64,000 bases of DNA from an uncultured bacterium (GTDB lineage: Bacteria > Krumholzibacteriota > Krumholzibacteriia > Krumholzibacteriales > Krumholzibacteriaceae). Each line of letters begins with the position of its first letter. Position 1 is the stretch's first letter. The stretch is from contig CAWBAN010000004.1 of NCBI GenBank assembly GCA_963786935.1, positions 96,001-160,000 of the forward strand. The letters run 5' to 3'. The notes under the pieces were generated by a model. It made no database searches and had not been told where the DNA came from. It was given only the letters and a program-made list of their open reading frames with translations. Below are positions 1-64,000 of this stretch, in pieces. Both the position numbers and the translations under genes were made by a program.

Positions 1-155
1 ACGAGCAGCTCCTCATGCAGTGGGTCCAGTCTCTTCCGCAGGAAGAGCGAATGGCGATATTCCAGAAGTTCCAGAGTCTGCGGACCGACGCTGAGCGCGA
101 AGCATACGGCAAGGAGCTCTGGGAGCGCGCGAAGGCCGCTCAGGGCACGAAGTAA
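1..155 (+). CDS. 3' end of an upstream gene (partial), possibly the partner M16 peptidase subunit
   Basis: Open frame from base 3 (EQLLMQWVQSLPQEERMAIFQK...AQGTK) ends at TAA 153-155, just before the RBS of the next gene. The partner identity is inferred from the usual pairing of M16B genes. Confidence 0.5.
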   Translation, partial: EQLLMQWVQSLPQEERMAIFQKFQSLRTDAEREAYGKELWERAKAAQGTK

Positions 156-167
156 AGGAGAGGAGCC

Positions 168-1586
168 ATGCGGAGAAAAGTCTTTATCGTAATGCTGGCC
201 GCGGTGCTCGCCGTATCGTTCGCGTCTCTCGCGTTCGCGGCGAAGCGCCAGCATCCGTCGAAGCTGAAATACGACCCGCTCAAGGTGACGACGCCGGCGG
301 CCGTGGAGCTCGCGCTCCCGAGCGGGCTCACGGGATTCTTCATCGAGGATCACGAGATTCCCGTCGTCGACATCGTGCTCGCCGTGAGGACGTATTATCC
401 CGAGAAGGGCAAGTACGGCCTCAACGAGATGGCGCAGTGGGTGATCCGGAACGGCGGCACGGAGAAATGGCCGGCCGACAAGCTCAACGACGAGCTCGAG
501 TTCCTCGCCGCGAACATCGAGGTCTACGGCGGCAACCTGAGCACGATGTTCGCCGTCAACTGTCTCAAGAAGGACCTGCCGCGCGTGCTCGAGATCTTCG
601 GAGACCTCGTCATGAATCCGGCGCTGCCCGGCGACAAGGTCGACATGAAGCGCAAGACGATGCTCGAGGACATCCGGCGCAAGAACGACGAGCCGAACGC
701 GGTCGTGCGCCGCGAGTTCGCGAAGCTCGTGTACGGCGACCACCCGTACGCCTGGGAGTCGTCGACGCCGAGCGTGAACGCGATCACGCGCGACGACCTC
801 GTCGCGTTCCATTCGACGTATTTCCATCCGGGGAACGCGATCATCGGGATCAGCGGCGACGTGACGAAGGACGAGATCGTCGGGATGCTCGACCAGGCGT
901 TCGCCGGATGGCGGAAAGCCGACGTGACGATTCCGAAGGTGCCCGATATCGCGGCGGCGCCCGCGGCGAGCGTCAACTACGCCTTCATGGACATCAACCA
1001 GGCGTATCTCTCGATCGGTCATCTCGGCATCAACGCGAACAACCCCGACCGATGCGCGGTCAACATCATGAACTTCATCCTCGGCGGGGGGAGCTTCACG
1101 TCGTGGATCACGGAGCAGGTCCGCAGCGACGAGGGGCTCGCGTACTCGGCCGGATCGCGCTACTCGTCCGACGCGTTCCAACTGGGAACGTTCAGCGCGT
1201 ACGCGCAGACCAAGGCGGACGCGTGCAGCCGCGCGACGGGGATCATCATCGAGCAGATCAAGAAGATGCGGGACGTGGGCCCCACGGCCGATGAGGTCAA
1301 GAGCGCGGTCGATTCGTACGTCAACAGCCAGGTGTTCGACAACGAATCGAAGTCGCAGGTCGTGCGCCGTCTCGTGCAGCTCAAGTTCGAGGGGCGCCCG
1401 CTCGATACGCCGGAGCAGGACATGCTCAAGTACGCGCAGATCACCGCCGCCGACGTGAAGGCGGCCGCGCAGAAATATCTCATGCCCGACAAGCTCACGC
1501 TGCTCGTCGTCGGGGACGCGAAGCTGTTCGACCGTCCGCTGAGCGACTTCGGCGCGGTGAACGAGATCAAGCTCGAGAAGGAGTGA
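168..1586 (+). CDS. M16 (pitrilysin/insulinase) family peptidase, secreted, probably the non-catalytic subunit
   Basis: Signal peptide; M16 motifs (YGDHPY, FHSTYFHPGNA, ILGGGSFTSWITEQVRSDEGLAYS); no HxxEH zinc motif (LNEMAQW at that position); AGGAG RBS. Confidence 0.85.
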   Translation: MRRKVFIVMLAAVLAVSFASLAFAAKRQHPSKLKYDPLKVTTPAAVELALPSGLTGFFIEDHEIPVVDIVLAVRTYYPEKGKYGLNEMAQWVIRNGGTEKWPADKLNDELEFLAANIEVYGGNLSTMFAVNCLKKDLPRVLEIFGDLVMNPALPGDKVDMKRKTMLEDIRRKNDEPNAVVRREFAKLVYGDHPYAWESSTPSVNAITRDDLVAFHSTYFHPGNAIIGISGDVTKDEIVGMLDQAFAGWRKADVTIPKVPDIAAAPAASVNYAFMDINQAYLSIGHLGINANNPDRCAVNIMNFILGGGSFTSWITEQVRSDEGLAYSAGSRYSSDAFQLGTFSAYAQTKADACSRATGIIIEQIKKMRDVGPTADEVKSAVDSYVNSQVFDNESKSQVVRRLVQLKFEGRPLDTPEQDMLKYAQITAADVKAAAQKYLMPDKLTLLVVGDAKLFDRPLSDFGAVNEIKLEKE

Positions 1587-1595
1587 CGTTCGCCC

Positions 1596-2867
1596 ATGCG
1601 CGACGTCGTCGCATTGATCCTGGGAGGGGGAAGGGGCACGAGGCTCTTCCCCCTCACGAAAACGCGGTCGAAGCCCGCGGTGCCGCTCGCCGGCAACTAC
1701 CGGCTCATCGACGTCACCGTGTCGAACTGCATCAACTCGAAGATCGACCGGATCTACGTCCTCACGCAGTTCAACTCGGCCTCGCTCAACCAGCACATCT
1801 CGAAGACGTACCGCTTCGACACCTTCTCGAGCGGCTTCGTCGAGGTGTTCGCGGCCGAGCAGACGCCGTCGTCGCTCGATTGGTTCCAGGGCACGGCGGA
1901 CGCGGTCCGCAAGGTGTTCCCGCACGTCGCCAACTTCGCGCCGCGCGACGTGCTCATCCTGTCGGGAGACCATCTTTACCGCATGGACTACGTCGACTTC
2001 ATCGCGCGGCATCGGATGCACGGCTCGGACATCACCGTCGCGGCGAAGGCGATTCCTCCGAACCGCGCCCACGAGCTCGGGGTACTGCACGCCGACGGAA
2101 AGGGGCGCATCGTCGAGTTCCGCGAGAAGCCGAAGGGGAAGCTCCTCGCCGACATGCGCACGAACACGAAGACGCTCGGGCTTCAGGCGACCGACGCGAA
2201 GCGCCGGCCCTACCTCGGATCGATGGGGGTGTACCTCTTCAAGTTCGAGGCGCTCCGCGACGTGCTCGAGCGCGACCCGCGCATGATCGACATCGCCAAG
2301 GAGGTCATCCCGGACGCGCTCACGAGGCTCAAGGTGCAGGCGTACCTTTTCGACGACTACTGGGAGGACATCGGCACGATCCCGACGTTCTACCGGGCGC
2401 ATATGGATCTGCTCGCGCCGCTCCCGCCGTTCAACCTCTTCGACGAGCGGCGCCCGCTCTACACGCACTACCGGTTCCTTCCGGGTCCGAAGGTCAACGA
2501 CGGCCGCATCGAGCGGTCGATTCTCAACAGCGGCTGCATCATCGAGCGGGCGACGATCAGGCGGTCGATCGTCGGGGTCCGGACGCGGGTCGGGGAGGGC
2601 TCGACGATCGAGGATTCGATCGTCATGGGCGCCGATTTCTACGAGCTTCCCTGGGAGCAGGGGGAGCAGCTTCCGCTCGGGATCGGGAGGCGGAGCGTCG
2701 TCCGGCGCGCGATCGTCGACAAGAACGCCCGCATCGGAAACCGCGTCACCCTCACGAACAAGCGGGGCATCGAGAACTACGACGATCCCGGCGAGCGATA
2801 CTACATCCGGAGCGGGATCATCGTCGTGCCGAAGGGCGCCACGATCGAGGACGGGACGGAAGTCTAG
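1596..2867 (+). CDS. glgC: Glucose-1-phosphate adenylyltransferase
   Basis: ILGGGRGTRLFPLTKTRSKPAVP, LTQFNSASLN, WFQGTADAVR, LSGDHLYRMDY, FREKP, YWEDIGT, and a C-terminal beta-helix. Confidence 0.95.
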   Translation: MRDVVALILGGGRGTRLFPLTKTRSKPAVPLAGNYRLIDVTVSNCINSKIDRIYVLTQFNSASLNQHISKTYRFDTFSSGFVEVFAAEQTPSSLDWFQGTADAVRKVFPHVANFAPRDVLILSGDHLYRMDYVDFIARHRMHGSDITVAAKAIPPNRAHELGVLHADGKGRIVEFREKPKGKLLADMRTNTKTLGLQATDAKRRPYLGSMGVYLFKFEALRDVLERDPRMIDIAKEVIPDALTRLKVQAYLFDDYWEDIGTIPTFYRAHMDLLAPLPPFNLFDERRPLYTHYRFLPGPKVNDGRIERSILNSGCIIERATIRRSIVGVRTRVGEGSTIEDSIVMGADFYELPWEQGEQLPLGIGRRSVVRRAIVDKNARIGNRVTLTNKRGIENYDDPGERYYIRSGIIVVPKGATIEDGTEV

Positions 2868-2876
2868 GGGCGGGGG

Positions 2877-2916
2877 GAAAAAAGAGGAGTCCCGAACCCT
2901 CGCGGATTCGGGACTC
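2877..2916 (-). terminator. Intrinsic terminator between convergent genes
   Basis: Stem GAGTCCCGAA/TTCGGGACTC; the A-run to its left gives a U-tract on the minus strand. Confidence 0.65.
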
Positions 2917-2968
2917 GGTGGGATCTCCGCCACCGGGCGCGTCGCGCCCCGCCGCTTCAATCACTGAC

Positions 2969-3547
2969 TCAGAACTTCGCCTTGATATCGCTCCAGCTGC
3001 TGTTCTCCGTGCCGAGCACGCAGTCGTGAATGATCATGCCGTTCGTGATGATGAAGTTGCATCCCATGACATCGACCGAAACCCACTCGGGGTTGTACGG
3101 CCATATCGTGAAGTCCTGGGAGAAATGCTGAACGACGGGAAACGTGCCGCACTGGTACATGATGGTGGCGCGCTGGATCATCATCGCTTCATCGACGCCC
3201 GGAAGCGGCGGCTGGTTGGCGCCGTATCCGAGGGCCGACCACTCGGGCGTCGACCAGTTGAGGGCGACGGTGATGTTGGTCGTGCAGGTCGGATTGTAGG
3301 CGACCCAGTCGAACTCGATGTGAATGATCTTGCCGCGCATCGGATCGAACGGATGATCGTAGAACCACTGATTGATCCACATGGAGGGGTATACGAACCA
3401 CTCGCCGCCGTTGAAGCCGCTGCCGCCGCCCGCGAGGACGTTGCCGGCTCCGACGGTGATGTAGAAGCTGTCGTTTCTCACCTGGGCGGATGCCGAAACG
3501 GCGAATGCCAGCATCGCCAGGACGAGGATGATGGCGCATTTTTTCAT
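2969..3547 (-). CDS. Secreted hypothetical protein with C-terminal VLGTENSSWSDIKAKF tail
   Basis: AGGAGG RBS before ATG 3547 (MKKCAIILV...ASA signal peptide); aromatic beta-rich domain; tail resembles that of 6125-6709. Confidence 0.8.
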   Translation of the reverse strand: MKKCAIILVLAMLAFAVSASAQVRNDSFYITVGAGNVLAGGGSGFNGGEWFVYPSMWINQWFYDHPFDPMRGKIIHIEFDWVAYNPTCTTNITVALNWSTPEWSALGYGANQPPLPGVDEAMMIQRATIMYQCGTFPVVQHFSQDFTIWPYNPEWVSVDVMGCNFIITNGMIIHDCVLGTENSSWSDIKAKF

Positions 3548-3751
3548 AATGGGGGTCCTCCTGTTGCTTGCCTGCATAGTTGCGCTCGCGGAATCCCCGC
3601 CGGAGAAGCTCGGGCCAAGTCTTTCCGGGTGCGGATCCATGGAGCTCCTGATGACATAAACGAATTAGTCGCAGTCGGTTATGCGCCAACCTCCTTTCGA
3701 GCCCGTATGTCCCCTCCGGATTTTGTCTGAGAATCAGGTATTGAGGCGGCC

Positions 3752-3780
3752 ATTATACCAGAATCGATGGGCGGATTCAA
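3752..3780 (-). promoter_or_regulatory. Sigma-70-type promoter
   Basis: Minus strand TTGAAT-17 nt-TATAAT with extended -10 TG. Confidence 0.6.
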
Positions 3781-3809
3781 CCCTAAACGGCAGGACCCGC
3801 GCCCGCGCG

Positions 3810-4286
3810 CTAGAGGTCGATTTCGAAGAAGCGCTCGACGCTCGTGGGATTCGTGGGGTCGATGGCGCGCGTTTGGGAACCGGGGCGGAAACCTTTCTTG
3901 AGGTAGAGCGTGTGCGCGGCCGTGAGGAGCACGTCGGACCAGAGACACATTCTCCTGAATCCGTGCGCGATCGCCCACCCGTGCGCCGTGGCGAGGAGGC
4001 GCGTCGCGAGGCCGCGGCGCCGGTACGCGTGTCCCACGTAGAGCCGCTTGAGCTCGCACTCGTCGCCGCCGTGCGGAAGAACGCCGACGCAGCCCGCGAC
4101 GCGGCCGCCGTCATCCGCGACCCAGAACTCGCCTCCCGCGTCCTGATACGTGGACTGCGCGTCGACGAGATCCGCCTCGAAATGGTCGAAGTCGATTATA
4201 TAGTTGTAGTCGTCGTACACCGACTTGATGATGGCGAGCACGCCGGGCTTGTCCTCGGGTTGGAAGGGGCGGATGACGAGAGTCAT
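3810..4286 (-). CDS. GNAT family N-acetyltransferase
   Basis: [19 protein letters not shown] (motif A) and [10 protein letters not shown]. Confidence 0.85.
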
Positions 4287-6021
4287 TTCTCGCCGGCCCC
4301 GCGGTAGCGGTTGGTGATGGGGAGCCTCCGGTCGCGGCCGAAGGCCTTGGGCGTGATCTTGATTCCCGGCGCGCCCTGCCGCCGTTTGTATTCGCTCGCA
4401 TCGATCATCCGGATCGTCCGTTTCACAGCGCCGGGTCGAGCCCGCGCGCGGCGATCTCCTCGAATCCCATGTCGCGCTCGACGTACATCTCGATGATCCG
4501 GTCGAGCACCGGATACGGCGGGAGGGTGTCCTGGTCGAATTGCCCGGGGCGCAGCTCCGCCGTCGGTCGGCGGCGGAGAATGGAACTCGGGATGACCGGC
4601 GAACGGCCGCGCCCGTTGCGCCACCGGCAGAGCGGATAGACGAGCGTCTTCGGGACGTCCTTGATCACGGCGAATCCCCCCGCCATGTCGCCGTAGAGCG
4701 TGCAGTAGCCCACGGCGAGCTCGCTCTTGTTGCCGGTGGTGAGCACGAGCCAGCCGAACTTGTTCGAGAGCGCCATGAGGACGTTGCCCCGGGCGCGCGC
4801 CTGGAAATTCTCCTCGGTCACGCCGGGAGGGCGCCCCCTGAACGCGGCGCGCGTGGCGGCGAGGTACGATTCGTAGATATCCGTGATCGGGATCTCGATG
4901 GCGCGCATGCGGAGGTTCCGGCAGACGAGGCGCGCGTCGCGGAGCGTCTCGTGCGAGGTGTATGCCGAGGGCATCGTGACGCCGACCGCGCGGCCGGCGC
5001 CGAGCGCGTCGACCGCGATCGCGGCGACGAGGGCCGAGTCGATCCCGCCGCTCATTCCGAGCACGACCTTCGAGAAGCCGTTCTTGTCCACGTAATCGTG
5101 CGTGCCGAGGACGAGGGCGCGGTACACCTCCTCGATCGCGTCGAGGTGCGCGGCGCAGCGGGGCCGGACCGTGCGCTTCCGCCGCGGGGCGGGGAGCGCC
5201 GGGCAATCGACGATCTCGACCCGCTTGTGGACGCCCGAGAAGGGATGCGGGAGCTCGGCCCGTCCGGGGTCGGCCGCGGCCGTGTCGATGTCCGCGACGA
5301 GGAGATCCTCCTCGAAGGCCGCGCCCCGCGCGACCGTCTTTCCGTCGGGGGAGACGATCACGCTGCACCCGTCGAAGACGAGCTCGTCCTGGCCGCCGAC
5401 GAGGTTGACGTAGCAGAGCCAGCAGCCGTTCTCGCGGGCGCGGCGCTGCATGAGCTTCTCGCGTTCGGGGCCCTTGCGGCGGTGATACGGCGAGGCGGAA
5501 ATGTTGATGACGACGCGCGCGCCGCCGAGGAGCGCCTGCGAGGCGGTCGGGCCGTCGTCCACCCAGACGTCCTCGCAGATGCTCAAGCCAATGGGCTCGC
5601 CGTCGAAGCTCGCGACGACCGCGTTCTCGCCCGGCTCGAAGTACCGCTTCTCGTCGAAGACCCCGTAGTTCGGCAGGTTGAGCTTGCGGTACGTCGCGGC
5701 GACCTTCCCGTCCATGAGGACGTGGCAGGCGTTGTGCGGACGAGCGCCGGGACGCGCCGGCGGCTCGGGGGCGCCGGCGAGAAGGACGATTCCCTTCGCC
5801 TCGCGGGCGGCTGCGCGGACGGCGGCGGCGCAATCCTTGAGAAACCGCGGCTTGAGGAGAAGATCCTCGGGCGGGTAACCGCACAGCACGAGCTCGGGGA
5901 ACGCGACGATCTGCGCGCCGCGCCGCTTCGCCTCGGCCGTCATGCGGCGGACGGCCGCGACGTTGCCGGCGAAATCCCCCACGGTCGGATTGATCTGGGC
6001 GAGCGCGATCCGGATCTTCAT
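4283..6021 (-). CDS. nadE: Glutamine-dependent NAD+ synthetase, frameshifted near the 3' end (about 4426)
   Basis: Nitrilase domain ([28 protein letters not shown]) plus synthetase domain ([30 protein letters not shown]). The conserved end [24 protein letters not shown] is in the -1 frame and stops at 4283. Confidence 0.9.
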
Positions 6022-6124
6022 GGAGCCGATTCTACCACGGCGGAGCCGCGCCGAAAAGCCCTAACGAAACCGCCGTCAGGAGAGGCGCAATGGACGGCGC
6101 GCGAAAGGCCCGCGAGAGAACCGG

Positions 6125-6709
6125 CTATTTGTAGAGCTCCTTGATGGCGCCCCACGTCGTTTCCTCGACGCCCAACGGGCCGAACGGCTCGAGCGGCGAG
6201 TAGCAGCCGCCGTTGAACACGAACGCGCCGCCGGGGAGGGCGATGTAGATGGGAGCCCCCTCGATACATTCGGTTATGACGATGGCGTGCTGCGGCACCT
6301 GCTCGGGATCCGCAACGACCGCGACGGTGAACGTATCCGGGTCGGAGACGTTCATGACCGGAATCGTACCCAGCGATACGTAGTCCGCGTCCGGGAAGCA
6401 CTCCGGCGAGACGAGGGAGATCCCCGTTTCGACCGAGCCGAATATCAGGATAATGCTCGACGGCCATGTCTGCGGCAGGATGGCGGAGCCGGAGCTCGAT
6501 TTCAGCAGCTTGAATTCGTACCCCTGGCCCATGCGGGGGCCTTCGCCGCGCACGTAGTAGAGGTAGAGATTGCCGATCGCCCCTATCCCTACGTCCATAT
6601 GGCATTCATTGTGTTCCGTATCCGAGAAGAGAGCGAGCATTCCCTGCTGGGCGTTCGCGCCGGCGGCGAGACACGCCACGAGAACGATAGACAGAAGCAG
6701 ACGTTTCAT
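6125..6709 (-). CDS. Secreted hypothetical protein with C-terminal PLGVEETTWGAIKELYK tail
   Basis: GGAGG RBS, MKRLLL...ANA signal peptide, several Cys, tail motif TWGAIKELY. Confidence 0.8.
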   Translation of the reverse strand: MKRLLLSIVLVACLAAGANAQQGMLALFSDTEHNECHMDVGIGAIGNLYLYYVRGEGPRMGQGYEFKLLKSSSGSAILPQTWPSSIILIFGSVETGISLVSPECFPDADYVSLGTIPVMNVSDPDTFTVAVVADPEQVPQHAIVITECIEGAPIYIALPGGAFVFNGGCYSPLEPFGPLGVEETTWGAIKELYK

Positions 6710-6771
6710 CGTGCACCTCCATACCCCGAGGATTCCCCGCATATGGCCTTTTATAGTGAAATCTCGAGCAT

Positions 6772-6801
6772 ATTATACGCCCTCCGGCGCCCTCGGGTCA
6801 A
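6772..6801 (-). promoter_or_regulatory. Sigma-70-type promoter
   Basis: Minus strand TTGACC-18 nt-TATAAT upstream of the 6709 start. Confidence 0.55.
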
Positions 6802-6952
6802 TCTCGAAGGGCTCCGGGGCTGGAGCATCCGGAACGGGGCGGGCGCGACCCGAGGCCCCGCCGGAGGCCTCCTAAAAAGCCGTGAAACTATGTTCCTTCC
6901 GCGGCGTACTACAGATAGATGGTTTATGATGCAGCCGGAAAGGAGCCGGGCT

Positions 6953-8206
6953 ATGAAAAGGACTTTGATCATTTCATTAATTCTTTTAATCGCAGCGATC
7001 TACCAGCCGCAAGCGCTTCGTGCCGATTACAGCCGGACGATCGAGAAAAGCTTCGCCGTCCCGATGGGGGGCAGGCTCGTGCTCGACCTGAACGCCGGAG
7101 GCGGCGTGGAAATCAAGGGGTGGAGCAAGGCGGAGGTCGCGGTCAGGGTCGATATCGGCGGGAACGACGCGGAGCGGGTCGGCGTCGAGTTCGAGCCGGG
7201 CCCCTCGGGCCTGACCGTCATTTCCGAATGCAAGAAGCGGCATCATGCCCGCTACGATGTGGATTACCGCATCATGGTGCCGGCGCGCTGTGACGTGAAA
7301 ATCGAATCGAACGGCGGCGAGGTGACGATCGAAGGCGTCGAGGGAGATCTGAGTGGCCAGACGATGGGCGGAGCGCTCGATCTGACCCGCGTCAAGGGGG
7401 ACATCGACCTCGAGACGATGGGCGGCTCGGTGCGTGTCGAGGACTCGGAAGCGGATGGCAAGGTGCATACGATGGGCGGCGAGGTGGTTATCCGCAACGT
7501 GAAGGGGAACCTCAAGGGTTCGACGATGGGCGGGGCGGTGACCTACGACAACGTGACCGGGCGCTCCGCCTCTTCCGCGGACGACGACGAGATGGACGTG
7601 TCAACCATGGGCGGCGACATCACGATCACGAGCACCGACAGGAAGGTCAAGGCGAATACGCTCGGCGGGGACATCGAGATCGAGAAGGCGGAAGAGGTCA
7701 ACGTGACGACGATGGGAGGGGATATCGACATCGACGATGCCCCCGCCGGCGCGAAGGTCTCGACGATGGGCGGGGACGTCACGATCCTGAAGGCGGGGAA
7801 GTATGTCGCCGCCAAAACGATGGGCGGCGACATCCGGATCGAGGCGATCGACGGCGAGATCGACGCGTCGACGATGGGCGGGGATATCGAGGCCGTGATG
7901 GTCGGCGATCCGGCGACGGGAGACCGCGACGTCGATCTGTCGTCCATGGGCGGGGACATCGAGATCACCGTGCCCGCGGGGCTCTCGATGAAGTTCGATC
8001 TCGAGATCGAGTACACGAAGAAGCACCACAGGAAATGCCGGATCGAGGGCGACTTTCCGGTGAAGATCGAGGAGAGCGCCGACTGGGAGCACAACTTCAT
8101 AGGTCAGGCCCACAAGCACATCTATGGAACGGGCGAGGTCGGCGGCGGCAAACATCTGATCAAGATCAAGACGCGCAACGGCCATATCGCGATCAGAAAG
8201 GGATAG
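6953..8206 (+). CDS. DUF4097-like beta-strand repeat (putative adhesin) protein
   Basis: AGGAG RBS, signal peptide, about 12 repeats of a (T/S)(M/L/N)GG(D/E/A/S)(I/V/L) unit mostly ~19 aa apart, end IKTRNGHIAIRK. Confidence 0.8.
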   Translation: MKRTLIISLILLIAAIYQPQALRADYSRTIEKSFAVPMGGRLVLDLNAGGGVEIKGWSKAEVAVRVDIGGNDAERVGVEFEPGPSGLTVISECKKRHHARYDVDYRIMVPARCDVKIESNGGEVTIEGVEGDLSGQTMGGALDLTRVKGDIDLETMGGSVRVEDSEADGKVHTMGGEVVIRNVKGNLKGSTMGGAVTYDNVTGRSASSADDDEMDVSTMGGDITITSTDRKVKANTLGGDIEIEKAEEVNVTTMGGDIDIDDAPAGAKVSTMGGDVTILKAGKYVAAKTMGGDIRIEAIDGEIDASTMGGDIEAVMVGDPATGDRDVDLSSMGGDIEITVPAGLSMKFDLEIEYTKKHHRKCRIEGDFPVKIEESADWEHNFIGQAHKHIYGTGEVGGGKHLIKIKTRNGHIAIRKG

Positions 8207-8403
8207 CGGCGATGAGCGAGGCGCCCTGCCGCGCGAGCGCCTCGCACCCCGTTCGATTCAATCCTTCCCGGAAATCCTGCCGCACAATCGGCGAGCGGCC
8301 CCGCCCGCGAGAAAATAATTGTTGACATAATCGGCATTTTGCTGGACAATATTCTCCGATTCGGCCCCTTATACTAATAATTATTTGCGGCGGTGACGAT
8401 CCC

Positions 8404-9000
8404 ATGAATCAGGGTCAAAACGGATTCCATCCCCTCGACATCCGCATCCTCGAGATTCTCCAGAACCAGGGTCGCATTCCGAACGTGCAGCTCGCCGCCG
8501 AGGTGGGGCTGAGCCCGTCGGCCGTCCTCGAGCGCGTGCGAAAGCTCGAGGAGCGCGGCGTCATCGACCGGTACGTGACCCTCGTCGACAACAAGAAGGT
8601 CGGGCTCGGCACGATCGCGTTCGTCGCCGTTTCGCTCAATCTCCACCAGCAGGATTCGATCGAGAACTTCCACCGCTTCGTGCGGGAGAGCGGGCACGTG
8701 CTCGAGTGCTACCACGTCGCGGGAGGCGAGGATTACCTCCTCAAGGTGTACGCGCGGGACATCGACGATTACGAGCAGTTCCTCCTCTCGAGCCTCACGA
8801 GGACCCGGGGCATCGACAAGGTGAAGACGATGTTCGTGCTCTCGACGCTCAAACGGGAGACCGCCGTGCCGCTGACGTCGGCCGCCGAGGGCGCGCGGAA
8901 CGGAACGAACGGCGAGCCGCCCCCGAAGCGCGGGAAGGCCGCGTGCGTCGGCTGCGAGAGAAAACGAAACAAACGGGACAAAACGAATAAACGGAGATAA
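8404..9000 (+). CDS. Lrp/AsnC family transcriptional regulator with a basic C-terminal extension
   Basis: LDIRILEILQNQGRIPNVQLAAEVGLSPSAVLERVRKLEERGVI HTH; VLECYHVAGGEDYLLKV RAM domain. Confidence 0.92.
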   Translation: MNQGQNGFHPLDIRILEILQNQGRIPNVQLAAEVGLSPSAVLERVRKLEERGVIDRYVTLVDNKKVGLGTIAFVAVSLNLHQQDSIENFHRFVRESGHVLECYHVAGGEDYLLKVYARDIDDYEQFLLSSLTRTRGIDKVKTMFVLSTLKRETAVPLTSAAEGARNGTNGEPPPKRGKAACVGCERKRNKRDKTNKRR

Positions 9001-9040
9001 CTCAAACGGCCGGGAGCGATCCCGGGACAAGGAGGCATCC

Positions 9041-10231
9041 ATGGCGAAGAAGCTTCGTTTCGATACGATAGCGGTGAAGGGAGGATTCGATCGCGAGGAA
9101 CAGCTCCGGTACCACACGATGGCGCCGCCGCTCATCCAGAGCGCCGTGTTCCCGTACGAATCCGCGCAGTGGGCCGCCGATCTCTACAGCTACAAGATCG
9201 AAGGCTTCGCGTACGGCCGGATCAACAATCCGACGAACGACATCCTCGAGAAGCGCATGGCGATGCTCGAGGGGGCCGAGGCGGGGCTCGCCCTGTCCTC
9301 CGGCATGTCGGCGATCTTCATGGTGCTCCACCATCTCGTCGCCGCGGGGGAGGAAGTGACCTCCTCGATCCGCGTCTACGGCGGCACGCAGCAGCTCTTC
9401 GCCACCTCGGCGCCGCGCATGGGCATCAAGGTCAACTGGGTCGAGGAGCCCGACAAGATGGCGTCGTGGGAAAAGGCGATCACGCCGAAGACGAAGCTCC
9501 TCCACGTCGAGAGCCCGAGCAACCCGAACCTCTTCGTCGCCGACATTCCGGCGATCGCGAAGATCGCGAAGAAGCACGGGCTCCCGCTCATGGTCGACAA
9601 CACGATCTGCACGCCGGCGCTCATGCGGCCGATCGAGCTCGGCGCCGACATCGTGATCCACTCCGCGACCAAGTACATCAGCGGGAACGCCACGAGCCTT
9701 TCGGGGATTCTCGTCGGGAAAAAGGAGTTCGTGAATCACGTGCGGCACATCGGCTTCCGCAACATGGGGCCGACGGCCGCCCCGTTCAACGGCTGGCTCT
9801 GTCTCCTCGGCCTCGACAGCCTCTCGCTCCGGATGAAGAAGCATTCGGACAACGCGATGACGATCGCGAAACATCTCGAGAAGCACGCGAAGATCGAGTC
9901 GGTGAGCTACCCGGGGCTCCCGAGCCATCCGCAGCACGAGACCGCCAAGCGGCAGATGAGCGCTTTCTCGTCGATGCTCAGCTTCAACGTAAAGGGCGGG
10001 CTCGATGCGGCGCGCCGGGTGATCGATCACCTGACGATCGCCGTGCATACGACGCACCTCGGCTCGTCGCAGACCGTGGCGATCCAGCCGGCCGCGACGA
10101 CACACTGGCAGCTCGGTCCCGAGGAGCGGGCGAAGGCCGGCGTTCCCGACAACCTCATCCGCTACTCGGCAGGGCTCGAGGACGCGCAGGATCTTATCGA
10201 GGATCTCGATGACGCGCTCACGCACGCATAA
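9041..10231 (+). CDS. Cys/Met metabolism PLP-dependent gamma-family enzyme (gamma-lyase/synthase or sulfhydrylase-like)
   Basis: YGRINNPT, SSGMSAI, VYGGT, ESPSNP, VDNT, HSATKY (PLP Lys), YPGLPSHPQH, LIRYSAGLED. Confidence 0.88.
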   Translation: MAKKLRFDTIAVKGGFDREEQLRYHTMAPPLIQSAVFPYESAQWAADLYSYKIEGFAYGRINNPTNDILEKRMAMLEGAEAGLALSSGMSAIFMVLHHLVAAGEEVTSSIRVYGGTQQLFATSAPRMGIKVNWVEEPDKMASWEKAITPKTKLLHVESPSNPNLFVADIPAIAKIAKKHGLPLMVDNTICTPALMRPIELGADIVIHSATKYISGNATSLSGILVGKKEFVNHVRHIGFRNMGPTAAPFNGWLCLLGLDSLSLRMKKHSDNAMTIAKHLEKHAKIESVSYPGLPSHPQHETAKRQMSAFSSMLSFNVKGGLDAARRVIDHLTIAVHTTHLGSSQTVAIQPAATTHWQLGPEERAKAGVPDNLIRYSAGLEDAQDLIEDLDDALTHA

Positions 10232-10241
10232 GGAGGGAGCA

Positions 10242-11434
10242 ATGTACAGACTCGCACTCGTCGGATTCGGGGTCGTGGGGCAGGGGCTCGCGGAGATCCT
10301 TCTGAAGCATAAGGACCGGCTCCGGAAGGATCACGGGTTCGAATTCTCGGTCGTCGCGGTGAGCGACTTCGTGAAGGGCGCCGCGTGCGATCCGAAGGGA
10401 CTCGATCTCGCGAAGCTCCTCGCGCTCGCGAAGGACAACAAGATTTCGGAGTATCCCGGCGCGGCGACCGGCTGGAACGCGCTCGACACGATCGTGAAGT
10501 CGAACGCCGACGTCGTCGTCGAGGCGACGTACACGGACATCAAGACCGCCGAGCCGGCCTATTCGCATTTCAAAGCCGCGCTCGCTTCGGGGAAGCACCT
10601 CGTCACGACGAACAAGGGCCCCACGGCGCTCTTCTTCCGCGAGGTCGCCGCGCTCGCCAAGAGCAAGAAGGTCCAGTTCCGTTACGAGGGCACGGTCATC
10701 AGCGGCACGCCCGCGCTCAATCTCGCCGAGCTCTGCCTCGCCGGGAACGAGATCCGCGAGATCCGCGGCATCGTGAACGGCACGACGAACTTCATCCTCA
10801 CCAACATGGAGAAGGGGAAGTCCTACGCCGAGGCGCTCAAGGAGGCGCAGGATCTCGGGTTCGCCGAGGCGGTTCCCGACGCCGACGTCGAGGGATTCGA
10901 CGCGATGGCGAAGGTCATCATCCTCGCGAAGGCGGTCATGGGCGCCGACATCAAGGTCGCGGACGTCGACCGCACCGGCATCACGAAGATAACGCTGGAT
11001 GACATCAATAACGCGAAGGCCGAGGGCAAGCGCTGGAAGCTCATCGGGCGCGTCGCCCGCGAGGGGGGCGCCGTGCGCGCCTCGGTGCGGCCGGAGAAGC
11101 TCGACATCGCCGACCCGCTCGCCGGCGTCGGCGGCGCGACGAACGCGCTCACCTTCAGCACCGATCTCATCCGGAACGTGACGATCATCGGCCCCGGCGC
11201 GGGCAAGATCGAGACGGGCTATTCGATCCTCGTCGATCTGCTCGCGATTCACCGGACCGCGGCGCAGCCGCCGCGGCGGCCGCGCCGAAGAAGCCGGCTC
11301 CCCGGAAGACCGCGAAGAAGATCGCGAAGAAGGCTCCGAAAAAATCGGCAAGGAAAGCCCCGAAGAAAGCGCCGAAGAAGGCCGCGAAGCGCGCGAAGAA
11401 GGCGACGAAGCGGGCCAAGAAAGCGAGACGGTAA
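10242..11434 (+). CDS. hom: Homoserine dehydrogenase (no ACT domain) with a Lys/Ala-rich tail reached by a -1 frameshift near 11260
   Basis: GFGVVGQG Rossmann motif, VTTNKGP, YEGTV, GIVNGTTNFIL, ADVEGFDAMAK, GPGAG..ETG. The uncorrected ORF ends at 11441 with an Arg-rich tail; the K/A tail frame stops at 11432-11434. Confidence 0.88.
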
Positions 11435-11437
11435 TCT

Positions 11438-12853
11438 ATGAAGATGCTCATCGCCGGCAAATGGGTCGACAAGAAGGAAAAGATCGAGGTCAGGGATCCG
11501 TACGACAACTCGCTCGTCGACACCGTCCCGAGCGGAGACGCGGCGGACATCCGGGCGGCGATCGCCTCGGCGGAAAAGGGATTCCAGATCAACCGGAACC
11601 TCCCCGTGCACGAGCGCATCCGCATACTCAACAAGGCGGCCTCCATCATCGAGTCGAAGCTCGAGAGCTACGCGCGCGTGATCGCCCGCGAGGGATCGAA
11701 GACGATCCGCGAGGCGCGCAAGGAGGCCTCGCGCTGCGTCGACACGATCCGGATCTCGGCCGAGGAAGCGCGCCGCATCCAGGGGGAGACGATCCCCTTC
11801 GATTCGCGCCCCGGCTCGGAGAACCGCGTCGGCTACTACTTCCGCTTCCCCATCGGGATCGTCGCGGCGATAACGCCGTTCAACGATCCGCTGAACCTCG
11901 TGGCGCACAAGGTCGGCCCGGCGATCGCGGCGGGGAACGCCGTCGTCGTGAAGCCGGCGACCGTGACCCCGCTCTCGGCGCTCATGCTGGCGAAGGCGCT
12001 CGTCGAGGCGGGGCTTCCGGCGGGCATCCTCAACGTGGTGACCGGCTACGCGGCGAAGACGGGGGACGCCCTCGTCACCGACCCGCGCGTGCGCATGATC
12101 AGCTTCACCGGCGGGGCCCCCGCGGGCGAGGAGATCGTGAAGAAGGCCGGGCTCAAGAAGGTCGGCATGGAGCTCGGCTCGAACACTCCCGTCATCGTCT
12201 GCGAGGACTGCGACCTCAAGCGCGCCGTCGAGGATTCGGTGTCGGGCGCCTTCTGGGCGGCCGGGCAGAACTGCATCGGCGTGCAGCGAATCTACATCGA
12301 GAAGGGAATCTACAAGCGTTTCGAGACGCTCTTCGTCGCGCGGACGCGCAAGTACAAGGTAGGCCCGAAGCTCGACGAGGACTGCGACATGGGCCCGATG
12401 ATCACCGAGGGAGAGGCGAAGCGCATCGAGGGATGGGTGAAGGAAGCGGTGAAGGCGGGCGCGAAGGTGCTCACCGGCGGCAAGCGCCGCGGGGCGATCT
12501 ACGAGCCGACCGTGCTCGCGAACGTTCCCGCCGGGTGCAAGGTGGACGTCGACGAGGTGTTCGCTCCGACCGTGAACCTCTATCCGGTGAAGAACCTCGA
12601 CGAGGCGATCGCGAAGGCGAACGCGGTGAACTTCGGCCTCCACGCCGGCATCTTCACGAAGGACGTCAACAAGGCGTTCAGGGCGATCAGGGAGCTCGAG
12701 GTCGGCGGCGTCATCGTGAACGACTCGTCCGACTACCGCATCGACATGATGCCGTTCGGCGGCGTGAAGCGGAGCGGCCTCGGCCGCGAGGGGATCAAGT
12801 TCGCCCTCATGGAGATGACCGAGCCGCGCGTCGTGTGCTTCAACCTGTACTGA
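11438..12853 (+). CDS. NAD(P)-dependent aldehyde dehydrogenase family protein
   Basis: ITPFNDP, VKPA, SFTGG, MELGSN, AGQNCIG (catalytic Cys), EVFAP, PFGGVKRSGLGREG. Confidence 0.92.
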   Translation: MKMLIAGKWVDKKEKIEVRDPYDNSLVDTVPSGDAADIRAAIASAEKGFQINRNLPVHERIRILNKAASIIESKLESYARVIAREGSKTIREARKEASRCVDTIRISAEEARRIQGETIPFDSRPGSENRVGYYFRFPIGIVAAITPFNDPLNLVAHKVGPAIAAGNAVVVKPATVTPLSALMLAKALVEAGLPAGILNVVTGYAAKTGDALVTDPRVRMISFTGGAPAGEEIVKKAGLKKVGMELGSNTPVIVCEDCDLKRAVEDSVSGAFWAAGQNCIGVQRIYIEKGIYKRFETLFVARTRKYKVGPKLDEDCDMGPMITEGEAKRIEGWVKEAVKAGAKVLTGGKRRGAIYEPTVLANVPAGCKVDVDEVFAPTVNLYPVKNLDEAIAKANAVNFGLHAGIFTKDVNKAFRAIRELEVGGVIVNDSSDYRIDMMPFGGVKRSGLGREGIKFALMEMTEPRVVCFNLY

Positions 12854-12884
12854 GGCGCCGTCGTCCGCGCGGAGACGCGGGCAG

Positions 12885-13652
12885 CTACGCGAGGCCGAGC
12901 ACGTCGGCCATCGTGTAGAGCCCGGGCTTCTTCCCGTGGATGAAGCGGATCGCCCTGAGCGTTCCGCGCGCCATGGTGCGGCGCGAATGCGCCCGGTGGG
13001 TGATCTCGAAGCGCTCCCCCTCGCCGGCGAAGATCACGGTGTGCTCGCCGACGACGTCCCCGCCGCGGAGCGAGTGCATGCCGATCTCCCCGCTCTTCCG
13101 CGCGCCGACGATCCCCGCGCGCCCGTGCACGACCGCCGCGCCCGGACGCGACTTCGCGACCGCGTCGGCGAGCTTCGCCGCCGTCCCGCTCGGGCTGTCC
13201 TTCTTCTTGTTGTGATGGATCTCGACGATCTCGGCGTCGAAATCGCCGAGCGCGCGCGCGGCCTCTTCGACGATCTTGAACATGAGGTTCACGCCGGCCG
13301 ACATGTTGGGGCTGATGATGAGCGGGATACGCCCGGCGGCCTTCCGCGCGGCCGCGAGCTCGTCGGCGGTGAAGCCGGTCGTGCCGACGATCGCGGCGCG
13401 CCCCGCCGCCGCGCACGCCGCGATATGATCGAGCGCGGCCTTCGGATTGGTGAAATCGACGACGACGTCGCAGGCGCCGAGCGCCTTCGCGAGGTCGTCG
13501 GTCACCGTGACCCCCGCGAGCGAGGTGCCGAGCCCGGGATTCCCCGCGGCCTCGATCGCGCCGGCGAGGGAGAGCTCCCGGTCGGCGGCGATCTCCTCGA
13601 CGGCGGTGCGCCCCATCTTGCCGAGCGCCCCGCATACGACGACTCTGATCAT
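12885..13652 (-). CDS. dapB: 4-hydroxy-tetrahydrodipicolinate reductase
   Basis: GALGKMG, DFT, GTTG, PNMSAGVN, EIHHNKKKDSPSGTA, RGGDVVGEH. Confidence 0.95.
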   Translation of the reverse strand: MIRVVVCGALGKMGRTAVEEIAADRELSLAGAIEAAGNPGLGTSLAGVTVTDDLAKALGACDVVVDFTNPKAALDHIAACAAAGRAAIVGTTGFTADELAAARKAAGRIPLIISPNMSAGVNLMFKIVEEAARALGDFDAEIVEIHHNKKKDSPSGTAAKLADAVAKSRPGAAVVHGRAGIVGARKSGEIGMHSLRGGDVVGEHTVIFAGEGERFEITHRAHSRRTMARGTLRAIRFIHGKKPGLYTMADVLGLA

Positions 13653-13686
13653 AGCGCTCCGATCCGCTCCCCGTCGCGGGGGCGTT

Positions 13687-14574
13687 CTATTTCACGACCT
13701 TGAGCCCGAAGTCGACGAGCGCCGTGCGCAGCTTCTCGCGGTTCTCCGGAAGGAGCCCGACGAGCGGCAGCCGCACGTCGCCCACGTCCATGCCGAGCAT
13801 GTTCATCGCTTCCTTGACGGGGGTCGGGTTCGTCTCGATGAACATCGCCTTGCAGAGCGGGAAGAGCTTGTAGTGGAGCTTCCGCGCCTCGGCGAGGTTC
13901 CCCTTCTCGTAGGCGGCGATCATCGCGAGCATCTCCTTCGGGACGATGTTCCCGACCACGCTCACGATGCCCTTGCCGCCGCACGCGAGGATCGGCAGCG
14001 TGATGCCGTCGTCCCCCGACATGAGAATGATCTTGTCGCCGCAGAGGAGCATGATCTCGCACATCTGCTCGAGGGAGCCGCTCGCCTCCTTGATCGCGGC
14101 GATCCGCTCGTGCGCGGAGAGGCGCTGCACCGTCTTCGGGAGCATGTTGAGCCCGGTGCGCCCCGGCACGTTGTAGAGCATGAGGGGCAGCCCGCCCTCG
14201 TCGGCGATCTTCATGAAGTGGGCGTAGAGCCCCTCCTGCGTCGGCTTGTTGTAGTACGGCGTGACGACCATCGCCGCGTCGGCGCCGAGCTCGCGCGCCT
14301 TCTTGACGTTGTCGATCGATTTCTGCGTCGCGTTCGTCCCGCAGCCGGCGCAGATCTTGATCTTGCCCTTCGCCTCCTCGACCGCGATCTCGATGATCCT
14401 GAAATGCTCCTCCCACGTGTAGGTGGGATTCTCGCTCGTCGTCGCGCACGGCACGAGCCCGTCGGTCCCCGCCTTGATGTGAAACTGCACGAGCTCGCGC
14501 AGCTTCGCCTCGTTGAGCCCCCCGTCTTTCTTGTTGAACGGCGTGACGAGAGCGACGTACAAACCCTTGAACAT
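13687..14574 (-). CDS. dapA: 4-hydroxy-tetrahydrodipicolinate synthase
   Basis: ALVTPF, ATTSE (variant of GTTGE), TPYYNKPTQEG, LYNVPGRTG, IKEASG, SGDD, ETNP.PVK; adjacent to dapB. Confidence 0.93.
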   Translation of the reverse strand: MFKGLYVALVTPFNKKDGGLNEAKLRELVQFHIKAGTDGLVPCATTSENPTYTWEEHFRIIEIAVEEAKGKIKICAGCGTNATQKSIDNVKKARELGADAAMVVTPYYNKPTQEGLYAHFMKIADEGGLPLMLYNVPGRTGLNMLPKTVQRLSAHERIAAIKEASGSLEQMCEIMLLCGDKIILMSGDDGITLPILACGGKGIVSVVGNIVPKEMLAMIAAYEKGNLAEARKLHYKLFPLCKAMFIETNPTPVKEAMNMLGMDVGDVRLPLVGLLPENREKLRTALVDFGLKVVK

Positions 14575-14749
14575 GGTACCCCAGCCTCCTTCTCGCAACC
14601 CTTTCGGAATATTGCGGTTAACGCTTATTCTGAGCGGGCGGCCGGGAGCGCCGCCGCGGAATTGCCTGAAGAGACATTATGCGCCGCGATGCGGGGTGTC
14701 AAGGGGATAAGGGAAACAACGGGTGCGGGGCGCCGCGCCGCCTCCGCTC

Positions 14750-15760
14750 TCACGGGACGAGCTCGCGCCGCCAGGGAAAGAGAGAGAATATGCCGCCGGT
14801 GTGAATGAAGAGAACGTTGTCCGATTTTCTCCAGCGCCCCCTCGCCGCCTCGCCGGCGATGCCGAGCATCGCCTTCCCCGTGTAGGCCGGATCGAGAAAG
14901 AGCCCGAGGCGCCGGGCGAACGTCCGGATGAGCTCGATCCCCGCTTCGGCCGGCACGGCGTAGGCGGGGCCGTCGTAGCCGCCGGCGATCTCGACCTCGG
15001 CCGGAGAAATCGGCTTGAACCACGGCTCGCCGCGGTAGCGCTTTTCGTATTTCGCGACGAAGGATTCCGAGATCCCGGCGATGCGGTCCGCGAAATACCC
15101 CGGCGTGTCGAGAACGTTCACGCCGAGCACGCGAGCCTTGAGCCCGAAGATCCGTTTTCCGTAGATGAGCCCGGCGGTCGTGCCGCCGCTTCCGACGGCC
15201 GTGACGATCGTTTCGAACTCGATGCCGAGCGCGTTCTCGGCCTCCGAGATCTCCTGCGCGGCGCGTATGTAGCCGAAGACTCCCGGCGGATACGACGCGC
15301 CTTCGGGGATCGCGTACGCCGGCTCGCCGGCGGCGCCGAGCCCTGCCGCGATCTCCGCCATCGTCTCGTTCACGCGCGGCCATTCTTCCTGCGATATGAA
15401 CCGGATCTCCGCCCCCGCGAGCCGGTCGAGGAGCACGTTGCCGTCGCTCTCGTCCGGGGCGGCGCCGCGAAGGACGAGCAGCGGTCTCATGCCGACCCGC
15501 GCGGCGGCGACCGCCGTCGCCCTCGCGTGATTCGACTGGATGCCGCCGCACGTGATGACGACGCGCGCGTCCATCGCCGCCGCCTCGGCGAGGGCGAACT
15601 CGAGCTTGCGTACCTTGTTGCCCGAGAGCGCGGCGCCGGTGAGATCGTCGCGTTTGACGTAGACGTTCGGGAGGTCGGGGAACTCGGGCACGGCGCGCAG
15701 GCGCTCGATGGGCGTCGGGAGGTTGGCGAGCTTGAGGGACGGCGGAAAATCGATGCGCAT
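14750..15760 (-). CDS. D-cysteine desulfhydrase / ACC deaminase family PLP enzyme
   Basis: PTPI, KRDDLTG..LSGNKVRKLEF, GGIQSNHAR, IPEGAS, GSGGT, LDPAYTGKA, FIHTGG. Confidence 0.9.
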   Translation of the reverse strand: MRIDFPPSLKLANLPTPIERLRAVPEFPDLPNVYVKRDDLTGAALSGNKVRKLEFALAEAAAMDARVVITCGGIQSNHARATAVAAARVGMRPLLVLRGAAPDESDGNVLLDRLAGAEIRFISQEEWPRVNETMAEIAAGLGAAGEPAYAIPEGASYPPGVFGYIRAAQEISEAENALGIEFETIVTAVGSGGTTAGLIYGKRIFGLKARVLGVNVLDTPGYFADRIAGISESFVAKYEKRYRGEPWFKPISPAEVEIAGGYDGPAYAVPAEAGIELIRTFARRLGLFLDPAYTGKAMLGIAGEAARGRWRKSDNVLFIHTGGIFSLFPWRRELVP

Positions 15761-15878
15761 GGGAGGAGTATTACCGCATCGCCCGCGGATCGTCACGGAA
15801 AAAAGGCCTTCGATCCGCGCCCGGCCCCCGGCGGCGCGGGAGACGGGGGGCGCGACCCGCGGCACGCGACGATCGCGC

Positions 15879-15906
15879 TTGACAAATTCACGTATTACGA
15901 TATATT
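15879..15906 (+). promoter_or_regulatory. Sigma-70-type promoter of the arsR-trxA-selenoprotein operon
   Basis: TTGACA (15879-15884), 16 nt, TATATT, in an AT-rich patch. Confidence 0.6.
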
Positions 15907-15942
15907 AATAAACAAATGAAACGAAAGGGTGTACATACAAAC

Positions 15943-16284
15943 ATGATGGAAACGAGGCAGGAGCCGCTGGAAGTCAACGAGATCGACCGGTTCGCCGACG
16001 TGCTCAAGGCGCTGGCGAGCCCCGCGCGCCTCAGGATCGTCAATATACTGGCGCGCGGCGAGCGGACCGTGACGGAGTTGTGCGAGCGTTCGGGGCTCAA
16101 ACAGTCGCTCGTGTCGCAGCAGCTGAAGATATTGCGTCTCAACAACATCGTCGCGAGCCGGAAGGAGGTGCCGCACACCTACTACAGCTTGAAGGAACGG
16201 AACGTCATCCGCATGCTCAATTGCCTGAGCATGTGTGAAGGGATAGATAGCGCGCACAATCAACGAAAGGCCAAGGAGGCATAA
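15943..16284 (+). CDS. ArsR/SmtB family transcriptional regulator
   Basis: LKALASPARLRIVNIL..GERTVTEL....LKQSLVSQQLKILR wHTH; C-terminal CLSMC. Start could be 15916, 15943 or 15946. Confidence 0.88.
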   Translation: MMETRQEPLEVNEIDRFADVLKALASPARLRIVNILARGERTVTELCERSGLKQSLVSQQLKILRLNNIVASRKEVPHTYYSLKERNVIRMLNCLSMCEGIDSAHNQRKAKEA

Positions 16285-16616
16285 TGGGAGCGAACACGTT
16301 GCAGGCAAGCGAGAAGGATTGGCAGAAAGAGGTCCTCGAATCGCCGATCCCGGTCATCGTCGATTTCTGGGCGCCGTGGTGCGGGCCGTGCAAGTTCCTC
16401 GGGCCCGTGTTCGAGGAGCTCGCCGGCGAGTACGCCGGGAAGGTGAAATTCATGAAGCTCAACACCGACGAGAATCAGGCCGTCGCCATCAAGTACGGGA
16501 TCATGGGGATTCCGACGCTCAAGGTGTTCAAGGGGGGCAAAGAGGTCGACACGATGTCGGGCGCGGCTCCCAAGGACTACCTGAAGGATTTTCTCGATAA
16601 GGCGCTCGCGAAGTAA
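16284..16616 (+). CDS. trxA: Thioredoxin
   Basis: VDFWAPWCGPCK, GIPTL, 110 aa. Confidence 0.96.
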   Translation: MGANTLQASEKDWQKEVLESPIPVIVDFWAPWCGPCKFLGPVFEELAGEYAGKVKFMKLNTDENQAVAIKYGIMGIPTLKVFKGGKEVDTMSGAAPKDYLKDFLDKALAK

Positions 16617-16630
16617 TGGAGGACGGCATC

Positions 16631-16843
16631 GTGAAGAAAATCGCTTTGACGCCCGACATCACCATCGAAGATCTCGTCGAACGGCACCCCGCCGCGATCC
16701 GGTTTCTCATGGAGCGCGGGATCATGTGCATGAGATGAGGAACCCCTGCCTGGGGGTCCCTGGGCGAGCTCCTCAAGCAGTACCGCGTCGATGTGGCGAA
16801 GACGATCGCCGAGCTGCAATCTTATCTGGAAGAGAAGCGGTAA
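16631..16843 (+). CDS. DUF1858-like small redox protein, predicted selenoprotein (CxxU)
   Basis: GGAGGA RBS, GTG start; MKKIALTPDITIEDLVERHPAAIRFLMERGIMCMR-U-GTPAWGSLGELLKQYRVDVAKTIAELQSYLEEKR. In-frame TGA 16736-16738 sits at the second Cys position of a CxxC motif, followed by a SECIS-like hairpin. Confidence 0.82.
16736..16775 (+). promoter_or_regulatory. Bacterial SECIS element candidate
   Basis: Upper stem GCCUGGG/CCUGGGC (16748-16765) with a GGUC loop 16 nt after the UGA; lower stem UGAGGA/UCCUCA. Confidence 0.72.
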
Positions 16844-16972
16844 ATAGCCTACAATGAACGCCGGGCATGCGCCGAGGGCGCGCGCCCGGCGATTTTTTTG
16901 CCCGGCCCGATAGGCGCGGACTCGCGCGCCGGGCCGGGCGAAATCCCGAATGGTCCGTGAAGGAGGCCCGAC

Positions 16973-18574
16973 ATGGCGGAGCTTCCGTTTCTCGCCGGCG
17001 AGGAGGGGAGGGGGCACGTCCTCGCGCTCCTCTTTTTCCTCTCGGTGTTCCTCACCGCGGTATGGGGAAGCTGGCAGGGCTCGCTTCCCGCGTCCGATGA
17101 GGCCGTGCTCGCCCAGATCGCGAACGAAGTCCCCCACATCGGCCGCGCGCTCCCCCTGCGCTTCGACGGCGCGCCGGTTCACGATACGCCCCCCTTCGCC
17201 CCGTGGTTCATGGCGCTCATGTACGGCCGCTTCGGCACGAACAACTTCGCCGCCCGCTTCGCGTTCGTGCTTCTCTCCATCGGCGCGGTCTATATGACGT
17301 TTCTCGCCGGCAGGGCGGCGTCCCGGGATTGGGACGCCGCGGCGGGAGAGAGGTCGCCCGCGGCGACGGACCGGGCGTGCTCGCATTCGCACTGGGGATC
17401 GCTCTCGACGGCCGCCGGCTTCTTCTCGGCCGTCGCGCTCGCCGCGAGCCCCCTGTTCGGCAGATTCATGCCCCACGTGACGCTCGGGCTCCCGTTCGCC
17501 TTCTTCGCCGCGCTCGGGCTCCTCGGGTGGCTCGAGCTTCCGCGCTCCCGCGCGGGGCGCTATCTCTGGGGAACGGCGGTCGTGGGCGGGGTCCTGAGCG
17601 CCGGCGCGGGCGGATTCCTCCTCGTCCCCGCCGCGATCCTCGCGGGGCTGTTTGACCGGGAGCGGCGCTCGCTCTGGCGGACGCCGGGATTCGCGCTCGC
17701 CACGCTCGGCGGCGCGTTGATCGGCGGGATCTGGATCGGCGTCGAGACGTCCCGCGGCGGCCTCGGTTTCTTCGACAACGCGCTGTGGGCGCCGATCGCC
17801 CGCGTCATCCGCCCGCCGGACGGGGCTCCCCGGGCGTTGCTCGTCTCGCTCGCGGGCGTGTGGCTCGGCAATCTCCCGTGGTCCGTTCCCGCCACGATCG
17901 CCTGCGCGAGAATCGCGTTCTTCCGCAATCGCGGCCCGTCCGAGGCGCGCGCGGGCGGGCTCGACGCCGCGCTCCTCGTGTTCGCGGCGGCGCTGTTCGT
18001 TCCCCTCGCGCTCGGCGGCGCGGATACGCCGGGCGTGTTTCTCCCCGTGCTTCCGTTCATCGCCGTGCTCTCCGCGCGGGAAGTCGCGCGGTGGATCGGC
18101 CGCCCGGGGTGCAATCTCGCGGGGCGGCTCTGGGCCCTCAATCACGTCGCGACGGCGATCTACTGTCTCGTCATGCTCCTCGTCGTGGCGACGCCGATCC
18201 GCATCAGGAAAACCGCCGAGGACCCGATCCAGAGCGTTGCGGAGATGGCGGGGCGCATCGTTCCCGCAGGCGAACGCGTCGGCAACTTCGGCCAGCCCTA
18301 TCGCGTGCAATGCGCGCGGATGCTTTTCTACGGCGAGCGCGCGCTCGGGGCGCGGCTCTCGGACGCGGAGGAGGTCGCCGCGGCGCTGCGGGATAATCCG
18401 CGGATGATATTCCTGTCGTCGGCGCGCGATCTCGAAACGCTCCGCTCGTCGTCGGCGTTCCCCCATGGGATACGCGTTCTCTACGGCGCCGGCGATCTCG
18501 TGCTCTTCGGCGCCCGGAACGGCGGAGCGGACACGATTCCCGGTATACGTCACATGGAAACGGAGGCGCGATAA
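16973..18574 (+). CDS. ArnT/PMT-like (GT-C) polytopic membrane glycosyltransferase
   Basis: SDEA after TM1, 'DTPPFAPWFMALMYGRFGTNNFAARF', many TM segments, periplasmic C-terminal domain. Confidence 0.7.
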   Translation: MAELPFLAGEEGRGHVLALLFFLSVFLTAVWGSWQGSLPASDEAVLAQIANEVPHIGRALPLRFDGAPVHDTPPFAPWFMALMYGRFGTNNFAARFAFVLLSIGAVYMTFLAGRAASRDWDAAAGERSPAATDRACSHSHWGSLSTAAGFFSAVALAASPLFGRFMPHVTLGLPFAFFAALGLLGWLELPRSRAGRYLWGTAVVGGVLSAGAGGFLLVPAAILAGLFDRERRSLWRTPGFALATLGGALIGGIWIGVETSRGGLGFFDNALWAPIARVIRPPDGAPRALLVSLAGVWLGNLPWSVPATIACARIAFFRNRGPSEARAGGLDAALLVFAAALFVPLALGGADTPGVFLPVLPFIAVLSAREVARWIGRPGCNLAGRLWALNHVATAIYCLVMLLVVATPIRIRKTAEDPIQSVAEMAGRIVPAGERVGNFGQPYRVQCARMLFYGERALGARLSDAEEVAAALRDNPRMIFLSSARDLETLRSSSAFPHGIRVLYGAGDLVLFGARNGGADTIPGIRHMETEAR

Positions 18575-18576
18575 CG

Positions 18577-19980
18577 GTGTTCATTAAACGTTTGACGGCG
18601 GCCGTCGTTCTGATCGGAACGCTCGCTTTGTCCGGCTGCGGCGATCGGAACCTCGAAAAATCCGGCCTCGTGAAGCTGAGCGACCGGGTCTACGCGATGA
18701 TCGCGACGGGACCGACGGCGGCCGAGGGGCTCGGCTCGAACAGCGGCTTCGTCGTGGGGAGGGACGGCGTTCTCGTGATCGATTCGCGGTACACGCCCGG
18801 CCTCGCGAACGAGCTCCTCGCCGCGATCCGGTCCGTGACGGACGCGCCCGTGAAATACCTCGTGAACACGCACTACCATCCCGATCACGCGTGGGGCAAC
18901 ATGGTCTTCAAGGCGCAGGGGGCGGTCGTCGTCGCGCGCCCCGAAACGCGCGCGGCGCTCCTGAAATACTCCCCCGCGTATCTCGAATTCTACCAGCAGC
19001 GGAGCGCCGAGACCTACGAGCTGCTGCGGGACGTGAAGATCACGCCGCCCGATACGACCTTCGGCGGGAAGACGGAGATCGATCTCGGCGGCGTCACGGT
19101 TTCGCTCCGCTATTACGGCCCCGCGCATACGGCGGGGGACTGCGTCGTGATCGTTTCGAGGGACCGGATCGCGTTCGTCGGCGGGCTCGTGAGCAACGGC
19201 TATCATCCGAACATGGGGGATCCGGGAGCCGACTTCGACAACTGGATCGCGACGCTCGACACGCTGGCGGCCGCGAAATTCCGGCGCGTCGTCCCCGGGC
19301 AGGGGAAGGTGTGCGGCCCCGAGGCATTCGCCGCGGAGTCGGGGTACCTCACGACGCTCAGGATTCAATGCGATCAGAACATCGCCCGGATGGTGCCGCT
19401 CGAGCAGGCGCTCACCACGGTCGTCATGCCGGGCACCGAGACGTATCTGCAGTCCAACCTGCTGCCGTTCAACGTGCAGGCCGTGTACCGCCGCGATATG
19501 ATGCGCGTCGTGCAGCCCGAGTTCGCCTTCGCGCCGCCGGAGGAGTTCCAGATCACGGACGGCGGCGGCACCACGAAGCTGGGCTACATCCGCTGGGGGG
19601 CCGTGACGGAAACGGGAAGCCTCGAGATCGACGTGCAGTGGAAGGTGACGGCGAGCCGCGAGGTGATCGGGCCGGACATCGCGGACATGGTCGAACGATA
19701 CGCGCGGGCGAGCAAGGTCGAGATGAAGATCGAAGGATCGAAGCGGATCGACGTCGGCGGCGAGAAGGCGCTGGCTTCGTACGGGACCTGGTCCCGCATG
19801 AGCGTGTCGGGGATGGGGGGAAGCGGCGTCTGGACGTGGGCGCTCGTCATCAGCGGCGACAAGATCTATTCGCTCAGGCTTTCCGCCGAGGCCGGCAAGG
19901 ACCGCGCGAAAGCGCTCGCCGGCAGGGCCGATCTGGAGAAGCTCGCGGCGTCGTTCCGGTTCACGCCCCGTGCTTCTTGA
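18577..19980 (+). CDS. Lipoprotein: MBL-fold metallo-hydrolase (cyclase-like) plus an extra C-terminal domain
   Basis: Lipobox LSGC; NSGFVVG.DGVLVIDS, THYHPDH, GPAHTAGD. Confidence 0.8.
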   Translation: MFIKRLTAAVVLIGTLALSGCGDRNLEKSGLVKLSDRVYAMIATGPTAAEGLGSNSGFVVGRDGVLVIDSRYTPGLANELLAAIRSVTDAPVKYLVNTHYHPDHAWGNMVFKAQGAVVVARPETRAALLKYSPAYLEFYQQRSAETYELLRDVKITPPDTTFGGKTEIDLGGVTVSLRYYGPAHTAGDCVVIVSRDRIAFVGGLVSNGYHPNMGDPGADFDNWIATLDTLAAAKFRRVVPGQGKVCGPEAFAAESGYLTTLRIQCDQNIARMVPLEQALTTVVMPGTETYLQSNLLPFNVQAVYRRDMMRVVQPEFAFAPPEEFQITDGGGTTKLGYIRWGAVTETGSLEIDVQWKVTASREVIGPDIADMVERYARASKVEMKIEGSKRIDVGGEKALASYGTWSRMSVSGMGGSGVWTWALVISGDKIYSLRLSAEAGKDRAKALAGRADLEKLAASFRFTPRAS

Positions 19981-21166
19981 GCTTCCCCGCGTTCGCGAGC
20001 GCGAGGTTCATGATCGCGGTCGCGGGGAACACTCCGAGACCGCCCCGGTCGCATTCGCTCTCGGTGAACACGCTCGCGTTGTCGATTCCGCACACCTTCG
20101 AGTTGATCAGGAACGGCACCGGGTGCCACGAGTGGGCCTTGAGGGCGCACGGCGTCGAATGATCCCCCGTCACGATCATCACGTCGGGATTGCACGCGAG
20201 GAGGATCGGCAGATTCGCGTCGACCTCTTCGATGATCTTCGTCTTTCCCTCGAAATTGCCGTCCTCGCCGAACGAATCGGTCTTCTTGACGTGGATGAAA
20301 AAGAAGTCGTAGCCCTTCCCGTACGCCGCGCGCACCGTTTCGAACTCCTCACTGACCGAAAATCCCGTGTCGAGGAGGTCCATACCGCAGAGCTTCGCCA
20401 CGCCGCGGTACAGCGGATACGCGGCGACGGCGGCGGGCCGGAGCATCGTTCGCTCCTGGATCGGCTCGATCGAGGGCTTCCGGGAAATGCCGCGCATGAG
20501 CACGGTGTTCGCCTTCTTCTCGTCGGCGAGGATCGCGTCGCACTGTTCGACGAGCTTCGCGATGATGGCGGCCGTGCGGTTCGCCTCGGGCGTGCGCGCG
20601 ACGGGCGGGAGCGGCGCCTTGCCCGTGAGCTGCGGATCGGTCTCCTCGACCTCGGGGGAGAGCCTGATGCCGCGCAGCACCACGCCGAAGCGGTATTCGC
20701 GCACCGGCATGATGACGATCTTCACCCCATCGATCTCGGAGATCCGGTCCTGGAGCTTCGCGCAGATGCGGATGCACTCCTCGTGGGGGATGCGCCCCGC
20801 GCGACGGTCGGTGAGAATGCCGTTCGCGTCGATCGTCGCGAAGTTCCCCCGGATCGCGACGTCGTCGCGCTCGAGCTCGAAGCCGGTGCCGAGCACCTCG
20901 AGCACGCCGCGCCCCACGTCGTTCTCGGCCGCGAGCGGATCGTACCCGAAGAGCGCGAAATGCGCGGGGCCGCTTCCCGGCGTGATGCCGGGGGCGATGG
21001 GCATGCTCCTTCCGCAGAGCCCCTCGCGCGCGAGGGCGTCGAGATTCGGCGTGCGGGCCGCCTCGAGCGGCGTCTTCGGAAACTCCGTGGTCCGGATGTC
21101 CCCGAGCCCGTCCATGACGAGGAATATGATTTTGGCGTCGTTGCGTCGGAGAAGGTGGCGCGGCAT
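19961..21166 (-). CDS. apgM: 2,3-bisphosphoglycerate-independent phosphoglycerate mutase (ApgM type)
   Basis: MDGLGD, TPLEAARTPNLD, PGSGPAH..LFGYDP, GRGVLE, DRRAGRI, HVKKTDSFGEDG, TGDHSTP, HSWHPVP. Confidence 0.92.
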   Translation of the reverse strand: MPRHLLRRNDAKIIFLVMDGLGDIRTTEFPKTPLEAARTPNLDALAREGLCGRSMPIAPGITPGSGPAHFALFGYDPLAAENDVGRGVLEVLGTGFELERDDVAIRGNFATIDANGILTDRRAGRIPHEECIRICAKLQDRISEIDGVKIVIMPVREYRFGVVLRGIRLSPEVEETDPQLTGKAPLPPVARTPEANRTAAIIAKLVEQCDAILADEKKANTVLMRGISRKPSIEPIQERTMLRPAAVAAYPLYRGVAKLCGMDLLDTGFSVSEEFETVRAAYGKGYDFFFIHVKKTDSFGEDGNFEGKTKIIEEVDANLPILLACNPDVMIVTGDHSTPCALKAHSWHPVPFLINSKVCGIDNASVFTESECDRGGLGVFPATAIMNLALANAGKLKKHGA

Positions 21167-21302
21167 CGCTCGTCCCCCTGTTCGAGAAACCGGATACGCG
21201 GAAAAACGCTCGTCCGCATTTTATCACGCGCCGCGCGGCGCGAGAAGTGGGGAAATGCGCTCCGCCGCGCCCCCGCCGGCGCCGTTCCGCGTTTCGGCGC
21301 GT

Positions 21303-21331
21303 TTGACATCGCGCGATAATTATTTTAATAT
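21303..21331 (+). promoter_or_regulatory. Sigma-70-type promoter
   Basis: TTGACA-17 nt-TAATAT in an AT-rich patch upstream of 21378. Confidence 0.55.
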
Positions 21332-21377
21332 ATATGGGTTATCCGTTCAGCGCGCAGGCCCGGAACAAGGAGAATCA

Positions 21378-22922
21378 ATGAACGCACATCGCTTCGATCA
21401 CGCAACGCACTCGCCGCGGTTCCCCCGGTCCGCCCTTACGGGCGCGGCGGCCGCGCTCGCCGTCGCCGCGCTCCTCGCGGGATGCGGGAAGGGGAGCGGC
21501 CCCGTCGCGGGGAAGGATCCGGTCAAGAAGATCATCGAGGTCGAAAGCAACGTGGACGCGCTCAGGGCGTGGGCCGAGAACAACGCGCGGGCGTCGGTGC
21601 TCGTGCATATCGATCCGTCGGACGACATGGCGATCTTCCCGGAGCGCATGATGAAGGACATGGAGAACACGGCGGGGCACCTCAGACGCCGCGACGGGAA
21701 GGCGCTCGAGGAAACGGGCTCCCTCATCGAGCGCGGCGGCACGGTGAGCCTCGGCTACATGGCGGGGATGTACAAGCGCGTGATCTGGGTCATCCCCACG
21801 TTCACTTCCGTCGGCAACGATCCGGTCGACGTCTACAAGAATTTCCTCGTCAAGCAGCGGCGATTCCCGCCGGAGGCCGTGAGCGATTTCAAGACCGACG
21901 GAAAATTCATCACGGGCTCGATCGCCGGGATCCCGCTCACGATCACGAGCCTCGCGGATCTCGAGCTCGCCGAAGGGGAGAACGCGATCGTCGACATCGA
22001 TATTTCCTATTTTCCGGCGCTGAAGCTCGCGAATCGCAGCTACCGCGCGGGGACGAAATCGGTGCTCGAGTTCGTCCGGGAGCTCGCGAAACGGAACGTG
22101 CGGGCGAAGCTCGTCACGGTCAATCTCTCGAATCAGAACAATCAGGTTCCCATGGATCTCAGGTACTACGGCGACGTGATCCGGGAAGCGCTCGCGCAGC
22201 CGGCCGACGCCGTTCCCCCGTACACGGCGAAGTGGCTGGGCATGATCCAGGCGGAGGATTCGCTCGGGGCGAAGCGGTACGCCTCGGCGGCCGCACTCTA
22301 CGAGGACCTTATCCGCACGGTGAAGGACGACGCGGGGCTCTACTTCTCTCTCGCGGTCGCCCGCGGATTGGAAAACAAGGGGCCCGAGTGCCGCGCGGCG
22401 CTCCTCGATGCGTACCGGCTCGACAGCGCGTACCTCAAGGGATTCTTCCAGCTCGCCCGCGTCCTCGGCGACGCCGGCGCGCTGGATGCGGGATTCGAGA
22501 TCCTCGACACGCCGGAGCTCGCGAATATCGTGGCGCCGGCCGAGCTCGATTACCAGCGCGGCGTCTTCCTCTACACGGCGCACAAGCCGTTCGACGCGAT
22601 CACGTATCTCTCGAACGCGGCGCGGCAGCGCCCGCAGGATTTCGGCCTCTACACGATCCTGTTCCGGGCCCATCGCGAGGCAGGGAACGATCAGGGACAG
22701 ATCGCCTCTCTCCGGAAGCTCATCCTCATCGACGAGGGCAGGGTCAGGCGCGAGATGCCGTGGGTGTTCGCCGATCTCGGCCGGCTGTACGAAAGCACCG
22801 GCGCCCGGGTGAACGCGGCGCAGATGTACGAGCGGTACATGCAGGCGCTGCCGGACGACTCCCTCTCGAAGGCGTTCAAGAATCGTATCGATGAGTGGAA
22901 GGCGAAGAAGCTCATCTCGTGA
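21378..22922 (+). CDS. Lipoprotein with UPF0489/arginase-fold-like N-domain and C-terminal TPRs
   Basis: AAGGAG RBS; lipobox LAGC; VLVHIDPSDD and IVDIDISYF motifs; helical TPR-like repeats. Confidence 0.65.
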   Translation: MNAHRFDHATHSPRFPRSALTGAAAALAVAALLAGCGKGSGPVAGKDPVKKIIEVESNVDALRAWAENNARASVLVHIDPSDDMAIFPERMMKDMENTAGHLRRRDGKALEETGSLIERGGTVSLGYMAGMYKRVIWVIPTFTSVGNDPVDVYKNFLVKQRRFPPEAVSDFKTDGKFITGSIAGIPLTITSLADLELAEGENAIVDIDISYFPALKLANRSYRAGTKSVLEFVRELAKRNVRAKLVTVNLSNQNNQVPMDLRYYGDVIREALAQPADAVPPYTAKWLGMIQAEDSLGAKRYASAAALYEDLIRTVKDDAGLYFSLAVARGLENKGPECRAALLDAYRLDSAYLKGFFQLARVLGDAGALDAGFEILDTPELANIVAPAELDYQRGVFLYTAHKPFDAITYLSNAARQRPQDFGLYTILFRAHREAGNDQGQIASLRKLILIDEGRVRREMPWVFADLGRLYESTGARVNAAQMYERYMQALPDDSLSKAFKNRIDEWKAKKLIS

Positions 22923-23059
22923 GCGGAACGATTGGCGCGGGGGCGCTCCCGGCGAGCGCCCCCGATCCGCCCCCCCGTTTCGTGGAACATATGTGCCCCC
23001 GCATCCGTAAGTCTCTGGAGACCCCGTTCGTCAACCCCTGAGCCGGTGGTGAAATCGCG

Positions 23060-24166
23060 ATGAATCGGAAGAAAAAGAGCAGGAAACTCGTCATTTGGAT
23101 AGTCGTTATCGCCGTCGTCGCCGCGGGGGCGATCGGCGCGGCGATGCTGAAAAAGAAGGGCGCCGCCAAGGGCGCCGTGGCGACGGTCAAGGTCGAGCGC
23201 GGCAACGTCGTCGAGAAGGCGCTCGCCGTCGGATCGATCGTCCCGCGCAACGAGATCTCCGTGAAATCGAAGATATCGGGCGTCGTGAAGCGGATCTACC
23301 GCGAGCCGGGACAGCGGGTCGCGGCCGGAGAGGCGCTCATCGAGATCCGCCCCGATCCGACGCCCCTCGAGCTCGCCGACGCGAGACGGCGGGTCGACAT
23401 GGATGAGATCGCGTTCAAGAACCTCGAGAAGGCCCTCGAGCGCGCGGGGGATCTCACGAAGCAGGGGCTCATCTCGGACACGGAGTTCGAGGGCGCCCAG
23501 AGAAACTACGATCAGGCGAAGCTCCAGCTCGACATGAGCCGCGAGCGCCTCGAGCTCACCGAAAAGGGGCACGCGAGCATCGCCGGGCAGACGATCGACG
23601 CGGTCATCAAGGCGCCGATCGGCGGCTTCATTCTCGAGAAGAACATCAACATCGGCGATCCCGTCGTGCCGCTCACCTCGTATCAGGAGGGCACCGTTCT
23701 CATGACGCTCGCCAATATGGACAGCCTCATCTTCAAGGGAACGGTCGACGAGATCGACGTCGGCAAGCTCTCGATCGGCATGCCGGTGGAGATCAAGGTC
23801 GGCGCCATCCCCGGAAAATCGATCCCCGGCACGCTCGCGAAGATTTCGCTCAAGGCGCGCGAGGAGAACAACACGCGGATGTTCCCGGTGGAGATCACGA
23901 TCGCCGACACGAAGGTCGCGCTCCTGCGCGCGGGCTACTCCGCGAACGCCGACATCATCATCCGGCAGGTCGACAGCGTCCTCACGATCCCCGAACGCGT
24001 CGTGTACACCTCGGGGGACAGCACGTGGGTCGAGGTCCCGGGCGCGAAGGGGGAGCGCCGCAAGGCGGTCATCACGACGGGGCTCTCCGACGCGATCAGG
24101 ATCGAAGTGAAGTCCGGTCTCGCCAAGGGCCAGGAAGTCCTCGAGAAGCCCGAGAAGAAAATCTGA
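23060..24166 (+). CDS. MacA-like periplasmic adaptor (membrane fusion protein)
   Basis: N-terminal TM anchor, VKSKISGVV, IKAPIGG, VDEIDVGKL..G, GLSD..IEV.SGL..G. Confidence 0.9.
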   Translation: MNRKKKSRKLVIWIVVIAVVAAGAIGAAMLKKKGAAKGAVATVKVERGNVVEKALAVGSIVPRNEISVKSKISGVVKRIYREPGQRVAAGEALIEIRPDPTPLELADARRRVDMDEIAFKNLEKALERAGDLTKQGLISDTEFEGAQRNYDQAKLQLDMSRERLELTEKGHASIAGQTIDAVIKAPIGGFILEKNINIGDPVVPLTSYQEGTVLMTLANMDSLIFKGTVDEIDVGKLSIGMPVEIKVGAIPGKSIPGTLAKISLKAREENNTRMFPVEITIADTKVALLRAGYSANADIIIRQVDSVLTIPERVVYTSGDSTWVEVPGAKGERRKAVITTGLSDAIRIEVKSGLAKGQEVLEKPEKKI

Positions 24167-24197
24167 CGGAGTCCGGCGGCCGGGCGGATCGATTCGT

Positions 24198-25475
24198 ATG
24201 GCGACACTCAAATCGTTCTTCGTCAACTTCGCGTACGTCCTCTCCCTCTTCAGGGAATTCTGGGGCGACATGCGCGCCCAGAAGCGGCGCACGATGCTCA
24301 CCGTCTTCGGCATCGTGTGGGGGACGGCCGCCGTCGTCATCATGATGGCCGTCGGCACGAGCGTCAAACGCCAGAACATGACGAACTTCCGGGGTCTCGG
24401 CGACGCGATCATACTCGTCTTCCCCGGCTCGACGACCAAGCCCTATCGCGGATTCGGCGTCGACCGCCAGGTCAGGCTTCAGGAATCGGACGTAGATCTC
24501 CTCAAGCAGCAGGTGAGCGAGATCGACAAGATCAGCGAGGAATTCGCGAAGTACGACGGCGTGATCCGGTACGGCACGCAGGTCAAGAGCCCCATGGTCG
24601 CCGGCGTCAAGCCCGAGTACGGCGACATCCGCAACGAGATCCCGCAGGCCGGCGGCCGCTTCATCAACGAGCAGGACATGGCGGAGAAACGCCGCGTCAT
24701 CTTTCTCGGGGATCAGGTGAGCGAGTTTCTCTTCGGCAAAGGGAACGATCCCGTCGGGAAATTCGTCTCGTTCAACGGCGTCCCGTTCCGCGTCATCGGC
24801 GTTCTGCGGGCGAAGACGCAGAACTCGAGCTACAACCAGCGCGACACCGAGCGCGCGTTCATTCCGTCCACGACCTACGTGTCGATGTTCGGGGACCGGT
24901 ACCTCGAGAACATGGTGATCACGCAGAAGGCGGGAGGGGGTGGCTCGAAAGAGGTCGTGAAGAAGATCAGGACGGTCCTCGGCGCGAGGTACGTCTTCGA
25001 CCCGGAGGACGAGAACGCGCTCGGCATCTGGGATACGGCGGAGTTCTTCGAGATATTCATCATGTTCTTCACCGCGTTCAACATCTTTCTCGTCGCCATG
25101 GGCGCGATGACGCTCGGCGTCGGCGGGCTCGGCGTCTCGAACATCATGTACGTCGTCGTGCGCGAGCGCACGCGCGAGATCGGCATCAAGCGGGCCGTGG
25201 GGGCGAGGAAATGGGTCATCATGACGCAGTTCTTCGCCGAGACATTCTTCATCACCTTCGTCGGGGCGGCGATCGGGTTTGCGATCGCGTGGGGCGTCGT
25301 CGCCGTCGCCGCGCGGATGCCCGCCTCCGCGAGAGAGGCGCTCGGCACGCCGGCGATCGATCCCCTCGTCGCGCTCGTCTCCATCGCGATCATTTCCGTC
25401 ATCGCGTTTCTCGCCGGATACTTTCCGGCGCGCAAGGCCGCGAATCTCGACCCGATCGAGTGTCTGAGGTACTGA
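24198..25475 (+). CDS. MacB/FtsX-type ABC transporter permease
   Basis: LTVFGIVWG, GRFI, GGLGVSNIMYVVVRERTREIGIKRAVGA, PARKAANLDPIECLRY. Confidence 0.92.
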   Translation: MATLKSFFVNFAYVLSLFREFWGDMRAQKRRTMLTVFGIVWGTAAVVIMMAVGTSVKRQNMTNFRGLGDAIILVFPGSTTKPYRGFGVDRQVRLQESDVDLLKQQVSEIDKISEEFAKYDGVIRYGTQVKSPMVAGVKPEYGDIRNEIPQAGGRFINEQDMAEKRRVIFLGDQVSEFLFGKGNDPVGKFVSFNGVPFRVIGVLRAKTQNSSYNQRDTERAFIPSTTYVSMFGDRYLENMVITQKAGGGGSKEVVKKIRTVLGARYVFDPEDENALGIWDTAEFFEIFIMFFTAFNIFLVAMGAMTLGVGGLGVSNIMYVVVRERTREIGIKRAVGARKWVIMTQFFAETFFITFVGAAIGFAIAWGVVAVAARMPASAREALGTPAIDPLVALVSIAIISVIAFLAGYFPARKAANLDPIECLRY

Positions 25476-25481
25476 CGAACC

Positions 25482-26723
25482 ATGTGGACGACGCTGCTGC
25501 GCGAGTTTCTCTTCGATCTCAGGAACCAGAAGACGCGCGTGACACTCACGACCGTCGCCATCGTCTGGGGAACGATGTCGGTCGTGCTCCTCCTGTCGTT
25601 CGGGTTCGGGCTCGAGAAACGGCTCATGGAGGGGGCGCTCAACTACACCGACGCCGTCGTCAACGTGTACGCGGGGGAGACGTCGAAGCTCTATCAGGGG
25701 CTTCCGATGGTCCGCTCCGTGTACTTCACCGTCGACGACCTGAAGCTCCTGCGCGAGAACATCCCCCTCGTCGATCTCATCTCGCCGAGCTTCGGCCGGT
25801 GGGGGATGGTCGTGAGCCGCGGGGACGTCCGCACGACGACGTACGGCGAGGGCGTGGCTCCGGACTTCTATTACATGCGCCACTTCTTTCAGAGCGCCGG
25901 CCGGTTCATCGACGACCGGGACATCATCGACAAGCGCCGCGTCGTGTTCCTCGGGAACGGCATCGCGGAGAAGCTCTTCCCCGAGGGCGACCCGGTCGGC
26001 GGGATCATCGAGGTCGACGGGCTCCCCTTCACCGTCATCGGCGTCCTGGAGCAGAAGGTGCAGAGCTCGATGAGCAACGGTCCCGACGCGGACCGCGTCA
26101 TCATGCCGTACACGACGTTCATGACGGTTTACGGGCGCCAGCGCCTCAGCAACATCCTCATCCGCCCCGCCGACCGGATGCGGAGCAAGGAGCTCGTGAA
26201 GGACATCCGGGCGGTGCTCGGGCGGAAGTACCGGTTCGATCCGACGGACGAGTACGCGGTGAGGGTCTACGACAACATCGAGGACGAGGAGATCGGGCGG
26301 AAAATCATGCTCGGGCTCAACATCTTCTTCGGCGTCATCGGATCGCTCACGCTCGTCGTCGCCGGGGTCGGTGTCGCGAACATCATGTACGTCGTCGTCA
26401 AGGAGCGCACGCGCGAGATCGGCATCAAGCGCGCGGTCGGCGCCCGGCGGCGCCACATCGTCGCGCAGTACGTCGCCGAGGCGTTTCTCCTCACCGGGGG
26501 CGGCGGGCTCGTCGGGATCATCCTCTCCGCGCTCGTCGTGGCCGCCGCGGGCATGATCCCCGACACGTCGGGTCCGATGCAGTTCATGGGACACCCCATC
26601 TTCTCGAAGACGGTCGCGTTCGTGACGGTGGCGATCCTCGTCGCCATCGCGCTCGTCGCCGGTATCTTCCCCGCGCGCAAGGCGGCCGAGGTCGAGCCGA
26701 TGGAAGCGCTCCGCTACGAGTGA
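25482..26723 (+). CDS. MacB/FtsX-type ABC transporter permease (paralog)
   Basis: GVGVANIMYVVVKERTREIGIKRAVGA, PARKAAEVEPMEALRYE. Confidence 0.92.
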   Translation: MWTTLLREFLFDLRNQKTRVTLTTVAIVWGTMSVVLLLSFGFGLEKRLMEGALNYTDAVVNVYAGETSKLYQGLPMVRSVYFTVDDLKLLRENIPLVDLISPSFGRWGMVVSRGDVRTTTYGEGVAPDFYYMRHFFQSAGRFIDDRDIIDKRRVVFLGNGIAEKLFPEGDPVGGIIEVDGLPFTVIGVLEQKVQSSMSNGPDADRVIMPYTTFMTVYGRQRLSNILIRPADRMRSKELVKDIRAVLGRKYRFDPTDEYAVRVYDNIEDEEIGRKIMLGLNIFFGVIGSLTLVVAGVGVANIMYVVVKERTREIGIKRAVGARRRHIVAQYVAEAFLLTGGGGLVGIILSALVVAAAGMIPDTSGPMQFMGHPIFSKTVAFVTVAILVAIALVAGIFPARKAAEVEPMEALRYE

Positions 26724-26791
26724 CGGACCGCAGCCCGTCTGCTATCATGTCCCCCGTCGAATCGCGAGCCGGAACCGGAAAAGGAGCGTCC

Positions 26792-27021
26792 GTGCGGTCC
26801 TTCATTCAGCGGCACCCGATCGTCTCGTTCTTCGTCGTCACGTGCGCCTGCTCTCGGTGCTCCTCCTCCATGCGGGCGTCAACACCTTCAGCTACGTCTT
26901 CGGACAAATCGCGCCGTCGCTCGACGCCGATCCGCTCCTCGGCATCCTCACGGCGTCGGCGTTCGCCGTCTTCGCGGCGGCGGTTCTCGTCGTCGATCAA
27001 CGGCGCCGCGCGGCCCCGTAA
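26792..27021 (+). pseudogene. Internally deleted remnant of a CPBP (CAAX/Abi) intramembrane protease gene
   Basis: AAGGAG RBS and GTG; N-terminus MRSFIQRHPIVSFFVVT is joined out of frame to SVLLLHAGVNTF...TM...stop (HxxxN motif); the central part is missing. Confidence 0.55.
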
Positions 27022-27132
27022 TGCCGTCTCCATGTCGCGCAGCCGCTTTTCGTTTGAACGGCGCGGATCGGATCGGGTATCATGCGGGCTGCTGTCGTCG
27101 AAACGTATCGAACCGATCGAAAGGGGGCACCC

Positions 27133-27606
27133 ATGCATCGCATCGTTGAATGGCAGCGTTTCAGGATGCTCGCGGGCGTTTTCGTTCTGCTGGCCGCGTT
27201 CGCGTTCGCCGGCTGCGCCGCCGAGGAAAACGAAGAGGACAAGTGCGACAAGACGAAGCAGGACGAGATCGAGCCGCTCTTCCGCATTCATTTCGTCGCG
27301 ACGACGGACCAAGGGGATCCGTACACCGGAGCGATGGATTTCCAGAGCGAGAAATATTACTGCGACGGAACGATGAGAGGCTTATTCACCGATCACACCG
27401 ACGGGACGGCCAACGGGTACTGGAAGCCGATCACGACGCAGTACAAGCTCGCGAACGACGAGGATTACGTTCTGATAACCTTCTCGACGCCGACGAACGA
27501 GCAGAGCTTCGTCTACGACTACGAGGCGGTCGCGAACGCCATGGTGCTCGAGGACTACGTTACGTGGGTGCTCGAGGATACGATAGAAGTCGTCGTGCCG
27601 CTCTGA
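27133..27606 (+). CDS. Hypothetical acidic lipoprotein
   Basis: Lipobox FAGC; host-like codon usage. Confidence 0.7.
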   Translation: MHRIVEWQRFRMLAGVFVLLAAFAFAGCAAEENEEDKCDKTKQDEIEPLFRIHFVATTDQGDPYTGAMDFQSEKYYCDGTMRGLFTDHTDGTANGYWKPITTQYKLANDEDYVLITFSTPTNEQSFVYDYEAVANAMVLEDYVTWVLEDTIEVVVPL

Positions 27607-27664
27607 TGCCGGCGCTCCGTCCGAGGGCGCCGGCGAGTCCGGCGCGCGCGGGTTCCGCCGCGTC

Positions 27665-28450
27665 ATGAAAGCGATCCGCATGTTCACGAAGGCCATCGTG
27701 CGCTCCCCGTGCGCGAGTTTCGCGGCGGGATTGACGACGGCCGGTCTCGGGCCTCCGGATCTCGGGCGCGCCCTCGAGCAGCACGGGCGCTACTGCGAGG
27801 CGCTCGAGCGGTGCGGCCTCGCGCTCACGAAGCTCGAGCCCGACGAGCGCTTTCCCGACTCCACGTTCGTCGAGGATACGGCCGTCCTCGCGCCCCGGTG
27901 CGCCGTGATCACGCGCCCCGGCGCCCCGAGCCGCCGCGGGGAGACGGCCGCCGTCAGGAAGTCGCTTGAGGGCTTCTATGAAACCTTCCGCGAGATAACG
28001 GCCCCCGGAACGGTGGACGGCGGCGACGTCTGCGAGGCGGGGGAGCGCTTCTTCATCGGGCTCTCGGAGCGGACGAACGAAGAGGGGGCGCGCCAGCTCG
28101 CCGGATTCCTGTCGCGGGAGGGGTACGCCGCTTCGATCGTCGACGTGAGGGGCGTCGCGGGCCTCCTCCACCTCAAGAGCGGTCTCGCGTGTCTCGGCGG
28201 CGGCTGGCTCGTCGCCGCGGAGCACTTCGCCGGGTGCGGCGGCTTTATCGATTATCACATGGCGTTCGTCGACCCGGCGGAGCTGTACGCCGCGAACTGC
28301 GTGCGCGTGAACGACCGCGTGTTGATCGCCGCGGGATATCCGGGAATCGAGCGGAGGCTGCGGGAGATCGGATTCGACGTGTTCCCCCTCGAGATGTCGG
28401 AATTCAGGAAGATGGACGGGGGCTTGAGCTGCCTGTCGCTGCGCTTTTGA
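27665..28450 (+). CDS. Dimethylarginine dimethylaminohydrolase / amidinotransferase family
   Basis: FPDSTFVEDTAV, RPGAPSRRGE, DGGDV, HLKSG, EFRKMDGGLSCLSLRF. Start may be 27680. Confidence 0.9.
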   Translation: MKAIRMFTKAIVRSPCASFAAGLTTAGLGPPDLGRALEQHGRYCEALERCGLALTKLEPDERFPDSTFVEDTAVLAPRCAVITRPGAPSRRGETAAVRKSLEGFYETFREITAPGTVDGGDVCEAGERFFIGLSERTNEEGARQLAGFLSREGYAASIVDVRGVAGLLHLKSGLACLGGGWLVAAEHFAGCGGFIDYHMAFVDPAELYAANCVRVNDRVLIAAGYPGIERRLREIGFDVFPLEMSEFRKMDGGLSCLSLRF

Positions 28451-28473
28451 GTCGCGACCGACGATGTCCGCCC

Positions 28474-28502
28474 TTGATTTCAGTCGTGAGCTCGATTACA
28501 TT
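28474..28502 (+). promoter_or_regulatory. Sigma-70-type promoter
   Basis: TTGATT-17 nt-TACATT upstream of 28550. Confidence 0.5.
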
Positions 28503-28549
28503 TAAATCAATCACGGCGGTTGCACCACTACATTTCAAAGGAGGCGTTC

Positions 28550-29320
28550 ATGCATCGCATGCGGATTCTGCGCTTGTGGTTCATCCTCTCCTGCACGACG
28601 CTTCTCGCGGGAGCCGCGTTTGCGCAGGAGGCCCCGGCTTCCTCGGCGACACCGGCTGCCGCCGCGGCGGAGGAAACGAAGACTGACGCCCGGCCGAACT
28701 CCCTCTATCCCGGGTCGTGGTCCCTGCAATTCCAGATCACGGAGGATATCGGGCTCAAGCCGTTCAACGGGATGATCTTCTCGGTGAAGAGGCATTTCTC
28801 GGAGCGCTCGGCGCTGAGGCTCGGATTCCGCTTCGATATCGACTGGAATGATGCGGAAGGGTCGGGCACGCGGGAGACCTCGTCAGGACCGAATGACACG
28901 CGCGAGGAAAGCGAGGATAGCGATTATGAGAAAATCACCATCGACCTCTCATACCTCCGCTACGTGCGGCCGGGCTCGTATGTGAACTTCTTCTGGGGAG
29001 CGGGGCCGCTCGTCAGCTTCTCCAGAAGCTCGCAGACCGAAGTTGAGTCTCTTTCATCCGAATCGCGCGAACAAAATAGATATTCGCGTTCATGGAGCGT
29101 CGGCGCTCTCGGGCTCATCGGCGTCGAATGGTTTCTCCAGGAGCATTTCAGCTTTCATGCGGAGTATCGCGCATCGTTCTCGTACAGCGAGGGGTATACA
29201 GAGACCAACTCGAGCACGACGTTTTCGTCGCGCACGTATAACCAACAGGATCTCTACGAAAGCTCTTCGTGGAATTTTGAGAGCGTCAACGTCATCCTCG
29301 GGCTGAGCGTTTATTTCTGA
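28550..29320 (+). CDS. Outer-membrane beta-barrel protein
   Basis: AGGAGG RBS, signal peptide, amphipathic strands, C-terminal LGLSVYF. Confidence 0.8.
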   Translation: MHRMRILRLWFILSCTTLLAGAAFAQEAPASSATPAAAAAEETKTDARPNSLYPGSWSLQFQITEDIGLKPFNGMIFSVKRHFSERSALRLGFRFDIDWNDAEGSGTRETSSGPNDTREESEDSDYEKITIDLSYLRYVRPGSYVNFFWGAGPLVSFSRSSQTEVESLSSESREQNRYSRSWSVGALGLIGVEWFLQEHFSFHAEYRASFSYSEGYTETNSSTTFSSRTYNQQDLYESSSWNFESVNVILGLSVYF

Positions 29321-30044
29321 TCTCGCGCCCTGGGGATTTTCGCGGGGGAGGCGGCGGCTCGATAAGGGCGGACGGGCAGAGCGCCGCGACCGCGCACGCG
29401 CCGCACTTCGGGACGGGCGCCTTGCAGACGGCGCGCCCGTGGCTCTTGAGATAGAAGGGGAGCCGGCGCCATTCCCGCCTGTCGAAGAGCTTCATCAGAT
29501 CGAGCTCGATCTTCCCGGGATCGGCGTTCGCCGTCCACCCGAGGCGTCCCGCAACGCGGATGACGTGCGTGTCGACGACGACGCCCTCGACCTTCTCGAA
29601 CCCGTGCTGGAGGATCGCATTCGCCGATTTGCGGGCGATGCCGGGAAGCGTGAGAAGACCTTCCATCGTGTCGGGCACCGAGCCGCCGAACCGCTCGACG
29701 ATCGCGGCCGAGGCCCCCTTGATCGCCTTCGCTTTGTTCCGGTAGAAGCCGGTCGGGCGCACCTCCCGCTCGATCTCCTCGATGGGCGCCTCGGCGAGTT
29801 CGGCGGGGGCGGGGTATTTCCGGAAGAGCCCGGCCGTCACCTCGTTCACCTTCTCGTCGGTGCACTGGGCGGAGAGGATCGTGGCCACGAGGAGCTGGAA
29901 CGGATTCTCGAATCGCAGGTAGTGCCGGGGATTCGGATAGAGCCGTTTGAATTCGGCGAGGACCGCGAGCGCCTTCCGCTCGTCCGCAGGTCCGCCGCCG
30001 CCGCCGCGGACCTTCTTTATATCGTTTTTTCGCGTATCCATCAC
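29292..30044 (-). CDS. nth: Endonuclease III
   Basis: PFQLLVATILSAQCTD, GFYRNKAK, HhH LPGIARKSAN, VDTHV, 4Fe-4S motif CKAPVPKCGACAVAALC. Confidence 0.94.
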   Translation of the reverse strand: MMDTRKNDIKKVRGGGGGPADERKALAVLAEFKRLYPNPRHYLRFENPFQLLVATILSAQCTDEKVNEVTAGLFRKYPAPAELAEAPIEEIEREVRPTGFYRNKAKAIKGASAAIVERFGGSVPDTMEGLLTLPGIARKSANAILQHGFEKVEGVVVDTHVIRVAGRLGWTANADPGKIELDLMKLFDRREWRRLPFYLKSHGRAVCKAPVPKCGACAVAALCPSALIEPPPPPRKSPGREIRNKRSARG

Positions 30045-30086
30045 GGGCGAAAAGCGTATACAGTAATATGCGGCCAGTCAACAGAG

Positions 30087-30115
30087 TTGCAATTTCGGCG
30101 TGCTAACCTTATATT
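30087..30115 (+). promoter_or_regulatory. Sigma-70-type promoter
   Basis: TTGCAA-17 nt-TATATT just upstream of ATG 30123; possibly a leaderless or very short-leader mRNA. Confidence 0.5.
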
Positions 30116-30122
30116 GTGCACT

Positions 30123-30620
30123 ATGAAATTATTGAAGAGCGCGATTCTCCAGGCGATAGCGATCGTCGTCGTCGCGGCCGCGGTGGCGATTGCCTTCAAC
30201 TCCTTTTCCCGCAACGGGATAAATCCATTCAAGATGTCCGTCAAGGTGCCGGTCGCGGCGGATTCGAGCGGGGTCGGGGAGGAAGGAATCCGGATCATCG
30301 GGCTGGATGAGGCGCGGCGCTTCGCCGAAAGCGGCGCGCGCGTCATCGACGCCCGCCGGAAGGAAGAATATGACGCGGGGCATATCCCCGGCGCCATCCT
30401 TTTCGATTATCTGGACATGGGGACATACCGGGACCGGGTGCTCGCCGTCCTTTCGAACGAGTTTGAAATCATGGTCTACTGCTCCGAGCCGGCCTGCGAC
30501 GATTCCGAGCTTCTCGCGAAGGAGCTCTACGCGCTCGGCTTCACGAAGCTCCTCGTGTTCAAGGGCGGATTCGCCGAATGGTCCGCCGCCGGGCTCCCCG
30601 TCGAAAGGGGCGAGCAATGA
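30123..30620 (+). CDS. Membrane-anchored rhodanese-like domain protein
   Basis: N-terminal TM; IDARRKEEYDAGHIPGA, VYCSEPACDDS, FKGGFAEW..AGLP. Confidence 0.88.
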   Translation: MKLLKSAILQAIAIVVVAAAVAIAFNSFSRNGINPFKMSVKVPVAADSSGVGEEGIRIIGLDEARRFAESGARVIDARRKEEYDAGHIPGAILFDYLDMGTYRDRVLAVLSNEFEIMVYCSEPACDDSELLAKELYALGFTKLLVFKGGFAEWSAAGLPVERGEQ

Positions 30621-31147
30621 TGAAGACTCTATGGGCGCCGGGCGCCGGAGCGGCGGGGAATTCGCGGAGCGGCAGCCGCTGGATCTTCAATCCCTATCTC
30701 CTTCTCGTTTTCCGTCTCGCGCTCGCCGCGGTCTTCATCTACGCGGCGGCGCAGAAGATCGGGAAGCCCCTCGCCTTCGCGCAGGAGATACACAACTACG
30801 GCGTCGTCGATTACGGGGCGCCGCTCTATCTGATGGCGGTCGTGCTCCCGTGGGTAGAGCTCCTCTGCGGGCTCGCCCTCGTGACCGGCGTCGGCGTCCG
30901 GGGCGCCGCGCTCATTCTCCTCGGGCTCAACGCGATGTTCCTCGCCGTCATCGCGAAGAAGACGGCCGGCTACGTGTCCGGCGGCACGCCGTTCATGAAG
31001 GTCTATTTCGACTGCGGGTGCGGATTCGGCGCGACCTACGCCTGGAAGAAGCTCCTCGAGGACGCCCTCTACCTGCTCCTCGCGCTCGCGCTTCTCGCCG
31101 CGCCCCGCCACCGGTTCATCGTGTCCGTGAAAAGGAGGTCAGTATGA
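30617..31147 (+). CDS. MauE/DoxX family redox-associated membrane protein
   Basis: RLALAAVFIYAAAQKI, LPWVELLCG, DCGCGFG. Confidence 0.85.
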   Translation: MMKTLWAPGAGAAGNSRSGSRWIFNPYLLLVFRLALAAVFIYAAAQKIGKPLAFAQEIHNYGVVDYGAPLYLMAVVLPWVELLCGLALVTGVGVRGAALILLGLNAMFLAVIAKKTAGYVSGGTPFMKVYFDCGCGFGATYAWKKLLEDALYLLLALALLAAPRHRFIVSVKRRSV

Positions 31148-31644
31148 ACAGGAGCGCAATGGCCGTCGGGCTCGCGGTTCTCGTCGCATCGATCGGATCG
31201 TGGGCCGCTCCCGCCGCGGCCGCCGACGTGGGCCCGCGCACGTGGGAGCTCGGCGTCATCCTCGGCGAGCCGACGGGGCTCAGCGCCAAGTACTGGACGT
31301 CGACGAACACGGCGATCGATTTCGGCGCCGCGTGGTCGTTCGGCGAGGACGGCCGCTTTCATCTCCACGCCGACTACCTCTATCACAACTCCGATATATT
31401 CCGGGTGGACCAGGGGAGCCTGCCGCTCTACTTCGGCATCGGCGGCCGCGTCCGCTTCGATGAAGACAACAACGAGCACGACAACGACGGCACCCGCGTG
31501 GGCCTCAGGCTCGTGCTCGGGCTCGAGTACATCGTGGAGCAGTACCCGATGAGCGTCTTCTTTGAAATCGCCCCGATCGTCGACCTGGCCCCCGAGACCG
31601 AGGGGAGCATGAACGGCGGATTGGGAATTCGCTACGTATTCTAA
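31144..31644 (+). CDS. Small outer-membrane beta-barrel protein (DUF3996-like)
   Basis: Signal peptide; LGVILGEPTGLSAKYW, HADYLYH, YFGIGGR, GLGIRYVF C-terminus. Confidence 0.75.
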   Translation: MNRSAMAVGLAVLVASIGSWAAPAAAADVGPRTWELGVILGEPTGLSAKYWTSTNTAIDFGAAWSFGEDGRFHLHADYLYHNSDIFRVDQGSLPLYFGIGGRVRFDEDNNEHDNDGTRVGLRLVLGLEYIVEQYPMSVFFEIAPIVDLAPETEGSMNGGLGIRYVF

Positions 31645-31661
31645 GAAAGGTGAACGTGGTT

Positions 31662-33419
31662 ATGCCGGGCAAGCAGATCAAATCGGGCAGCAAGCCGCCG
31701 GCTCAGGGCTCCCGCGCGGAGCTGGGCCTGAGCTACGCCTATACGGGCTCCGAACGTCCGCTCATCGGCGAAACGATCGGCGACATGTTCGAGCGCATCG
31801 CGAAGACCTATCCCGACAACGAGGCGCTCGTCTATCTTCCGACGGGCGTGCGGTACACGTACCGCGAGTTCCACGAGATATGCCGCGCCGCCGCGAAGAG
31901 CTTCATCGCGATGGGCGTGCGCAAGGGGGACCGCGTCGCCGTATGGGCGACGAATCATCCCGAATGGCTGATCGCGCAGTTCTCGACGGCGCTCGTCGGG
32001 GCGATCCTCGTCACGGTGAATCCCGCGTACAAGACGCATGAGCTCGAGTATGGGCTCAAGAACGCCGAGGTGCAGACGCTGATTCTCATCCCGCGGTTCA
32101 AGAGCTCGGAATACGCGCAGATGATCAATCAGATCATCCCGGATCTCAAGAGCTCGAAGCCGGGCGCGCTGGAGTCGAAGGCGTTCCCGCAGCTCAAGAC
32201 CGTCATCATGATCGGCCCGGAATCCCATCCCGGCACGATGCCGTGGGCGGAGTTCATGCGCAAGGGGGAGACCGTTTCAGACGGCGAGCTCGCCGAGCGC
32301 ATGGCCGACTGCGACTTCGACGACGTCATCAACGTGCAGTACACCTCGGGGACGACGGGGCTCCCGAAGGGCGCGAGCCTCACGCACCACAACATCCTCA
32401 ACAACGCGCACTTCGTCGCCGAAGGGATGCACTTCACCGACAAGGACCGGCTCTGTATCCCGGTGCCGCTCTACCACTGCTTCGGCATGGTGCTCTCGAG
32501 CCTCCTCTGCGTGACGCACGGCGCGACGATGGTGTTCCCGTCGGAGTACTACGACGCGCTCCTCGTGCTCCAGGCGGTCGAGAAGGAGCGCTGCACCGCG
32601 CTCCACGGCGTTCCGACGATGTTCATCGCCGAGCTCGAGCACCCCGAATTCAAGAAGTTCGATCTCACCTCGCTCCGCACCGGCGTCATGGCCGGGGCGC
32701 CCTGCCCGATCGAGCTCATGAAGCGTGTGAACGACGCGATGCACCTGACCGAGATCACGATCGGCTACGGCGAGACCGAGGCCTCGCCGATCGTCACGCA
32801 GACCCTCGCCCGCGACACGCTCGAGCGGCGCACCGAGACGGTCGGCCCCGCGATCCCGCACACCGAGCTCAAGGTCGTCGATCCGGCGACGGGGAAGACC
32901 GTGCCGGTCGGCGAGCAGGGGGAGATCTGCGCACGCGGATACCAGATCATGCGCGGCTACTATAATAACGAGAAGGCGACGAAGGAGGCCGTCGACGAGG
33001 CGGGCTGGCTCCACACGGGGGACATCGGCCTCATGCGCCCGGACGGCGCCTTCAAGATCACCGGCCGCATCAAGGACATGATCATCCGCGGCGGCGAAAA
33101 CATCTACCCGCGCGAGATCGAGGAGTTCCTCTACACGAATTCCAAGATCCGCGACGCGCAGGTCATCGGCGTCCCCGACCGCAAGATGGGCGAGGAGATC
33201 TGCGTCTGGATCCAGCTCCGGGAAGGGGAGTCGTCGACGGAGGAGGAGATCAAGGAGTGGTGCAAGGGTCGCATCGCCCACTACAAGATCCCCCGCTACG
33301 TGAAGTTCGTCACGGAGTTCCCGATGACCGTCACGGGGAAGATCCAGAAGTTCAAGATGCGCGAGATCTCGATCCGCGAGCTCGGCCTCGAGGACGTCGC
33401 CAAGATCAAGATGGCGTGA
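31662..33419 (+). CDS. AMP-binding acyl-CoA synthetase
   Basis: QYTSGTTGLPKG, PLYHCFG, YGETE, GWLHTGD, GRIKDMIIRGGENIYPREIE, PMTVTGKIQK. Alternative GTG start at 31650. Confidence 0.93.
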   Translation: MPGKQIKSGSKPPAQGSRAELGLSYAYTGSERPLIGETIGDMFERIAKTYPDNEALVYLPTGVRYTYREFHEICRAAAKSFIAMGVRKGDRVAVWATNHPEWLIAQFSTALVGAILVTVNPAYKTHELEYGLKNAEVQTLILIPRFKSSEYAQMINQIIPDLKSSKPGALESKAFPQLKTVIMIGPESHPGTMPWAEFMRKGETVSDGELAERMADCDFDDVINVQYTSGTTGLPKGASLTHHNILNNAHFVAEGMHFTDKDRLCIPVPLYHCFGMVLSSLLCVTHGATMVFPSEYYDALLVLQAVEKERCTALHGVPTMFIAELEHPEFKKFDLTSLRTGVMAGAPCPIELMKRVNDAMHLTEITIGYGETEASPIVTQTLARDTLERRTETVGPAIPHTELKVVDPATGKTVPVGEQGEICARGYQIMRGYYNNEKATKEAVDEAGWLHTGDIGLMRPDGAFKITGRIKDMIIRGGENIYPREIEEFLYTNSKIRDAQVIGVPDRKMGEEICVWIQLREGESSTEEEIKEWCKGRIAHYKIPRYVKFVTEFPMTVTGKIQKFKMREISIRELGLEDVAKIKMA

Positions 33420-33422
33420 ATT

Positions 33423-33594
33423 GGCGCGGACACTTCGCTCCGAACTCAGTCGCAGAGCCTCCAATGAGTTCGTCGCGAAGTGTCCGCGCCCTGCACAGTC
33501 GCGGAGCCTCCAATGGGTTCGTCGCGAGAGTGTCCGCGCCCTCGGCGCCCTGCCCAGTCGCGGCGCCTCCAATGCGCTCGTCGCGGGAGTGTCC
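33423..33594. repeat. Three tandem copies of a ~40-bp REP-like repeat
   Basis: Consensus CAGTCGCRGMGCCTCCAATGNGYTCGTCGCG...GTGTCC at 33447-33485, 33496-33535 and 33555-33594; 33423-33438 pairs with 33475-33490. Confidence 0.85.
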
Positions 33595-33635
33595 AAGCCT
33601 CTCGCGTGCGCCGGAAACTTGGCGCGCATTACATC

Positions 33636-36008
33636 TCATTGAAACGCCATGGCCACCCTGAACCGCTCTTCGGCGGTGAGGATGTGATCGGCATCCAGCG
33701 CGGCCTTATCGATGTCGATCTCCAACCAGTTGATCTGGCCGTTGAAGGCATTGCCCCGCGGCCCGTAATCCGGCGAAACGGGCGAGCCCTCTTCGACGCC
33801 CACGTCCGCCGTCTCGTCGGCGGAGAAGGCGAAGGGCTCGGTCATCTCGACGCGGCCCTCTCCCGTCTTTTGGCCGTCGGTGTAGAGCGATACGGTGCCG
33901 CCCTTGGCTGGGCCTCCACCGTCGTAAGCGAACTCCATCCGGACCTGGTGCTTGCCGGCCGGGATTATCTTGGCGCCTTCGACGAAGAAATGCCTGAGCC
34001 CAAGGAAGTTGTAGCAATACTTGAGCTTGCCGTCTTTGGCGTAAAGGCTGAAACCGCCGGTGAGGCCGCCCCAGGCGAAAATGACGCCTTCGGCCCGGGC
34101 GTCCGGGATGACCACTTCTGCCGTGAGGGCGAAGGTCTTGTTCATGAGGGAGAGGATCGCGTGAGTTGACAGGCCCTTCATCCCGCCGAAGAGCATCTGC
34201 CGGCTGCCGTGGATGAGTTGAGGCCGCCCGGCGACATCCGGATTGAAGCGCTCGGCAAGACGGTCATCGATCGGTATCACGTTATACTTCGCGGCTTCGA
34301 TCAGCCAAAGGCGCTGGAGCTCGCGGAGCTTCTCCGGCATCTTCTTGGCCAGGTCGCGGGACTGGGCCCAATCGGTGTTCGTGTCGTAGAGCTCCCAGAC
34401 GTCGTCATCGAAAGCGCGGGTCTTGATCGCGCCCACCTCCCAGGGGATGCGGTGCTGGGTGACCGCCGTCCAGCCCTTATGGTAGATGCCGCGGTTGCCG
34501 ACGATCTCGAAGTACTGTGTCTCGTGCCGCTCCGCCGCCTTGGCGTCGTCGAACGAGTAGAGCAGGCTGAAGCCTTCGTACGGCTTCTGCTGGATGCCGT
34601 TGACGAAGGTCGGCTCCGGCAGGCCCGCCGCCTCGAGGACCGTCGGCGCCACGTCGATCACGTGGCCGAACTGGCTGCGGATCTCCCCCTTGGCCTTGAT
34701 GCCCTTGGGCCAATGGACGATGGTGCCGTTCCGGGTGCCGCCCCAGTGCGAGGCGACCTGCTTGGTCCACTGGTAGGGCGTGTCCATGGCGTGCGCCCAG
34801 CCCACCGCATAGTGGTTGTAGGCCTCGGGGCCTCCGAACTTGTCGATGTTTTTCTTCAGAAATTCCGGAGTTTCCAGATGGGCGAGCCCGTTGAGCGGGA
34901 TCATCTCGTTGAACGTGCCCTGGAGTGTGCCTTCTCCCGAGGCGCCGTTGTCGCCGATGATGTAGAAGATGAGCGTGTCGTCCAGGATCTCCAGGTCCGC
35001 CAGCGCGCCGATGAGCCGCCCGACATGGTGATCGGTGTGTTCCAGGAATCCGGCGTAGATCTCCATCTGCCGGGCCAGGATCGGTTTCATTTCGGGCGAA
35101 ATGTCGTCCCAGGCCGGTATCTCCGGGTGGCGCTTCGTGAGGTCGCAGTCGGGCGGGATGACGCCCAGCTTCTTCTGACGGGCAAAGGTCTCTTCACGCA
35201 GCTTGTCCCAGCCCTGATCGAACTTCCCCTTGTACTTGTCCGACCATTCCTTCGGGACGTGGTGCGGCGCGTGCGTCGCCCCCGGCGCGAAATACATGAA
35301 GAAGGGCTTGTCCGGCACCAGGGATTTTTGCCGGCGGACCCACTGGATGGCCTTGTCGGCCAGATCTTCGGTAAGGTGGTATCCCTCTTCGGGTGTCTTC
35401 TTGAGCTCGACCGGCGTTATGCCCTCATAGAGCGACGGATAGTACTGGTTGGTCTCGGCGCAGATGAAACCGTAGAAATACTCGAACCCGCTGCCTGTCG
35501 GCCAGGCGTCGTAGGGGCCCGCGGGACTGGTCTCCCAGCAGGGCACCTCGTGGCACTTGCCGAACTGGGACGTGGCGTACCCGTTGAGCTTGAGCGTTTG
35601 GGCCAGGGGCGCGCAGCTCTTCGGACGTATCGAGCAGTTGCCCGGCGCCGAAGTGGCCATCTCGGTGATGCCGCCCATGCCGACCGTGTGGTGGTTGCGC
35701 CCCGTGAGGAGCGCCTGGCGCGTCGGCGAGCACAGCGCCGTCGTATGGAAGCGGTTGTAGCGGAGCCCGTTCGCCGCGAGGCGTTCCGCGGTCGGCGTGT
35801 GACACGGGCCGCCGAAGGCGCTCGAGGCGCCGAACCCCGTATCGTCGATCAGAATGACGAGCACGTTGGGCGCCCCCTGGGGCGGCCGCAGCGGCTCGAT
35901 CGGCGGATACTTCGTATCCGGGTCCTTGGCGTCGTAGGTCGTCAGACCCACGTGCTGCCTGTCCGGGATTGGCAGGACCTGTCTTTGAATCTTGTCAGGC
36001 GAACTCAT
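33636..36008 (-). CDS. Arylsulfatase (formylglycine-dependent, Cys-type)
   Basis: PNVLVILIDDTG, LCSPTRQALLTGR, FGKCH, HAPHH, GDNG; no obvious signal peptide. Confidence 0.93.
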   Translation of the reverse strand: MSSPDKIQRQVLPIPDRQHVGLTTYDAKDPDTKYPPIEPLRPPQGAPNVLVILIDDTGFGASSAFGGPCHTPTAERLAANGLRYNRFHTTALCSPTRQALLTGRNHHTVGMGGITEMATSAPGNCSIRPKSCAPLAQTLKLNGYATSQFGKCHEVPCWETSPAGPYDAWPTGSGFEYFYGFICAETNQYYPSLYEGITPVELKKTPEEGYHLTEDLADKAIQWVRRQKSLVPDKPFFMYFAPGATHAPHHVPKEWSDKYKGKFDQGWDKLREETFARQKKLGVIPPDCDLTKRHPEIPAWDDISPEMKPILARQMEIYAGFLEHTDHHVGRLIGALADLEILDDTLIFYIIGDNGASGEGTLQGTFNEMIPLNGLAHLETPEFLKKNIDKFGGPEAYNHYAVGWAHAMDTPYQWTKQVASHWGGTRNGTIVHWPKGIKAKGEIRSQFGHVIDVAPTVLEAAGLPEPTFVNGIQQKPYEGFSLLYSFDDAKAAERHETQYFEIVGNRGIYHKGWTAVTQHRIPWEVGAIKTRAFDDDVWELYDTNTDWAQSRDLAKKMPEKLRELQRLWLIEAAKYNVIPIDDRLAERFNPDVAGRPQLIHGSRQMLFGGMKGLSTHAILSLMNKTFALTAEVVIPDARAEGVIFAWGGLTGGFSLYAKDGKLKYCYNFLGLRHFFVEGAKIIPAGKHQVRMEFAYDGGGPAKGGTVSLYTDGQKTGEGRVEMTEPFAFSADETADVGVEEGSPVSPDYGPRGNAFNGQINWLEIDIDKAALDADHILTAEERFRVAMAFQ

Positions 36009-36031
36009 TGCAGCCCCTCCCATTCTTGAGA

Positions 36032-36427
36032 CTATTCAGTTGCCGAAATCCGCGCCGGTTTGCGGAGCAAAGCGATGAAGCACCAGACGGCCATAACCGC
36101 ATGGACCAAAACGGCCGGCCAGAAACCGGTCCCGTAAAGCCCCAGGCCGGTGCCGGCGTACAAGAGGACGCCGGTGCCGCCGCCGTTATACAGCAGCATG
36201 GCGCCGACCATCCCTCTCGTGGCGCGGCTTTTCCCCTCGTTGCGGAGGAGCCAGCAGGCGACGGCCATGGCGAGCAAGGCGATCCCGGCCACGCGGGCGA
36301 TGACCGGCTCGATGGGCGTGCCGAACGGTGATCCAAGCAGGATTTCCCCAACAACCGAAGGCACCGCCAGCATTCCCAGGCCGGCTCCAAACTCGATAAC
36401 GGCAAGCGCAGCTAAAAGCGCTTTCAT
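36032..36427 (-). CDS. Small hypothetical membrane protein (about 4 TM)
   Basis: Hydrophobic segments; lies between the two sulfatases on the same strand. Confidence 0.7.
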   Translation of the reverse strand: MKALLAALAVIEFGAGLGMLAVPSVVGEILLGSPFGTPIEPVIARVAGIALLAMAVACWLLRNEGKSRATRGMVGAMLLYNGGGTGVLLYAGTGLGLYGTGFWPAVLVHAVMAVWCFIALLRKPARISATE

Positions 36428-36499
36428 CGTATCCCTCTCATTCCTCTCGCGTCTTGGCCTTACGGCCGGGCTACCGCCCCGGAGCAGGCATTCGCGAGT

Positions 36500-38854
36500 T
36501 TATTGCCGGGCCATGATCTTTTTCATGGTCAGCTCGTCGTCCTTGATCACCTGGCCGCTCACGTCCACCGTGACCTTGTAGAGCGTGCCGGTGAACGGGA
36601 ACGGCGCCTTGTAATCGGTCGTGACAGGTGAGCCCACGTCGGCACCCACGGCCAGGCCGCCGCCCAATCCGTATGACATGGGAGTCGTAACGGCCATCTC
36701 GATCTGGCCCACCAGCTTCTTGTCGATATAGAGCTGGGCCCGGCCGGGTGATCCCTTGCCCGCGCGGATATCGGGCTTGCCCGTCGGCTCGAACTCGAAC
36801 CTCAGCTCATGGCGTCCCGCGGGCACGTTGTCCTTGGACCGGACGATCGTGATTTCCTTGCCGACATAGTTATGCACGTAGCACAGTTTCCAGTCCTTGA
36901 CGTAGAAGGAGTATCCCCCGTCGACGCCCCCGACCGAAAACAGCACGCCTTCGGCCCCTCCCTTTGGAATCTCCGCATCGGCGGTGATGCTGTGCGGCCG
37001 GTTCAGCGTGACGACGTTGCCGCTTCCCGAGATGGGCTGCGTGTTCGGATAATACGTGTAGCTGCTGCGGTCGACCGCGATCTGGGGGCGCTCGTCCATG
37101 GCGCGCAGCATGACGCGGCCGTCCACGGGCAGGACGTTGTACTTGCCCGCCTCGACGTACCACTGGGCCACCATCTCGATCAGCTTGGCCCGGTTCTCCG
37201 CGGCCACGTTGTGGTTCTCGGCGAAGTCCTCGGCCACGTGATAGAGCTCCCAGTGATTCGCGTCGAGCTCGGTGAGGGTGGCGGCGGGGATGGGCTCGCC
37301 GAACGGCTTTTCGGCTTCGGCGAACGACGGGCCCGGCCACGGGCAGACCGCGCGCCAGCCGTCATGATAGATGGAACGGTGGCCCATCATCTCGAAATAC
37401 TGGGTGACGTGCCGCGTCGGCGCCTTGGCGTCGTCGAGGACGTGGGCGAAGCTCAGACCTTCGATCGGCGATTGAGTGACGCCCCTGACCGTCGCCGGGG
37501 CCTCGATCCCCAGAAGCTCCAGCACCGTCGGGACCATGTCGATGGCATGGGCGTACTGCGTGCGGACCTCGCCCTTGGCCTTGATGCCCTTGGGCCAGTG
37601 GACGATGAACGGGTCGCTGATGCCCCCGCGATAGGTCTCCCGCTTCCAGCGGCGGAAGGGCGTGTTGCCTGCCCAGGTCCAACCCCACGCGTAGTGGTTG
37701 TAGTACTTCGGCCCGCCGAGGTCGTCCAGGGCTTTCAAGTTATCTTCCAGGGACTCGGGCACGGAGTTGAAGAACAGGTTCTCGTTGACCGAGCCGGTCG
37801 GGCCGCCCTCGGGGCTGGCGCCGTTGTCGGAGATGAACATGATGAGCGTGTTGTCCCATTCGCCGATCTCTTTCAGAAACGCGAACAGGCGGCCATAGTG
37901 ATAATCAGTGTGGGAGAGGAATCCCGCGAACACCTCCATCATGCGCGCGTAGAGCTTCTGCTCGTCCGGTGAGCACTTGTCCCACGGCTTGACGTCGGGG
38001 TCATGGCGCGAGAGTTCGGCATCCCGGGGGACGATACCCAGCTTCTTCTGATTCTCGAAAACCATCTCCCTGTATTTGTCCCAGCCCATGTCGAACTTGC
38101 CCTTGTACTTGTCCGCCCACTCCTTGGGCACGTGGTGAGGCGCGTGCGCGGCGCCGGGGCAGAAATACATGAAGAAGGGTTTGTTCGGCGCATTCTGCTT
38201 GGCGTCGGCGATGAAGCTGATGGCCTTGTCGGTGATGTCCTCGGTGAAATGATAGCCCTCCTCCGGCGTCTTCGGCGGGTCGACCGAGTGATTGTCGTAG
38301 GTCAGATCCGGGTAGTACTGGTGCGCGTCGGCGCCGAGAAAGCCGTAGAATCGTTCGAACCCGCGGCCCAGCGGCCAGCGGTCGTACGGTCCCGCCCCGG
38401 AAGCCTCGGTGGCCGGCGTGAGATGCCACTTGCCCAGGGCAAAGGTGTTGTAACCGTGCTGGAGCAGAATCTCCGACAGGAACCCGTTCTCGAACGGGAT
38501 GTACCCGTTGCTGCCGGGAAAGCCGGTGGAGCCTTCGGTGATGCAGGACATGGCGTTGGAATGGTGATTGCGACCCGTCAGGATGCATGAGCGCGTGGGC
38601 GAACAAAGGGCCGTGGTGTGCATGTTGTTTAAGAGCAGCCCGTTCTTGGCCAAGGCGTTGATGTTGGGCGTCTCGATGGGGCTGCCGTAACATCCCATCT
38701 GGCCGAAGCCCGTGTCGTCCTGGACGATGAAGAGGACATTCGGCGCGCCCTCCCTGGCGCGAAGCGGTTGGGGCCATGCAGGCCGCGAGACATCGACGGT
38801 ACGGCCGACGACCCCCGTGAATCCTGATCCTGGCTTATACTCTTTGAGCGCCAT
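36500..38854 (-). CDS. Arylsulfatase (formylglycine-dependent, Cys-type), paralog
   Basis: PNVLFIVQDDTG, LCSPTRSCILTGR, LGKWH, HAPHH, SDNG; GGAGG RBS. Confidence 0.93.
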   Translation of the reverse strand: MALKEYKPGSGFTGVVGRTVDVSRPAWPQPLRAREGAPNVLFIVQDDTGFGQMGCYGSPIETPNINALAKNGLLLNNMHTTALCSPTRSCILTGRNHHSNAMSCITEGSTGFPGSNGYIPFENGFLSEILLQHGYNTFALGKWHLTPATEASGAGPYDRWPLGRGFERFYGFLGADAHQYYPDLTYDNHSVDPPKTPEEGYHFTEDITDKAISFIADAKQNAPNKPFFMYFCPGAAHAPHHVPKEWADKYKGKFDMGWDKYREMVFENQKKLGIVPRDAELSRHDPDVKPWDKCSPDEQKLYARMMEVFAGFLSHTDYHYGRLFAFLKEIGEWDNTLIMFISDNGASPEGGPTGSVNENLFFNSVPESLEDNLKALDDLGGPKYYNHYAWGWTWAGNTPFRRWKRETYRGGISDPFIVHWPKGIKAKGEVRTQYAHAIDMVPTVLELLGIEAPATVRGVTQSPIEGLSFAHVLDDAKAPTRHVTQYFEMMGHRSIYHDGWRAVCPWPGPSFAEAEKPFGEPIPAATLTELDANHWELYHVAEDFAENHNVAAENRAKLIEMVAQWYVEAGKYNVLPVDGRVMLRAMDERPQIAVDRSSYTYYPNTQPISGSGNVVTLNRPHSITADAEIPKGGAEGVLFSVGGVDGGYSFYVKDWKLCYVHNYVGKEITIVRSKDNVPAGRHELRFEFEPTGKPDIRAGKGSPGRAQLYIDKKLVGQIEMAVTTPMSYGLGGGLAVGADVGSPVTTDYKAPFPFTGTLYKVTVDVSGQVIKDDELTMKKIMARQ

Positions 38855-39129
38855 CTCGACCTCCCTGTTCTATTCGTATCTACCGGTGTGTTACCCAGGT
38901 ATCTTCCGTCGTCCGCCGTGTCCTCGCGGCGTCCGGAGGAGCGTCATTATCGCATTTGAACAGGCCTCGACGCCGAGTCCTGCACGGGTCGATCCGCATA
39001 CTGATGACTGGTAGCCTATCGGTGCGTAACCCCGGATGAAGGATCGGGGCTTCAGTGTAAACGACCGTAGACAAGAAGTCAAGTGCAGCAGCGGCCGCAA
39101 CCTGCAACGATTTTAAAGTAGAAGCTCGC

Positions 39130-39375
39130 TCCGATACGACGATGCCGGCCTTTTCGGCGAGGCGCACGAGGTCGGCCACCGATTCAGCCTCCATCTTCTG
39201 CATCACGCGGCTCCGGTGCACCTTGATCGTCTTGATCGCCGTGCCGAGCTCGAACGGGATCTGCTTGTTCAGCATCCCCTTGATGGCGCGCTTCATCACT
39301 TCCAGCTCTCTCGGCGTGAGTGCGCCGACGCGTTTCTCCATCTCCTTCTGAAGGTCGATGCCGCTCATGCCCGGA
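39130..39375 (-). pseudogene. FixJ/LuxR-type response regulator remnant
   Basis: Receiver fragment PGMSGIDLQKEM is fused directly to the HTH LTPRELEV...GMLNKQI..ELG..IKTIKVHRSRVMQKM...SVADLVRLA. The N-terminus and the mid-section are missing. Confidence 0.75.
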
Positions 39376-39901
39376 TGATCAGTTCGACGGCAATGAAAGC
39401 GCTTGGCTCAAAACGAGGCGCATGCGATGGGCTCAGCTCATCCGGAAGGTCTGGCAGGAGGATCCGCTCCTTTGTCCCCGCTGCGGAGGGACAATGCGGA
39501 TCATCTCGTTTATCACCGAACAAGGTGTTATCGACAAGATACTTCGGCACATCGGGTTCAAGCACGCCGAAACGCCGCCTCCGCGCTATCATCCTCCGCC
39601 CCAGCTCTGCCGGTCGCCTCTCGGGTGAGCCGGAAACTCCACGCACATGGCTTCATCTTCCCGCCCGCGCCGGGCGAAGCCTGCCCGGGCGGGGCACCCG
39701 CCTTGCACCCCGCGCCTGTTTGTCCGCCCGGGGGGTGATGATTTCTCAGCAGAAGCCGTCGGCGGCTCGATAAAGCCGGCCCGCCAGCGATCCGGAGACA
39801 CCCCCCCAGGGCCCACATGAGCGAAATTGCGTCGGGCTGACCCCGTCCGGCCGCCGCACCGGCCGCGCAAGGATCTTGACACGGAATCGAATTTCCTATA
39901 C
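39376..39901 (+). mobile_element. 3' remnant of an IS91/ISCR-family rolling-circle element including oriIS
   Basis: C-terminal peptide WAQLIRKVWQEDPLLCPRCGGTMRIISFITEQGVIDKILRHIG (stop 39628); terminal GAATCGAATTTCCTATAC resembles IS91/ISCR oriIS ends (..TTCCTATAC). Confidence 0.75.
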
Positions 39902-39904
39902 AAT
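39876..39904 (+). promoter_or_regulatory. Near-consensus sigma-70 promoter straddling the oriIS end
   Basis: TTGACA (39876-39881)-17 nt-TACAAT (39899-39904). Confidence 0.7.
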
Positions 39905-40079
39905 CTTGCACCAACGTCCTGAAAGGTTACTGGGGGGATCCCCGCGCCAGACCTGGAAGCGTATCTGCCCCTTGGTGTCATCTGCACTCCCACCTCTTCC
40001 GCGAGTGGTTCCTTCGTTCCTTTTATTTCCGCATCAAAGCCGGTCACGATTTGTTCCTTCGCAAGAGAAAGGGGTTGCC

Positions 40080-41543
40080 ATGAAGCCATACACGACGGGC
40101 GCAGCTCTTACGGGCACTATGTTTGCGGGTGCTGTCTTTTGCGTGCTCCTCAGCATCCTCTTCCCATCTGTGCCGGCGTGGGGGCAAGAAAGATTGGCGT
40201 TGATGAAGTCCCGAGGACCTGAATTATCCCTTACGATCCTCCCCGTGGTCGTTGTTGGGACTCCCTACGAACGGGTGTCGGAGGTTGTCGGTCTTCTTCT
40301 TGAACAACGGGGACTTAAGAACATGGAGCTTGGGAAGACCGCCTTCGAGCCCGGAGCCGTCGCACAGATGGCGCCGCTCGCTGGCTCCGTCGGTCAGTTC
40401 GTGAAGAAGAGCCCGATTGCCACGGGCTATGCGTTGTACGCGGAGTACACTGGCAATCGTCAGACGGGGATCGACGGAATCCGGGCGATCGTTGTTGACA
40501 GCACTGGTGCAGTTGTGTGGACGGATTCACTGGGGCCGAATGACCAGGCAGCGAAGAACGTTAGTGACCGTGATCCGATGGGCTTTTCCCTCTTGCTGGT
40601 GGAGCGCCTCGGTCCCCAGTTGGGTCTCAACGAAGAAACGGCGAAGGCTGCAAAACCCGGCAAGTTTGCTCGGCTCATGGAAGAAAGAAGCGGACTGCCA
40701 CCCGAAAATGAACGGGCTGCTCTTCTTCAACGGCAGAAAGAGCTGAGAAATCTGAGGAAGAACCTTACATTGATAATCTTTCCGGCCCGGGTGGCTGATG
40801 CGGCCGACACGACAACCGTGACCGAACTCGTCAAGATGATCACCGACGCGGGCCTCTGCAAGGCCGCACCGGCGCCTCAGGCTTTGTTGCTGAAGGCTTC
40901 CCGTGGGGATCCCAATGAATTGAAGGTCCTGTGGGATCTTGCACGGGAGTTCCGTGAGTATGTTCGAAACAATCCACCGACCGCAGACTACGTTCTGTAT
41001 GCAGACTACGGTCTCAATCCGCAGACCCGGGAGGTGGGATTTGTGCATTTCGTTGTCTGCGACAGGAAGGGAGAATGGGTGGTCGTAGATATGCAGAACT
41101 CGCTTCACCCGGACTACCAGAGCGTCAAGCCGACTTCGAGCAAGGGGTGTAGCGCCCTGCTGGTCAAGCGTCTGGGGACCTATCTGAAACTCTCCGCGTC
41201 AGACCTGGTGCGGGAGAAGATTAAGACCTCCGGGATCGAGGCTGCAGTGGCGGCATTTCATGAGGCCCAGGCCAAGCCGGATGTGTACTATGTATCTGAA
41301 CAGGGGATCAACGAACTCGGATACGAATACCTTCAGGCGAAGCGGCACAAGGAAGCGATTGAGGTGTTCGAATTGAACGTCGAGGCTTTTCCGGGGTCGT
41401 TCAATGCATATGACAGCCTGGGAGAAGCATACGCTGCAGCGGGGGAGAAGGATCTGGCCATCAAGAATTATGAAAGGTCTCTGCAGTTGAACCCGAACAG
41501 CCAGGGCGGAATCGAAGCGCTCAAGAGACTAAAGGGGAAATAG
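40080..41543 (+). CDS. Secreted protein with C-terminal TPR and atypical codon usage
   Basis: Signal peptide; TPR INELGYEYL...AIEVFELNVEAFPGSFNAYDSLGEAY...AIKNYERSLQLNP; visibly lower GC than flanking genes. Confidence 0.8.
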   Translation: MKPYTTGAALTGTMFAGAVFCVLLSILFPSVPAWGQERLALMKSRGPELSLTILPVVVVGTPYERVSEVVGLLLEQRGLKNMELGKTAFEPGAVAQMAPLAGSVGQFVKKSPIATGYALYAEYTGNRQTGIDGIRAIVVDSTGAVVWTDSLGPNDQAAKNVSDRDPMGFSLLLVERLGPQLGLNEETAKAAKPGKFARLMEERSGLPPENERAALLQRQKELRNLRKNLTLIIFPARVADAADTTTVTELVKMITDAGLCKAAPAPQALLLKASRGDPNELKVLWDLAREFREYVRNNPPTADYVLYADYGLNPQTREVGFVHFVVCDRKGEWVVVDMQNSLHPDYQSVKPTSSKGCSALLVKRLGTYLKLSASDLVREKIKTSGIEAAVAAFHEAQAKPDVYYVSEQGINELGYEYLQAKRHKEAIEVFELNVEAFPGSFNAYDSLGEAYAAAGEKDLAIKNYERSLQLNPNSQGGIEALKRLKGK

Positions 41544-41577
41544 GACAGCTTGGCGGTCTTTATTCCCCGGGAAAATG

Positions 41578-41621
41578 TAAAGCCACTTATCGATTATGAG
41601 TGACATCGGTAAGTGGCTTTA
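41578..41621. repeat. 17-bp inverted repeat with a 10-nt spacer
   Basis: TAAAGCCACTTATCGAT / ATCGGTAAGTGGCTTTA, one mismatch (G-U compatible). Confidence 0.7.
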
Positions 41622-42136
41622 CTATGTAGGCTTGCGGTGTGCCTGGAACCGGAGCGGATGATGTTGCGAACAACGAAGGGGCCGGGGGGTGGTGGTTAGT
41701 GAGGGAAATGCCCCTATTATGGAGTGTCCCGCGATACCGAGATGGGGAATGCGACTCCTCCCCTCGTGTGTCTTGCCTATGCACCTCCGCGACCGTATAT
41801 TCCCCGCGCACACATCGGCGCCTGATGGCTTCCCGGCCTGAGTGGCGCCGTTCTCCTGTGTCGTCTCCTCGCCATAGAGCCGCCTCGAGGACCCAGCAGG
41901 TCGGAATACCATCGGTGCCTGACTTGCGTGCCAGAGCCGCTTTTCCATCCTGGCAAGCTAGCGCATATTGAGAATTCTAAGCTGGCACTTTAGAAAACTC
42001 AAAGATGATGTTTTGGGCCGCATGGGCGGCACCGACGGGGCCCCTGCCGGGCAGCGCAGCTCGCCCTGCGAGCGAGCACGTGCGGGGTGCAATCGCCGAC
42101 AGAACCCGCGCATCGGGACGGAGGCCGCAGGGCATT

Positions 42137-42210
42137 GGGCGACGGACATTCCCGCGACGAGCGCATTGGAGGCTCTGCGACTGCGCGCGGAGCGGGAATG
42201 TCCGTCGCCT
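42137..42210. repeat. Fourth, inverted copy of the 40-bp REP-like repeat within a hairpin
   Basis: Reverse complement of 42144-42183 is CAGTCGCAGAGCCTCCAATGCGCTCGTCGCGGGAATGTCC; 42137-42155 pairs with 42192-42210. Confidence 0.85.
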
Positions 42211-42217
42211 GCGGGCG

Positions 42218-43375
42218 CTACTTCGCCCGCCCGAGCTCGATCCCCAGCGCCTCGGCCGTCCGCACGAGCTGTCCCTTCGGGTCGACCCGCTTGATCCCGT
42301 GAATCGCCGCCGTGATCGGCACCGATTCGATCCGTCTCCCCTTGAGGCACACCATATGTCCGAATTTCCCCGCGGCGATGAGGTTCACCGCCTCGACGCC
42401 GAAGCGCGTCGCGAGGATCCGGTCGAAGGTCGTCGGCATGCCTCCCCGTTGCAGGTGCCCGAGCACGGCGACGCGCGTCTCGAGGCTCGTGCAGAGGGAT
42501 ATCTTGTCCGCGACCCATTTGGCGATCCCGCCGAGGCGCCCCGGCGTGCCGTCCGCGCCCGGCTGCTTCTCGTAGATCTTCTCTCCGCCGGCGGCGTAGG
42601 CCCCCTCGGCCACGACGACGATGCTGAAGCGGCTCCCCGTGCGTTTGCGTGTTTCGATGTGGTCACAGATCTCGCCGAGGTCGAAGGGGATCTCGGGAAG
42701 GAGGATCACGTCGGCGCCGCCCGCGATTCCCGCCTCGAGGGCGATCCATCCGCAGTCGCGCCCCATGACCTCGAGGACGAGAACGCGGTGGTGGCTCTCC
42801 GCGGTCGTGTGGAGCTTGTCGAGCGCGTCGGTCGCCGTGTTGACGGCGCTGTTGAATCCGAAGGTCACGTCCGTCGCCTCGAGATCGTTGTCGATCGTCT
42901 TCGGGACCCCGACGACTTTCACGCCCTTTTCGAAAAGAGCCTGCGTGATCTTCATCGTTCCGTCGCCGCCGACCGTCACGAGGCAGTCGATCCCGAGCCG
43001 TTTTATGTTCCGGACGATTTCGCCCGAGACGTCCTTGAATACCGTCTTTCCGTTTTCGCGCACCGGATAGTGCAGCGGGTTCCCCCGGTTCGAGGTGCCG
43101 AGGATCGTACCGCCGCGCGCCTGAATGCCGCGCACGTCGTGGGAGTAGAGCATCCGGTGGGCGTCGGTCCTGAGGAGGCCGTCGAATCCGTCCTGAACGC
43201 CGAGCACCTCCCATTGGTGCTCGAGCACGGCCGCCCGCACGACGCCGCGTATGACGGCGTTGAGCCCGGGGCAGTCGCCGCCGCCGGTGAGGATGCCGAT
43301 GCGCTCAATGCCTTTCGCTTCTCGTCCCGCCGGGTTCTTCGCCCGCCCTCGTGCGCTCCGTTTCGTCTTGGCCAT
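42218..43375 (-). CDS. pfkA: 6-phosphofructokinase (PfkA family, group III-like, probably ATP-dependent)
   Basis: LTGGGDCPGLNAVIR, GGTILGTS, GGDGT, PKTIDND, TTAESHHR, EVMGR, LGHLQRGG. Confidence 0.93.
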   Translation of the reverse strand: MAKTKRSARGRAKNPAGREAKGIERIGILTGGGDCPGLNAVIRGVVRAAVLEHQWEVLGVQDGFDGLLRTDAHRMLYSHDVRGIQARGGTILGTSNRGNPLHYPVRENGKTVFKDVSGEIVRNIKRLGIDCLVTVGGDGTMKITQALFEKGVKVVGVPKTIDNDLEATDVTFGFNSAVNTATDALDKLHTTAESHHRVLVLEVMGRDCGWIALEAGIAGGADVILLPEIPFDLGEICDHIETRKRTGSRFSIVVVAEGAYAAGGEKIYEKQPGADGTPGRLGGIAKWVADKISLCTSLETRVAVLGHLQRGGMPTTFDRILATRFGVEAVNLIAAGKFGHMVCLKGRRIESVPITAAIHGIKRVDPKGQLVRTAEALGIELGRAK

Positions 43376-43612
43376 TGAAATATTTCCTTTCGGGCTGCGA
43401 CCGTCGCCTGTAGCATCTTTGCCGCCCATCATATTCATATCGCGATCGTAGTGGTAGGCAAAAAGAGAGGGTTGTATGGTCTTCGATCCTTCGCGGCCCG
43501 GCTCGATTCGCTTATCCGCTGATCGAGAAATCGCCGCAATTCTCGTAAAATCAAACTGTTGCGATTTTCCGCGCCGGGACGCCGCTTTTTCCTCCGCTGC
43601 CCCAATGATTTC

Positions 43613-43641
43613 TTGACGCCGTTTTGGGAATCTGCTATTTT
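43613..43641 (+). promoter_or_regulatory. Sigma-70-type promoter
   Basis: TTGACG-17 nt-TATTTT with extended -10 TG. Confidence 0.5.
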
Positions 43642-43736
43642 TCGCTTTCAAAAAATGCGACTGAGCAGTACATTACTCGGAATTCAGGAATCGCATAGCC
43701 GCACTATCAATCAGGCGAAAGGAGGTGTACCCAACA

Positions 43737-44045
43737 ATGAGGACTATTATTATTCTGTGCCTGGCTCTCTTGATAGCGCTCTCTTTCGGCTGCTCGAAGA
43801 AGAAAGAGGAAGCGCCAAAGACTGAAACGGCCCAGGAGGAAATGAGCAAGGCCGGGCAGATAAGCCCGACTTACGACGTGGTGAGCAAGGAGGAGATCGA
43901 CATTACGACGTCTCCTTACTCGTTCGAGTACAACGGTGTGATCTACTACTTCGCGAACGCCGAGAATATGGAAGCGTTCAAGGCCGATCCGGCGAAGTAT
44001 ATGACACCGACCGATAGCACGATCGCTCCGCCCCAGGGCCAGTAA
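43737..44045 (+). CDS. YHS-like domain lipoprotein
   Basis: AGGAGG RBS, lipobox SFGC, YSFEYNGVIYYFANAENMEAFKADPAKY; lacks the usual YHS Cys residues. Confidence 0.75.
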   Translation: MRTIIILCLALLIALSFGCSKKKEEAPKTETAQEEMSKAGQISPTYDVVSKEEIDITTSPYSFEYNGVIYYFANAENMEAFKADPAKYMTPTDSTIAPPQGQ

Positions 44046-44121
44046 CGGTCTGAAGGCGCGGTGCCGATCCGGAAGACGCGATCCCTATTGCATTATGCGA
44101 GGGGATTGCAGATAGAGAGAT

Positions 44122-44146
44122 AAAGCCCCCACCCGGGGGCTTTTTT
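44122..44146 (+). terminator. Intrinsic terminator
   Basis: AAAGCCCCC-ACCC-GGGGGCTTTTTT. Confidence 0.8.
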
Positions 44147-44312
44147 CATGGGCGCGAAATGCCCCGATGTTCCTCTTTGTTCCTTCTTCGTTCCTGTTTT
44201 GTCGCGTGGCCGATAACTCGTTGAATGTTTAGTGGTTGCCGCGTCCCGTCTCGCCTTTCCCGTTCCCGCCCCGATCCCTCGCAATCATGGAAACGCCCTT
44301 GGTTTCGCGCCT

Positions 44313-44327
44313 TGGAACACCACTTGC
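44313..44327 (+). promoter_or_regulatory. Sigma-54 (-24/-12) promoter candidate of the DUF11 operon
   Basis: TGGAAC-N5-TTGC, with GG and GC separated by exactly 10 nt. Confidence 0.6.
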
Positions 44328-44502
44328 CCCCGCCCGCATCGAGCAAAGTGTCGTTGCGCCTGCCGTCACCGTCGCCTCCCCGGCGACGGTGCGGGGAGAG
44401 CGCCACCATTTCCTTAACGGGTCCTACCAGGAGGGACTGCTTGAATCGTCGCGCACCGGCAACGAAACGCTCTTGGAGGAAAACTGAAGGAGGGATCGGC
44501 AG

Positions 44503-44991
44503 ATGAGAACGTGCCTCACGATGGCGGTTCTTTTCGTGATCCTCGTCGCGGCTTCCGCATCCGCGTTCGGCGGCCCGAACCTCGCCGGAACTATGGAAGC
44601 CCGCAAGATCGTCATGGGAACGGAAAACAAGGAAATCGCGGTCTCGGCCGAACAGGTGAAACCGCAGGACAAGATCGAGTACACGCTGCGCTACCGGAAC
44701 ATCGGCGACGCGTCGGCCTCCGGCGTGAGCCTCGTCGGCCCGATACCGGCAGGCACCGCGTACCTGAACGAGACGGCGACCGAGAGCGATGCCATGCGGC
44801 CGCTCTTCAGCATCGACGGCGGCGCGAGCTTCCATAAGGCGCCCGTCATGTACGTCGTGAAGAACGAAAAGGGAGAAGACGAGCGCAAGGTGGCTACCCC
44901 CGACATGTACACGCACGTCATGTGGAACGTCGCGAGCGCTCTCGAGGTCGACAAGGAAGTGGCGGTCTCCTATCGCGTGCAGGTGAAGTGA
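44503..44991 (+). CDS. Secreted single truncated DUF11-like domain protein (gene A; putative chaperone/cap)
   Basis: Signal peptide; VKPQDKIEYTLRYRNIG, LVGPIPAGTAY, FSIDGG, ends VSYRVQVK. Confidence 0.75.
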   Translation: MRTCLTMAVLFVILVAASASAFGGPNLAGTMEARKIVMGTENKEIAVSAEQVKPQDKIEYTLRYRNIGDASASGVSLVGPIPAGTAYLNETATESDAMRPLFSIDGGASFHKAPVMYVVKNEKGEDERKVATPDMYTHVMWNVASALEVDKEVAVSYRVQVK

Positions 44992-45050
44992 GGAGACCGA
45001 ATAGATAGATGGCAATGCATGGGTTGGACTCAACAAAGGAAGGTGGTCCG

Positions 45051-47741
45051 ATGAGTAAGATTCGGCTCACGGCGGCCCTCGCGCTCGTCGCGCTCTTCGT
45101 CTGCGCTGCCGCGCAGGCGCAGACGCCGGCGGGCACGACGATCCGGAACCAGGCCTCGGCGCGGTTCCAGGATCTCTCGGGCAACTCGTACACCGCGACC
45201 TCGAACGAGGTCATCACGATCGTCCTGCCGGTATACGGCGTTTCGATCCTCCCGGACGACTCGGGGGAGACTCCCCCCGTCACGCCGGCGATGATTCAGA
45301 ACGCCATTCCCGGCCAGACGCTCTACTACAGCTATAACCTGACCAATACGGGTAACGACGCCGACACCTACGCGCTGGCGCCGCTCCTCGACGCCGCCAA
45401 TTCGACGATGACCCTCGGGCTCGGGAGCATCACGATCTACCACGACGTGAACGGCAACGGCGTGCTGGACGGCGGCGAGCCTACGATCTCTTCCGGCGGG
45501 GCGCCGGGGAACCTCGGTCCAATCGCTGCCGGTGCGACAGTGAGTATCCTGGTTTCCTACCAGGTTCCCCCGGCCGCCCTCGCCGGCGAGGTTGCGTACG
45601 TCGGCGTTCAGGGAACCTCCGCCGGAGATCCGGCCCGCATCGATACCCGCAACTACCATATGACGACCGTCGTGAGCGACGCCTCGCTCACCGCGTCGAT
45701 GTCCGGACTCCCGGCGAACGTGAATCCGGGCGCCGTGATCACCTACGCGATCAACGGCTCGAACGTGGGCACGCAGGCGGCCCACGGCGTCCTCGTGGCC
45801 TCCGTCGGTCTCACGGGCGTCTTCATCTATGACGTGCTCCCGACCGATCCGACGACGGGTCTTCCGCTCGCGATCTCCGGCACGCCTTCGGGCTCGCCGG
45901 CGGGCGGGACCGTGTTGTACTTGCCCGCGGGAAGCCCGATGGTCGGCGCTCCCGAGACGTGGGCATGGCAGGCCGTGGCGGGCGCCGGCGACCTCGCCGT
46001 CGCGTACGTCACGAACGGCAATCTCGCGATCGGCCAGTTCTACAACCTGACCTACGACCTCGTCGTACCGTCGACGATGCGCGCCGGCATCATCAACAAC
46101 AGCGGCGCCGTCGCGTACGTGGACAACAATCCGGGCACGCCGGATCCGATCACCGTCACGACGAACAACACGCAGATCACCGTGAACGCGATCGCCAACG
46201 TGCTCGTCGGCCCGTCGGGTCTGCCCGCGGCCGGCACGCCGCCGAACTACGACGACGACATGCAGTCGGTGCCCGTGGCCTACGCGAACACGACCGTGTC
46301 GTTCACGAACACCGTGCGGAACGACGGGAACGCCGCGGACGCGATCAACATCGCGCTCGACGGCGCCTCGACGATTCCCGGGGGATGGAGCGTCCTGTTC
46401 TTCCGGAGCGACGGCGTCACACCGCTCACCGATACCGGAACGGACGGCATTCCCGACGTCGGCGCGCTCAATCCGGGCGCGACGAGAGACTTCATCGTCC
46501 GCATCATCATCCCGGGCGGCGCGAGCGCCGGCGGCCCGTATGACGCCGTCATCCGCGCCAACTCGACGAACAATCCGCTCGAGTCGAACCTGACGACCGA
46601 CCGGATCACGTCGGTGCAGCCCGCGGCCGTCGACATCGGCAACTTCGACGGTCTGCCCGGCACGAACAACGCGACGGTCAACATCAACGCGAATCCAGCC
46701 ACGAACGCCGACTTCGCTCTCGACGTGATCAACACGGCTGGCTCGGCGGACAACTATTCGCTCACCTCGACCGCTCCGGCGGGCTGGACCGTGACGTACT
46801 TCAACGACGCGAACGGCAACGGCCTCCTCGATCTGCCCGAGCTCGCCCCGATCGCCGGCATCGGCCCGGTGGCGGCAGGCAGCGAGGCGCACGTCATCGC
46901 GCGCGTGGCGGTTCCCGTCGGGGTCGGCCCCGGCGTGAACAACGTCGTCTTCCGCGCGACCTCGACGAACAACGGCGCGATATTCGACCAGATCACGGAC
47001 ACCGTGACGATTCTCGCCACGCCGTCCGTCGATATCGCTCCGAACCGCAACGGAACGGGCACCGCCGGCGGCACGGTTCGTTACCAGCACACGGTGACGA
47101 ACACCGGCAACGTCGACGACACGTTCCTGCTGAGCGCCGTGAGCTCCAACGGATGGAGCTACGCGTTCTTCGATCTCGCGAACAACGCGATTGCGGCGGT
47201 CAACCTCGTCGCCGGCGCGTCCCAGGACGTCGTCGTGCAGATTTCGATCCCGGGCGGCGTGCCGAACGGAACGATCGAGACCGGCACGGTCCGCGTCACG
47301 GGGAGCGGCACGGGCGCGACCGACGCGGTCACCGACGTCACGACGATCGTGGCCGGTAACCTCGTGCTCGTGAAGTCGGTCAATCCGGCCGGCGCGCAGC
47401 TGCCGGGCACCGAGCTCACGTACCGGACCGATTATTCGAACGTGGGCACCGCGGATCTCACCGCGATCGCCATCTACGACGCGATTCCCGCGTGGACCCA
47501 GTATCGCGTCGGCTCCGCCACCGTCGGGACTCTCGCGGCCGGCATCACCGGTATCGCGATCGAGTTCTCGAACGACGGCGGCGCGACGTGGACCTACACG
47601 CCGGTGAGCGGCGGCGGCGGCGCCCCGGCGAACTTCGACGCCGGTGTCACGAACGTCCGCTGGACGCTGACCGGCAATCTGGCCGGCGGCAGCGGCACGG
47701 CCGACGGCGTCGGCTTCATCGTAAGGATCGTCGCCGAATAA
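45051..47741 (+). CDS. Secreted multi-Ig/DUF11 repeat protein (gene B; putative shaft pilin)
   Basis: Signal peptide; N-terminal TPAGTTIRNQA...SNEV; repeated N(T/D)GN..D domains; DxNGNG loops; C-terminal LVKSV...PGTELTY...YDAIP domain. Confidence 0.8.
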   Translation: MSKIRLTAALALVALFVCAAAQAQTPAGTTIRNQASARFQDLSGNSYTATSNEVITIVLPVYGVSILPDDSGETPPVTPAMIQNAIPGQTLYYSYNLTNTGNDADTYALAPLLDAANSTMTLGLGSITIYHDVNGNGVLDGGEPTISSGGAPGNLGPIAAGATVSILVSYQVPPAALAGEVAYVGVQGTSAGDPARIDTRNYHMTTVVSDASLTASMSGLPANVNPGAVITYAINGSNVGTQAAHGVLVASVGLTGVFIYDVLPTDPTTGLPLAISGTPSGSPAGGTVLYLPAGSPMVGAPETWAWQAVAGAGDLAVAYVTNGNLAIGQFYNLTYDLVVPSTMRAGIINNSGAVAYVDNNPGTPDPITVTTNNTQITVNAIANVLVGPSGLPAAGTPPNYDDDMQSVPVAYANTTVSFTNTVRNDGNAADAINIALDGASTIPGGWSVLFFRSDGVTPLTDTGTDGIPDVGALNPGATRDFIVRIIIPGGASAGGPYDAVIRANSTNNPLESNLTTDRITSVQPAAVDIGNFDGLPGTNNATVNINANPATNADFALDVINTAGSADNYSLTSTAPAGWTVTYFNDANGNGLLDLPELAPIAGIGPVAAGSEAHVIARVAVPVGVGPGVNNVVFRATSTNNGAIFDQITDTVTILATPSVDIAPNRNGTGTAGGTVRYQHTVTNTGNVDDTFLLSAVSSNGWSYAFFDLANNAIAAVNLVAGASQDVVVQISIPGGVPNGTIETGTVRVTGSGTGATDAVTDVTTIVAGNLVLVKSVNPAGAQLPGTELTYRTDYSNVGTADLTAIAIYDAIPAWTQYRVGSATVGTLAAGITGIAIEFSNDGGATWTYTPVSGGGGAPANFDAGVTNVRWTLTGNLAGGSGTADGVGFIVRIVAE

Positions 47742-47932
47742 GCGGCTCGAAAGAGGCTGTGGCGGGGCGGCATCGGCCGCCCCGCCAACGGCAACTCTCT
47801 CGGGCAGGAGATGCAGCCAAGAGAAGAGAGAAGAATTTGAATAACGAGCTCCGCGGAGTCACAAGCACCCCGAACTGGAGGATGATTCGTTAAGGCGGAT
47901 CAGCCTCTAGTTCGGTTTCTGGAGGTAACAGG

Positions 47933-50900
47933 GTGAGACGGCCATCGACCAGAAGTTCGAGAAGGGGGCAACTCCTTTTCTTGCTTGCGGTTGCGTGGCT
48001 CGCCCTCTTGCCTTCGCTTTCCATGGCCGCCATTCCACCCGCCGGACAGGCAATCACGAGCAGATCGCTCGCGTACTACGAGCGGAGCGGCTCGCGGTGG
48101 AGCGCCTATTCGAACGAAATCACCGTGAACGTTTTGGCCCTGTACGGCCCGGTCGTCGAGCCGAACGGGACGGTTTCCGCGCCGGGCGCCGTCGTCCGCG
48201 CCTTCGCCGGGGAGACGGCGACCTTCGCCTTCAGCCTGAGAAACGCGGGGAACGCGGAAGACGCATTCACCCTGGCGCTCGCGTATCCCGCGCCTTCGGA
48301 CTTCGTTCCGGCGCAGTCGCGCATCTACCTCGACATCGACGGGGACAGCCTCGTCGATCCGGGGGAGCCCGCGGTCACGGATGTCGGATCCCTCGCTTCG
48401 GGCGAGGAGGTCCGGCTCGTCGTTCAGGCCGTGCTTCCCGCCGGCCTCATGGGCGGGGAATCGGCGCACGTCAATCTCGTCGCCCGCTCGCAGGCGGACA
48501 CCTCCGCGTGGGACCGGGACAACGTCGTGAGAATCACGGCCCGCGACGAGGCCGCGGTCTCGCTCGCGCTCGCCGCGGACCGCTCGGCGGCGCTGCCGGG
48601 GGATACGATCGCCTTCACGCTCCAGTTCGCGAACACGGGAGAACGCGCCGCCGCCGGCGTCGTGCCGTCGGCGCCGATCGATCTGGCGGGATCGACGGAG
48701 GGAGCCGACTACGTGAGCGGCTCGGCGGGCTCGTCCGTCGCGGGGAGCTTCGAATACTACGACGCCGCCTCTTCCGCCTGGGTCGCCGCGCCTCCTCCCG
48801 TCGATCGAATCAAGGGCATCCGCCTGCTGGCCGGCGCTCTCGCGCCGGGGGCCGCGGGGAATCTCACGTTCCGGGTGCGTGTGCGGGACGGGAGGGCGGC
48901 GGGCGTCCTGCGCGAAACGGCGGCGGTCGATTACACGGGCGGAAACGCGCAGCCGTACCGTCTCGCGTCGAACGAAGTGACCGTCACCATCGGTCGCGTG
49001 AGCTCGATCGCGATCGGCCCGCGGGGAAATCCGCTGGCCGCCTCGGGAAGCGCCGACGATCGGGTCTTTGCGAACGTCGACGGGAGCAGCGATTCGTATA
49101 CGCTCTGGCATGAGCTCCTGAACGGCGGCAACTTCGCCGACAGCGTGCGCATCGTCCTCGCCGATTCGTCCCTCATCCCGGCCGATTGGGCGATCGAGTT
49201 CGTCGATTCCAACGGCGCGCCGTTTCCGGGCGAGTCCGGGTACCGCGCGGCGGTCGGCACGGTTCCGAGCGGACGCTCGACGATCGTCGGCCTGCGGCTG
49301 AGCGCGACGGCGGAGAGCCTCAGGAGATTCGACGGGCGACAGCTCGTGTTCGCCCTCGAGGCGTCGTCGATCTTCTTCGAGGAGGCGTCGGACCGGGTGG
49401 AGGACGTCCTCGTCAAGGCGAGCATTCCGCTCGTTTCGATCGAGCAGTCGATCCGCGAGCCGACGGCGCAGATCGGCGATATCCTGAGCTTCATCGTGAC
49501 GGTCGAGAACCTGACGGAGGAAACCGCGCTCGACAGCGTCGTCGTGACGGAGGCGCTTTCGCCGGGGCTCGCCTTCGCCGCGGGGAGTCTCGTGCCGCGG
49601 ATCGCGGGGAACGATCTCGAGTGGACGCTCGACGGGCTCGAGCCGGGGGAGCGGCGCGAGATCGTGTTCCGCGCGCGGGTCAAGACGGGGCAGGAGACGG
49701 GGAGGCTCGTGAGCTCGGCGTACGTGCGCGGCGTGACGGATACGGGTGAGCCGGCGTTCGATGGCCCGGCGAGCGCCTCGATCCTCATCGTCGAAGGAAT
49801 ATTCACGCGGCGCGGGATCATCGCGGGCGGCGTGTTCGCGGACGCCGATTCGAACGGCGCCTGGGACGAGGGCGAGCGCGGCGTATGCGGCGTGTCGGTC
49901 TTCATCGACGACGGCACGTACGCGGTGACCGATTCGTTCGGGCTCTATTCGATTCCGGGCGTCGTCGAGGGACGGCACGTCGTGCGGATCGATCCGGCGT
50001 CCGTCCCCGACGGCTTCGAGCCGGGCGCGAGCGGCTTCTACGGGTTCGGCGTCGCCGGCGAGATGCTCGTCGATCTCGCCCCGTCGGGGCACCGGCGCGC
50101 CGATTTCGCGCTCGTCCGGTCGAGCGGCCCGTCACGCGAAGCGGGCGGCGCCGCCGCGGCCGATTCGTCCGCCTCGACGGCGCGCGAGGCGGCCGCCGTC
50201 GCCGCGGCGGAGTCCGGGAGACCGGGGCAGTCGTTCAACGCGATCACCATTCCGAGCTCGCACTTCGAGGCGGGAGAGGCCGCGATCGGAGGCATTCCGC
50301 TGAATCGCGTCGCCGCCCTGTCGCTCTGGATCAAGGATCACCCGGGCTGGAGCATCTACATCGAGGGGCACACCGACAGCATTCCCATCGCGAGCGCCGC
50401 GTATCCGTCGAATCTCGAGCTTTCGATCGCCCGCGCCCGCTCCGTGTTCCAGCTCCTCCGCATGAACGGCATTCCCGAGGAACGCATGGATTACACGGGC
50501 TGCGGCTCGCGGGAGCCGGTCGCGTCGAACGCGGGCGAGGAAGGGCGCGCGCTCAACCGCCGCGTCGAGATACTCATCGTGCCGCCCGCCGATTACACCG
50601 GCGGGGATCCGGGGCTCCCCGAGATCCTCGAGCGCTCCGAGCACAAGGAGTACGCGCTGGCCGATTCGACGGGAATCTGCGCGGGCATCGTCGCGCCGGC
50701 CGAGGGAACGATCTTCTTCTCGCGCGGCGAGATCGACGTCGAAATCGTCTCTCCCCTCGGCTCCGACGTCGAGCTCTACGTGAACGGGCTCCCGGTCGGC
50801 AAGGACCGGATCGGCCTCAAGAAGATCGACATCGCCAGCGGCATCTTCGGCTCGATCTTCTACGGCGTGAAGATCGCCGAGGGCAAGAACGACATCCTCG

Positions 50901-53683
50901 TCGTGTGCCGCGAGTACGGCGGCACGCGCAACACGTGCGTCCGGCACGTCTACCTCGCGGGACAGCCGAAGCTCATCACGCCGGAGCGCGAGATCGTCAC
51001 GCTCCCCGCCGACGGCAAGACGGCGGGCGAGATCGTCTTCCTCGTGAGCGACGGGAACGGGCTCCCGGTCCGCGACGGCATTTTCGTCACGGTGACCGGC
51101 GCCGAGGATATCGTCGCGGGTCTCGACGCGAATCCGCAGGTGCAGGGCATCCAGGCGGCGACCGCCAACGGCCGCGTCATCGTCGCGCTCCCGCCGATGC
51201 GCGATTCGCGGAAAGAGCGGATCGGCGTGGCGCTGAACGGCGTCTCAGCCGGCGCCCGCGCCGTGTACGAAGCGCCGCTCCGGAACTGGTTCCTCTTCGG
51301 CCACGGCGAAGCGGAGCTCGGCTACAGCGATCTCACCGGAACGGGGAGCACGGAGCGCCTGATGGAAACGCAGCACGACGGCGCGTTCGTGGACGGAAAG
51401 CTCTCGTTCTACGGACAGGGCGAGATCAGGAGCGGGCATCTGCTCACGTGCGCCGTCGACACGCGGCCGGTCAAGGACGACATGCTCTTCAGGCGCATCG
51501 ATCCCGAGAAATACTATCCGATATACGGCGACGCGAGCGAGCTCAGGTTCAACGCCGCCTCGCGGAGCGGCACGTTCCTGCGGCTCGATCACCGCAGATA
51601 CGCGGCGATGCTCGGCGATTTCCGGACCGATTTCAGCGAGGCCGAGTTCACGAAATATCATCGCTCGTTCAACGGCGTCTCGGGAGAGGCGCGGTTTTCG
51701 CAGGGTGACGTGAAGGCGTTCGTCACGAAGGCCGATCAGGTTACCTATCAGGAGGAGTTCCGCGCCGAGGGGACGAGCGGCTTCTATTTCCTCTCCCACT
51801 ATCCGCTCGTCGAGAACAGCGAGAAGATCCGCGTCGAGGTGCGCGACCGGTACCGCTCCGAGCGCATCGTCCGCGTCGACTACAAGCTCGTCGAGCGCGA
51901 CTACGACATCAACTACATGGACGGGAGCATTCTCTTCAAAGAGAGCGTCCCCGCCTTCGACGAGAACCTGAATCCCGTGACGATCGTCGTGAGCTACGAA
52001 TGCCGCGGCGCCGGCGACAACAACTTCATCTACGGGTTCCGGTCGGCGGTGGGAGTGGCGGACAGTCTCGAGCTCGGGACGACCGCGGTGCTCGAGCAGG
52101 AGGGCGTGGAGAACTACACGCTCCTCGGATTCGATCTCGCGGGCCGGGTTTTCGAGGGGCTCGCGGTCGAGGGAGAGTTCGCGCACAGCGAGAAGTTCCT
52201 CCTCGGCGGCGGCACGGCGTTCCGCGTTCTCCTGCGGGACGAGGGGACCGGCGCCGTCCGGTGGAACGCGTACTACCGCGCGATCGACGAGAGCTTCTTC
52301 AACTCCTCGTTCTCGGGCGGCAAGACGGAGCTCGGGAGCGTCAAGATCGGCGGCGAGCTCGATTGGCGGCTGAACCGGGGATTCGGGGCGAGCGCGCAGG
52401 CGTACCGCCACACGTATCAGGAGCGGGACGAGCGGAAGGACTACGCGGATCTCGTGGCGCGGTACGCGGCCGGCGTTCTCGAATGGCGGGCGGGCTTCGC
52501 CGCGGCCGGCCACAGCGACACGCGCGACGGGGATCAGGCGTCGGTGCTCATGCTCACCGGCGTCTCGTACAAGAACGCGGGGACCACGGCGGAGGCCGGA
52601 TGGGATCAGATCCTCGCGGGGGACGAGGTCGACGATTACCCGAACCGGCTCCAGGCGAAGTTCTCGAAGCGTGTCTGGCGCGGCGTCGCGGCGGCGCTCA
52701 AGTACGAGTACCGCACCGGCAGCCGCTCGGGAACGCGGCACTTCACCCAGATCGGGCTCGAATCGAATATCACCGAGAGCATGCAGGCGTACACGCGGTA
52801 TCAGGTCGACGGCGCGATGGGGGGCCAGCGCGGCCAGGCGACGATGGGGATCAGAAACCGGTTCGTCCTCGCCGCGGATCTCACCGGGACCGTCGCGGTG
52901 GAAAAGCTCGCGACGGTGAGCGGGAACGCGGCGGAGGATTACCTGTCGATTTCGACCGGCGCGCTGTACACGCCGGCGCATAAGGATTATCGCGTGAAGG
53001 GGAACTACGAGATCAGGATCGAGCCGCTGCGCGCCAAGCACCTCGCCGAGCTCGCGGCGATCAAGCGCCTGAGCGAGCGGTGGAGCGCCATCGTGAAGGG
53101 GGATCTCTGGTTCTCCGACGAGGAGATCGAGAACAACCACGTCAAGGGGAGCTCGACGATCGGGATCGCCGTGCGGCCGCATTCCTCGCGGACGGTCGAG
53201 GTCCTCTCCCTCGTCAAGACGGCGTACGAGAAGAACAGCCCCGCGCATCCGGAAGCGGTCGACAAGGAGAACCTCGCGTCGATCGAGGCGACGTGGACGC
53301 CGAGCCCGGCGTGGGAGCTCGAGGGCAAGGTCGCGGCGCGCCGGATCGAAAACTCGTTCAGGGACTACTCGGCGGACGCGTCGGCGTTCCTGTATCAGGT
53401 GCAGGCGATCCGCGTGATCGCGCGGAAGTGGGACGTCGCACTCAAGGCGCGCTTCGTGCATCAGAACGAGACGGCGACGACGAGCTACGGCGGAGGCCTC
53501 GAGCTCGGCCGTCTCGTCACCGGCAACCTGTGGGTCGGCGCGGGATACGATTTCGGGGGACACGAGGATCCCGACGCGCCGGTCAACGGCTTCGAGCGCA
53601 GGGGATTCCATTTCGGCATGAGGCTCAAGTTCAACGAGAAGATCCTCGAGTACTGGGACGGCGGCAGGGAGGTCGGCGAATGA
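47933..53683 (+). CDS. Large outer-membrane protein: Ig/DUF11 repeats, SdrD-B-like domain, OmpA-like domain and C-terminal beta-barrel (gene C; putative base/usher)
   Basis: GGAGG RBS and GTG; GGVFADADSNGAWDEGE; IEGHTDS..NLELSIARA..NRRVEI; about 800 aa of amphipathic strands ending GFHFGMRLKF. Confidence 0.82.
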   Translation: MRRPSTRSSRRGQLLFLLAVAWLALLPSLSMAAIPPAGQAITSRSLAYYERSGSRWSAYSNEITVNVLALYGPVVEPNGTVSAPGAVVRAFAGETATFAFSLRNAGNAEDAFTLALAYPAPSDFVPAQSRIYLDIDGDSLVDPGEPAVTDVGSLASGEEVRLVVQAVLPAGLMGGESAHVNLVARSQADTSAWDRDNVVRITARDEAAVSLALAADRSAALPGDTIAFTLQFANTGERAAAGVVPSAPIDLAGSTEGADYVSGSAGSSVAGSFEYYDAASSAWVAAPPPVDRIKGIRLLAGALAPGAAGNLTFRVRVRDGRAAGVLRETAAVDYTGGNAQPYRLASNEVTVTIGRVSSIAIGPRGNPLAASGSADDRVFANVDGSSDSYTLWHELLNGGNFADSVRIVLADSSLIPADWAIEFVDSNGAPFPGESGYRAAVGTVPSGRSTIVGLRLSATAESLRRFDGRQLVFALEASSIFFEEASDRVEDVLVKASIPLVSIEQSIREPTAQIGDILSFIVTVENLTEETALDSVVVTEALSPGLAFAAGSLVPRIAGNDLEWTLDGLEPGERREIVFRARVKTGQETGRLVSSAYVRGVTDTGEPAFDGPASASILIVEGIFTRRGIIAGGVFADADSNGAWDEGERGVCGVSVFIDDGTYAVTDSFGLYSIPGVVEGRHVVRIDPASVPDGFEPGASGFYGFGVAGEMLVDLAPSGHRRADFALVRSSGPSREAGGAAAADSSASTAREAAAVAAAESGRPGQSFNAITIPSSHFEAGEAAIGGIPLNRVAALSLWIKDHPGWSIYIEGHTDSIPIASAAYPSNLELSIARARSVFQLLRMNGIPEERMDYTGCGSREPVASNAGEEGRALNRRVEILIVPPADYTGGDPGLPEILERSEHKEYALADSTGICAGIVAPAEGTIFFSRGEIDVEIVSPLGSDVELYVNGLPVGKDRIGLKKIDIASGIFGSIFYGVKIAEGKNDILVVCREYGGTRNTCVRHVYLAGQPKLITPEREIVTLPADGKTAGEIVFLVSDGNGLPVRDGIFVTVTGAEDIVAGLDANPQVQGIQAATANGRVIVALPPMRDSRKERIGVALNGVSAGARAVYEAPLRNWFLFGHGEAELGYSDLTGTGSTERLMETQHDGAFVDGKLSFYGQGEIRSGHLLTCAVDTRPVKDDMLFRRIDPEKYYPIYGDASELRFNAASRSGTFLRLDHRRYAAMLGDFRTDFSEAEFTKYHRSFNGVSGEARFSQGDVKAFVTKADQVTYQEEFRAEGTSGFYFLSHYPLVENSEKIRVEVRDRYRSERIVRVDYKLVERDYDINYMDGSILFKESVPAFDENLNPVTIVVSYECRGAGDNNFIYGFRSAVGVADSLELGTTAVLEQEGVENYTLLGFDLAGRVFEGLAVEGEFAHSEKFLLGGGTAFRVLLRDEGTGAVRWNAYYRAIDESFFNSSFSGGKTELGSVKIGGELDWRLNRGFGASAQAYRHTYQERDERKDYADLVARYAAGVLEWRAGFAAAGHSDTRDGDQASVLMLTGVSYKNAGTTAEAGWDQILAGDEVDDYPNRLQAKFSKRVWRGVAAALKYEYRTGSRSGTRHFTQIGLESNITESMQAYTRYQVDGAMGGQRGQATMGIRNRFVLAADLTGTVAVEKLATVSGNAAEDYLSISTGALYTPAHKDYRVKGNYEIRIEPLRAKHLAELAAIKRLSERWSAIVKGDLWFSDEEIENNHVKGSSTIGIAVRPHSSRTVEVLSLVKTAYEKNSPAHPEAVDKENLASIEATWTPSPAWELEGKVAARRIENSFRDYSADASAFLYQVQAIRVIARKWDVALKARFVHQNETATTSYGGGLELGRLVTGNLWVGAGYDFGGHEDPDAPVNGFERRGFHFGMRLKFNEKILEYWDGGREVGE

Positions 53684-56600
53684 CGGCACGGCGCATCATG
53701 ACGATCCTCGCCGCCGCGGCGCTCGTGCTGTGCGTCCGGCCGGGCCCCGCGCGCGCCGGCGAGCTCGTGCAGAACGGCGGCTTCGAGACGGGCGGCTTCT
53801 CCGGCGGATGGGTCGACGGCGCGGGGCAGCTCTCGAGCGGGCAGACGAATCCGGCCTGGGCGGACCACCTGGTGACGCTCGATCTCCCGTTCGCTGGCAA
53901 CTACTCGGCGCTGATCGGATTCAAGTACGCGCAGATTCGAGGGAACCGGTTCGGATTCATCTATCAGGACGTAGCGATCCCGTCGAACGTCTCGCGCGCG
54001 GACCTCTTCTTCAAGTTCCGCCAGCAGGGCTGGGACGGCAACTTCTACGATCCGTTCCGCATGCAGATCCGCGCCACGAACAACGCGGTTCTCGCGACGG
54101 TGATCGAATACTCGTTCGCCGAGGCGAACCATCTCTTCAAGGATTCGGGCTGGCTCGACGACAACAACGCCGTGCCCGTCGGCTATTCGATGACCGCCTA
54201 CGCGGGGCAGACGGTGCGGCTGTACTTCTATCAGGAGAACAGCTTCAACAACTTCTACGAGACGTGGACGTACATCGACGACGTCTCGCTCGTCTTCCGG
54301 CGGTGGGTCGACCTCGCCGTCGACGGAAACGGAAACGACCTCTTCGGCGCCGCGGGGACCGGCGCCGGCGGCTCCTCGATCAAGAGCGCCGAGCAAGGGG
54401 AGACGCTCTCCTATATAATGGATATAGAGAACGAGGGGCCCGACGGCGATTCCTACCGTCTCACGGCGAATCCTCCCGCCGGCTGGACGGCGTCCATCCG
54501 CTACAACGGCACGATCTATCCCTTCCCGTGGAATTCGCCCGTGATCCCCGCCGGCTCGAAGATCCAGGCGGAAGTCGTGCTGACCGTTCCTTTCGGCGCG
54601 GCGGTGAACGGCTACTCGACGATCGTCGACGCGGTCTCGAGAAATTTCGCGAACCGCTACGACAGCGTCCGGCTCGGCACGAACGTCGTGCCCGCCGATT
54701 TCCTCGCCGACGCGATCATCGACGCGAACGGGTTCGGCGTGATCGATCCGGCGGGCGGGGGCGGCATCGCGTACCGCGAGGCGGTTCCGGGCGCGCAGGC
54801 GAGCTACGTGCTCGAGGTGTTCAACGAGGGCGTTCAGGCCGATTCCTTCCGGATCCGCTGGAGCGCGGCGGCGCCCCTCACGATCGCCGTGCTCGACGGC
54901 GGCACGGTCCGCGCGCGGGCCTTCAGCACGGCGCTCGTCCCGAGCATGGGCTCCGTGTCGTTCACGGTGCGGGCGACGGTCCCGGCGTCGACCCTCGGCG
55001 GCGACTACACGAGCATCGTGTACGCGACGTCGCTCACCGACACGCTCAAGCGGGACGCCGTGCGCGCGGTCACGCGCGTCCTGGCGCCGAAGGTCGACAT
55101 GATCATCGGCGGGAGCGGCGACGGCATCATCGACGCGACCGGCGCCGGCCTCGGCGGCGCCACGACCGTCGCGGCGGGAGTGGGAACGACCATCTCGTTC
55201 CCCTTCATTCTCCAGAACGAGGGGGCCGTCGCCGATTCCTTCACGCTCTCCTGGACGAGCCCGGGCGCCGGCTGGACCGCGCGCGTCAACGACGGCGCCG
55301 CGGACCACGCGCTCACCTGGCGGACGCCGACGATGGCGCCGTTCAGCGCGCGCAATCTCGTGCTCATGGTGACGGTGCCGGCGGGGGCGTCGTACGACAC
55401 CTACAAATCGATTCTCAACGCCGTTTCGTCGGTTTCGGCGCCCGCGCGCGAGAGCGTCACGGCCTCGATATCCGTCTCGAGCGGAAACGAAATCGATCTC
55501 ATCATCGACGGGAACGGGGACAACGTCTACGGGTACCTCGGCACGGCGCTCGGCGGAAGCTCGGTCAAAACGGCTACGCCGGGGGACACGGTCACGTTCG
55601 CGATCGCCGTCCAGAACGAGTCGGGGGAGAATCTCTTCGACATCTGGTGGAACGGTCCCCCCGGATGGGACGTCCTCATCGGGGACTCCACGTCGACGAT
55701 GCGCCGCGTGACGGCGGGGCTCTACACGCTGACCGTGCGCGTTCCGGCCGGCTGCGCGGGAGGGACGTTCGACGTCGTCGTCGACGGCGTGAAGACGAAC
55801 AAACGGTATTACGTCGACAGCGTGCGGGGCCGCCTCGTCGTCTCGGCGCCGCGCGTCGTCGACGCCCTCATCGACGGGAACGGCGACGGAGCGTTCGGCG
55901 GGACGGGGACCGGCGCCGGCGGCTCTTCCTCGCAGACGACGACCGCCGGGAGAACGGTGCGATTCACCGTCGAGCTCCAGAACCAGGGGAGCGCGCCGGA
56001 GAGCTACCGGGTGAGCTGGAACACGATCCCCGATTACATCGCCACGCTGCAGGGATACGCGTCGCCGTACCTGACGGCTTCCGTCGCGCCGGGCGGGGCG
56101 GCGCTCCTCAGCTTCGCCGTGCGGGTTCCCTACACGGCGGCGGCGGGGGATCTCGACTACGTCCTCGACGTCGTTTCGACGATCGACACGGGCAACGTCG
56201 AGAGCGTGCGCGCGCGCGTTCACGTCAATCCCCCGCCGCGCGCCGACCTCGTGATCAACGGGGACGGCGCGTTCGATTCGGCGCCTCCGGGCTCGGGGGA
56301 CGGGGGACGGGCGCTCGTGTTCGGGAGCCCCGGCACCGAGGTGACCGCCGTGCTCGAGCTCTGGAACCGCGGCGGGTTCGCCGATTCGTTCCGCGTCACG
56401 TGGAGCCCGCCCGCCGGGTGGCCCGCCGGTTCGGTCGTGCTCTCGGACGGCTCGGGGGATCACGCGTCCCCGTACCTCGTCGGCGTCATCGATCCGGGCG
56501 AATCCCGGGTGTTCACCGTGCGCGTGTTCATCCCCGCCGGCGCCGCGCTGCGGACGCCGATCATCATCGACGGCATCGCGCTGTCGCGCGATCTCGAGGA

Positions 56601-57657
56601 CTCGGTGACCCTCGAGGCCGCGATCAGCTCGTTCGTCACGGGCGTCGTGTTCAACGACAAGGATCATGACGGGGCTCTGGACGCGGGCGAAGAGGGATGG
56701 ATCGGCGTCACGGTGACCCTCTCCGATCCGGGCGGCCCGCTCGTCCGGCAGACGGACGGATCGAGCTCCTATCTCTTCGAGGTGCCGGCCGGCGTCGCGC
56801 GCGAGCTCGCGGAGACGACTCCCGTCGGCATGATCTCGCTTTCGCCGGACGTCGTTTCGCTCCCGGCCCCCGCTCCCGGAGAAACGCTCCGCGTCGATTT
56901 CGCGGACGTCCGGGTGCCGGCGATCGCGCCGGCGAACAACCTGAGCTGTCCGGCGGGAAGCTTCGTCGATTTCCCGCATGTGATCACGGCGGGAACGGGC
57001 GGGCAGGCCGCGGTCGCCGCAACGCTGCCCGCCGGGTGGATCGAAGCCTTCTACCGGGACAACGACGGAAGCGGCACGATGAGCGCGGGCGATTCACTGC
57101 TCACCGCCGCGGACCTCGCGCTCGATCCCGATTCGGCGCGATTCGCGGCGGTGCCGATCGTCATGCGCGTCTTCGTGCCGGCGCAGACGAGCGCGGGGAC
57201 GCTCGCTTCGATCCCCGTCACGCTGCGCCAGACGCTTTCGGGCACGGCGATCGAGGTGGAGGTCACCGTCCTCGACCGGCTCCTCGTGCTCGCGCAGGCG
57301 AGCGGCCTGCTCAATCTCGCCAAAGTCGTGGATCTCGCCGAGGCGCATCCGGGCGACACCATGACCTACTCGATCACGTTCTCCAATCCCGGCACGGAAG
57401 GAGTACGAGAGATCGAGATCATCGATCCGCTGTCGTCGTCGGTCGATCTCGTTCAGGGAGCGTTCGGGCCCGGCAGGGACGTCGAGTGGTTGAAGGACGG
57501 CGTCCCGGTCTATCTCACCGCCGACCCGCTGGACGCCGACGAGGCGATGTACGTGGCGGCCGACGGCACCCTGCGCGTGATCCTCTCGAGGCTCGCGCTC
57601 TACACGCTCGAAAGCGGCGCGACGGGACGAATCACGTATCGAGTCAGGATCCGCTGA
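53680..57657 (+). CDS. Secreted protein: N-terminal CBM-like domain, Ig repeats, SdrD-B-like domain and C-terminal DUF11 (gene D; putative tip adhesin)
   Basis: ATGA overlap with gene C; signal peptide; ELVQNGGFETG..W..YIDDVSL; repeated D(L/A)(I/A)(I/V)DGNG; LAKVV..PGDTMTY..IIDPL..ITYRVRIR. Confidence 0.8.
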   Translation: MTARRIMTILAAAALVLCVRPGPARAGELVQNGGFETGGFSGGWVDGAGQLSSGQTNPAWADHLVTLDLPFAGNYSALIGFKYAQIRGNRFGFIYQDVAIPSNVSRADLFFKFRQQGWDGNFYDPFRMQIRATNNAVLATVIEYSFAEANHLFKDSGWLDDNNAVPVGYSMTAYAGQTVRLYFYQENSFNNFYETWTYIDDVSLVFRRWVDLAVDGNGNDLFGAAGTGAGGSSIKSAEQGETLSYIMDIENEGPDGDSYRLTANPPAGWTASIRYNGTIYPFPWNSPVIPAGSKIQAEVVLTVPFGAAVNGYSTIVDAVSRNFANRYDSVRLGTNVVPADFLADAIIDANGFGVIDPAGGGGIAYREAVPGAQASYVLEVFNEGVQADSFRIRWSAAAPLTIAVLDGGTVRARAFSTALVPSMGSVSFTVRATVPASTLGGDYTSIVYATSLTDTLKRDAVRAVTRVLAPKVDMIIGGSGDGIIDATGAGLGGATTVAAGVGTTISFPFILQNEGAVADSFTLSWTSPGAGWTARVNDGAADHALTWRTPTMAPFSARNLVLMVTVPAGASYDTYKSILNAVSSVSAPARESVTASISVSSGNEIDLIIDGNGDNVYGYLGTALGGSSVKTATPGDTVTFAIAVQNESGENLFDIWWNGPPGWDVLIGDSTSTMRRVTAGLYTLTVRVPAGCAGGTFDVVVDGVKTNKRYYVDSVRGRLVVSAPRVVDALIDGNGDGAFGGTGTGAGGSSSQTTTAGRTVRFTVELQNQGSAPESYRVSWNTIPDYIATLQGYASPYLTASVAPGGAALLSFAVRVPYTAAAGDLDYVLDVVSTIDTGNVESVRARVHVNPPPRADLVINGDGAFDSAPPGSGDGGRALVFGSPGTEVTAVLELWNRGGFADSFRVTWSPPAGWPAGSVVLSDGSGDHASPYLVGVIDPGESRVFTVRVFIPAGAALRTPIIIDGIALSRDLEDSVTLEAAISSFVTGVVFNDKDHDGALDAGEEGWIGVTVTLSDPGGPLVRQTDGSSSYLFEVPAGVARELAETTPVGMISLSPDVVSLPAPAPGETLRVDFADVRVPAIAPANNLSCPAGSFVDFPHVITAGTGGQAAVAATLPAGWIEAFYRDNDGSGTMSAGDSLLTAADLALDPDSARFAAVPIVMRVFVPAQTSAGTLASIPVTLRQTLSGTAIEVEVTVLDRLLVLAQASGLLNLAKVVDLAEAHPGDTMTYSITFSNPGTEGVREIEIIDPLSSSVDLVQGAFGPGRDVEWLKDGVPVYLTADPLDADEAMYVAADGTLRVILSRLALYTLESGATGRITYRVRIR

Positions 57658-58810
57658 CGACGTCGATCACCGTCTTCACGACGTAATCGATTTCCTTCTC
57701 CGTCAGCTTGGGATAGAGCGGAAGGCTGATCGTGCGGGCGCCGATATCCTCGGCGACGGGAAACGCGCCCGGCCGGTAGCCGTAGCGTTCGCGGTAATAC
57801 GTCATCAGGTGCACGGGGTAGAAGTTCACCGAAACGCCGACGCCGCGGTTCTGGATCTCCTCGAGGATCCGGTCGCGCCGCGCGCGGTCGACGAGGATCG
57901 TGAAGAGGTGGCACGCGTGCCGCGCCTCGGGCCGCCTCGTGTGGATCTCGATGCCGTCGACGTCGCGGAACGCGTCCGCGTAGCGCTCGTAGATCTCGGC
58001 GCGGCGCGCGAGGAAGCCCTCGAGCTTCCCGAGCTGCTCCACGAGAATCGCCGCGTGGATGTTGTCCATGTTGTATTTCCAGCCGAAGACGTCGACGTCG
58101 TACCGCTCGAAATGGTTCGAGTATCGCTCCTGGGCGCTCTTGTCGAAGCCGTGGAGCCGGAGCTTTTTCAGGAGCTCCGTCTTCGCCGCGTTCCGCGACG
58201 AGATCGCGCCTCCCTCTCCCGAGGTGATGTTCTTGGTCGCGTAGAAGCTGAAGCACGCGAAGTCGCCGTAATGTCCCGGTTTCCTGCCGTTCCATTCCGA
58301 CTCGAGCGAGTGGGCGGCGTCCTCGACGACGACGAGCCCGCGCTTCCGCGCGATGTCGCCGATGGCCGTCATGTCGCACATCTGTCCGTAGAGATGGACG
58401 GGCATGATCGCCCGCGTCCGATCGGTGATCGCGGCCTCCACGCACGCGGGGTCGATGTTCGCCGTCGCGCGATCGACGTCGGCGAACACGGGGGTGGCCC
58501 CCGCCATGATGACGCTGTTCGCCGTGCCGATGAAGGTGACCGGCGTGGTGATGACCTCGTCCCCTGGCCCGATTCCCGATGCCAGAAGGGCGAGCTGCAT
58601 CGCCGCCGTGCAGCTCGTCACGGCCACGGTGGAGGGAAGGCCGAGATAGGAGGCGAGCCCCTGCTCGAACTCGCTGACCTCGTCTCCGGTCGTGAGGAAG
58701 AGCGAGCGGAACACGCGCTCGACGCGCTGGAGCTCCTCCTCGCCGATGTTATGCTTGCAGTACTCGACTTTTCGTTTCAATGCGCCTCGTCTCCCGACCC
58801 GGTGCGTCAT
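57644..58810 (-). CDS. DegT/DnrJ/EryC1/StrS (ArnB-like) sugar aminotransferase
   Basis: SCTAAM, GPGDEVIT, PVHLYG, EDAAH, FSFYATKNITSGEGG, ISLPLYP. Start may be TTG 58780. Confidence 0.92.
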   Translation of the reverse strand: MTHRVGRRGALKRKVEYCKHNIGEEELQRVERVFRSLFLTTGDEVSEFEQGLASYLGLPSTVAVTSCTAAMQLALLASGIGPGDEVITTPVTFIGTANSVIMAGATPVFADVDRATANIDPACVEAAITDRTRAIMPVHLYGQMCDMTAIGDIARKRGLVVVEDAAHSLESEWNGRKPGHYGDFACFSFYATKNITSGEGGAISSRNAAKTELLKKLRLHGFDKSAQERYSNHFERYDVDVFGWKYNMDNIHAAILVEQLGKLEGFLARRAEIYERYADAFRDVDGIEIHTRRPEARHACHLFTILVDRARRDRILEEIQNRGVGVSVNFYPVHLMTYYRERYGYRPGAFPVAEDIGARTISLPLYPKLTEKEIDYVVKTVIDVVSGS

Positions 58811-61800
58811 CGCAGGTAGAGGATCTTGCGGGTCTGGGAGAACTTGCCCGCCTTGATGCGGCAGAAATACACGCCGGAGGCCACGCCGCGCCCCGCGCCG
58901 TCCGTGCCGTTCCAGAGCACCGAGTAGCGCCCCGGTCCACGGACCGTCCGCTCGAGCGTCGCGATGGAGCGCCCCGCGGGATCGAAGATCGCGATCTCGA
59001 CGTCGCAGCGCTCACCGATCGAATAGAAGATCGACGTCGTTCCGTTGAAGGGATTCGGATAGTTTTGCTCGAGCGCGGTCGCGAATACCGGCGGGACGGG
59101 GCCCTCTTCGTCCCCGCCGTCGCCGACGCCGATCTTGTTCCTGATGGCGAAGAGAGAGTCGCTCTCGTCCAGCGCCGCGAGGCTGCCCAGGTCGAATGCA
59201 AGGATCTTCACGAGACACGAATCCGAAAGGGACGGAGGTATGATCCACGAATAGGACGAGTCGGCGGGCAATCCGTGCGCGATGCGCTGGTACGTGTCCC
59301 CCGCGTCGTCGGAATAGTAGACGCTGACCGAATCGGCGTCCTCCCCGCCCGTCACGGTCCATTGGACGCGGATCGTATCTCCGACCTCGAAGATCTCACC
59401 GCCGTTCGGATAGACGACGGTCGCGATCGGAGTAAATTCCCAGATCCGCAGCCCGGTCTCGTCGGAGTATCCGCCGCCGTAGCCGGTCGCGTTGACGGCG
59501 GAGACGCGGTAGTAATGAAGCCCCGGGGGCGGGGAAACGAAGAGGAAGCACGTCGGCGCCCCGACGCTCGCCAGGTAGTTCGCCGCGTCCGGCACGAATC
59601 CGGCCGCCGTATCGGAATACACCGCGTACGAGGTCACGTCGCCGGGGACGGCGCCCCAGACGAGATAATAGTCGGGATTCGCCGGCGCGGGATTGGCGCC
59701 GAGCCACTTGACGTACTCGGGGGCCGCCATGAGGGCATCGGGGCCTCCGAAGGCGCCCTGATCGGCGCGCGATCCGTCCGGATCGGCCGGCGACGCGGGA
59801 TCGCCGGTGTCGATTCCTCCCGAGTGCACGAGGAGGTGATAGTCGAACGAGGTCGTATCCGCGTAGTGCGGATGCCTGCTCGTGTTCGTCGCGTCCGCCC
59901 CCGCCGCCACGATGTTGACCGGCGTGTTGCCGAAGGCGTTGTTGTACCGGAACGTGACGTTGGCGAGGCTGTTCGTCTGGAAGCCGTTCTTCGTTCCGTA
60001 CGTGAACAGGTTGTTCTTGACGGCGAGCGAGGGGGTCGCCGCGAGGAACATGTTCCCGCCGCCGTAGAGACCGCGGTTGCGGTCGAAGGTGTTGTTCGTC
60101 ACGCCGCCCCAGCAGCTGTCCGCGTACATGCCGCCGCCGATGACGTTCGAGCGATTCAGCGTGACGACGCAGTTCGAAACGTCGAGGGCGCTGAAGCGCG
60201 TGTAGATGCCCGCTCCGAACGAGGAGCTCGTATTCTGCTTCACGAACGCGCGGGAGAGCGTGAGGGCGGAACGCTCGGCGCAGATCCCGGCCCCGACGTC
60301 GAGACCGTCGTTGAGGGCGATCGTGTCGCCGTCGATCGTCGCGGGGCTCAGGAAAAGGTAGACGCCCGCGCCCTTGCGGTAGCCGTCGTTGTCTTGGATA
60401 ACGTTCCCCTCGAGCGCCGCCGTCGCGTGGAGCGCGTAGACGCCGCCGCCGTGCCTCGCCCCGCTGTATTCCGGATCCGGCCGGCACCCGGTGATACGGT
60501 TCCCCCGGATCGTCGCGTTCGCCTCGTAGAGATAGACGCCGCCGCCGCACTGCGCGAGGCAGCCCTCGATCCGGTTCCCCTCGATGAGCGGGGCGCCGCC
60601 GTAGCAGGCGATCCCGCCGCCGCCGCTGAATTCGAGCACGGGGGCGACACCGCACGAATCGATGCGGTTGTTTCTGATGACCGGGGACGACTGATAGCTG
60701 AGGATCGCGCCGCCGTAGATGCCGTTCGCGGGCATCGGGAGGAACGTGCCGGATCCGCCCGTCAGCCGGAAGCCCTCGATGCCGCAGATGCCGGCCGCAA
60801 CGTTCATGAAGCTGACGAGGCTTCCGCCCGCCTGAATCTTCGTGACGTACGTTTCGGGATCGCGGACGGTGAAGTCGTCGTTCCATCCGCCGAAGAGGTA
60901 CACAGCCGTTTCGACGGTGATCGCCTGATTGTAGGTGTCCCCCCTGACGATGATCGTATCTCCCGGCACGCCGGCGTTCACCGCATCCTGGATCGTCGTC
61001 GCGGCCCACGCGGGGAGGCTGTAGGGGAATATGTTCCCACCCGATTTCGAGACATAGCGGTACGGCTCGCCCCTAATCGTGAAGTTGACGTCGCTCATGT
61101 CGTAACCGCCGACGTCCCCGTTCCAGTACGCGACGACCTTGATACGAGCGGTGTTCACGGGGAGATCGGGAACCTCCCATGTGTACGAGGTGGAGAGGCC
61201 GGAGAGGCCCGAGGCGATGGTGTGGTCGTACGTCGCCCCGCCGTCGAGGCTCAAGAGTATGCTGATGGAGTCAGGCGTCTGCCGCGATGTGTACCACGTG
61301 ATGTCGTAGGAACCCCCGAAGATCTCGGCCACGTCCCATACTTCTCCGTGGTTCGGAGCGGTGACGTGCACGAGCACGTCGGTCGGCTGATAGACGATCT
61401 GATAGGCGTACGTGCCGATGTTGCAGACGCCGTACTTGATGTACCCGAAGCCCCCCATGCCCCAGCCCTCGCCCCAGCTGTTCTTGATGATCCACGCGCC
61501 CTGCCCGCTGCACTGGTTGTCGTCCCAGCCGACGATGAGGACGGCGTGGTTGACGCTCCCCGTCACGGTTCCGTTGTTGTAGCAGCCGCTCGTGTAGTCG
61601 TAGAAATCGTCGTCCACGTAGAACGCGCTCGAGACGGGACCGGTCTGAAGCGCGGCCTTGATCGCGTCCACGGTGTTCGTCACGTCCATGAAATCGGATA
61701 TCTTCGAAACGACGGAGCAGCCGAACGTCGCCGTCCTGCACGGCCGATCGCTTCGCACTTCATAGGGGTAGCACAGCTCGGTCCCCGATCCGGTTTCCAT

Positions 61801-62301
61801 GAAGTACATGAGCGCCGACCACACCGTTCCGCCGTCGCAGCCTCCGCCATACTCTTCGCAGTCGATGACCTGCTGCTCGGAGAGATCCTCGAGCCGCTTG
61901 TCGAAAATCATGGTGTGGGATTCGAGCTGCGCGACCGCCGCGAACGCCCAGCACGAGCCGCACGAGCGCTGGTTCGTCACGGGGCTCACGCCGTAATTCT
62001 GCCGCCAGTCGAAGGCGGTCGCGTAGACGGCGCCCGCGGGAGACGTGAGCGCCGGGCCTCTTTTGCCCTGTCCCTCCGGCAGCGGCAGAAGGCCGAGAAG
62101 CCGCTTCTTCTCTTCCGCCGAGAGCCCCGAGACGGACGTTTTTCCCGCCGTCCATTCGTAGCCGAGCTCGGCGTTCCGTTTGTTGATCTCGGCGATTCTC
62201 TCGTCTACGGTCTTTTCGGCGGACGCCGGAGCCGCGGCGAGAAGGAACAGCGACGCAATCGCCGCAGCCATCGTGAATTGGAACAAGGGGTGGGATTTCA
62301 T
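58807..62301 (-). CDS. Secreted C1A (papain-like) cysteine peptidase with beta-helix and FlgD-Ig/T9SS-like C-terminal domain
   Basis: QRSCGSCWAF, VNHAV, IKNSWG; GGG(I/V)Y beta-helix repeats; LEQNYPNPFN...WNGTD..G..VASGVYF. Confidence 0.9.
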   Translation of the reverse strand: MKSHPLFQFTMAAAIASLFLLAAAPASAEKTVDERIAEINKRNAELGYEWTAGKTSVSGLSAEEKKRLLGLLPLPEGQGKRGPALTSPAGAVYATAFDWRQNYGVSPVTNQRSCGSCWAFAAVAQLESHTMIFDKRLEDLSEQQVIDCEEYGGGCDGGTVWSALMYFMETGSGTELCYPYEVRSDRPCRTATFGCSVVSKISDFMDVTNTVDAIKAALQTGPVSSAFYVDDDFYDYTSGCYNNGTVTGSVNHAVLIVGWDDNQCSGQGAWIIKNSWGEGWGMGGFGYIKYGVCNIGTYAYQIVYQPTDVLVHVTAPNHGEVWDVAEIFGGSYDITWYTSRQTPDSISILLSLDGGATYDHTIASGLSGLSTSYTWEVPDLPVNTARIKVVAYWNGDVGGYDMSDVNFTIRGEPYRYVSKSGGNIFPYSLPAWAATTIQDAVNAGVPGDTIIVRGDTYNQAITVETAVYLFGGWNDDFTVRDPETYVTKIQAGGSLVSFMNVAAGICGIEGFRLTGGSGTFLPMPANGIYGGAILSYQSSPVIRNNRIDSCGVAPVLEFSGGGGIACYGGAPLIEGNRIEGCLAQCGGGVYLYEANATIRGNRITGCRPDPEYSGARHGGGVYALHATAALEGNVIQDNDGYRKGAGVYLFLSPATIDGDTIALNDGLDVGAGICAERSALTLSRAFVKQNTSSSFGAGIYTRFSALDVSNCVVTLNRSNVIGGGMYADSCWGGVTNNTFDRNRGLYGGGNMFLAATPSLAVKNNLFTYGTKNGFQTNSLANVTFRYNNAFGNTPVNIVAAGADATNTSRHPHYADTTSFDYHLLVHSGGIDTGDPASPADPDGSRADQGAFGGPDALMAAPEYVKWLGANPAPANPDYYLVWGAVPGDVTSYAVYSDTAAGFVPDAANYLASVGAPTCFLFVSPPPGLHYYRVSAVNATGYGGGYSDETGLRIWEFTPIATVVYPNGGEIFEVGDTIRVQWTVTGGEDADSVSVYYSDDAGDTYQRIAHGLPADSSYSWIIPPSLSDSCLVKILAFDLGSLAALDESDSLFAIRNKIGVGDGGDEEGPVPPVFATALEQNYPNPFNGTTSIFYSIGERCDVEIAIFDPAGRSIATLERTVRGPGRYSVLWNGTDGAGRGVASGVYFCRIKAGKFSQTRKILYLR

Positions 62302-62399
62302 GCGGAGCATTCTCCTTCGTGGATCGGGATGCCGTATCGATGCCTCAAATGCGTAATCTAAAGGTAAAGTAAGGCTTCTGAAGGCCGGAAGCCACAACA

Positions 62400-62428
62400 A
62401 TTATAGCAGAAAGCCCTCCGATCTCCAA
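62400..62428 (-). promoter_or_regulatory. Sigma-70-type promoter
   Basis: Minus strand TTGGAG-17 nt-TATAAT with extended -10 TG. Confidence 0.55.
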
Positions 62429-62504
62429 CGGGTTGCAAGTTCGTCATTCATCCATTACAATACGGCGTCACACGCGAATCTCCGCTCAACGGAAGGAGCC
62501 GTCG

Positions 62505-64000
62505 ATGTCGAATATCATCAATGCGTTGCCCAGGGCGGCGATCGTAATGCCGGTCGCCCTCCTTCTCGTGATCCACGGCGCGGGCCCGGCGGCCGGAGAA
62601 GGGAAGGGAAAGACGGAACCCGCTCGGGGCGCGTTCGCCTCGAGGCAGGAGCGCGTCGCGGCGGTCGCCGGCGAGGTCTATTCGGCGAGCGAAACGAACG
62701 AGACCCTGCGCTATCTCTGCGACGAGATCGGCGGGAGGCTCTCGGGGACCAACGGATGCGATCGTGCGCTCGATTATGCCGAGAAGCTCTTCAAGGAGTA
62801 TGGATTGAGCGGCATCCGGCAGGAAACGTACGAATTCCCCGGCTGGTTCAGGGGGGCCTTCCGGTGCGAGGTTACGTCCCCCCGGCCGCTGGCGATGCAC
62901 GCGCTCGCGCTCGCGAACACGCCGTCGACACCAGCGGGGGGCGTCGAGGCGGAGGTGATCGACGCGCTGCACGGGAACCCCGTCGAGCTGGATCGTCTCG
63001 GGAGCGCGCTGGCGGGAAAATTCGCGCTCGTTCTCGACGAGCCCATGCCCGGCGGGCGCTGGATGCACCGCTCCGAGATCATGAAGGAGCTCGCGAAGCG
63101 CGGCGCCGCGGGAATGCTGTTTCAATCGACCGAGCCGGGGCAGCTCCCGATGACGGGAACGTGCTGGAATCGCGGCGTGAGCCCCATTCCGGGCGCGGGG
63201 ATATCGAAGGAAGACGGCGAATGGATCAAGCGCGCTCTCGCGCGGGGGGAGAAGGTCGCCGTGCGAGTCGAGATGACGAACGAGACGAGGCCCGCGCGCT
63301 CCGCGAACGTCGTCGGCGAGATCCCGGGGACCGGCGACGAGTTCGTGATCGTGGGAGGCCACATCGATTCGTGGGACATCGCGCAGGGGGCCGTCGACAA
63401 CGCGACGGGATCGGCCGTGGTCCTCGAAGCGGCGCGCGCCCTCGCCAAGGCGGGGATCCGGCCCCGCGCGACGATCCGGTTCGTCCTCTTCACGGGGGAG
63501 GAGTCGGGGCTCTACGGATCGAACGCGTACGCCGCGGCGCACGAGGCGGAGCTTCCGCGGTGCCGCGCGATGATCAACTGTGATATGGAAGGAGCGCCCC
63601 TCGGGCTCCGCGTCATGGGACACGAGGAGACGCGCCCCTTCTTCGAGGAGCTGCTCGCGGCGATTCCGGGGCTCGCCCTCACCGCGCCGCTCTCGTTCCG
63701 CCCGGGGATTCACGGAGACCAGCAGGCGTTCCTCCTCAGGGGAGTGCCCGCGCTCAGCCCCTCATCGCATCTCGAGGAGGCGAGCGTCCGCTACTATCAT
63801 ACGGCGGGGGACACGTACGACAAGGCCGATCCGAAGCCGCTTTCGGCCTGCGCGGCGTTCGTGGCGGCGGTCGCCCTCGAGATCGCCTGGCCGGAGCAGC
63901 GCCCCATCGAGAGCCTCGACGAAGCGGGAGTGGAGAAGCTCGTCCGCGACAACAAGCTCGACGAGGCGCTCAAGGTGTGGAACGAGTGGCCGCTGAAGCG
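62505..64000 (+). CDS. M28 family metallopeptidase with PA domain (carboxypeptidase Q-like), 3'-partial
   Basis: Absent from the ORF track because it runs off the window. AAGGAG RBS; hand translation gives LCDEIGGRLSG, GGHIDSWD, DNATG, FTGEESGLYGS, YYHTAGDT. Confidence 0.88.
   Translation, partial: MSNIINALPRAAIVMPVALLLVIHGAGPAAGEGKGKTEPARGAFASRQERVAAVAGEVYSASETNETLRYLCDEIGGRLSGTNGCDRALDYAEKLFKEYGLSGIRQETYEFPGWFRGAFRCEVTSPRPLAMHALALANTPSTPAGGVEAEVIDALHGNPVELDRLGSALAGKFALVLDEPMPGGRWMHRSEIMKELAKRGAAGMLFQSTEPGQLPMTGTCWNRGVSPIPGAGISKEDGEWIKRALARGEKVAVRVEMTNETRPARSANVVGEIPGTGDEFVIVGGHIDSWDIAQGAVDNATGSAVVLEAARALAKAGIRPRATIRFVLFTGEESGLYGSNAYAAAHEAELPRCRAMINCDMEGAPLGLRVMGHEETRPFFEELLAAIPGLALTAPLSFRPGIHGDQQAFLLRGVPALSPSSHLEEASVRYYHTAGDTYDKADPKPLSACAAFVAAVALEIAWPEQRPIESLDEAGVEKLVRDNKLDEALKVWNEWPLK

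Follow-up and report, generated by a model that had tools for sequence, protein, structure and literature searches.

We analysed a window of 64,000 nucleotides from the genome of an uncultured Krumholzibacteriota bacterium (GenBank assembly GCA_963786935.1, contig CAWBAN010000004.1, positions 96,001 to 160,000); all coordinates are positions in this window and all features described lie on the plus strand. Four neighbouring genes follow one another: A (44503-44991, 162 amino acids), B (45051-47741, 896 amino acids counted from Met15), C (47933-53683, 1916 amino acids) and D (53680-57657, 1325 amino acids), with the ATG of D overlapping the TGA of C. The open reading frame of B opens at 45009; Met15 at 45051 was chosen as its start because the better Shine-Dalgarno sequence is found there and the signal peptide begins there. 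Sec-type signal peptides were recognised by eye in all four proteins (A ..ASASA/FGG, B ..AAQA/QTPAG, C ..LSMA/AIPPAG, D ..PARA/GELV, the slash marking the cleavage site). A sequence-only reading of this window had described four co-oriented secreted genes with complementary ends, and strand, signal peptides and the quoted ends were all as described. The operon is flanked in the window by genes for PFK, a TPR protein, a DegT aminotransferase and a papain-like protease, which are unrelated and on the opposite strand. Of 55 loci, 31 had PFK close to the operon, and we read this as conserved chromosomal context.

The last domain of A, B and D, of the DUF11/CLIPPER type, stops exactly at the F strand, and the three proteins end in VSYRVQVK, VGFIVRIVAE and ITYRVRIR, respectively, each directly followed by the stop codon. 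The missing two-strand hairpin forms the N-terminal start of mature B (QTPAGTTIRNQASARF..SNEVITIV) and of mature C (AIPPAGQAITSRSLAYY..SNEITVNV). In B, the donor hairpin spans 45120-45230 (residues 24-60, with an invariant Ser51-Asn52 and the Asn52 codon at 45204-45206) and the acceptor domain 47346-47738 (residues 766-896, Lys775 at 47373-47375, Asp810 at 47478-47480), again ending at the F strand. The donor hairpin of C lies at 48029-48142 (residues 33-70, Ser60-Asn61, Asn61 codon at 48113-48115), and the acceptor domain of D at 57292-57654 (Lys1215 at 57322-57324, Asp1249 at 57424-57426). The roles assigned in the sequence-only reading, D and A as acceptors only, C as donor only and B as both, thus held.

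Profile searches gave a matching picture. Pfam DUF11 (PF01345, cut-off 24.6 bits) was found in A (27.2 bits), C (62.2) and D (42.3), DUF7507 (PF24346, cut-off 27 bits) in B (37.6), and TIGR01451 matched all four proteins. The terminal domains covered the first half of the Pfam profile only (positions 2-61, 2-51 and 7-56 of 114), a half-match that does not by itself establish truncation because these domains contain an insertion. They are not contiguous single domains of the DUF11/DUF7507 kind, with an intramolecular bond: they stop at the F strand, and B and C have the Asn-bearing hairpin N-terminally. Pfam assigned no family to the hairpins of B and C alone. When a donor-hairpin HMM was run against the 25,184 six-frame open reading frames of the genome, only B and C were retrieved, and the B donor HMM recognised the hairpin of C with an i-E of 3.4e-6. 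The hairpins had also been likened to the last two strands of complete internal DUF11 domains in the same operon. Both tails are present where they had been placed, in B at 46083-46190 (residues 345-380 of a complete DUF11-like domain whose first strand is without Lys) and in C at 48908-48997 (residues 326-355, likewise of a complete DUF11-like domain). The likeness stood for the tail of C (wide-family donor profile, i-E 1.1e-6) and was weak for that of B (0.017); comparison of the hairpin with the internal domain of B by hhalign was weak too, with an E-value of 0.12 over 11 columns, at the correct place.

For the DUF11 structure 9IFR, the accessible part of its paper gives a crystal-proven isopeptide triad of Lys715, Asp748 and Asn806 (PMC12617251). 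This triad maps to Lys775 and Asp810 in the acceptor domain of B and to Asn52 in its donor hairpin. A PDB sequence search with the D acceptor did not retrieve 9IFR, and the mapping therefore rests on the residue numbers of the paper, Pfam coordinates and predicted contacts. Lys775, Asp810, Ser51 and Asn52 are invariant in 94 homologues of B. Both Lys and Asp of the D acceptor are kept in 17 of 17 sequences each, and the donor Asn of C in 42 of 44. Among cluster representatives of the wider family we found the Asn in 123 of 130, Asp in 60 of 63 with Glu in the other 3, and Lys in 36 of the 38 that aligned; in an alignment of 45 members at about 30% identity, Asn51, Lys773 and Asp814 were each conserved at 90% or more. 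Since the Lys is absent from the internal domains that are complete, in B as in C, an isopeptide bond is expected at the split junctions only, where a Lys-Asn bond would probably form autocatalytically once the domain is completed. Asn33 (TIRNQAS) had been considered as the reactive Asn and was overruled by the fold contacts and the position of Asn806 in 9IFR in favour of Asn52 (SNEV). A non-covalent C junction, which had followed from the Asn33 reading, was dropped as well; C keeps an Asn of the SNEV type.

Folding the C-terminal piece of B (residues 755-896) together with its N-terminal piece (residues 24-212) gave an ipSAE of 0.91 in three of three runs, compared to 0.00 for the best of three controls. 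Confident contacts numbered 116-117; between runs at least 94% of contacts were shared, with a partner pLDDT of 89 or more. In the calibration of the tool, 116 of 157 solved complexes reached the mark, as did 2 of 215 mismatched pairs; these counts are only rough here because our own alignment was supplied. On the donor side the predicted junction comprises residues 24-61 and residue 102, essentially the hairpin alone, and on the acceptor side strand A (771-777), residues 781-795 and 801-816 and the C-terminus (893-896). At the level of residue contacts, Lys775 touches both Ser51 and Asn52 (expected error 0.4 Å). The earlier expectation that the hairpin completes a partner's C-terminal domain is thus supported by the B:B fragments. 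Part of the high score may come from the model's familiarity with intact DUF11 domains, which the two pieces jointly resemble. Pairing in trans and in cis give indistinguishable results in such a two-fragment fold.

C, the protein with a donor hairpin only, has an N-terminal stalk homologous to that of B. An OmpA-like peptidoglycan-binding domain follows at 50315-50560 (residues 795-876, Pfam 43.7 bits; match to 7rjj_A, E 8.4e-14). In the AF2 model, two Ig-like beta-sandwich domains (50687-51274, residues about 919-1114) precede a giant beta-barrel (51290-53680, residues about 1120-1916) that was modelled with moderate confidence (mean pLDDT 75.8, pTM 0.54). The Ig-like strands correspond to positions 44-224 of the modelled part. 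Pfam found no family in the barrel. Its nearest solved structures in Foldseek were SlpA, MtrB, LptD and SprA, at a TM of about 0.2 that reflects generic likeness only, and an usher was absent among the 50 best matches. The OmpA/beta-barrel base that had been proposed for C is supported by Pfam for the OmpA-like domain and by AF2 and Foldseek for the barrel. A topological problem is posed by the OmpA-like domain, which must be periplasmic and is nevertheless located between the N-terminal stalk and the barrel. The barrel and the two periplasmic Ig-like domains might double as an export pore, a suggestion that we make weakly.

D is the putative tip protein. Its head (53758-54354, residues 27-225) was modelled as a jelly roll resembling carbohydrate-binding modules (pLDDT 90.4, pTM 0.87), with structural matches to CBM16, CBM4, CBM22 and CBM61 at E-values from 5e-7. 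The lectin head attributed to D on the basis of its sequence is therefore backed by a fold of the carbohydrate-binding-module type.

A consists of a signal peptide and one acceptor-only domain of the DUF11 type. It keeps the Lys (Lys35), and Gly79 occupies the position of the catalytic Asp, so its junction is probably non-covalent in the clade of the source genome, in which 36 of 36 sequences have Gly at this position. A is probably non-covalent in two sequences of a distant lineage as well. Altogether 36 of the 54 A sequences are without the Asp, and 10, all from a more distant clade, have both Lys and Asp; these 10 refuted the generalization from 11 loci that A is always non-covalent. A may bind the hairpin of B or of C and serve either as a cap without a head or, like a chaperone, as a protecting group.

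B, the putative shaft subunit with its donor hairpin at the N-terminus and its acceptor domain at the C-terminus, is the best conserved of the four, with 57-95% identity and a length of about 880-920 amino acids among the full-length homologues listed. A PDB sequence search with B found no relative. Directly 3' of its stop codon lies a GC-rich, very stable stem-loop without a U tract (47745-47805; -49.8 kcal/mol, z -5.98, reached by 0 of 200 shuffles), which is present at the same place in most orthologous loci with varying sequence. A terminator scan of the gap between B and C picked up nothing, the stem-loop included. Metatranscriptome contigs from four runs of one study were 90-99% alike over A and B, the stretch searched being A-B itself. 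Such contigs do not give an expression level, because they cannot rank genes and DNA was possibly present in the libraries. Their cover was thin over C and D and is uninformative there, the search stretch having been A-B.

The order A-B-C-D is kept across the phylum. A was found in 53 of 53 loci, C in 43 of 43 and D in 30 of 31, so the gene-set conservation on which the sequence-only reading depended was borne out; the sole locus without D encodes instead a protein that shares the truncated acceptor and differs in its head. Of the 54 loci that include the start of B, 53 had the B hairpin, the motif search failing in L064. Complete B genes ended in ..RI(I/V)AE or ..TVRIQ in 47 of 48 cases, and all 53 A genes in ..YRxxV(K/R/E/Q). 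The same gene order was found in the one distant metagenomic lineage sampled for it, where B is 37% identical over residues 24-212 (phmmer). Relatives that start with the hairpin amounted to 1,126 cluster representatives at E <= 0.001. Only the names 'hypothetical protein' and 'TIGR01451 family' were attached to ten distant representatives, and to just two of the ten. In the Atlas, look-alike clusters occurred in Deinococcota, Pseudomonadota, Acidobacteriota and Fidelibacterota; we treat these as leads only.

The source genome is 96.5% complete, and within it we found no match to the PapD-like chaperone (PF00345; PapD_N, with a positive E. coli control), none to the usher (PF00577) and no sortase (PF04203), in line with the earlier remark that no sortase, PapC or PapD was visible. 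A, B and D each finish with a beta strand and have no LPXTG signal at the C-terminus.

Our proposal, to which we give a probability of roughly 65%, is that the operon encodes a linear fibre on the cell surface whose basis is a naturally split CLIPPER (DUF11) domain. A, B and D terminate in a CnaA-like Ig domain without its last two strands; the reactive Lys of the first strand is retained in all three, the catalytic Asp in the acceptors of B and D. The hairpin of B or C would enter the open domain of the next subunit and supply both the missing strands and the reactive Asn, that is, donor-strand complementation by a hairpin. Lys, Asp and Asn would thereby be brought together in the completed domain, probably followed by autocatalytic formation of the Lys-Asn isopeptide. 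The numbers of donors and acceptors imply an order with D distal, B repeating and C proximal: D would form the distal end with its carbohydrate-binding head and its acceptor only, B with donor and acceptor would repeat, and C would be fixed at the proximal end by its outer-membrane barrel and OmpA-like peptidoglycan-binding domain. The best reading is thus D-(B)n-C, joined by hairpin complementation and probably locked covalently. Homopolymerization in the cell and the isopeptide bond itself are what we infer from these data.

The same counts also permit D-B-C, a defined tethered adhesin made of a single D, a single C and one B or at most very few, in which a stalk of fixed length forms without appreciable B-B joining. 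A, which lies in the transcription unit of B, could cap most B hairpins, and the evidence for a filament is from sequence and models. However, B:B is the very pair that scored 0.91 in the fragment fold, the full triad is present on donor and acceptor in 94 of 94 B homologues, and high conservation together with a conserved 3' stem-loop is what would be expected of a major subunit made in excess. We therefore consider such a stalk unlikely. Less probable still are four separate DUF11 adhesins, each monomeric, whose hairpin closes the C-terminal domain of its own chain or packs on a neighbouring domain. DUF11 proteins are usually single-chain stalks according to the accessible part of PMC12617251, and the fragment fold is as compatible with cis as with trans pairing, but an Ig-like chain of 896 amino acids would need to bend back on itself. 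Moreover, A and D have an open acceptor without a hairpin and C a hairpin without an open acceptor, so that with closure in cis only B, of the four proteins, would be satisfied. Acceptors (A, B and D) outnumber donors (B and C) by three to two, which favours pairing in trans. Strict co-occurrence and order in the phylum and in a distant lineage would also be left unexplained. Least probable by a little is a two-dimensional S-layer-like coat anchored by C, in which hairpin-joined chains also pack sideways: B is constant in length and highly conserved, and Deinococcus SlpA, an envelope connector, is among the nearest solved barrels, but one donor and one acceptor per subunit give chains rather than sheets, a tip protein with an exchangeable head suits a fibre, and B was rejected as a relative of the Deinococcus S-layer protein HPI, a lipoprotein for which the accessible part of its paper describes neither a donated hairpin nor an isopeptide.

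No published description of a fibre such as D-(B)n-C was found in the literature searched, and the label 'undescribed' can stand to that extent. A close parallel in layout is the chaperone-usher pilus, with FimH/PapG as tip, FimA/PapA as rod, PapH as terminator, FimC/PapD as chaperone and FimD/PapC as usher; in the accessible parts of the sources, its tip combines a sugar-binding head at the N-terminus with an acceptor at the C-terminus, its rod subunit is donor and acceptor, and its base is at an outer-membrane barrel (PMC11821415, PMC9715654). As there, a neighbour's N-terminal extension is predicted to complete an incomplete Ig-like subunit. In contrast, the donor here is a two-strand hairpin instead of one strand, the fold is that of a CnaA-like DUF11 domain instead of a pilin, the junction probably becomes covalent, PapD-like chaperone and PF00577 usher are missing, and in the base protein a donor, a barrel and an OmpA-like domain are united in one chain.

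In mechanism, there is a likeness to BsaA of Clostridium perfringens (TasA family), for which 'donor-strand exchange and lock' has been described: an N-terminal donor segment with an Asn enters the neighbour, and an intermolecular Asn-Lys isopeptide forms under catalysis by an acid of the acceptor (N35, K74, E56), mutants losing the oligomers (PMC11580942, accessible part). Donor Asn and acceptor Lys plus acid at the junction are common to both, which is a shared type of mechanism and not membership. BsaA differs in fold and family and, as far as the available text goes, is a single-domain protein of a Gram-positive bacterium with a SipW-type signal peptidase and is without barrel anchor or tip adhesin. 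Peptidase_M73 reached only 14 bits (cut-off 22.5, E 0.045), in the last domain of D only, which does not place the proteins in the TasA/camelysin family. The accessible part of PMC9715654 also describes the Sulfolobus acidocaldarius thread Saci_0406, with head-to-tail Ig-like subunits joined by donor-strand complementation without chaperone-usher machinery and a proposed intermolecular isopeptide that links Asp24, through its N-terminal amine, to Asn57 of subunit n+2; this thread resembles the proposed fibre in both respects, but is archaeal and, in that text, without DUF11 domain or outer membrane.

CLIPPER (DUF11) and CLIPPER_2 (DUF7507) adhesins share Pfam family and Lys/Asp/Asn triad with the proteins studied here; their bond lies inside one domain of one chain and stiffens the stalk, and the accessible part of the paper makes no mention of split domains (PMC12617251). 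Here, in contrast, the Asn strands are found at the opposite terminus of the same protein or on a different one, and the bond would join chains. SpyTag/SpyCatcher pairs are engineered from CnaB-type domains that are cut to give a single-strand tag: one piece has the Lys and the catalytic acid, the other the partner residue, and the two dock and lock spontaneously. The split of a CnaA-like domain described here would by contrast be natural and serve polymerization. Type V pili of Bacteroidota (FimA, Mfa1), members of the related group FCB, are likewise strand-exchange fibres without chaperone or usher, as far as the available source describes them. Type V pilins are lipoprotein precursors that are proteolytically activated and have C-terminal donor strands, whereas B is without a lipobox Cys (AQA/QT) and its donor is N-terminal. 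Two further papers proved irrelevant: the 'DUF11' of the Tafi paper is DUF1102, and in the F-ENA paper DUF11 is merely a spacer in an anchor protein.

Somewhat short of even odds, we tentatively consider a broader reading, in which the fibre would represent a new pilus class of double-membraned bacteria from several phyla. The split CLIPPER domain would then be both polymerization interface and irreversible lock, C would act as terminator, anchor and export pore, and A as a reversed chaperone that caps the donor hairpin, not the groove, until assembly. Such a system would be a natural counterpart of SpyTag/SpyCatcher, in which chaperone-usher logic evolved independently.

If the proposed fibre exists, it would add a further route to adhesive fibres in Gram-negative-type bacteria, one in which the subunits weld themselves to one another and no chaperone, usher, sortase or type IV machinery is needed. 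The DUF11/CLIPPER domain, which is very common, would gain an intermolecular role, and many proteins of about 900 and about 2,000 amino acids annotated as 'hypothetical' or 'TIGR01451 repeat' would be explained. Protein engineering could draw on the junctions as tag-and-catcher pairs that are natural and orthogonal. For the Krumholzibacteriota, a phylum known from metagenomes only, the tip resembling carbohydrate-binding modules would provide a first idea of how these bacteria attach to polysaccharides.

The putative surface-fibre operon comprises four neighbouring genes on the forward strand: A (44503-44991, 162 aa), B (45051-47741, 896 aa from Met15 of an ORF opening at 45009), C (47933-53683, 1916 aa) and D (53680-57657, 1325 aa), the ATG of the last overlapping the stop of C. 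A Sec-type signal peptide is readable by eye at the start of all four. The sequence-only reading had claimed that A, B and D stop early within a DUF11-type domain (the acceptor) and that B and C begin with an orphan two-strand hairpin (the donor). This split was confirmed and is conserved across related loci. The C-termini of A, B and D follow directly after a strand of the pattern x-Y/F-x-V-x-V/I-x, and mature B and C open, 2-4 residues past the signal-peptide cut, with PAG..I.N/S.S.A.Y/F ... SNE(V/I).(T/V).V. We scored conservation of these ends in 55 related loci (genome contigs). Of the 54 loci containing the B start, 53 gave the B hairpin (the motif search missed that of locus L064), while ..RI(I/V)AE or ..TVRIQ immediately preceded the stop in 47 of 48 complete B genes and ..YRxxV(K/R/E/Q) did so in all 53 A genes. 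The same kind of terminal strand closed all complete D genes (19/19). When a donor-hairpin profile was run against the 25,184 six-frame ORFs of the host genome (3.26 Mb, 5 contigs, 96.5% complete), it matched B and C only.

The hairpin had also been said to correspond to the last strands of complete internal domains of the same proteins. This held for C, where the likeness is clear (i-E 1.1e-6), but was weak for B (profile i-E 0.017; hhalign E 0.12). Since Pfam recognised no family in the hairpins alone and the B scores are weak, the evidence for the likeness comes more from position and conservation than from score.

We then folded the last domain of B (755-896) as a complex with the N-terminal part of mature B (24-212), using a 94-sequence alignment. 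The ipSAE was 0.91 in each of three runs, compared to 0.00 for the best of three controls, with 116-117 confident contacts, an agreement of at least 94% of contacts between runs and a partner pLDDT of at least 89. In calibration, 116 of 157 solved complexes reached the mark, as did 2 of 215 mismatched pairs; these counts apply only roughly here because the alignment was built by us. On the donor side, the predicted interface comprises residues 24-61 and residue 102, and thus essentially the hairpin; on the acceptor side it comprises the first strand (771-777), 781-795, 801-816 and the extreme C-terminus (893-896). Hairpin strand 1 pairs with 805-809, and strand 2 with 773-775 and 783-784. The expectation that the hairpin completes the Ig fold of its partner was therefore matched at the level of fragments, a model that favours binding, short of showing it, and is compatible with pairing in trans or in cis. 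Part of the high score may stem from the two pieces together resembling an intact DUF11 domain.

Could such a junction become covalent? According to the available text of a 2025 survey, crystallography shows DUF11, there given the name CLIPPER, to have a CnaA-like fold and an isopeptide bond that is intramolecular (PMC12617251). In the crystal structure 9IFR, the triad is Lys715, Asp748 and Asn806, and within the Pfam range 712-812 the lysine lies three residues past the start and the asparagine six before the end; for the sister family DUF7507 the triad is Lys72, Asp112 and Asn152 (PMC12617251, available text). Our sequence search did not retrieve 9IFR. In B, the acceptor carries the counterparts Lys775 (LVLVK) and Asp810 (IYDAIP), and the donor carries Asn52 (TSNEV), six residues ahead of the hairpin end. 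In the predicted complex, Lys775 contacts Ser51 and Asn52 (expected error 0.4 Å). All four residues, Lys775, Asp810, Ser51 and Asn52, are invariant in 94 B homologues (60-95% identity). Lys and Asp are likewise present in the D acceptor of 17 of 17 distinct sequences, and Asn in 42 of 44 C hairpins, while the intact DUF11-like domains inside B and C lack the first-strand lysine. The reactive set thus sits precisely where the domain is split, and from sequence and model we infer that an intermolecular Lys-Asn isopeptide bond probably forms at this junction.

Protein A, whose gene immediately precedes B at 53 of 53 loci, consists of an acceptor domain only. The catalytic-Asp position of the host protein is occupied by Gly79 (44737-44739; LVGPIP versus IYDAIP in B). 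Gly occupies this column in 36 of 54 distinct A sequences and Asp in the other 18; in the Lys column, 46 have Lys, 7 have Arg and one has Leu. The 36 sequences of the clade including the host combine Gly with a retained Lys. Asp is confined to a more distant clade of 18 sequences (Lys 10, Arg 7, Leu 1), to which all 10 sequences with both Lys and Asp belong. In a far lineage, two A-like proteins likewise have the Asp replaced by Gly. Because of this glycine, the A junction is probably non-covalent in the host clade, though not in every clade. A headless cap at the distal end and a chaperone-like cover for the B hairpin both fit these features.

By Pfam, A, C and D contain DUF11 and B contains its sister family DUF7507; Ig domains of the NPCBM_assoc type occur in B and D, and C also has one OmpA and one SdrD_B domain. 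The N-terminal part of C resembles the N-terminal half of B (30% identity, E 2.3e-32). In a model of C 890-1916, built from 31 orthologues (mean pLDDT 75.8, pTM 0.54), two Ig-like sandwiches precede a very large beta-barrel that matches no Pfam family. Its closest solved chains are the giant outer-membrane barrels Deinococcus SlpA, MtrB, LptD and SprA of the type 9 translocon, at TM-scores of only about 0.2, and no usher occurred among the best 50 structural matches. For D, a 'lectin head' had been proposed, and this was upheld at the level of the fold: the model of residues 27-225 (29 orthologues; pLDDT 90.4, pTM 0.87) resembles carbohydrate-binding modules of CBM16, CBM4, CBM22 and CBM61 (Foldseek E from 5e-7) as well as newer porphyran- and alginate-binding modules, with target-normalised TM-scores of up to 0.68 across the matches.

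B is the most conserved of the four genes. A search of 41 related genomes found it in 31; among the 23 with a completeness of 90% or more, it was found in 16. The neighbourhood survey bore out a conserved gene set: besides the constant position of A, C followed B at all 43 loci with sufficient sequence, and D followed C in 30 of 31. At the sole exception, L067 (about 16826-18100), the D slot holds a shorter secreted protein with a different N-terminal head that keeps a truncated acceptor domain with Asp (..LILDTIP..GTVSFSVVVQ before the stop), which suggests exchangeable tip heads. At another related locus, L024 (G023:C1:2885000-2904500), C and D homologues are present (56-58% identity), and no A or B match was found within the 19.5 kb fetched. 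Two further contigs with the operon (L029 and L031; B 75% identical) come from bins titled 'Patescibacteria group bacterium' and 'Candidatus Micrarchaeota archaeon' and are probably mis-binned or mislabelled.

Among 8,000 candidates scored, 404 were B homologues at E <= 1e-5; the full-length ones among the matches listed measure about 880-920 aa. Names, where these proteins have any, go no further than 'hypothetical', 'TIGR01451 repeat protein', 'DUF11 domain-containing', 'membrane protein' and, in a single case, 'trimeric autotransporter adhesin'. Searching 1.84 billion cluster representatives with B 24-212 yielded 1,126 proteins at E <= 0.001 (292 at E <= 1e-10). In the best 150 of these 1,126, the donor profile found the hairpin in 131, within the first 70 residues in 129; 79 are 750-1300 aa long, with the acceptor domain at the C-terminal end in 63, and 17-18 exceed 1,700 aa and have outer-membrane-protein-like ends. 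In the same 150, the triad columns hold Asn in 123 of 130, Asp in 60 of 63 (Glu in the other 3) and Lys in 36 of 38 aligned sequences, 25 being unaligned at the latter. Metagenome contigs of a distant lineage (GC 46-53%; B 37% identical to the window B by phmmer over residues 24-212) have the same order of A-like, B-like, C-like and fourth gene. This fourth gene has another kind of N-terminus, so that here too the tip head looks exchangeable; the stretch covered ends short of its C-terminus. Look-alike Atlas clusters of about 880 aa, which serve as leads only, were commonest in Deinococcota, Pseudomonadota, Acidobacteriota and Fidelibacterota.

Directly 3' of the B stop lies a highly stable, GC-rich stem-loop without a U tract (47745-47805; -49.8 kcal/mol, z -5.98, 0 of 200 shuffles). 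Most orthologous loci have a stem-loop of differing sequence at the same place, and in 29 of 47 loci the 90 nt past the B stop fold better than all 20 control windows within B. The element may act as an attenuator, or stabilise the mRNA 3' end, and in this way set the ratio of A and B to C and D. Together with the conservation of B, it hints, though only hints, at B as a major subunit produced in larger amounts than C and D; a transcription unit shared by A and B ahead of it would suit A as a 1:1 partner.

The genes flanking A-D are on the opposite strand and unrelated (phosphofructokinase, TPR protein, DegT-type aminotransferase, papain-like protease). The phosphofructokinase gene (42218-43651, minus strand) adjoins the operon in 31 of the 55 related loci (L025-L079), which we take as conserved chromosomal context, not as a functional link. 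The papain-family protease (58807-62400, minus strand; 1197 aa, secreted, Peptidase_C1 179 bits, right-handed beta-helix) matches FlgD_ig at its end and, below threshold, Por_Secre_tail (23.3 bits, cut-off 27). This end hints at type 9 secretion in the host organism; B and D have no tail of this type. Further upstream lie two large sulfatase genes (33636-38854, minus strand), scoring 217 and 228 bits against Pfam Sulfatase, together with a regulator of the GerE/LuxR type (38880-39368). These would fit a lifestyle of polysaccharide degradation as well as the CBM-like tip of D.

The donor and acceptor counts imply a single linear order, C-(B)n-D (or A). The C hairpin would enter the last domain of one B, the hairpin of that B the next B, and so on along the chain until the hairpin of the last B enters D or A. 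Each B would point its C-terminus towards the cell, with the barrel of C at the cell and the sugar-binding head of D at the far end. The barrel and the two Ig-like domains preceding it would be the obvious candidate for exporting B and D across the outer membrane; as a pore, C would need to thread its own stalk through the barrel while its OmpA-like domain stays periplasmic.

Chaperone-usher pili follow the same logic, with a FimH-like tip, a FimA-like rod and a PapH-like terminator. Unlike in these pili, the predicted subunit junction consists of a hairpin in a CnaA-like fold and probably becomes covalent. The sequence-only reading saw no sortase, PapC or PapD, and genome-wide neither a PapD-like chaperone nor an usher nor a sortase was found in the 96.5% complete genome. 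A combination of donor-strand complementation with an intermolecular isopeptide bond is reported for two systems, an archaeal thread (PMC9715654), where the bonds are proposed, and BsaA of C. perfringens (PMC11580942), whose N35, K74 and E56 mutants lose oligomers; each has another fold and no outer membrane. The CLIPPER domains are treated in the available text of PMC12617251 for intramolecular bonds only, whereas the bond predicted here would join split pieces. A full-text literature search, with most subscription journals outside its coverage, returned no description of a split DUF11 fibre or of the A-D gene set. As far as computation goes, the tip-shaft-base interpretation is supported, and we place the A-D system as a candidate among donor-strand-complemented, self-locking fibres. 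There is a real chance that it represents a new pilus class of double-membraned bacteria.

What the first reader, a model, noticed from the sequence alone, without database searches (positions are those of the whole stretch)
45120..47741. Shaft subunit B has a split isopeptide triad: Asn33 at the N-terminus, Lys775 and Asp810 at the C-terminus
Seen: Asn33 (codon 45147, IRNQA) is in the orphan hairpin; Lys775 (47373, LVKSV) and Asp810 (47478, IYDAIP) are in the truncated last domain, about five Ig domains away. Established: autocatalytic isopeptide bonds form between Lys and Asn with a nearby acidic residue in pilin Ig folds. Inference: the triad can assemble only between molecules, giving an enzyme-free covalent polymer, like a natural SpyTag/SpyCatcher chain with possible engineering value.
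Basis: partly seen in the sequence, partly recalled or inferred. Interest (0 to 1): 0.85.

Follow-up and report, generated by a model that had tools for sequence, protein, structure and literature searches.

The report
Split self-crosslinking domain joins fibre subunits
A secreted 896-residue protein has most of a self-crosslinking adhesin domain at its tail and that domain's two missing strands at its head, so copies probably plug head to tail, and likely lock covalently, into a surface fibre I found described in no paper.

Summary
Gene B (45051-47741) encodes Asn33 in an N-terminal two-strand hairpin. Lys775 and Asp810 lie in a C-terminal DUF11/DUF7507 (CLIPPER) domain that ends just before its Asn-bearing strand.

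- **Split domain:** profile comparison shows the two pieces tile one complete CLIPPER-like domain without overlap. The three residues fall on the canonical Lys/Asp/Asn positions.
- **Conservation:** the triad is kept in 81 of 94 distant representatives and 55 of 56 shaft genes from at least eight phylum-level groups.
- **Docking model:** the hairpin docks into the tail domain of a second chain, ipSAE 0.85 against a best control of 0.00. Halves of one fold may pass by likeness alone.
- **Operon logic:** the operon also holds a giant OmpA/barrel protein that carries only a donor hairpin, and two proteins that carry only an acceptor domain.
- **Missing enzymes:** the genome shows no sortase, usher or PapD.

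The covalent bond was not shown, closure within one chain is not excluded, and no atomic distance could be measured.

I found no paper describing this system. Earlier agents of this scan noted the same system in at least ten other genomes.

The parts
44503..44991 (+). Small acceptor-only protein (162 aa): a signal peptide and a truncated CLIPPER domain, with no donor hairpin. It has Gly where the catalytic Asp sits (LVGPIP against IYDAIP). Candidate non-covalent cap or hairpin chaperone.
   Evidence: The acceptor HMM hits residues 47-167 of the ORF. It aligns with the tail domains of B and the tip. Pfam DUF11 scores 27.2 bits over profile positions 7-56 of 114. The Asp column reads G in 36, D in 18 and I in 8 of 66 small proteins.
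45051..47741 (+). Gene B: the 896-aa shaft subunit with both a donor hairpin and an acceptor domain.
45051..45122 (+). Signal peptide of B (residues 1-24, ending AAAQA/Q).
   Evidence: Read from the sequence. It is a low-confidence helix, residues 2-21, in the model. The cleavage site is inferred.
45123..45248 (+). Donor beta-hairpin of B (residues 25-66), homologous to the penultimate and last strands of a CLIPPER domain. Asn33 is the codon at 45147-45149.
   Evidence: hhalign Prob 96.7, E 3.4e-10. Strands at 30-40 and 46-58. Interface residues 25, 29, 31-42, 44, 46-61. Asn in 105 of 109 representatives.
45663..46205 (+). Internal complete CLIPPER-like domain 2 of B (residues 205-385). D261 and N350 are kept, but the Lys position holds Met217.
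   Evidence: In 32 of 43 diverse homologues this domain has the full Lys/Asp/Asn triad within one chain.
47343..47738 (+). Acceptor domain of B (residues 765-896): a CLIPPER domain lacking its last two strands. Lys775 is the codon at 47373-47375 and Asp810 the codon at 47478-47480.
   Evidence: Pfam DUF7507 positions 3-67 of 105. TIGR01451 at residues 775-826. hhalign Prob 99.2. Interface residues 769-777, 801-811 and 893-895.
47745..47805 (+). Strong GC-rich stem-loop just after the stop codon of B, in the 191-nt gap before the anchor gene.
   Evidence: MFE -49.8 kcal/mol, z -5.98, with 0 of 200 shuffles folding as well. A comparable hairpin (z < -3) follows the shaft gene in 43 of 51 loci, against 2 of 136 random windows.
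47933..53683 (+). Anchor/base protein (1916 aa): signal peptide, donor hairpin with Ser at the Asn position, Ig-like domains, DUF11, SdrD_B, an OmpA-like domain and a giant C-terminal beta-barrel.
   Evidence: Pfam and NCBIfam. Hairpin HMM at ORF residues 49-89. AF2 model of residues 901-1916. Foldseek hits to large outer-membrane barrels.
48029..48142 (+). Donor hairpin of the anchor (about residues 33-70, PAGQAITSRSLAYY...SNEITVNV).
   Evidence: Aligned with the hairpin of B. The Asn column in 37 anchors reads S 19, N 13, G 2, A 1, E 1, gap 1.
50315..50560 (+). OmpA-like peptidoglycan-binding domain of the anchor (residues 795-876).
   Evidence: Pfam OmpA E 3.5e-11. NCBIfam MotB and Pal-type hits.
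51290..53680 (+). Giant beta-barrel region of the anchor (about residues 1120-1916).
   Evidence: AF2 gives long antiparallel strands from model residue 220 to 1000, pLDDT 76.9, pTM 0.57. Foldseek hits D. radiodurans SlpA, LptD, MtrB and SprA at TM 0.2-0.3.
53704..57657 (+). Tip protein (1317 aa): signal peptide, no donor hairpin, repeated NEW3/CARDB-like Ig domains and a C-terminal acceptor domain.
   Evidence: No hairpin HMM hit.
57271..57654 (+). Acceptor domain of the tip (about residues 1190-1317), with Lys1207 (LAKVVD) and Asp1241 (IIDPLS). The protein ends where the Asn strand would start.
   Evidence: DUF11 profile positions 2-51 of 114. Lys and Asp present in 20 of 20 tips. Alignment.

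Best explanation
Gene B encodes the major subunit of a surface fibre whose subunits join by completing, between molecules, a split CLIPPER (DUF11/DUF7507, CnaA-like) isopeptide domain.

After the signal peptide is removed, the new N-terminus is a two-strand hairpin (residues 25-66). It corresponds to the penultimate and last strands of a CLIPPER domain and carries Asn33 at the bond-forming Asn position. The last domain (residues 765-896) is a CLIPPER domain that stops exactly before those strands. It carries the bond-forming Lys775 on its first strand and the catalytic Asp810.

The hairpin of one molecule inserts into the tail domain of another; this rests on models only. Lys775 then attacks the Asn33 side-chain amide with Asp810 as catalyst and releases ammonia; this is inferred from the chemistry of the family. 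The result is an enzyme-free, covalently linked head-to-tail chain.

By operon logic, the chain is capped at its far end by an acceptor-only protein, either the 1317-aa tip or the 162-aa small protein. At the cell it ends on the donor hairpin of the 1916-aa OmpA/giant-barrel protein. The polarity matches chaperone-usher pili: a tip without a donor, a shaft with both, and a base with only a donor.
For: 1. Split domain: hairpin to columns 139-181 and tail domain to columns 4-137 of the complete internal domain 2 (Prob 96.7 and 99.2). N33, K775 and D810 fall on the consensus Asn, Lys and Asp. The control gives Prob 0.8.
2. Family chemistry: CLIPPER (PDB 9IFR) forms a Lys715-Asn806 bond catalysed by Asp748. 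DUF7507 is predicted to use Lys72/Asp112/Asn152. In CnaA-like folds the Lys is on the first strand and the Asn on the penultimate strand, on opposing sheets (PMC12617251, passages read).
3. Complex model of B 765-896 with B 25-210: ipSAE 0.85, 0.86 and 0.85, best of 3 controls 0.00. That mark was reached by 116 of 157 solved complexes and 2 of 215 mismatched pairs. The runs share at least 95% of contacts and the partner's pLDDT is at least 90. The interface contains 769-777, 801-811 and 893-895 of one chain and 31-42 and 46-61 of the other. Strand 35-40 pairs antiparallel with 803-809, and residue 775 touches residue 51. By that register D810 and N33 lie on the same face of neighbouring strands; this step is my inference.
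4. Conservation: N33 in 120 of 121 rows and K775 and D810 in 121 of 121 close relatives. N/K/D in 75 and N/K/E in 6 of 94 50%-identity cluster representatives. 40 of 43 in the diverse alignment A2. Shafts in 68 fetched loci plus the window: Asn in 55 of 56 and Lys+Asp in 55 of 56.
5. Partners: 20 of 20 tips have Lys+Asp and no hairpin, and anchors have a hairpin and no tail acceptor. The own genome holds only this one operon with such parts.
6. No sortase, usher or PapD_N match in the 96.5%-complete genome.
7. A conserved stem-loop follows the shaft gene in 43 of 51 loci, against 2 of 136 control windows. This fits a subunit made in excess, which is inference.
Against: - No experiment and no atomic coordinates were available. 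The K775-N33 distance was not reported by any tool, and that pair was not among the 25 lowest-error contacts listed.
- The complex score may only show that two halves of a learnt Ig fold fit together. My own alignment was used, so the calibration counts hold only roughly.
- Complementation clearly does not need the triad. The window's anchor hairpin has Ser at the Asn position (S in 19 of 37 anchors), and the small protein has Gly at the Asp position.
- Domain 2 of B keeps D261 and N350 although its Lys is Met217, so Asp and Asn can persist without a bond.
- A few homologues lack one triad residue: P0141 N/T/D, P0263 N/L/T, P0206 T/K/D, P0260 S/K/D.
- Joint loss of Asn and Lys was seen only once (P0216 A/L/D), too few cases to test.
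Confidence: 0.65

Rival explanations
1. The split domain and head-to-tail complementation are real, but the joint is non-covalent. The hairpin completes the fold, as in chaperone-usher donor-strand complementation, and Lys, Asp and Asn are kept for packing or as relics.
For: The anchor hairpin has Ser at the Asn position in 19 of 37 anchors, including this window's. The small acceptor has Gly at the Asp position in 36 of 66. Domain 2 of B keeps Asp and Asn without Lys. No tool gave a Lys-Asn distance.
Against: Across the family the split triad is better kept (40 of 43) than the domain 2 triad within one chain (32 of 43). Where domain 2 loses its Lys, Asp or Asn is usually lost too (8 of 10), so relics decay. 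All 20 tips and 55 of 56 shafts keep Lys+Asp. The positions are exactly those of a proven isopeptide domain.
Confidence: 0.2
2. The hairpin folds back into the tail domain of the same chain, giving a closed six-domain ring monomer. The tip or small protein would then bind the anchor directly, and no polymer forms.
For: The count of parts allows it: B self-closed, and the anchor donor paired with one acceptor-only protein. In the AF2 monomer the hairpin is confident (pLDDT 81-91) although no second chain was present, and where it docks could not be seen.
Against: Complementation between proteins is needed anyway for the tip, the small protein and the anchor. The stem-loop conserved after the shaft gene suggests that B is made in excess. 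The monomer's pTM of 0.40 does not suggest a fixed ring. Tandem Ig stalks are usually extended, which I state from general knowledge.
Confidence: 0.07
3. B is an ordinary monomeric fibrillar adhesin. The N-terminal hairpin belongs to domain 1, the last domain is simply a short Ig variant, and the three residues are coincidental.
For: Pfam finds only a partial DUF7507 match, and generic multi-Ig hits dominate Foldseek.
Against: The two pieces tile a complete domain. Only residue 102 of domain 1 touches the partner in the complex model, while the hairpin leaves domain 1 to dock. The hairpin lies right after the signal peptide in 109 of 150 representatives. The operon with donor-only and acceptor-only partners is conserved.
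Confidence: 0.03

Closest known systems
CLIPPER / CLIPPER_2 domains (Pfam DUF11 PF01345, DUF7507 PF24346; crystal structure 9IFR; PMC12617251)
   Same: The fold family is the same: Pfam and TIGR01451 matches lie above their cut-offs. Lys is on the first strand, a catalytic Asp lies about 35 residues later, and Asn is on the penultimate strand. The proteins are secreted multi-Ig surface proteins, some with OmpA-type anchors.
   Different: In CLIPPER the triad lies in one domain and the bond is intramolecular. Here the Asn strand and the last strand have moved to the N-terminus of the protein, so the domain can only be completed by a distant or foreign segment. In the passages I searched, that paper holds no occurrence of 'split', 'SpyTag' or 'truncated'.
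Chaperone-usher pili (type 1 Fim, P Pap)
   Same: An incomplete Ig fold is completed by an N-terminal segment of the next subunit. The tip has no donor, the shaft has both parts, and a donor-only terminator sits at the base. An outer-membrane barrel is encoded in the operon. (Features of CU pili are recalled and as summarised in PMC11821415.)
   Different: The donor is a two-strand hairpin, not one strand. Subunits are 896-aa six-domain rods. The genome has no Usher (PF00577) or PapD_N (PF00345) match. The base protein fuses the donor, an OmpA domain and a giant barrel. A covalent lock is probable.
BsaA fibres of Clostridium perfringens (TasA family), 'exchange and lock' (bioRxiv 10.1101/2024.11.04.621531; abstract and outline read)
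   Same: An N-terminal segment inserts into the sheet of the neighbour and is then fixed by an autocatalytic intermolecular isopeptide bond.
   Different: BsaA has a TasA-like fold in a Gram-positive host and depends on SipW and type IV pili. Its donor is a single disordered loop or strand. It has no CLIPPER domain and no outer-membrane barrel.
Archaeal threads (Saci_0406, Sulfolobus acidocaldarius; PMC9715654, passages read)
   Same: Donor-strand complementation combined with an intermolecular isopeptide bond, with no known enzyme.
   Different: The thread bond joins the N-terminal alpha-amine of Asp24 to Asn57 of subunit n+2, not a Lys-Asn-Asp triad. The subunit is a single domain of an unrelated fold, and the host is an archaeon without an outer membrane.
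Sortase-assembled Gram-positive pili (Spy0128, SpaA, RrgB) and the engineered SpyTag/SpyCatcher pair
   Same: Covalent isopeptide-linked fibres. Lys-Asn-acid triads in CnaA and CnaB folds. SpyTag/SpyCatcher is a split isopeptide domain that rejoins spontaneously (recalled).
   Different: In sortase pili the bond between subunits is made by an enzyme at an LPXTG motif. B ends in RIVAE and no sortase was found. SpyTag/SpyCatcher was split by engineering from a CnaB domain, whereas this is a natural split of a CnaA-like domain.

Membership tests
CLIPPER / DUF11-DUF7507 isopeptide domain | Match to the family profile above the curated cut-off | tested here: met
   B: DUF7507 36.3 bits (cut-off 27), residues 770-833. 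TIGR01451 29.6 bits (cut-off 24), residues 775-826. Tail domains of distant homologues: DUF11 65.6 and 67.5 bits.
CLIPPER / DUF11-DUF7507 isopeptide domain | Lys on the first strand and a catalytic Asp about 33-40 residues later | tested here: met
   K775 lies in strand 771-778 and D810 in strand 803-811, 35 residues apart. The spacing is 33 in 9IFR and 40 in DUF7507.
CLIPPER / DUF11-DUF7507 isopeptide domain | Asn on the penultimate strand of the same domain (complete 7-9-strand sandwich) | tested here: not met
   The profile matches stop at positions 67 of 105 (DUF7507) and 91-95 of 114 (DUF11), and the protein then ends. The homologous strands, with the Asn, are at residues 25-66. B therefore has a split form of the domain, not a standard member.
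CLIPPER / DUF11-DUF7507 isopeptide domain | An isopeptide bond is actually formed | not testable with these tools
   This needs mass spectrometry or a structure. No coordinates were returned.
Chaperone-usher pili | PapD-like periplasmic chaperone and FimD/PapC usher | tested here: not met
   No PF00345 and no PF00577 match in the own genome, which is 96.5% complete. Both searches hit their control genomes.
Chaperone-usher pili | An incomplete Ig fold completed by an N-terminal extension of the neighbouring subunit | tested here: inconclusive
   The analogous arrangement is supported by profile tiling and a complex model. The donor is a two-strand hairpin, and no experiment shows the exchange.
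Sortase-dependent pili | Class C sortase and a C-terminal LPXTG sorting signal | tested here: not met
   No PF04203 match in the own genome; the control search hit 3 Gram-positive genomes. B ends ...GFIVRIVAE with no LPXTG or membrane anchor.
TasA/BsaA exchange-and-lock fibres | TasA/camelysin-like fold with a SipW-type signal peptidase in the operon | tested here: not met
   Pfam finds only DUF11-type and NEW3-type Ig domains in B, the small protein and the tip. Peptidase_M73 (camelysin) appears only at E 0.043 on the tip's tail. The four genes of the operon include no peptidase.

The most novel reading that the evidence does not exclude
This operon is the parts list of an undescribed class of pilus in double-membraned bacteria. 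The pilus needs no chaperone, usher homologue or sortase.

In this reading, subunits polymerise by hairpin complementation of a naturally split isopeptide domain. Strand exchange is made irreversible by covalent trapping. The small acceptor-only protein lacks the catalytic Asp, so it would hold the donor hairpin reversibly in the periplasm until an acceptor with both Lys and Asp captures it. The fibre would be extruded through, and end on, the giant barrel of the base protein.
Probability: 0.3. Interest if true: 0.92.

Novelty: new variant of a known kind. Interest (0 to 1): 0.85.

Why it matters
If the bond forms, this would be three things:
- the first natural split version of an autocatalytic Lys-Asn isopeptide domain
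- a covalent pilus in bacteria with two membranes that needs no sortase
- a new assembly route alongside chaperone-usher, type IV, type V and sortase pili

The system is widespread. It was found in 85 of 201 sampled genomes of the own phylum. Fetched loci also came from Deinococcota, Lentisphaerota, Verrucomicrobiota, Spirochaetota, Thermotogota, Gammaproteobacteria and Cyanobacteria. One of these is the cultured Oligosphaera ethanolica DSM 24202, so the question can be tested directly.

The hairpin and tail domain could also give protein engineers a natural, evolved CnaA-type tag/catcher pair and a self-polymerising rod.

Tried and rejected
- **PDB sequence searches:** the tail domain, the hairpin and the family profile A3 gave nothing relevant. 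One search returned only sialidase BNR-repeat noise at E above 0.5. No direct alignment to 9IFR was obtained.
- **Foldseek on the whole B model:** only generic multi-Ig hits (central-pair proteins, alpha-2-macroglobulin, complement) at TM 0.13-0.22.
- **Pfam on the 46-aa hairpins alone:** no family.
- **The search for related loci with the 43-row alignment A2:** The 10-row alignment A3 worked.
- **False lead:** the 'DUF11' hits in the tafi paper (PMC11821415) were DUF1102 and are unrelated.
- **Co-loss of Asn and Lys as a test of a functional link:** among the 94 representatives I read 4 with Lys lost only, 2 with Asn lost only and 1 with both lost. That is too few, and the sequences are not independent.
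- **Measuring the K775-N33 distance, or seeing where the hairpin sits in the monomer:** not possible, because no coordinates are handed out.
- **Which acceptor takes the anchor's hairpin:** only a weak hint. The anchor has Asn in 4 of 5 loci whose small protein has Lys+Asp, against 8 of 30 others. Related loci are not independent.
- **Lys column of the small protein:** it rests on my own choice of the motif l-x-G-x-M-x-A-x-K. A four-sequence alignment placed K775 against Ile45 instead, so that column is tentative. The Asp column is firm.
Full report
**What is in the sequence**

Window 45051-47741 (+) is an 896-codon gene. A Shine-Dalgarno-like AAGGAGG lies upstream of its ATG. The product has a signal peptide (residues 1-24). 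It has Asn33 in GTTIRNQASAR (codon at 45147), Lys775 in NLVLVKSVNPA (47373) and Asp810 in AIAIYDAIPAW (47478).

An AF2 model built on 60 aligned sequences (mean pLDDT 87.3, pTM 0.40) shows three parts:
- an N-terminal hairpin, strands 30-33/35-40 and 46-50/54-58, with block pLDDT 81-91
- five beta-sandwich domains
- a last domain at 771-893

**What the last domain and the hairpin are**

Pfam matches the last domain to DUF7507 (36.3 bits, cut-off 27), but only over profile positions 3-67 of 105. TIGR01451 (the DUF11 repeat) matches residues 775-826. In distant homologues the same tail domain matches DUF11 at 65.6 and 67.5 bits over positions 2-91 and 2-95 of 114, and then the protein ends.

I read passages of the 2025 Protein Science survey, PMC12617251. 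It renames DUF11 and DUF7507 as CLIPPER and CLIPPER_2. It shows by crystallography (9IFR) an intramolecular Lys715-Asn806 bond catalysed by Asp748. It states that in CnaA-like folds the Lys is on the first strand and the Asn on the penultimate strand, on opposing sheets. K775 and D810 are 35 residues apart, against 33 in 9IFR and 40 in the DUF7507 example.

B also contains a complete CLIPPER-like domain inside the chain, domain 2 (residues 205-385). I cut three column blocks from a 43-sequence alignment of homologues 28-61% identical to B (A2) and compared them with hhalign:
- The tail block (765-896) aligns to columns 4-137 of domain 2 (Prob 99.2, E 3.5e-19). K775 falls on the consensus Lys and D810 on D261.
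- The hairpin block (25-68) aligns to columns 139-181 (Prob 96.7, E 3.4e-10). N33 falls on the conserved Asn (N350).
- Hairpin against tail, the control, gives Prob 0.8.

The two ends of B thus tile one domain with no overlap and a one-column gap.

**Does the hairpin fit the tail domain?**

I folded B 765-896 against B 25-210 (hairpin plus domain 1) as two chains. The verdict was 'the model supports binding; it does not show it'.
- Score 0.85 (runs 0.85, 0.86, 0.85), best of 3 controls 0.00.
- That mark was reached by 116 of 157 solved complexes and 2 of 215 mismatched pairs. These counts hold only roughly because my own alignment was used.
- The runs agree in at least 95% of contacts, and the partner's pLDDT is at least 90.

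The interface holds 769-777, 780-795, 801-816, 876-877 and 893-895 of the tail domain. On the partner it holds 25, 29, 31-42, 44, 46-61 and only residue 102 of domain 1. So K775, D810 and N33 are all interface residues.

The lowest-error pairs (808:37, 806:39, 809:36, 805:40) put strand 35-40 antiparallel to 803-809. In that register D810 faces residue 35 and N33 faces residue 812, on the same side of the sheet. Residue 775 touches residue 51, and 773 touches 35 and 51, as expected for a first strand lying on the opposite sheet. That geometry is my inference.

The tool gave no distances, and the pair 775:33 is not in the printed list. These are halves of one learnt fold, so the pass may reflect likeness to known Ig domains rather than binding in the cell.

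**Conservation**
- Among B and 120 hits of 60-95% identity, N33 is Asn in 120 of 121 rows (one gap). K775 and D810 are invariant.
- A search of 1.84 billion 50%-identity representatives gave 2854 proteins at E up to 0.001 and 309 at E up to 1e-30.
- Of the best 150, 109 carry the hairpin right after a signal peptide, and 105 of those 109 have Asn at the N33 column.
- I kept the 94 of those 109 that are 700-1300 aa long. Of these, 75 read Asn/Lys/Asp and 6 read Asn/Lys/Glu.
- The other 13 include about six that I read as fragments or other architectures (P0201, P0249, P0184, P0247, P0251, P0265). The real exceptions are P0141 N/T/D, P0228 N/N/I, P0263 N/L/T, P0192 N/Q/E, P0206 T/K/D, P0260 S/K/D and P0216 A/L/D. 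P0216 is the only joint loss of Asn and Lys.
- In A2 the split triad is intact in 40 of 43 sequences. The triad within domain 2 is intact in 32 of 43. Where domain 2 has lost its Lys, Asp or Asn has usually gone too, in 8 of 10 cases.
- B itself is one of the two exceptions (M217/D261/N350). This warns that Asp and Asn can persist without a bond.

**The operon**

A pattern scan of one genome per species returned 68 loci. They come from Krumholzibacteriota/Latescibacterota, Thermaceae, Trueperaceae, Spirochaetaceae, Lentisphaeria (including the cultured Oligosphaera ethanolica DSM 24202), Opitutales, Thermotogota, Gammaproteobacteria and an Oscillatoriales cyanobacterium.

I scanned all stop-to-stop ORFs of these loci and the window with HMMs of the hairpin and of the tail domain, and with phmmer queries from the window's anchor and tip. 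ORFs were classed by simple rules; those cut by contig ends fall out. A recurring order appears:
1. A small acceptor-only protein (66 ORFs).
2. The shaft, with donor and acceptor (56).
3. A protein of about 1900-2300 aa with a donor hairpin, often an OmpA domain, and a region like the window anchor's C-terminus (37).
4. In the Krumholzibacteriota/Latescibacterota loci and one gammaproteobacterial locus (L063), a large acceptor-only protein (20).

In the window these are 44503-44991, 45051-47741, 47933-53683 and 53704-57657.

Residues at the triad columns:
- Shafts: Asn in 55 of 56, and Lys+Asp in 55 of 56. The exception runs off its contig.
- Tips: Lys+Asp in 20 of 20, with no hairpin.
- Anchors, Asn column of 37: S 19, N 13, G 2, A 1, E 1, gap 1. 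The window's anchor has Ser.
- Small protein: the Asp column reads G 36, D 18, I 8, N 2, Q 1, V 1 of 66. With my tentative Lys column, only 7 of 66 have both Lys and Asp. The window's copy has Lys and Gly.

The own genome (3.26 Mb in 5 contigs, 96.5% complete) has these elements only in this operon. It has no match to Sortase, Usher or PapD_N (each search hit its control genomes). In a sample of the own phylum, 85 of 201 genomes match at E up to 1e-20, and 36 of 41 in the own family.

**The base protein**

Residues 901-1916 of the anchor were folded with 33 aligned sequences (pLDDT 76.9, pTM 0.57). The model gives two Ig-like domains and then about 780 residues of long antiparallel strands. 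Foldseek's best bacterial hits are large outer-membrane barrels: D. radiodurans SlpA (8ae1, 7zgx), LptD, MtrB and SprA, at TM-scores of only 0.2-0.3. I read it as a giant barrel of no assigned family. An OmpA-like domain lies at residues 795-876.

**How it most likely works**

Shown by sequence and profiles: B is a rod of six domains whose last CLIPPER domain lacks its two final strands, and those strands sit at B's own N-terminus. Partners in the operon carry only one of the two halves.

Supported by a model: the hairpin completes the tail domain of another chain.

Inferred from CLIPPER chemistry: K775 and N33 then form an isopeptide bond with D810 as catalyst, without any enzyme.

Inferred from the parts list: the chain has one acceptor-only cap at the far end and ends on the donor-only base protein, the same polarity as chaperone-usher pili. 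For an assembly of n shafts plus anchor, tip and small protein there are n+2 acceptors and n+1 donors. So the tip and the small protein are either alternative caps, or the Asp-less small protein is a reversible holder of the hairpin.

A strong stem-loop follows B's stop codon (47745-47805; -49.8 kcal/mol, z -5.98). A comparable one (z < -3 against 30 shuffles) follows the shaft gene in 43 of the 51 loci with 90 clean bases downstream. Only 2 of 136 random 90-nt windows of the same loci reach that score. This would fit a major subunit made in excess, but I did not test transcription.

**Rivals**
- A non-covalent joint (0.2) is supported by the Ser-bearing anchor hairpins and the Asp-less small proteins. 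It is weakened by the stronger conservation of the split triad compared with the internal one.
- Closure within one chain into a ring (0.07) is not excluded, because I could not see where the hairpin sits in the monomer model.
- An ordinary adhesin with a chance motif (0.03) is disfavoured by the tiling and the operon logic.

**Comparison with what is known**

The domain belongs to the CLIPPER family but fails the feature 'Asn strand in the same domain', so it is a split form and not a standard member.

It works like three known systems:
- chaperone-usher pili, in donor complementation and polarity
- BsaA of C. perfringens, the 'exchange and lock' model (abstract read)
- archaeal threads, with donor-strand complementation plus an isopeptide bond (passages read)

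It shares no protein family with any of them.

Seven full-text searches returned no paper describing a split DUF11/CLIPPER domain or a pilus of this kind. They were, using the terms DUF11, CLIPPER, isopeptide, intermolecular isopeptide, donor strand, strand complementation, diderm, OmpA, pilus and Latescibacter. The library lacks most subscription journals, so this is not proof of absence. One preprint on a Gram-positive donor-strand-exchange pilus (10.64898/2026.10.17.759780) I saw only in the search listing.

**Earlier notes of this scan**

After I had formed my reading, look-ups by sequence and by words showed that earlier agents had described the same kind of operon in at least ten other genomes, with the same reading. 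These are unchecked AI notes and I do not count them as evidence.

**Verdict**

The covalent bond and the polymer remain to be shown at the bench.

Noticed in passing
window 47745-47805 (+), and the same place in loci L002-L064: A strong GC-rich stem-loop lies just after the shaft gene's stop codon (-49.8 kcal/mol, z -5.98). A comparable hairpin follows the shaft gene in 43 of 51 related loci across phyla, against 2 of 136 random windows. It may be an intra-operon attenuator or an mRNA stabiliser that sets the shaft-to-base ratio.
   Followed up: partly
window 44503-44991 (+): A 162-aa secreted protein consists of only a truncated CLIPPER acceptor domain. It has Gly where the catalytic Asp sits. 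The gene precedes the shaft gene in 66 of 69 sources, and only 7 of 66 copies have both Lys and Asp (the Lys column is tentative). It could be a non-covalent cap or a hairpin chaperone.
   Followed up: partly
window 48029-48142 (+), N-terminus of the 1916-aa protein: The base protein's donor hairpin has Ser at the bond-forming Asn position. Across 37 anchors that column reads S 19 and N 13, with Asn mostly in other phyla. In this lineage the joint nearest the cell may therefore be non-covalent.
   Followed up: partly
window 45663-46205 (+), domain 2 of B: The internal complete CLIPPER-like domain has Met217 at the Lys position but keeps D261 and N350. In 32 of 43 diverse homologues the same domain has the full triad. 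The intramolecular bond seems to have been lost in this lineage while the split triad was kept.
   Followed up: partly
loci L021-L043 and others: Where the small protein has both Lys and Asp, the anchor hairpin has Asn in 4 of 5 loci, against 8 of 30 loci otherwise. This is a weak hint that the small protein might pair with the anchor's hairpin. The loci are related, so it is not a valid statistic.
   Followed up: partly
loci L047, L049, L051, L061, L062 (Thermaceae, Trueperaceae): In the Deinococcota loci the base is split into two genes. One is a donor-bearing protein of about 900-980 aa, and the other is a separate protein of 1400-1880 aa with only partial likeness to the window's barrel region.
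   Followed up: no
window 58807-62400 (-): This is a 1197-aa secreted protein. By eye, its N-terminal part has a papain-like Cys-peptidase motif (QRSCGSCWAF) and its C-terminus looks like a type IX secretion sorting domain. Both names are recalled and were not tested.
   Followed up: no
window 53704-54600 (+), N-terminus of the tip: The first 299 residues of the tip protein (GELVQNGGFETGGF...) match no Pfam family at E up to 1. This is where an adhesive or lectin head would be expected.
   Followed up: partly
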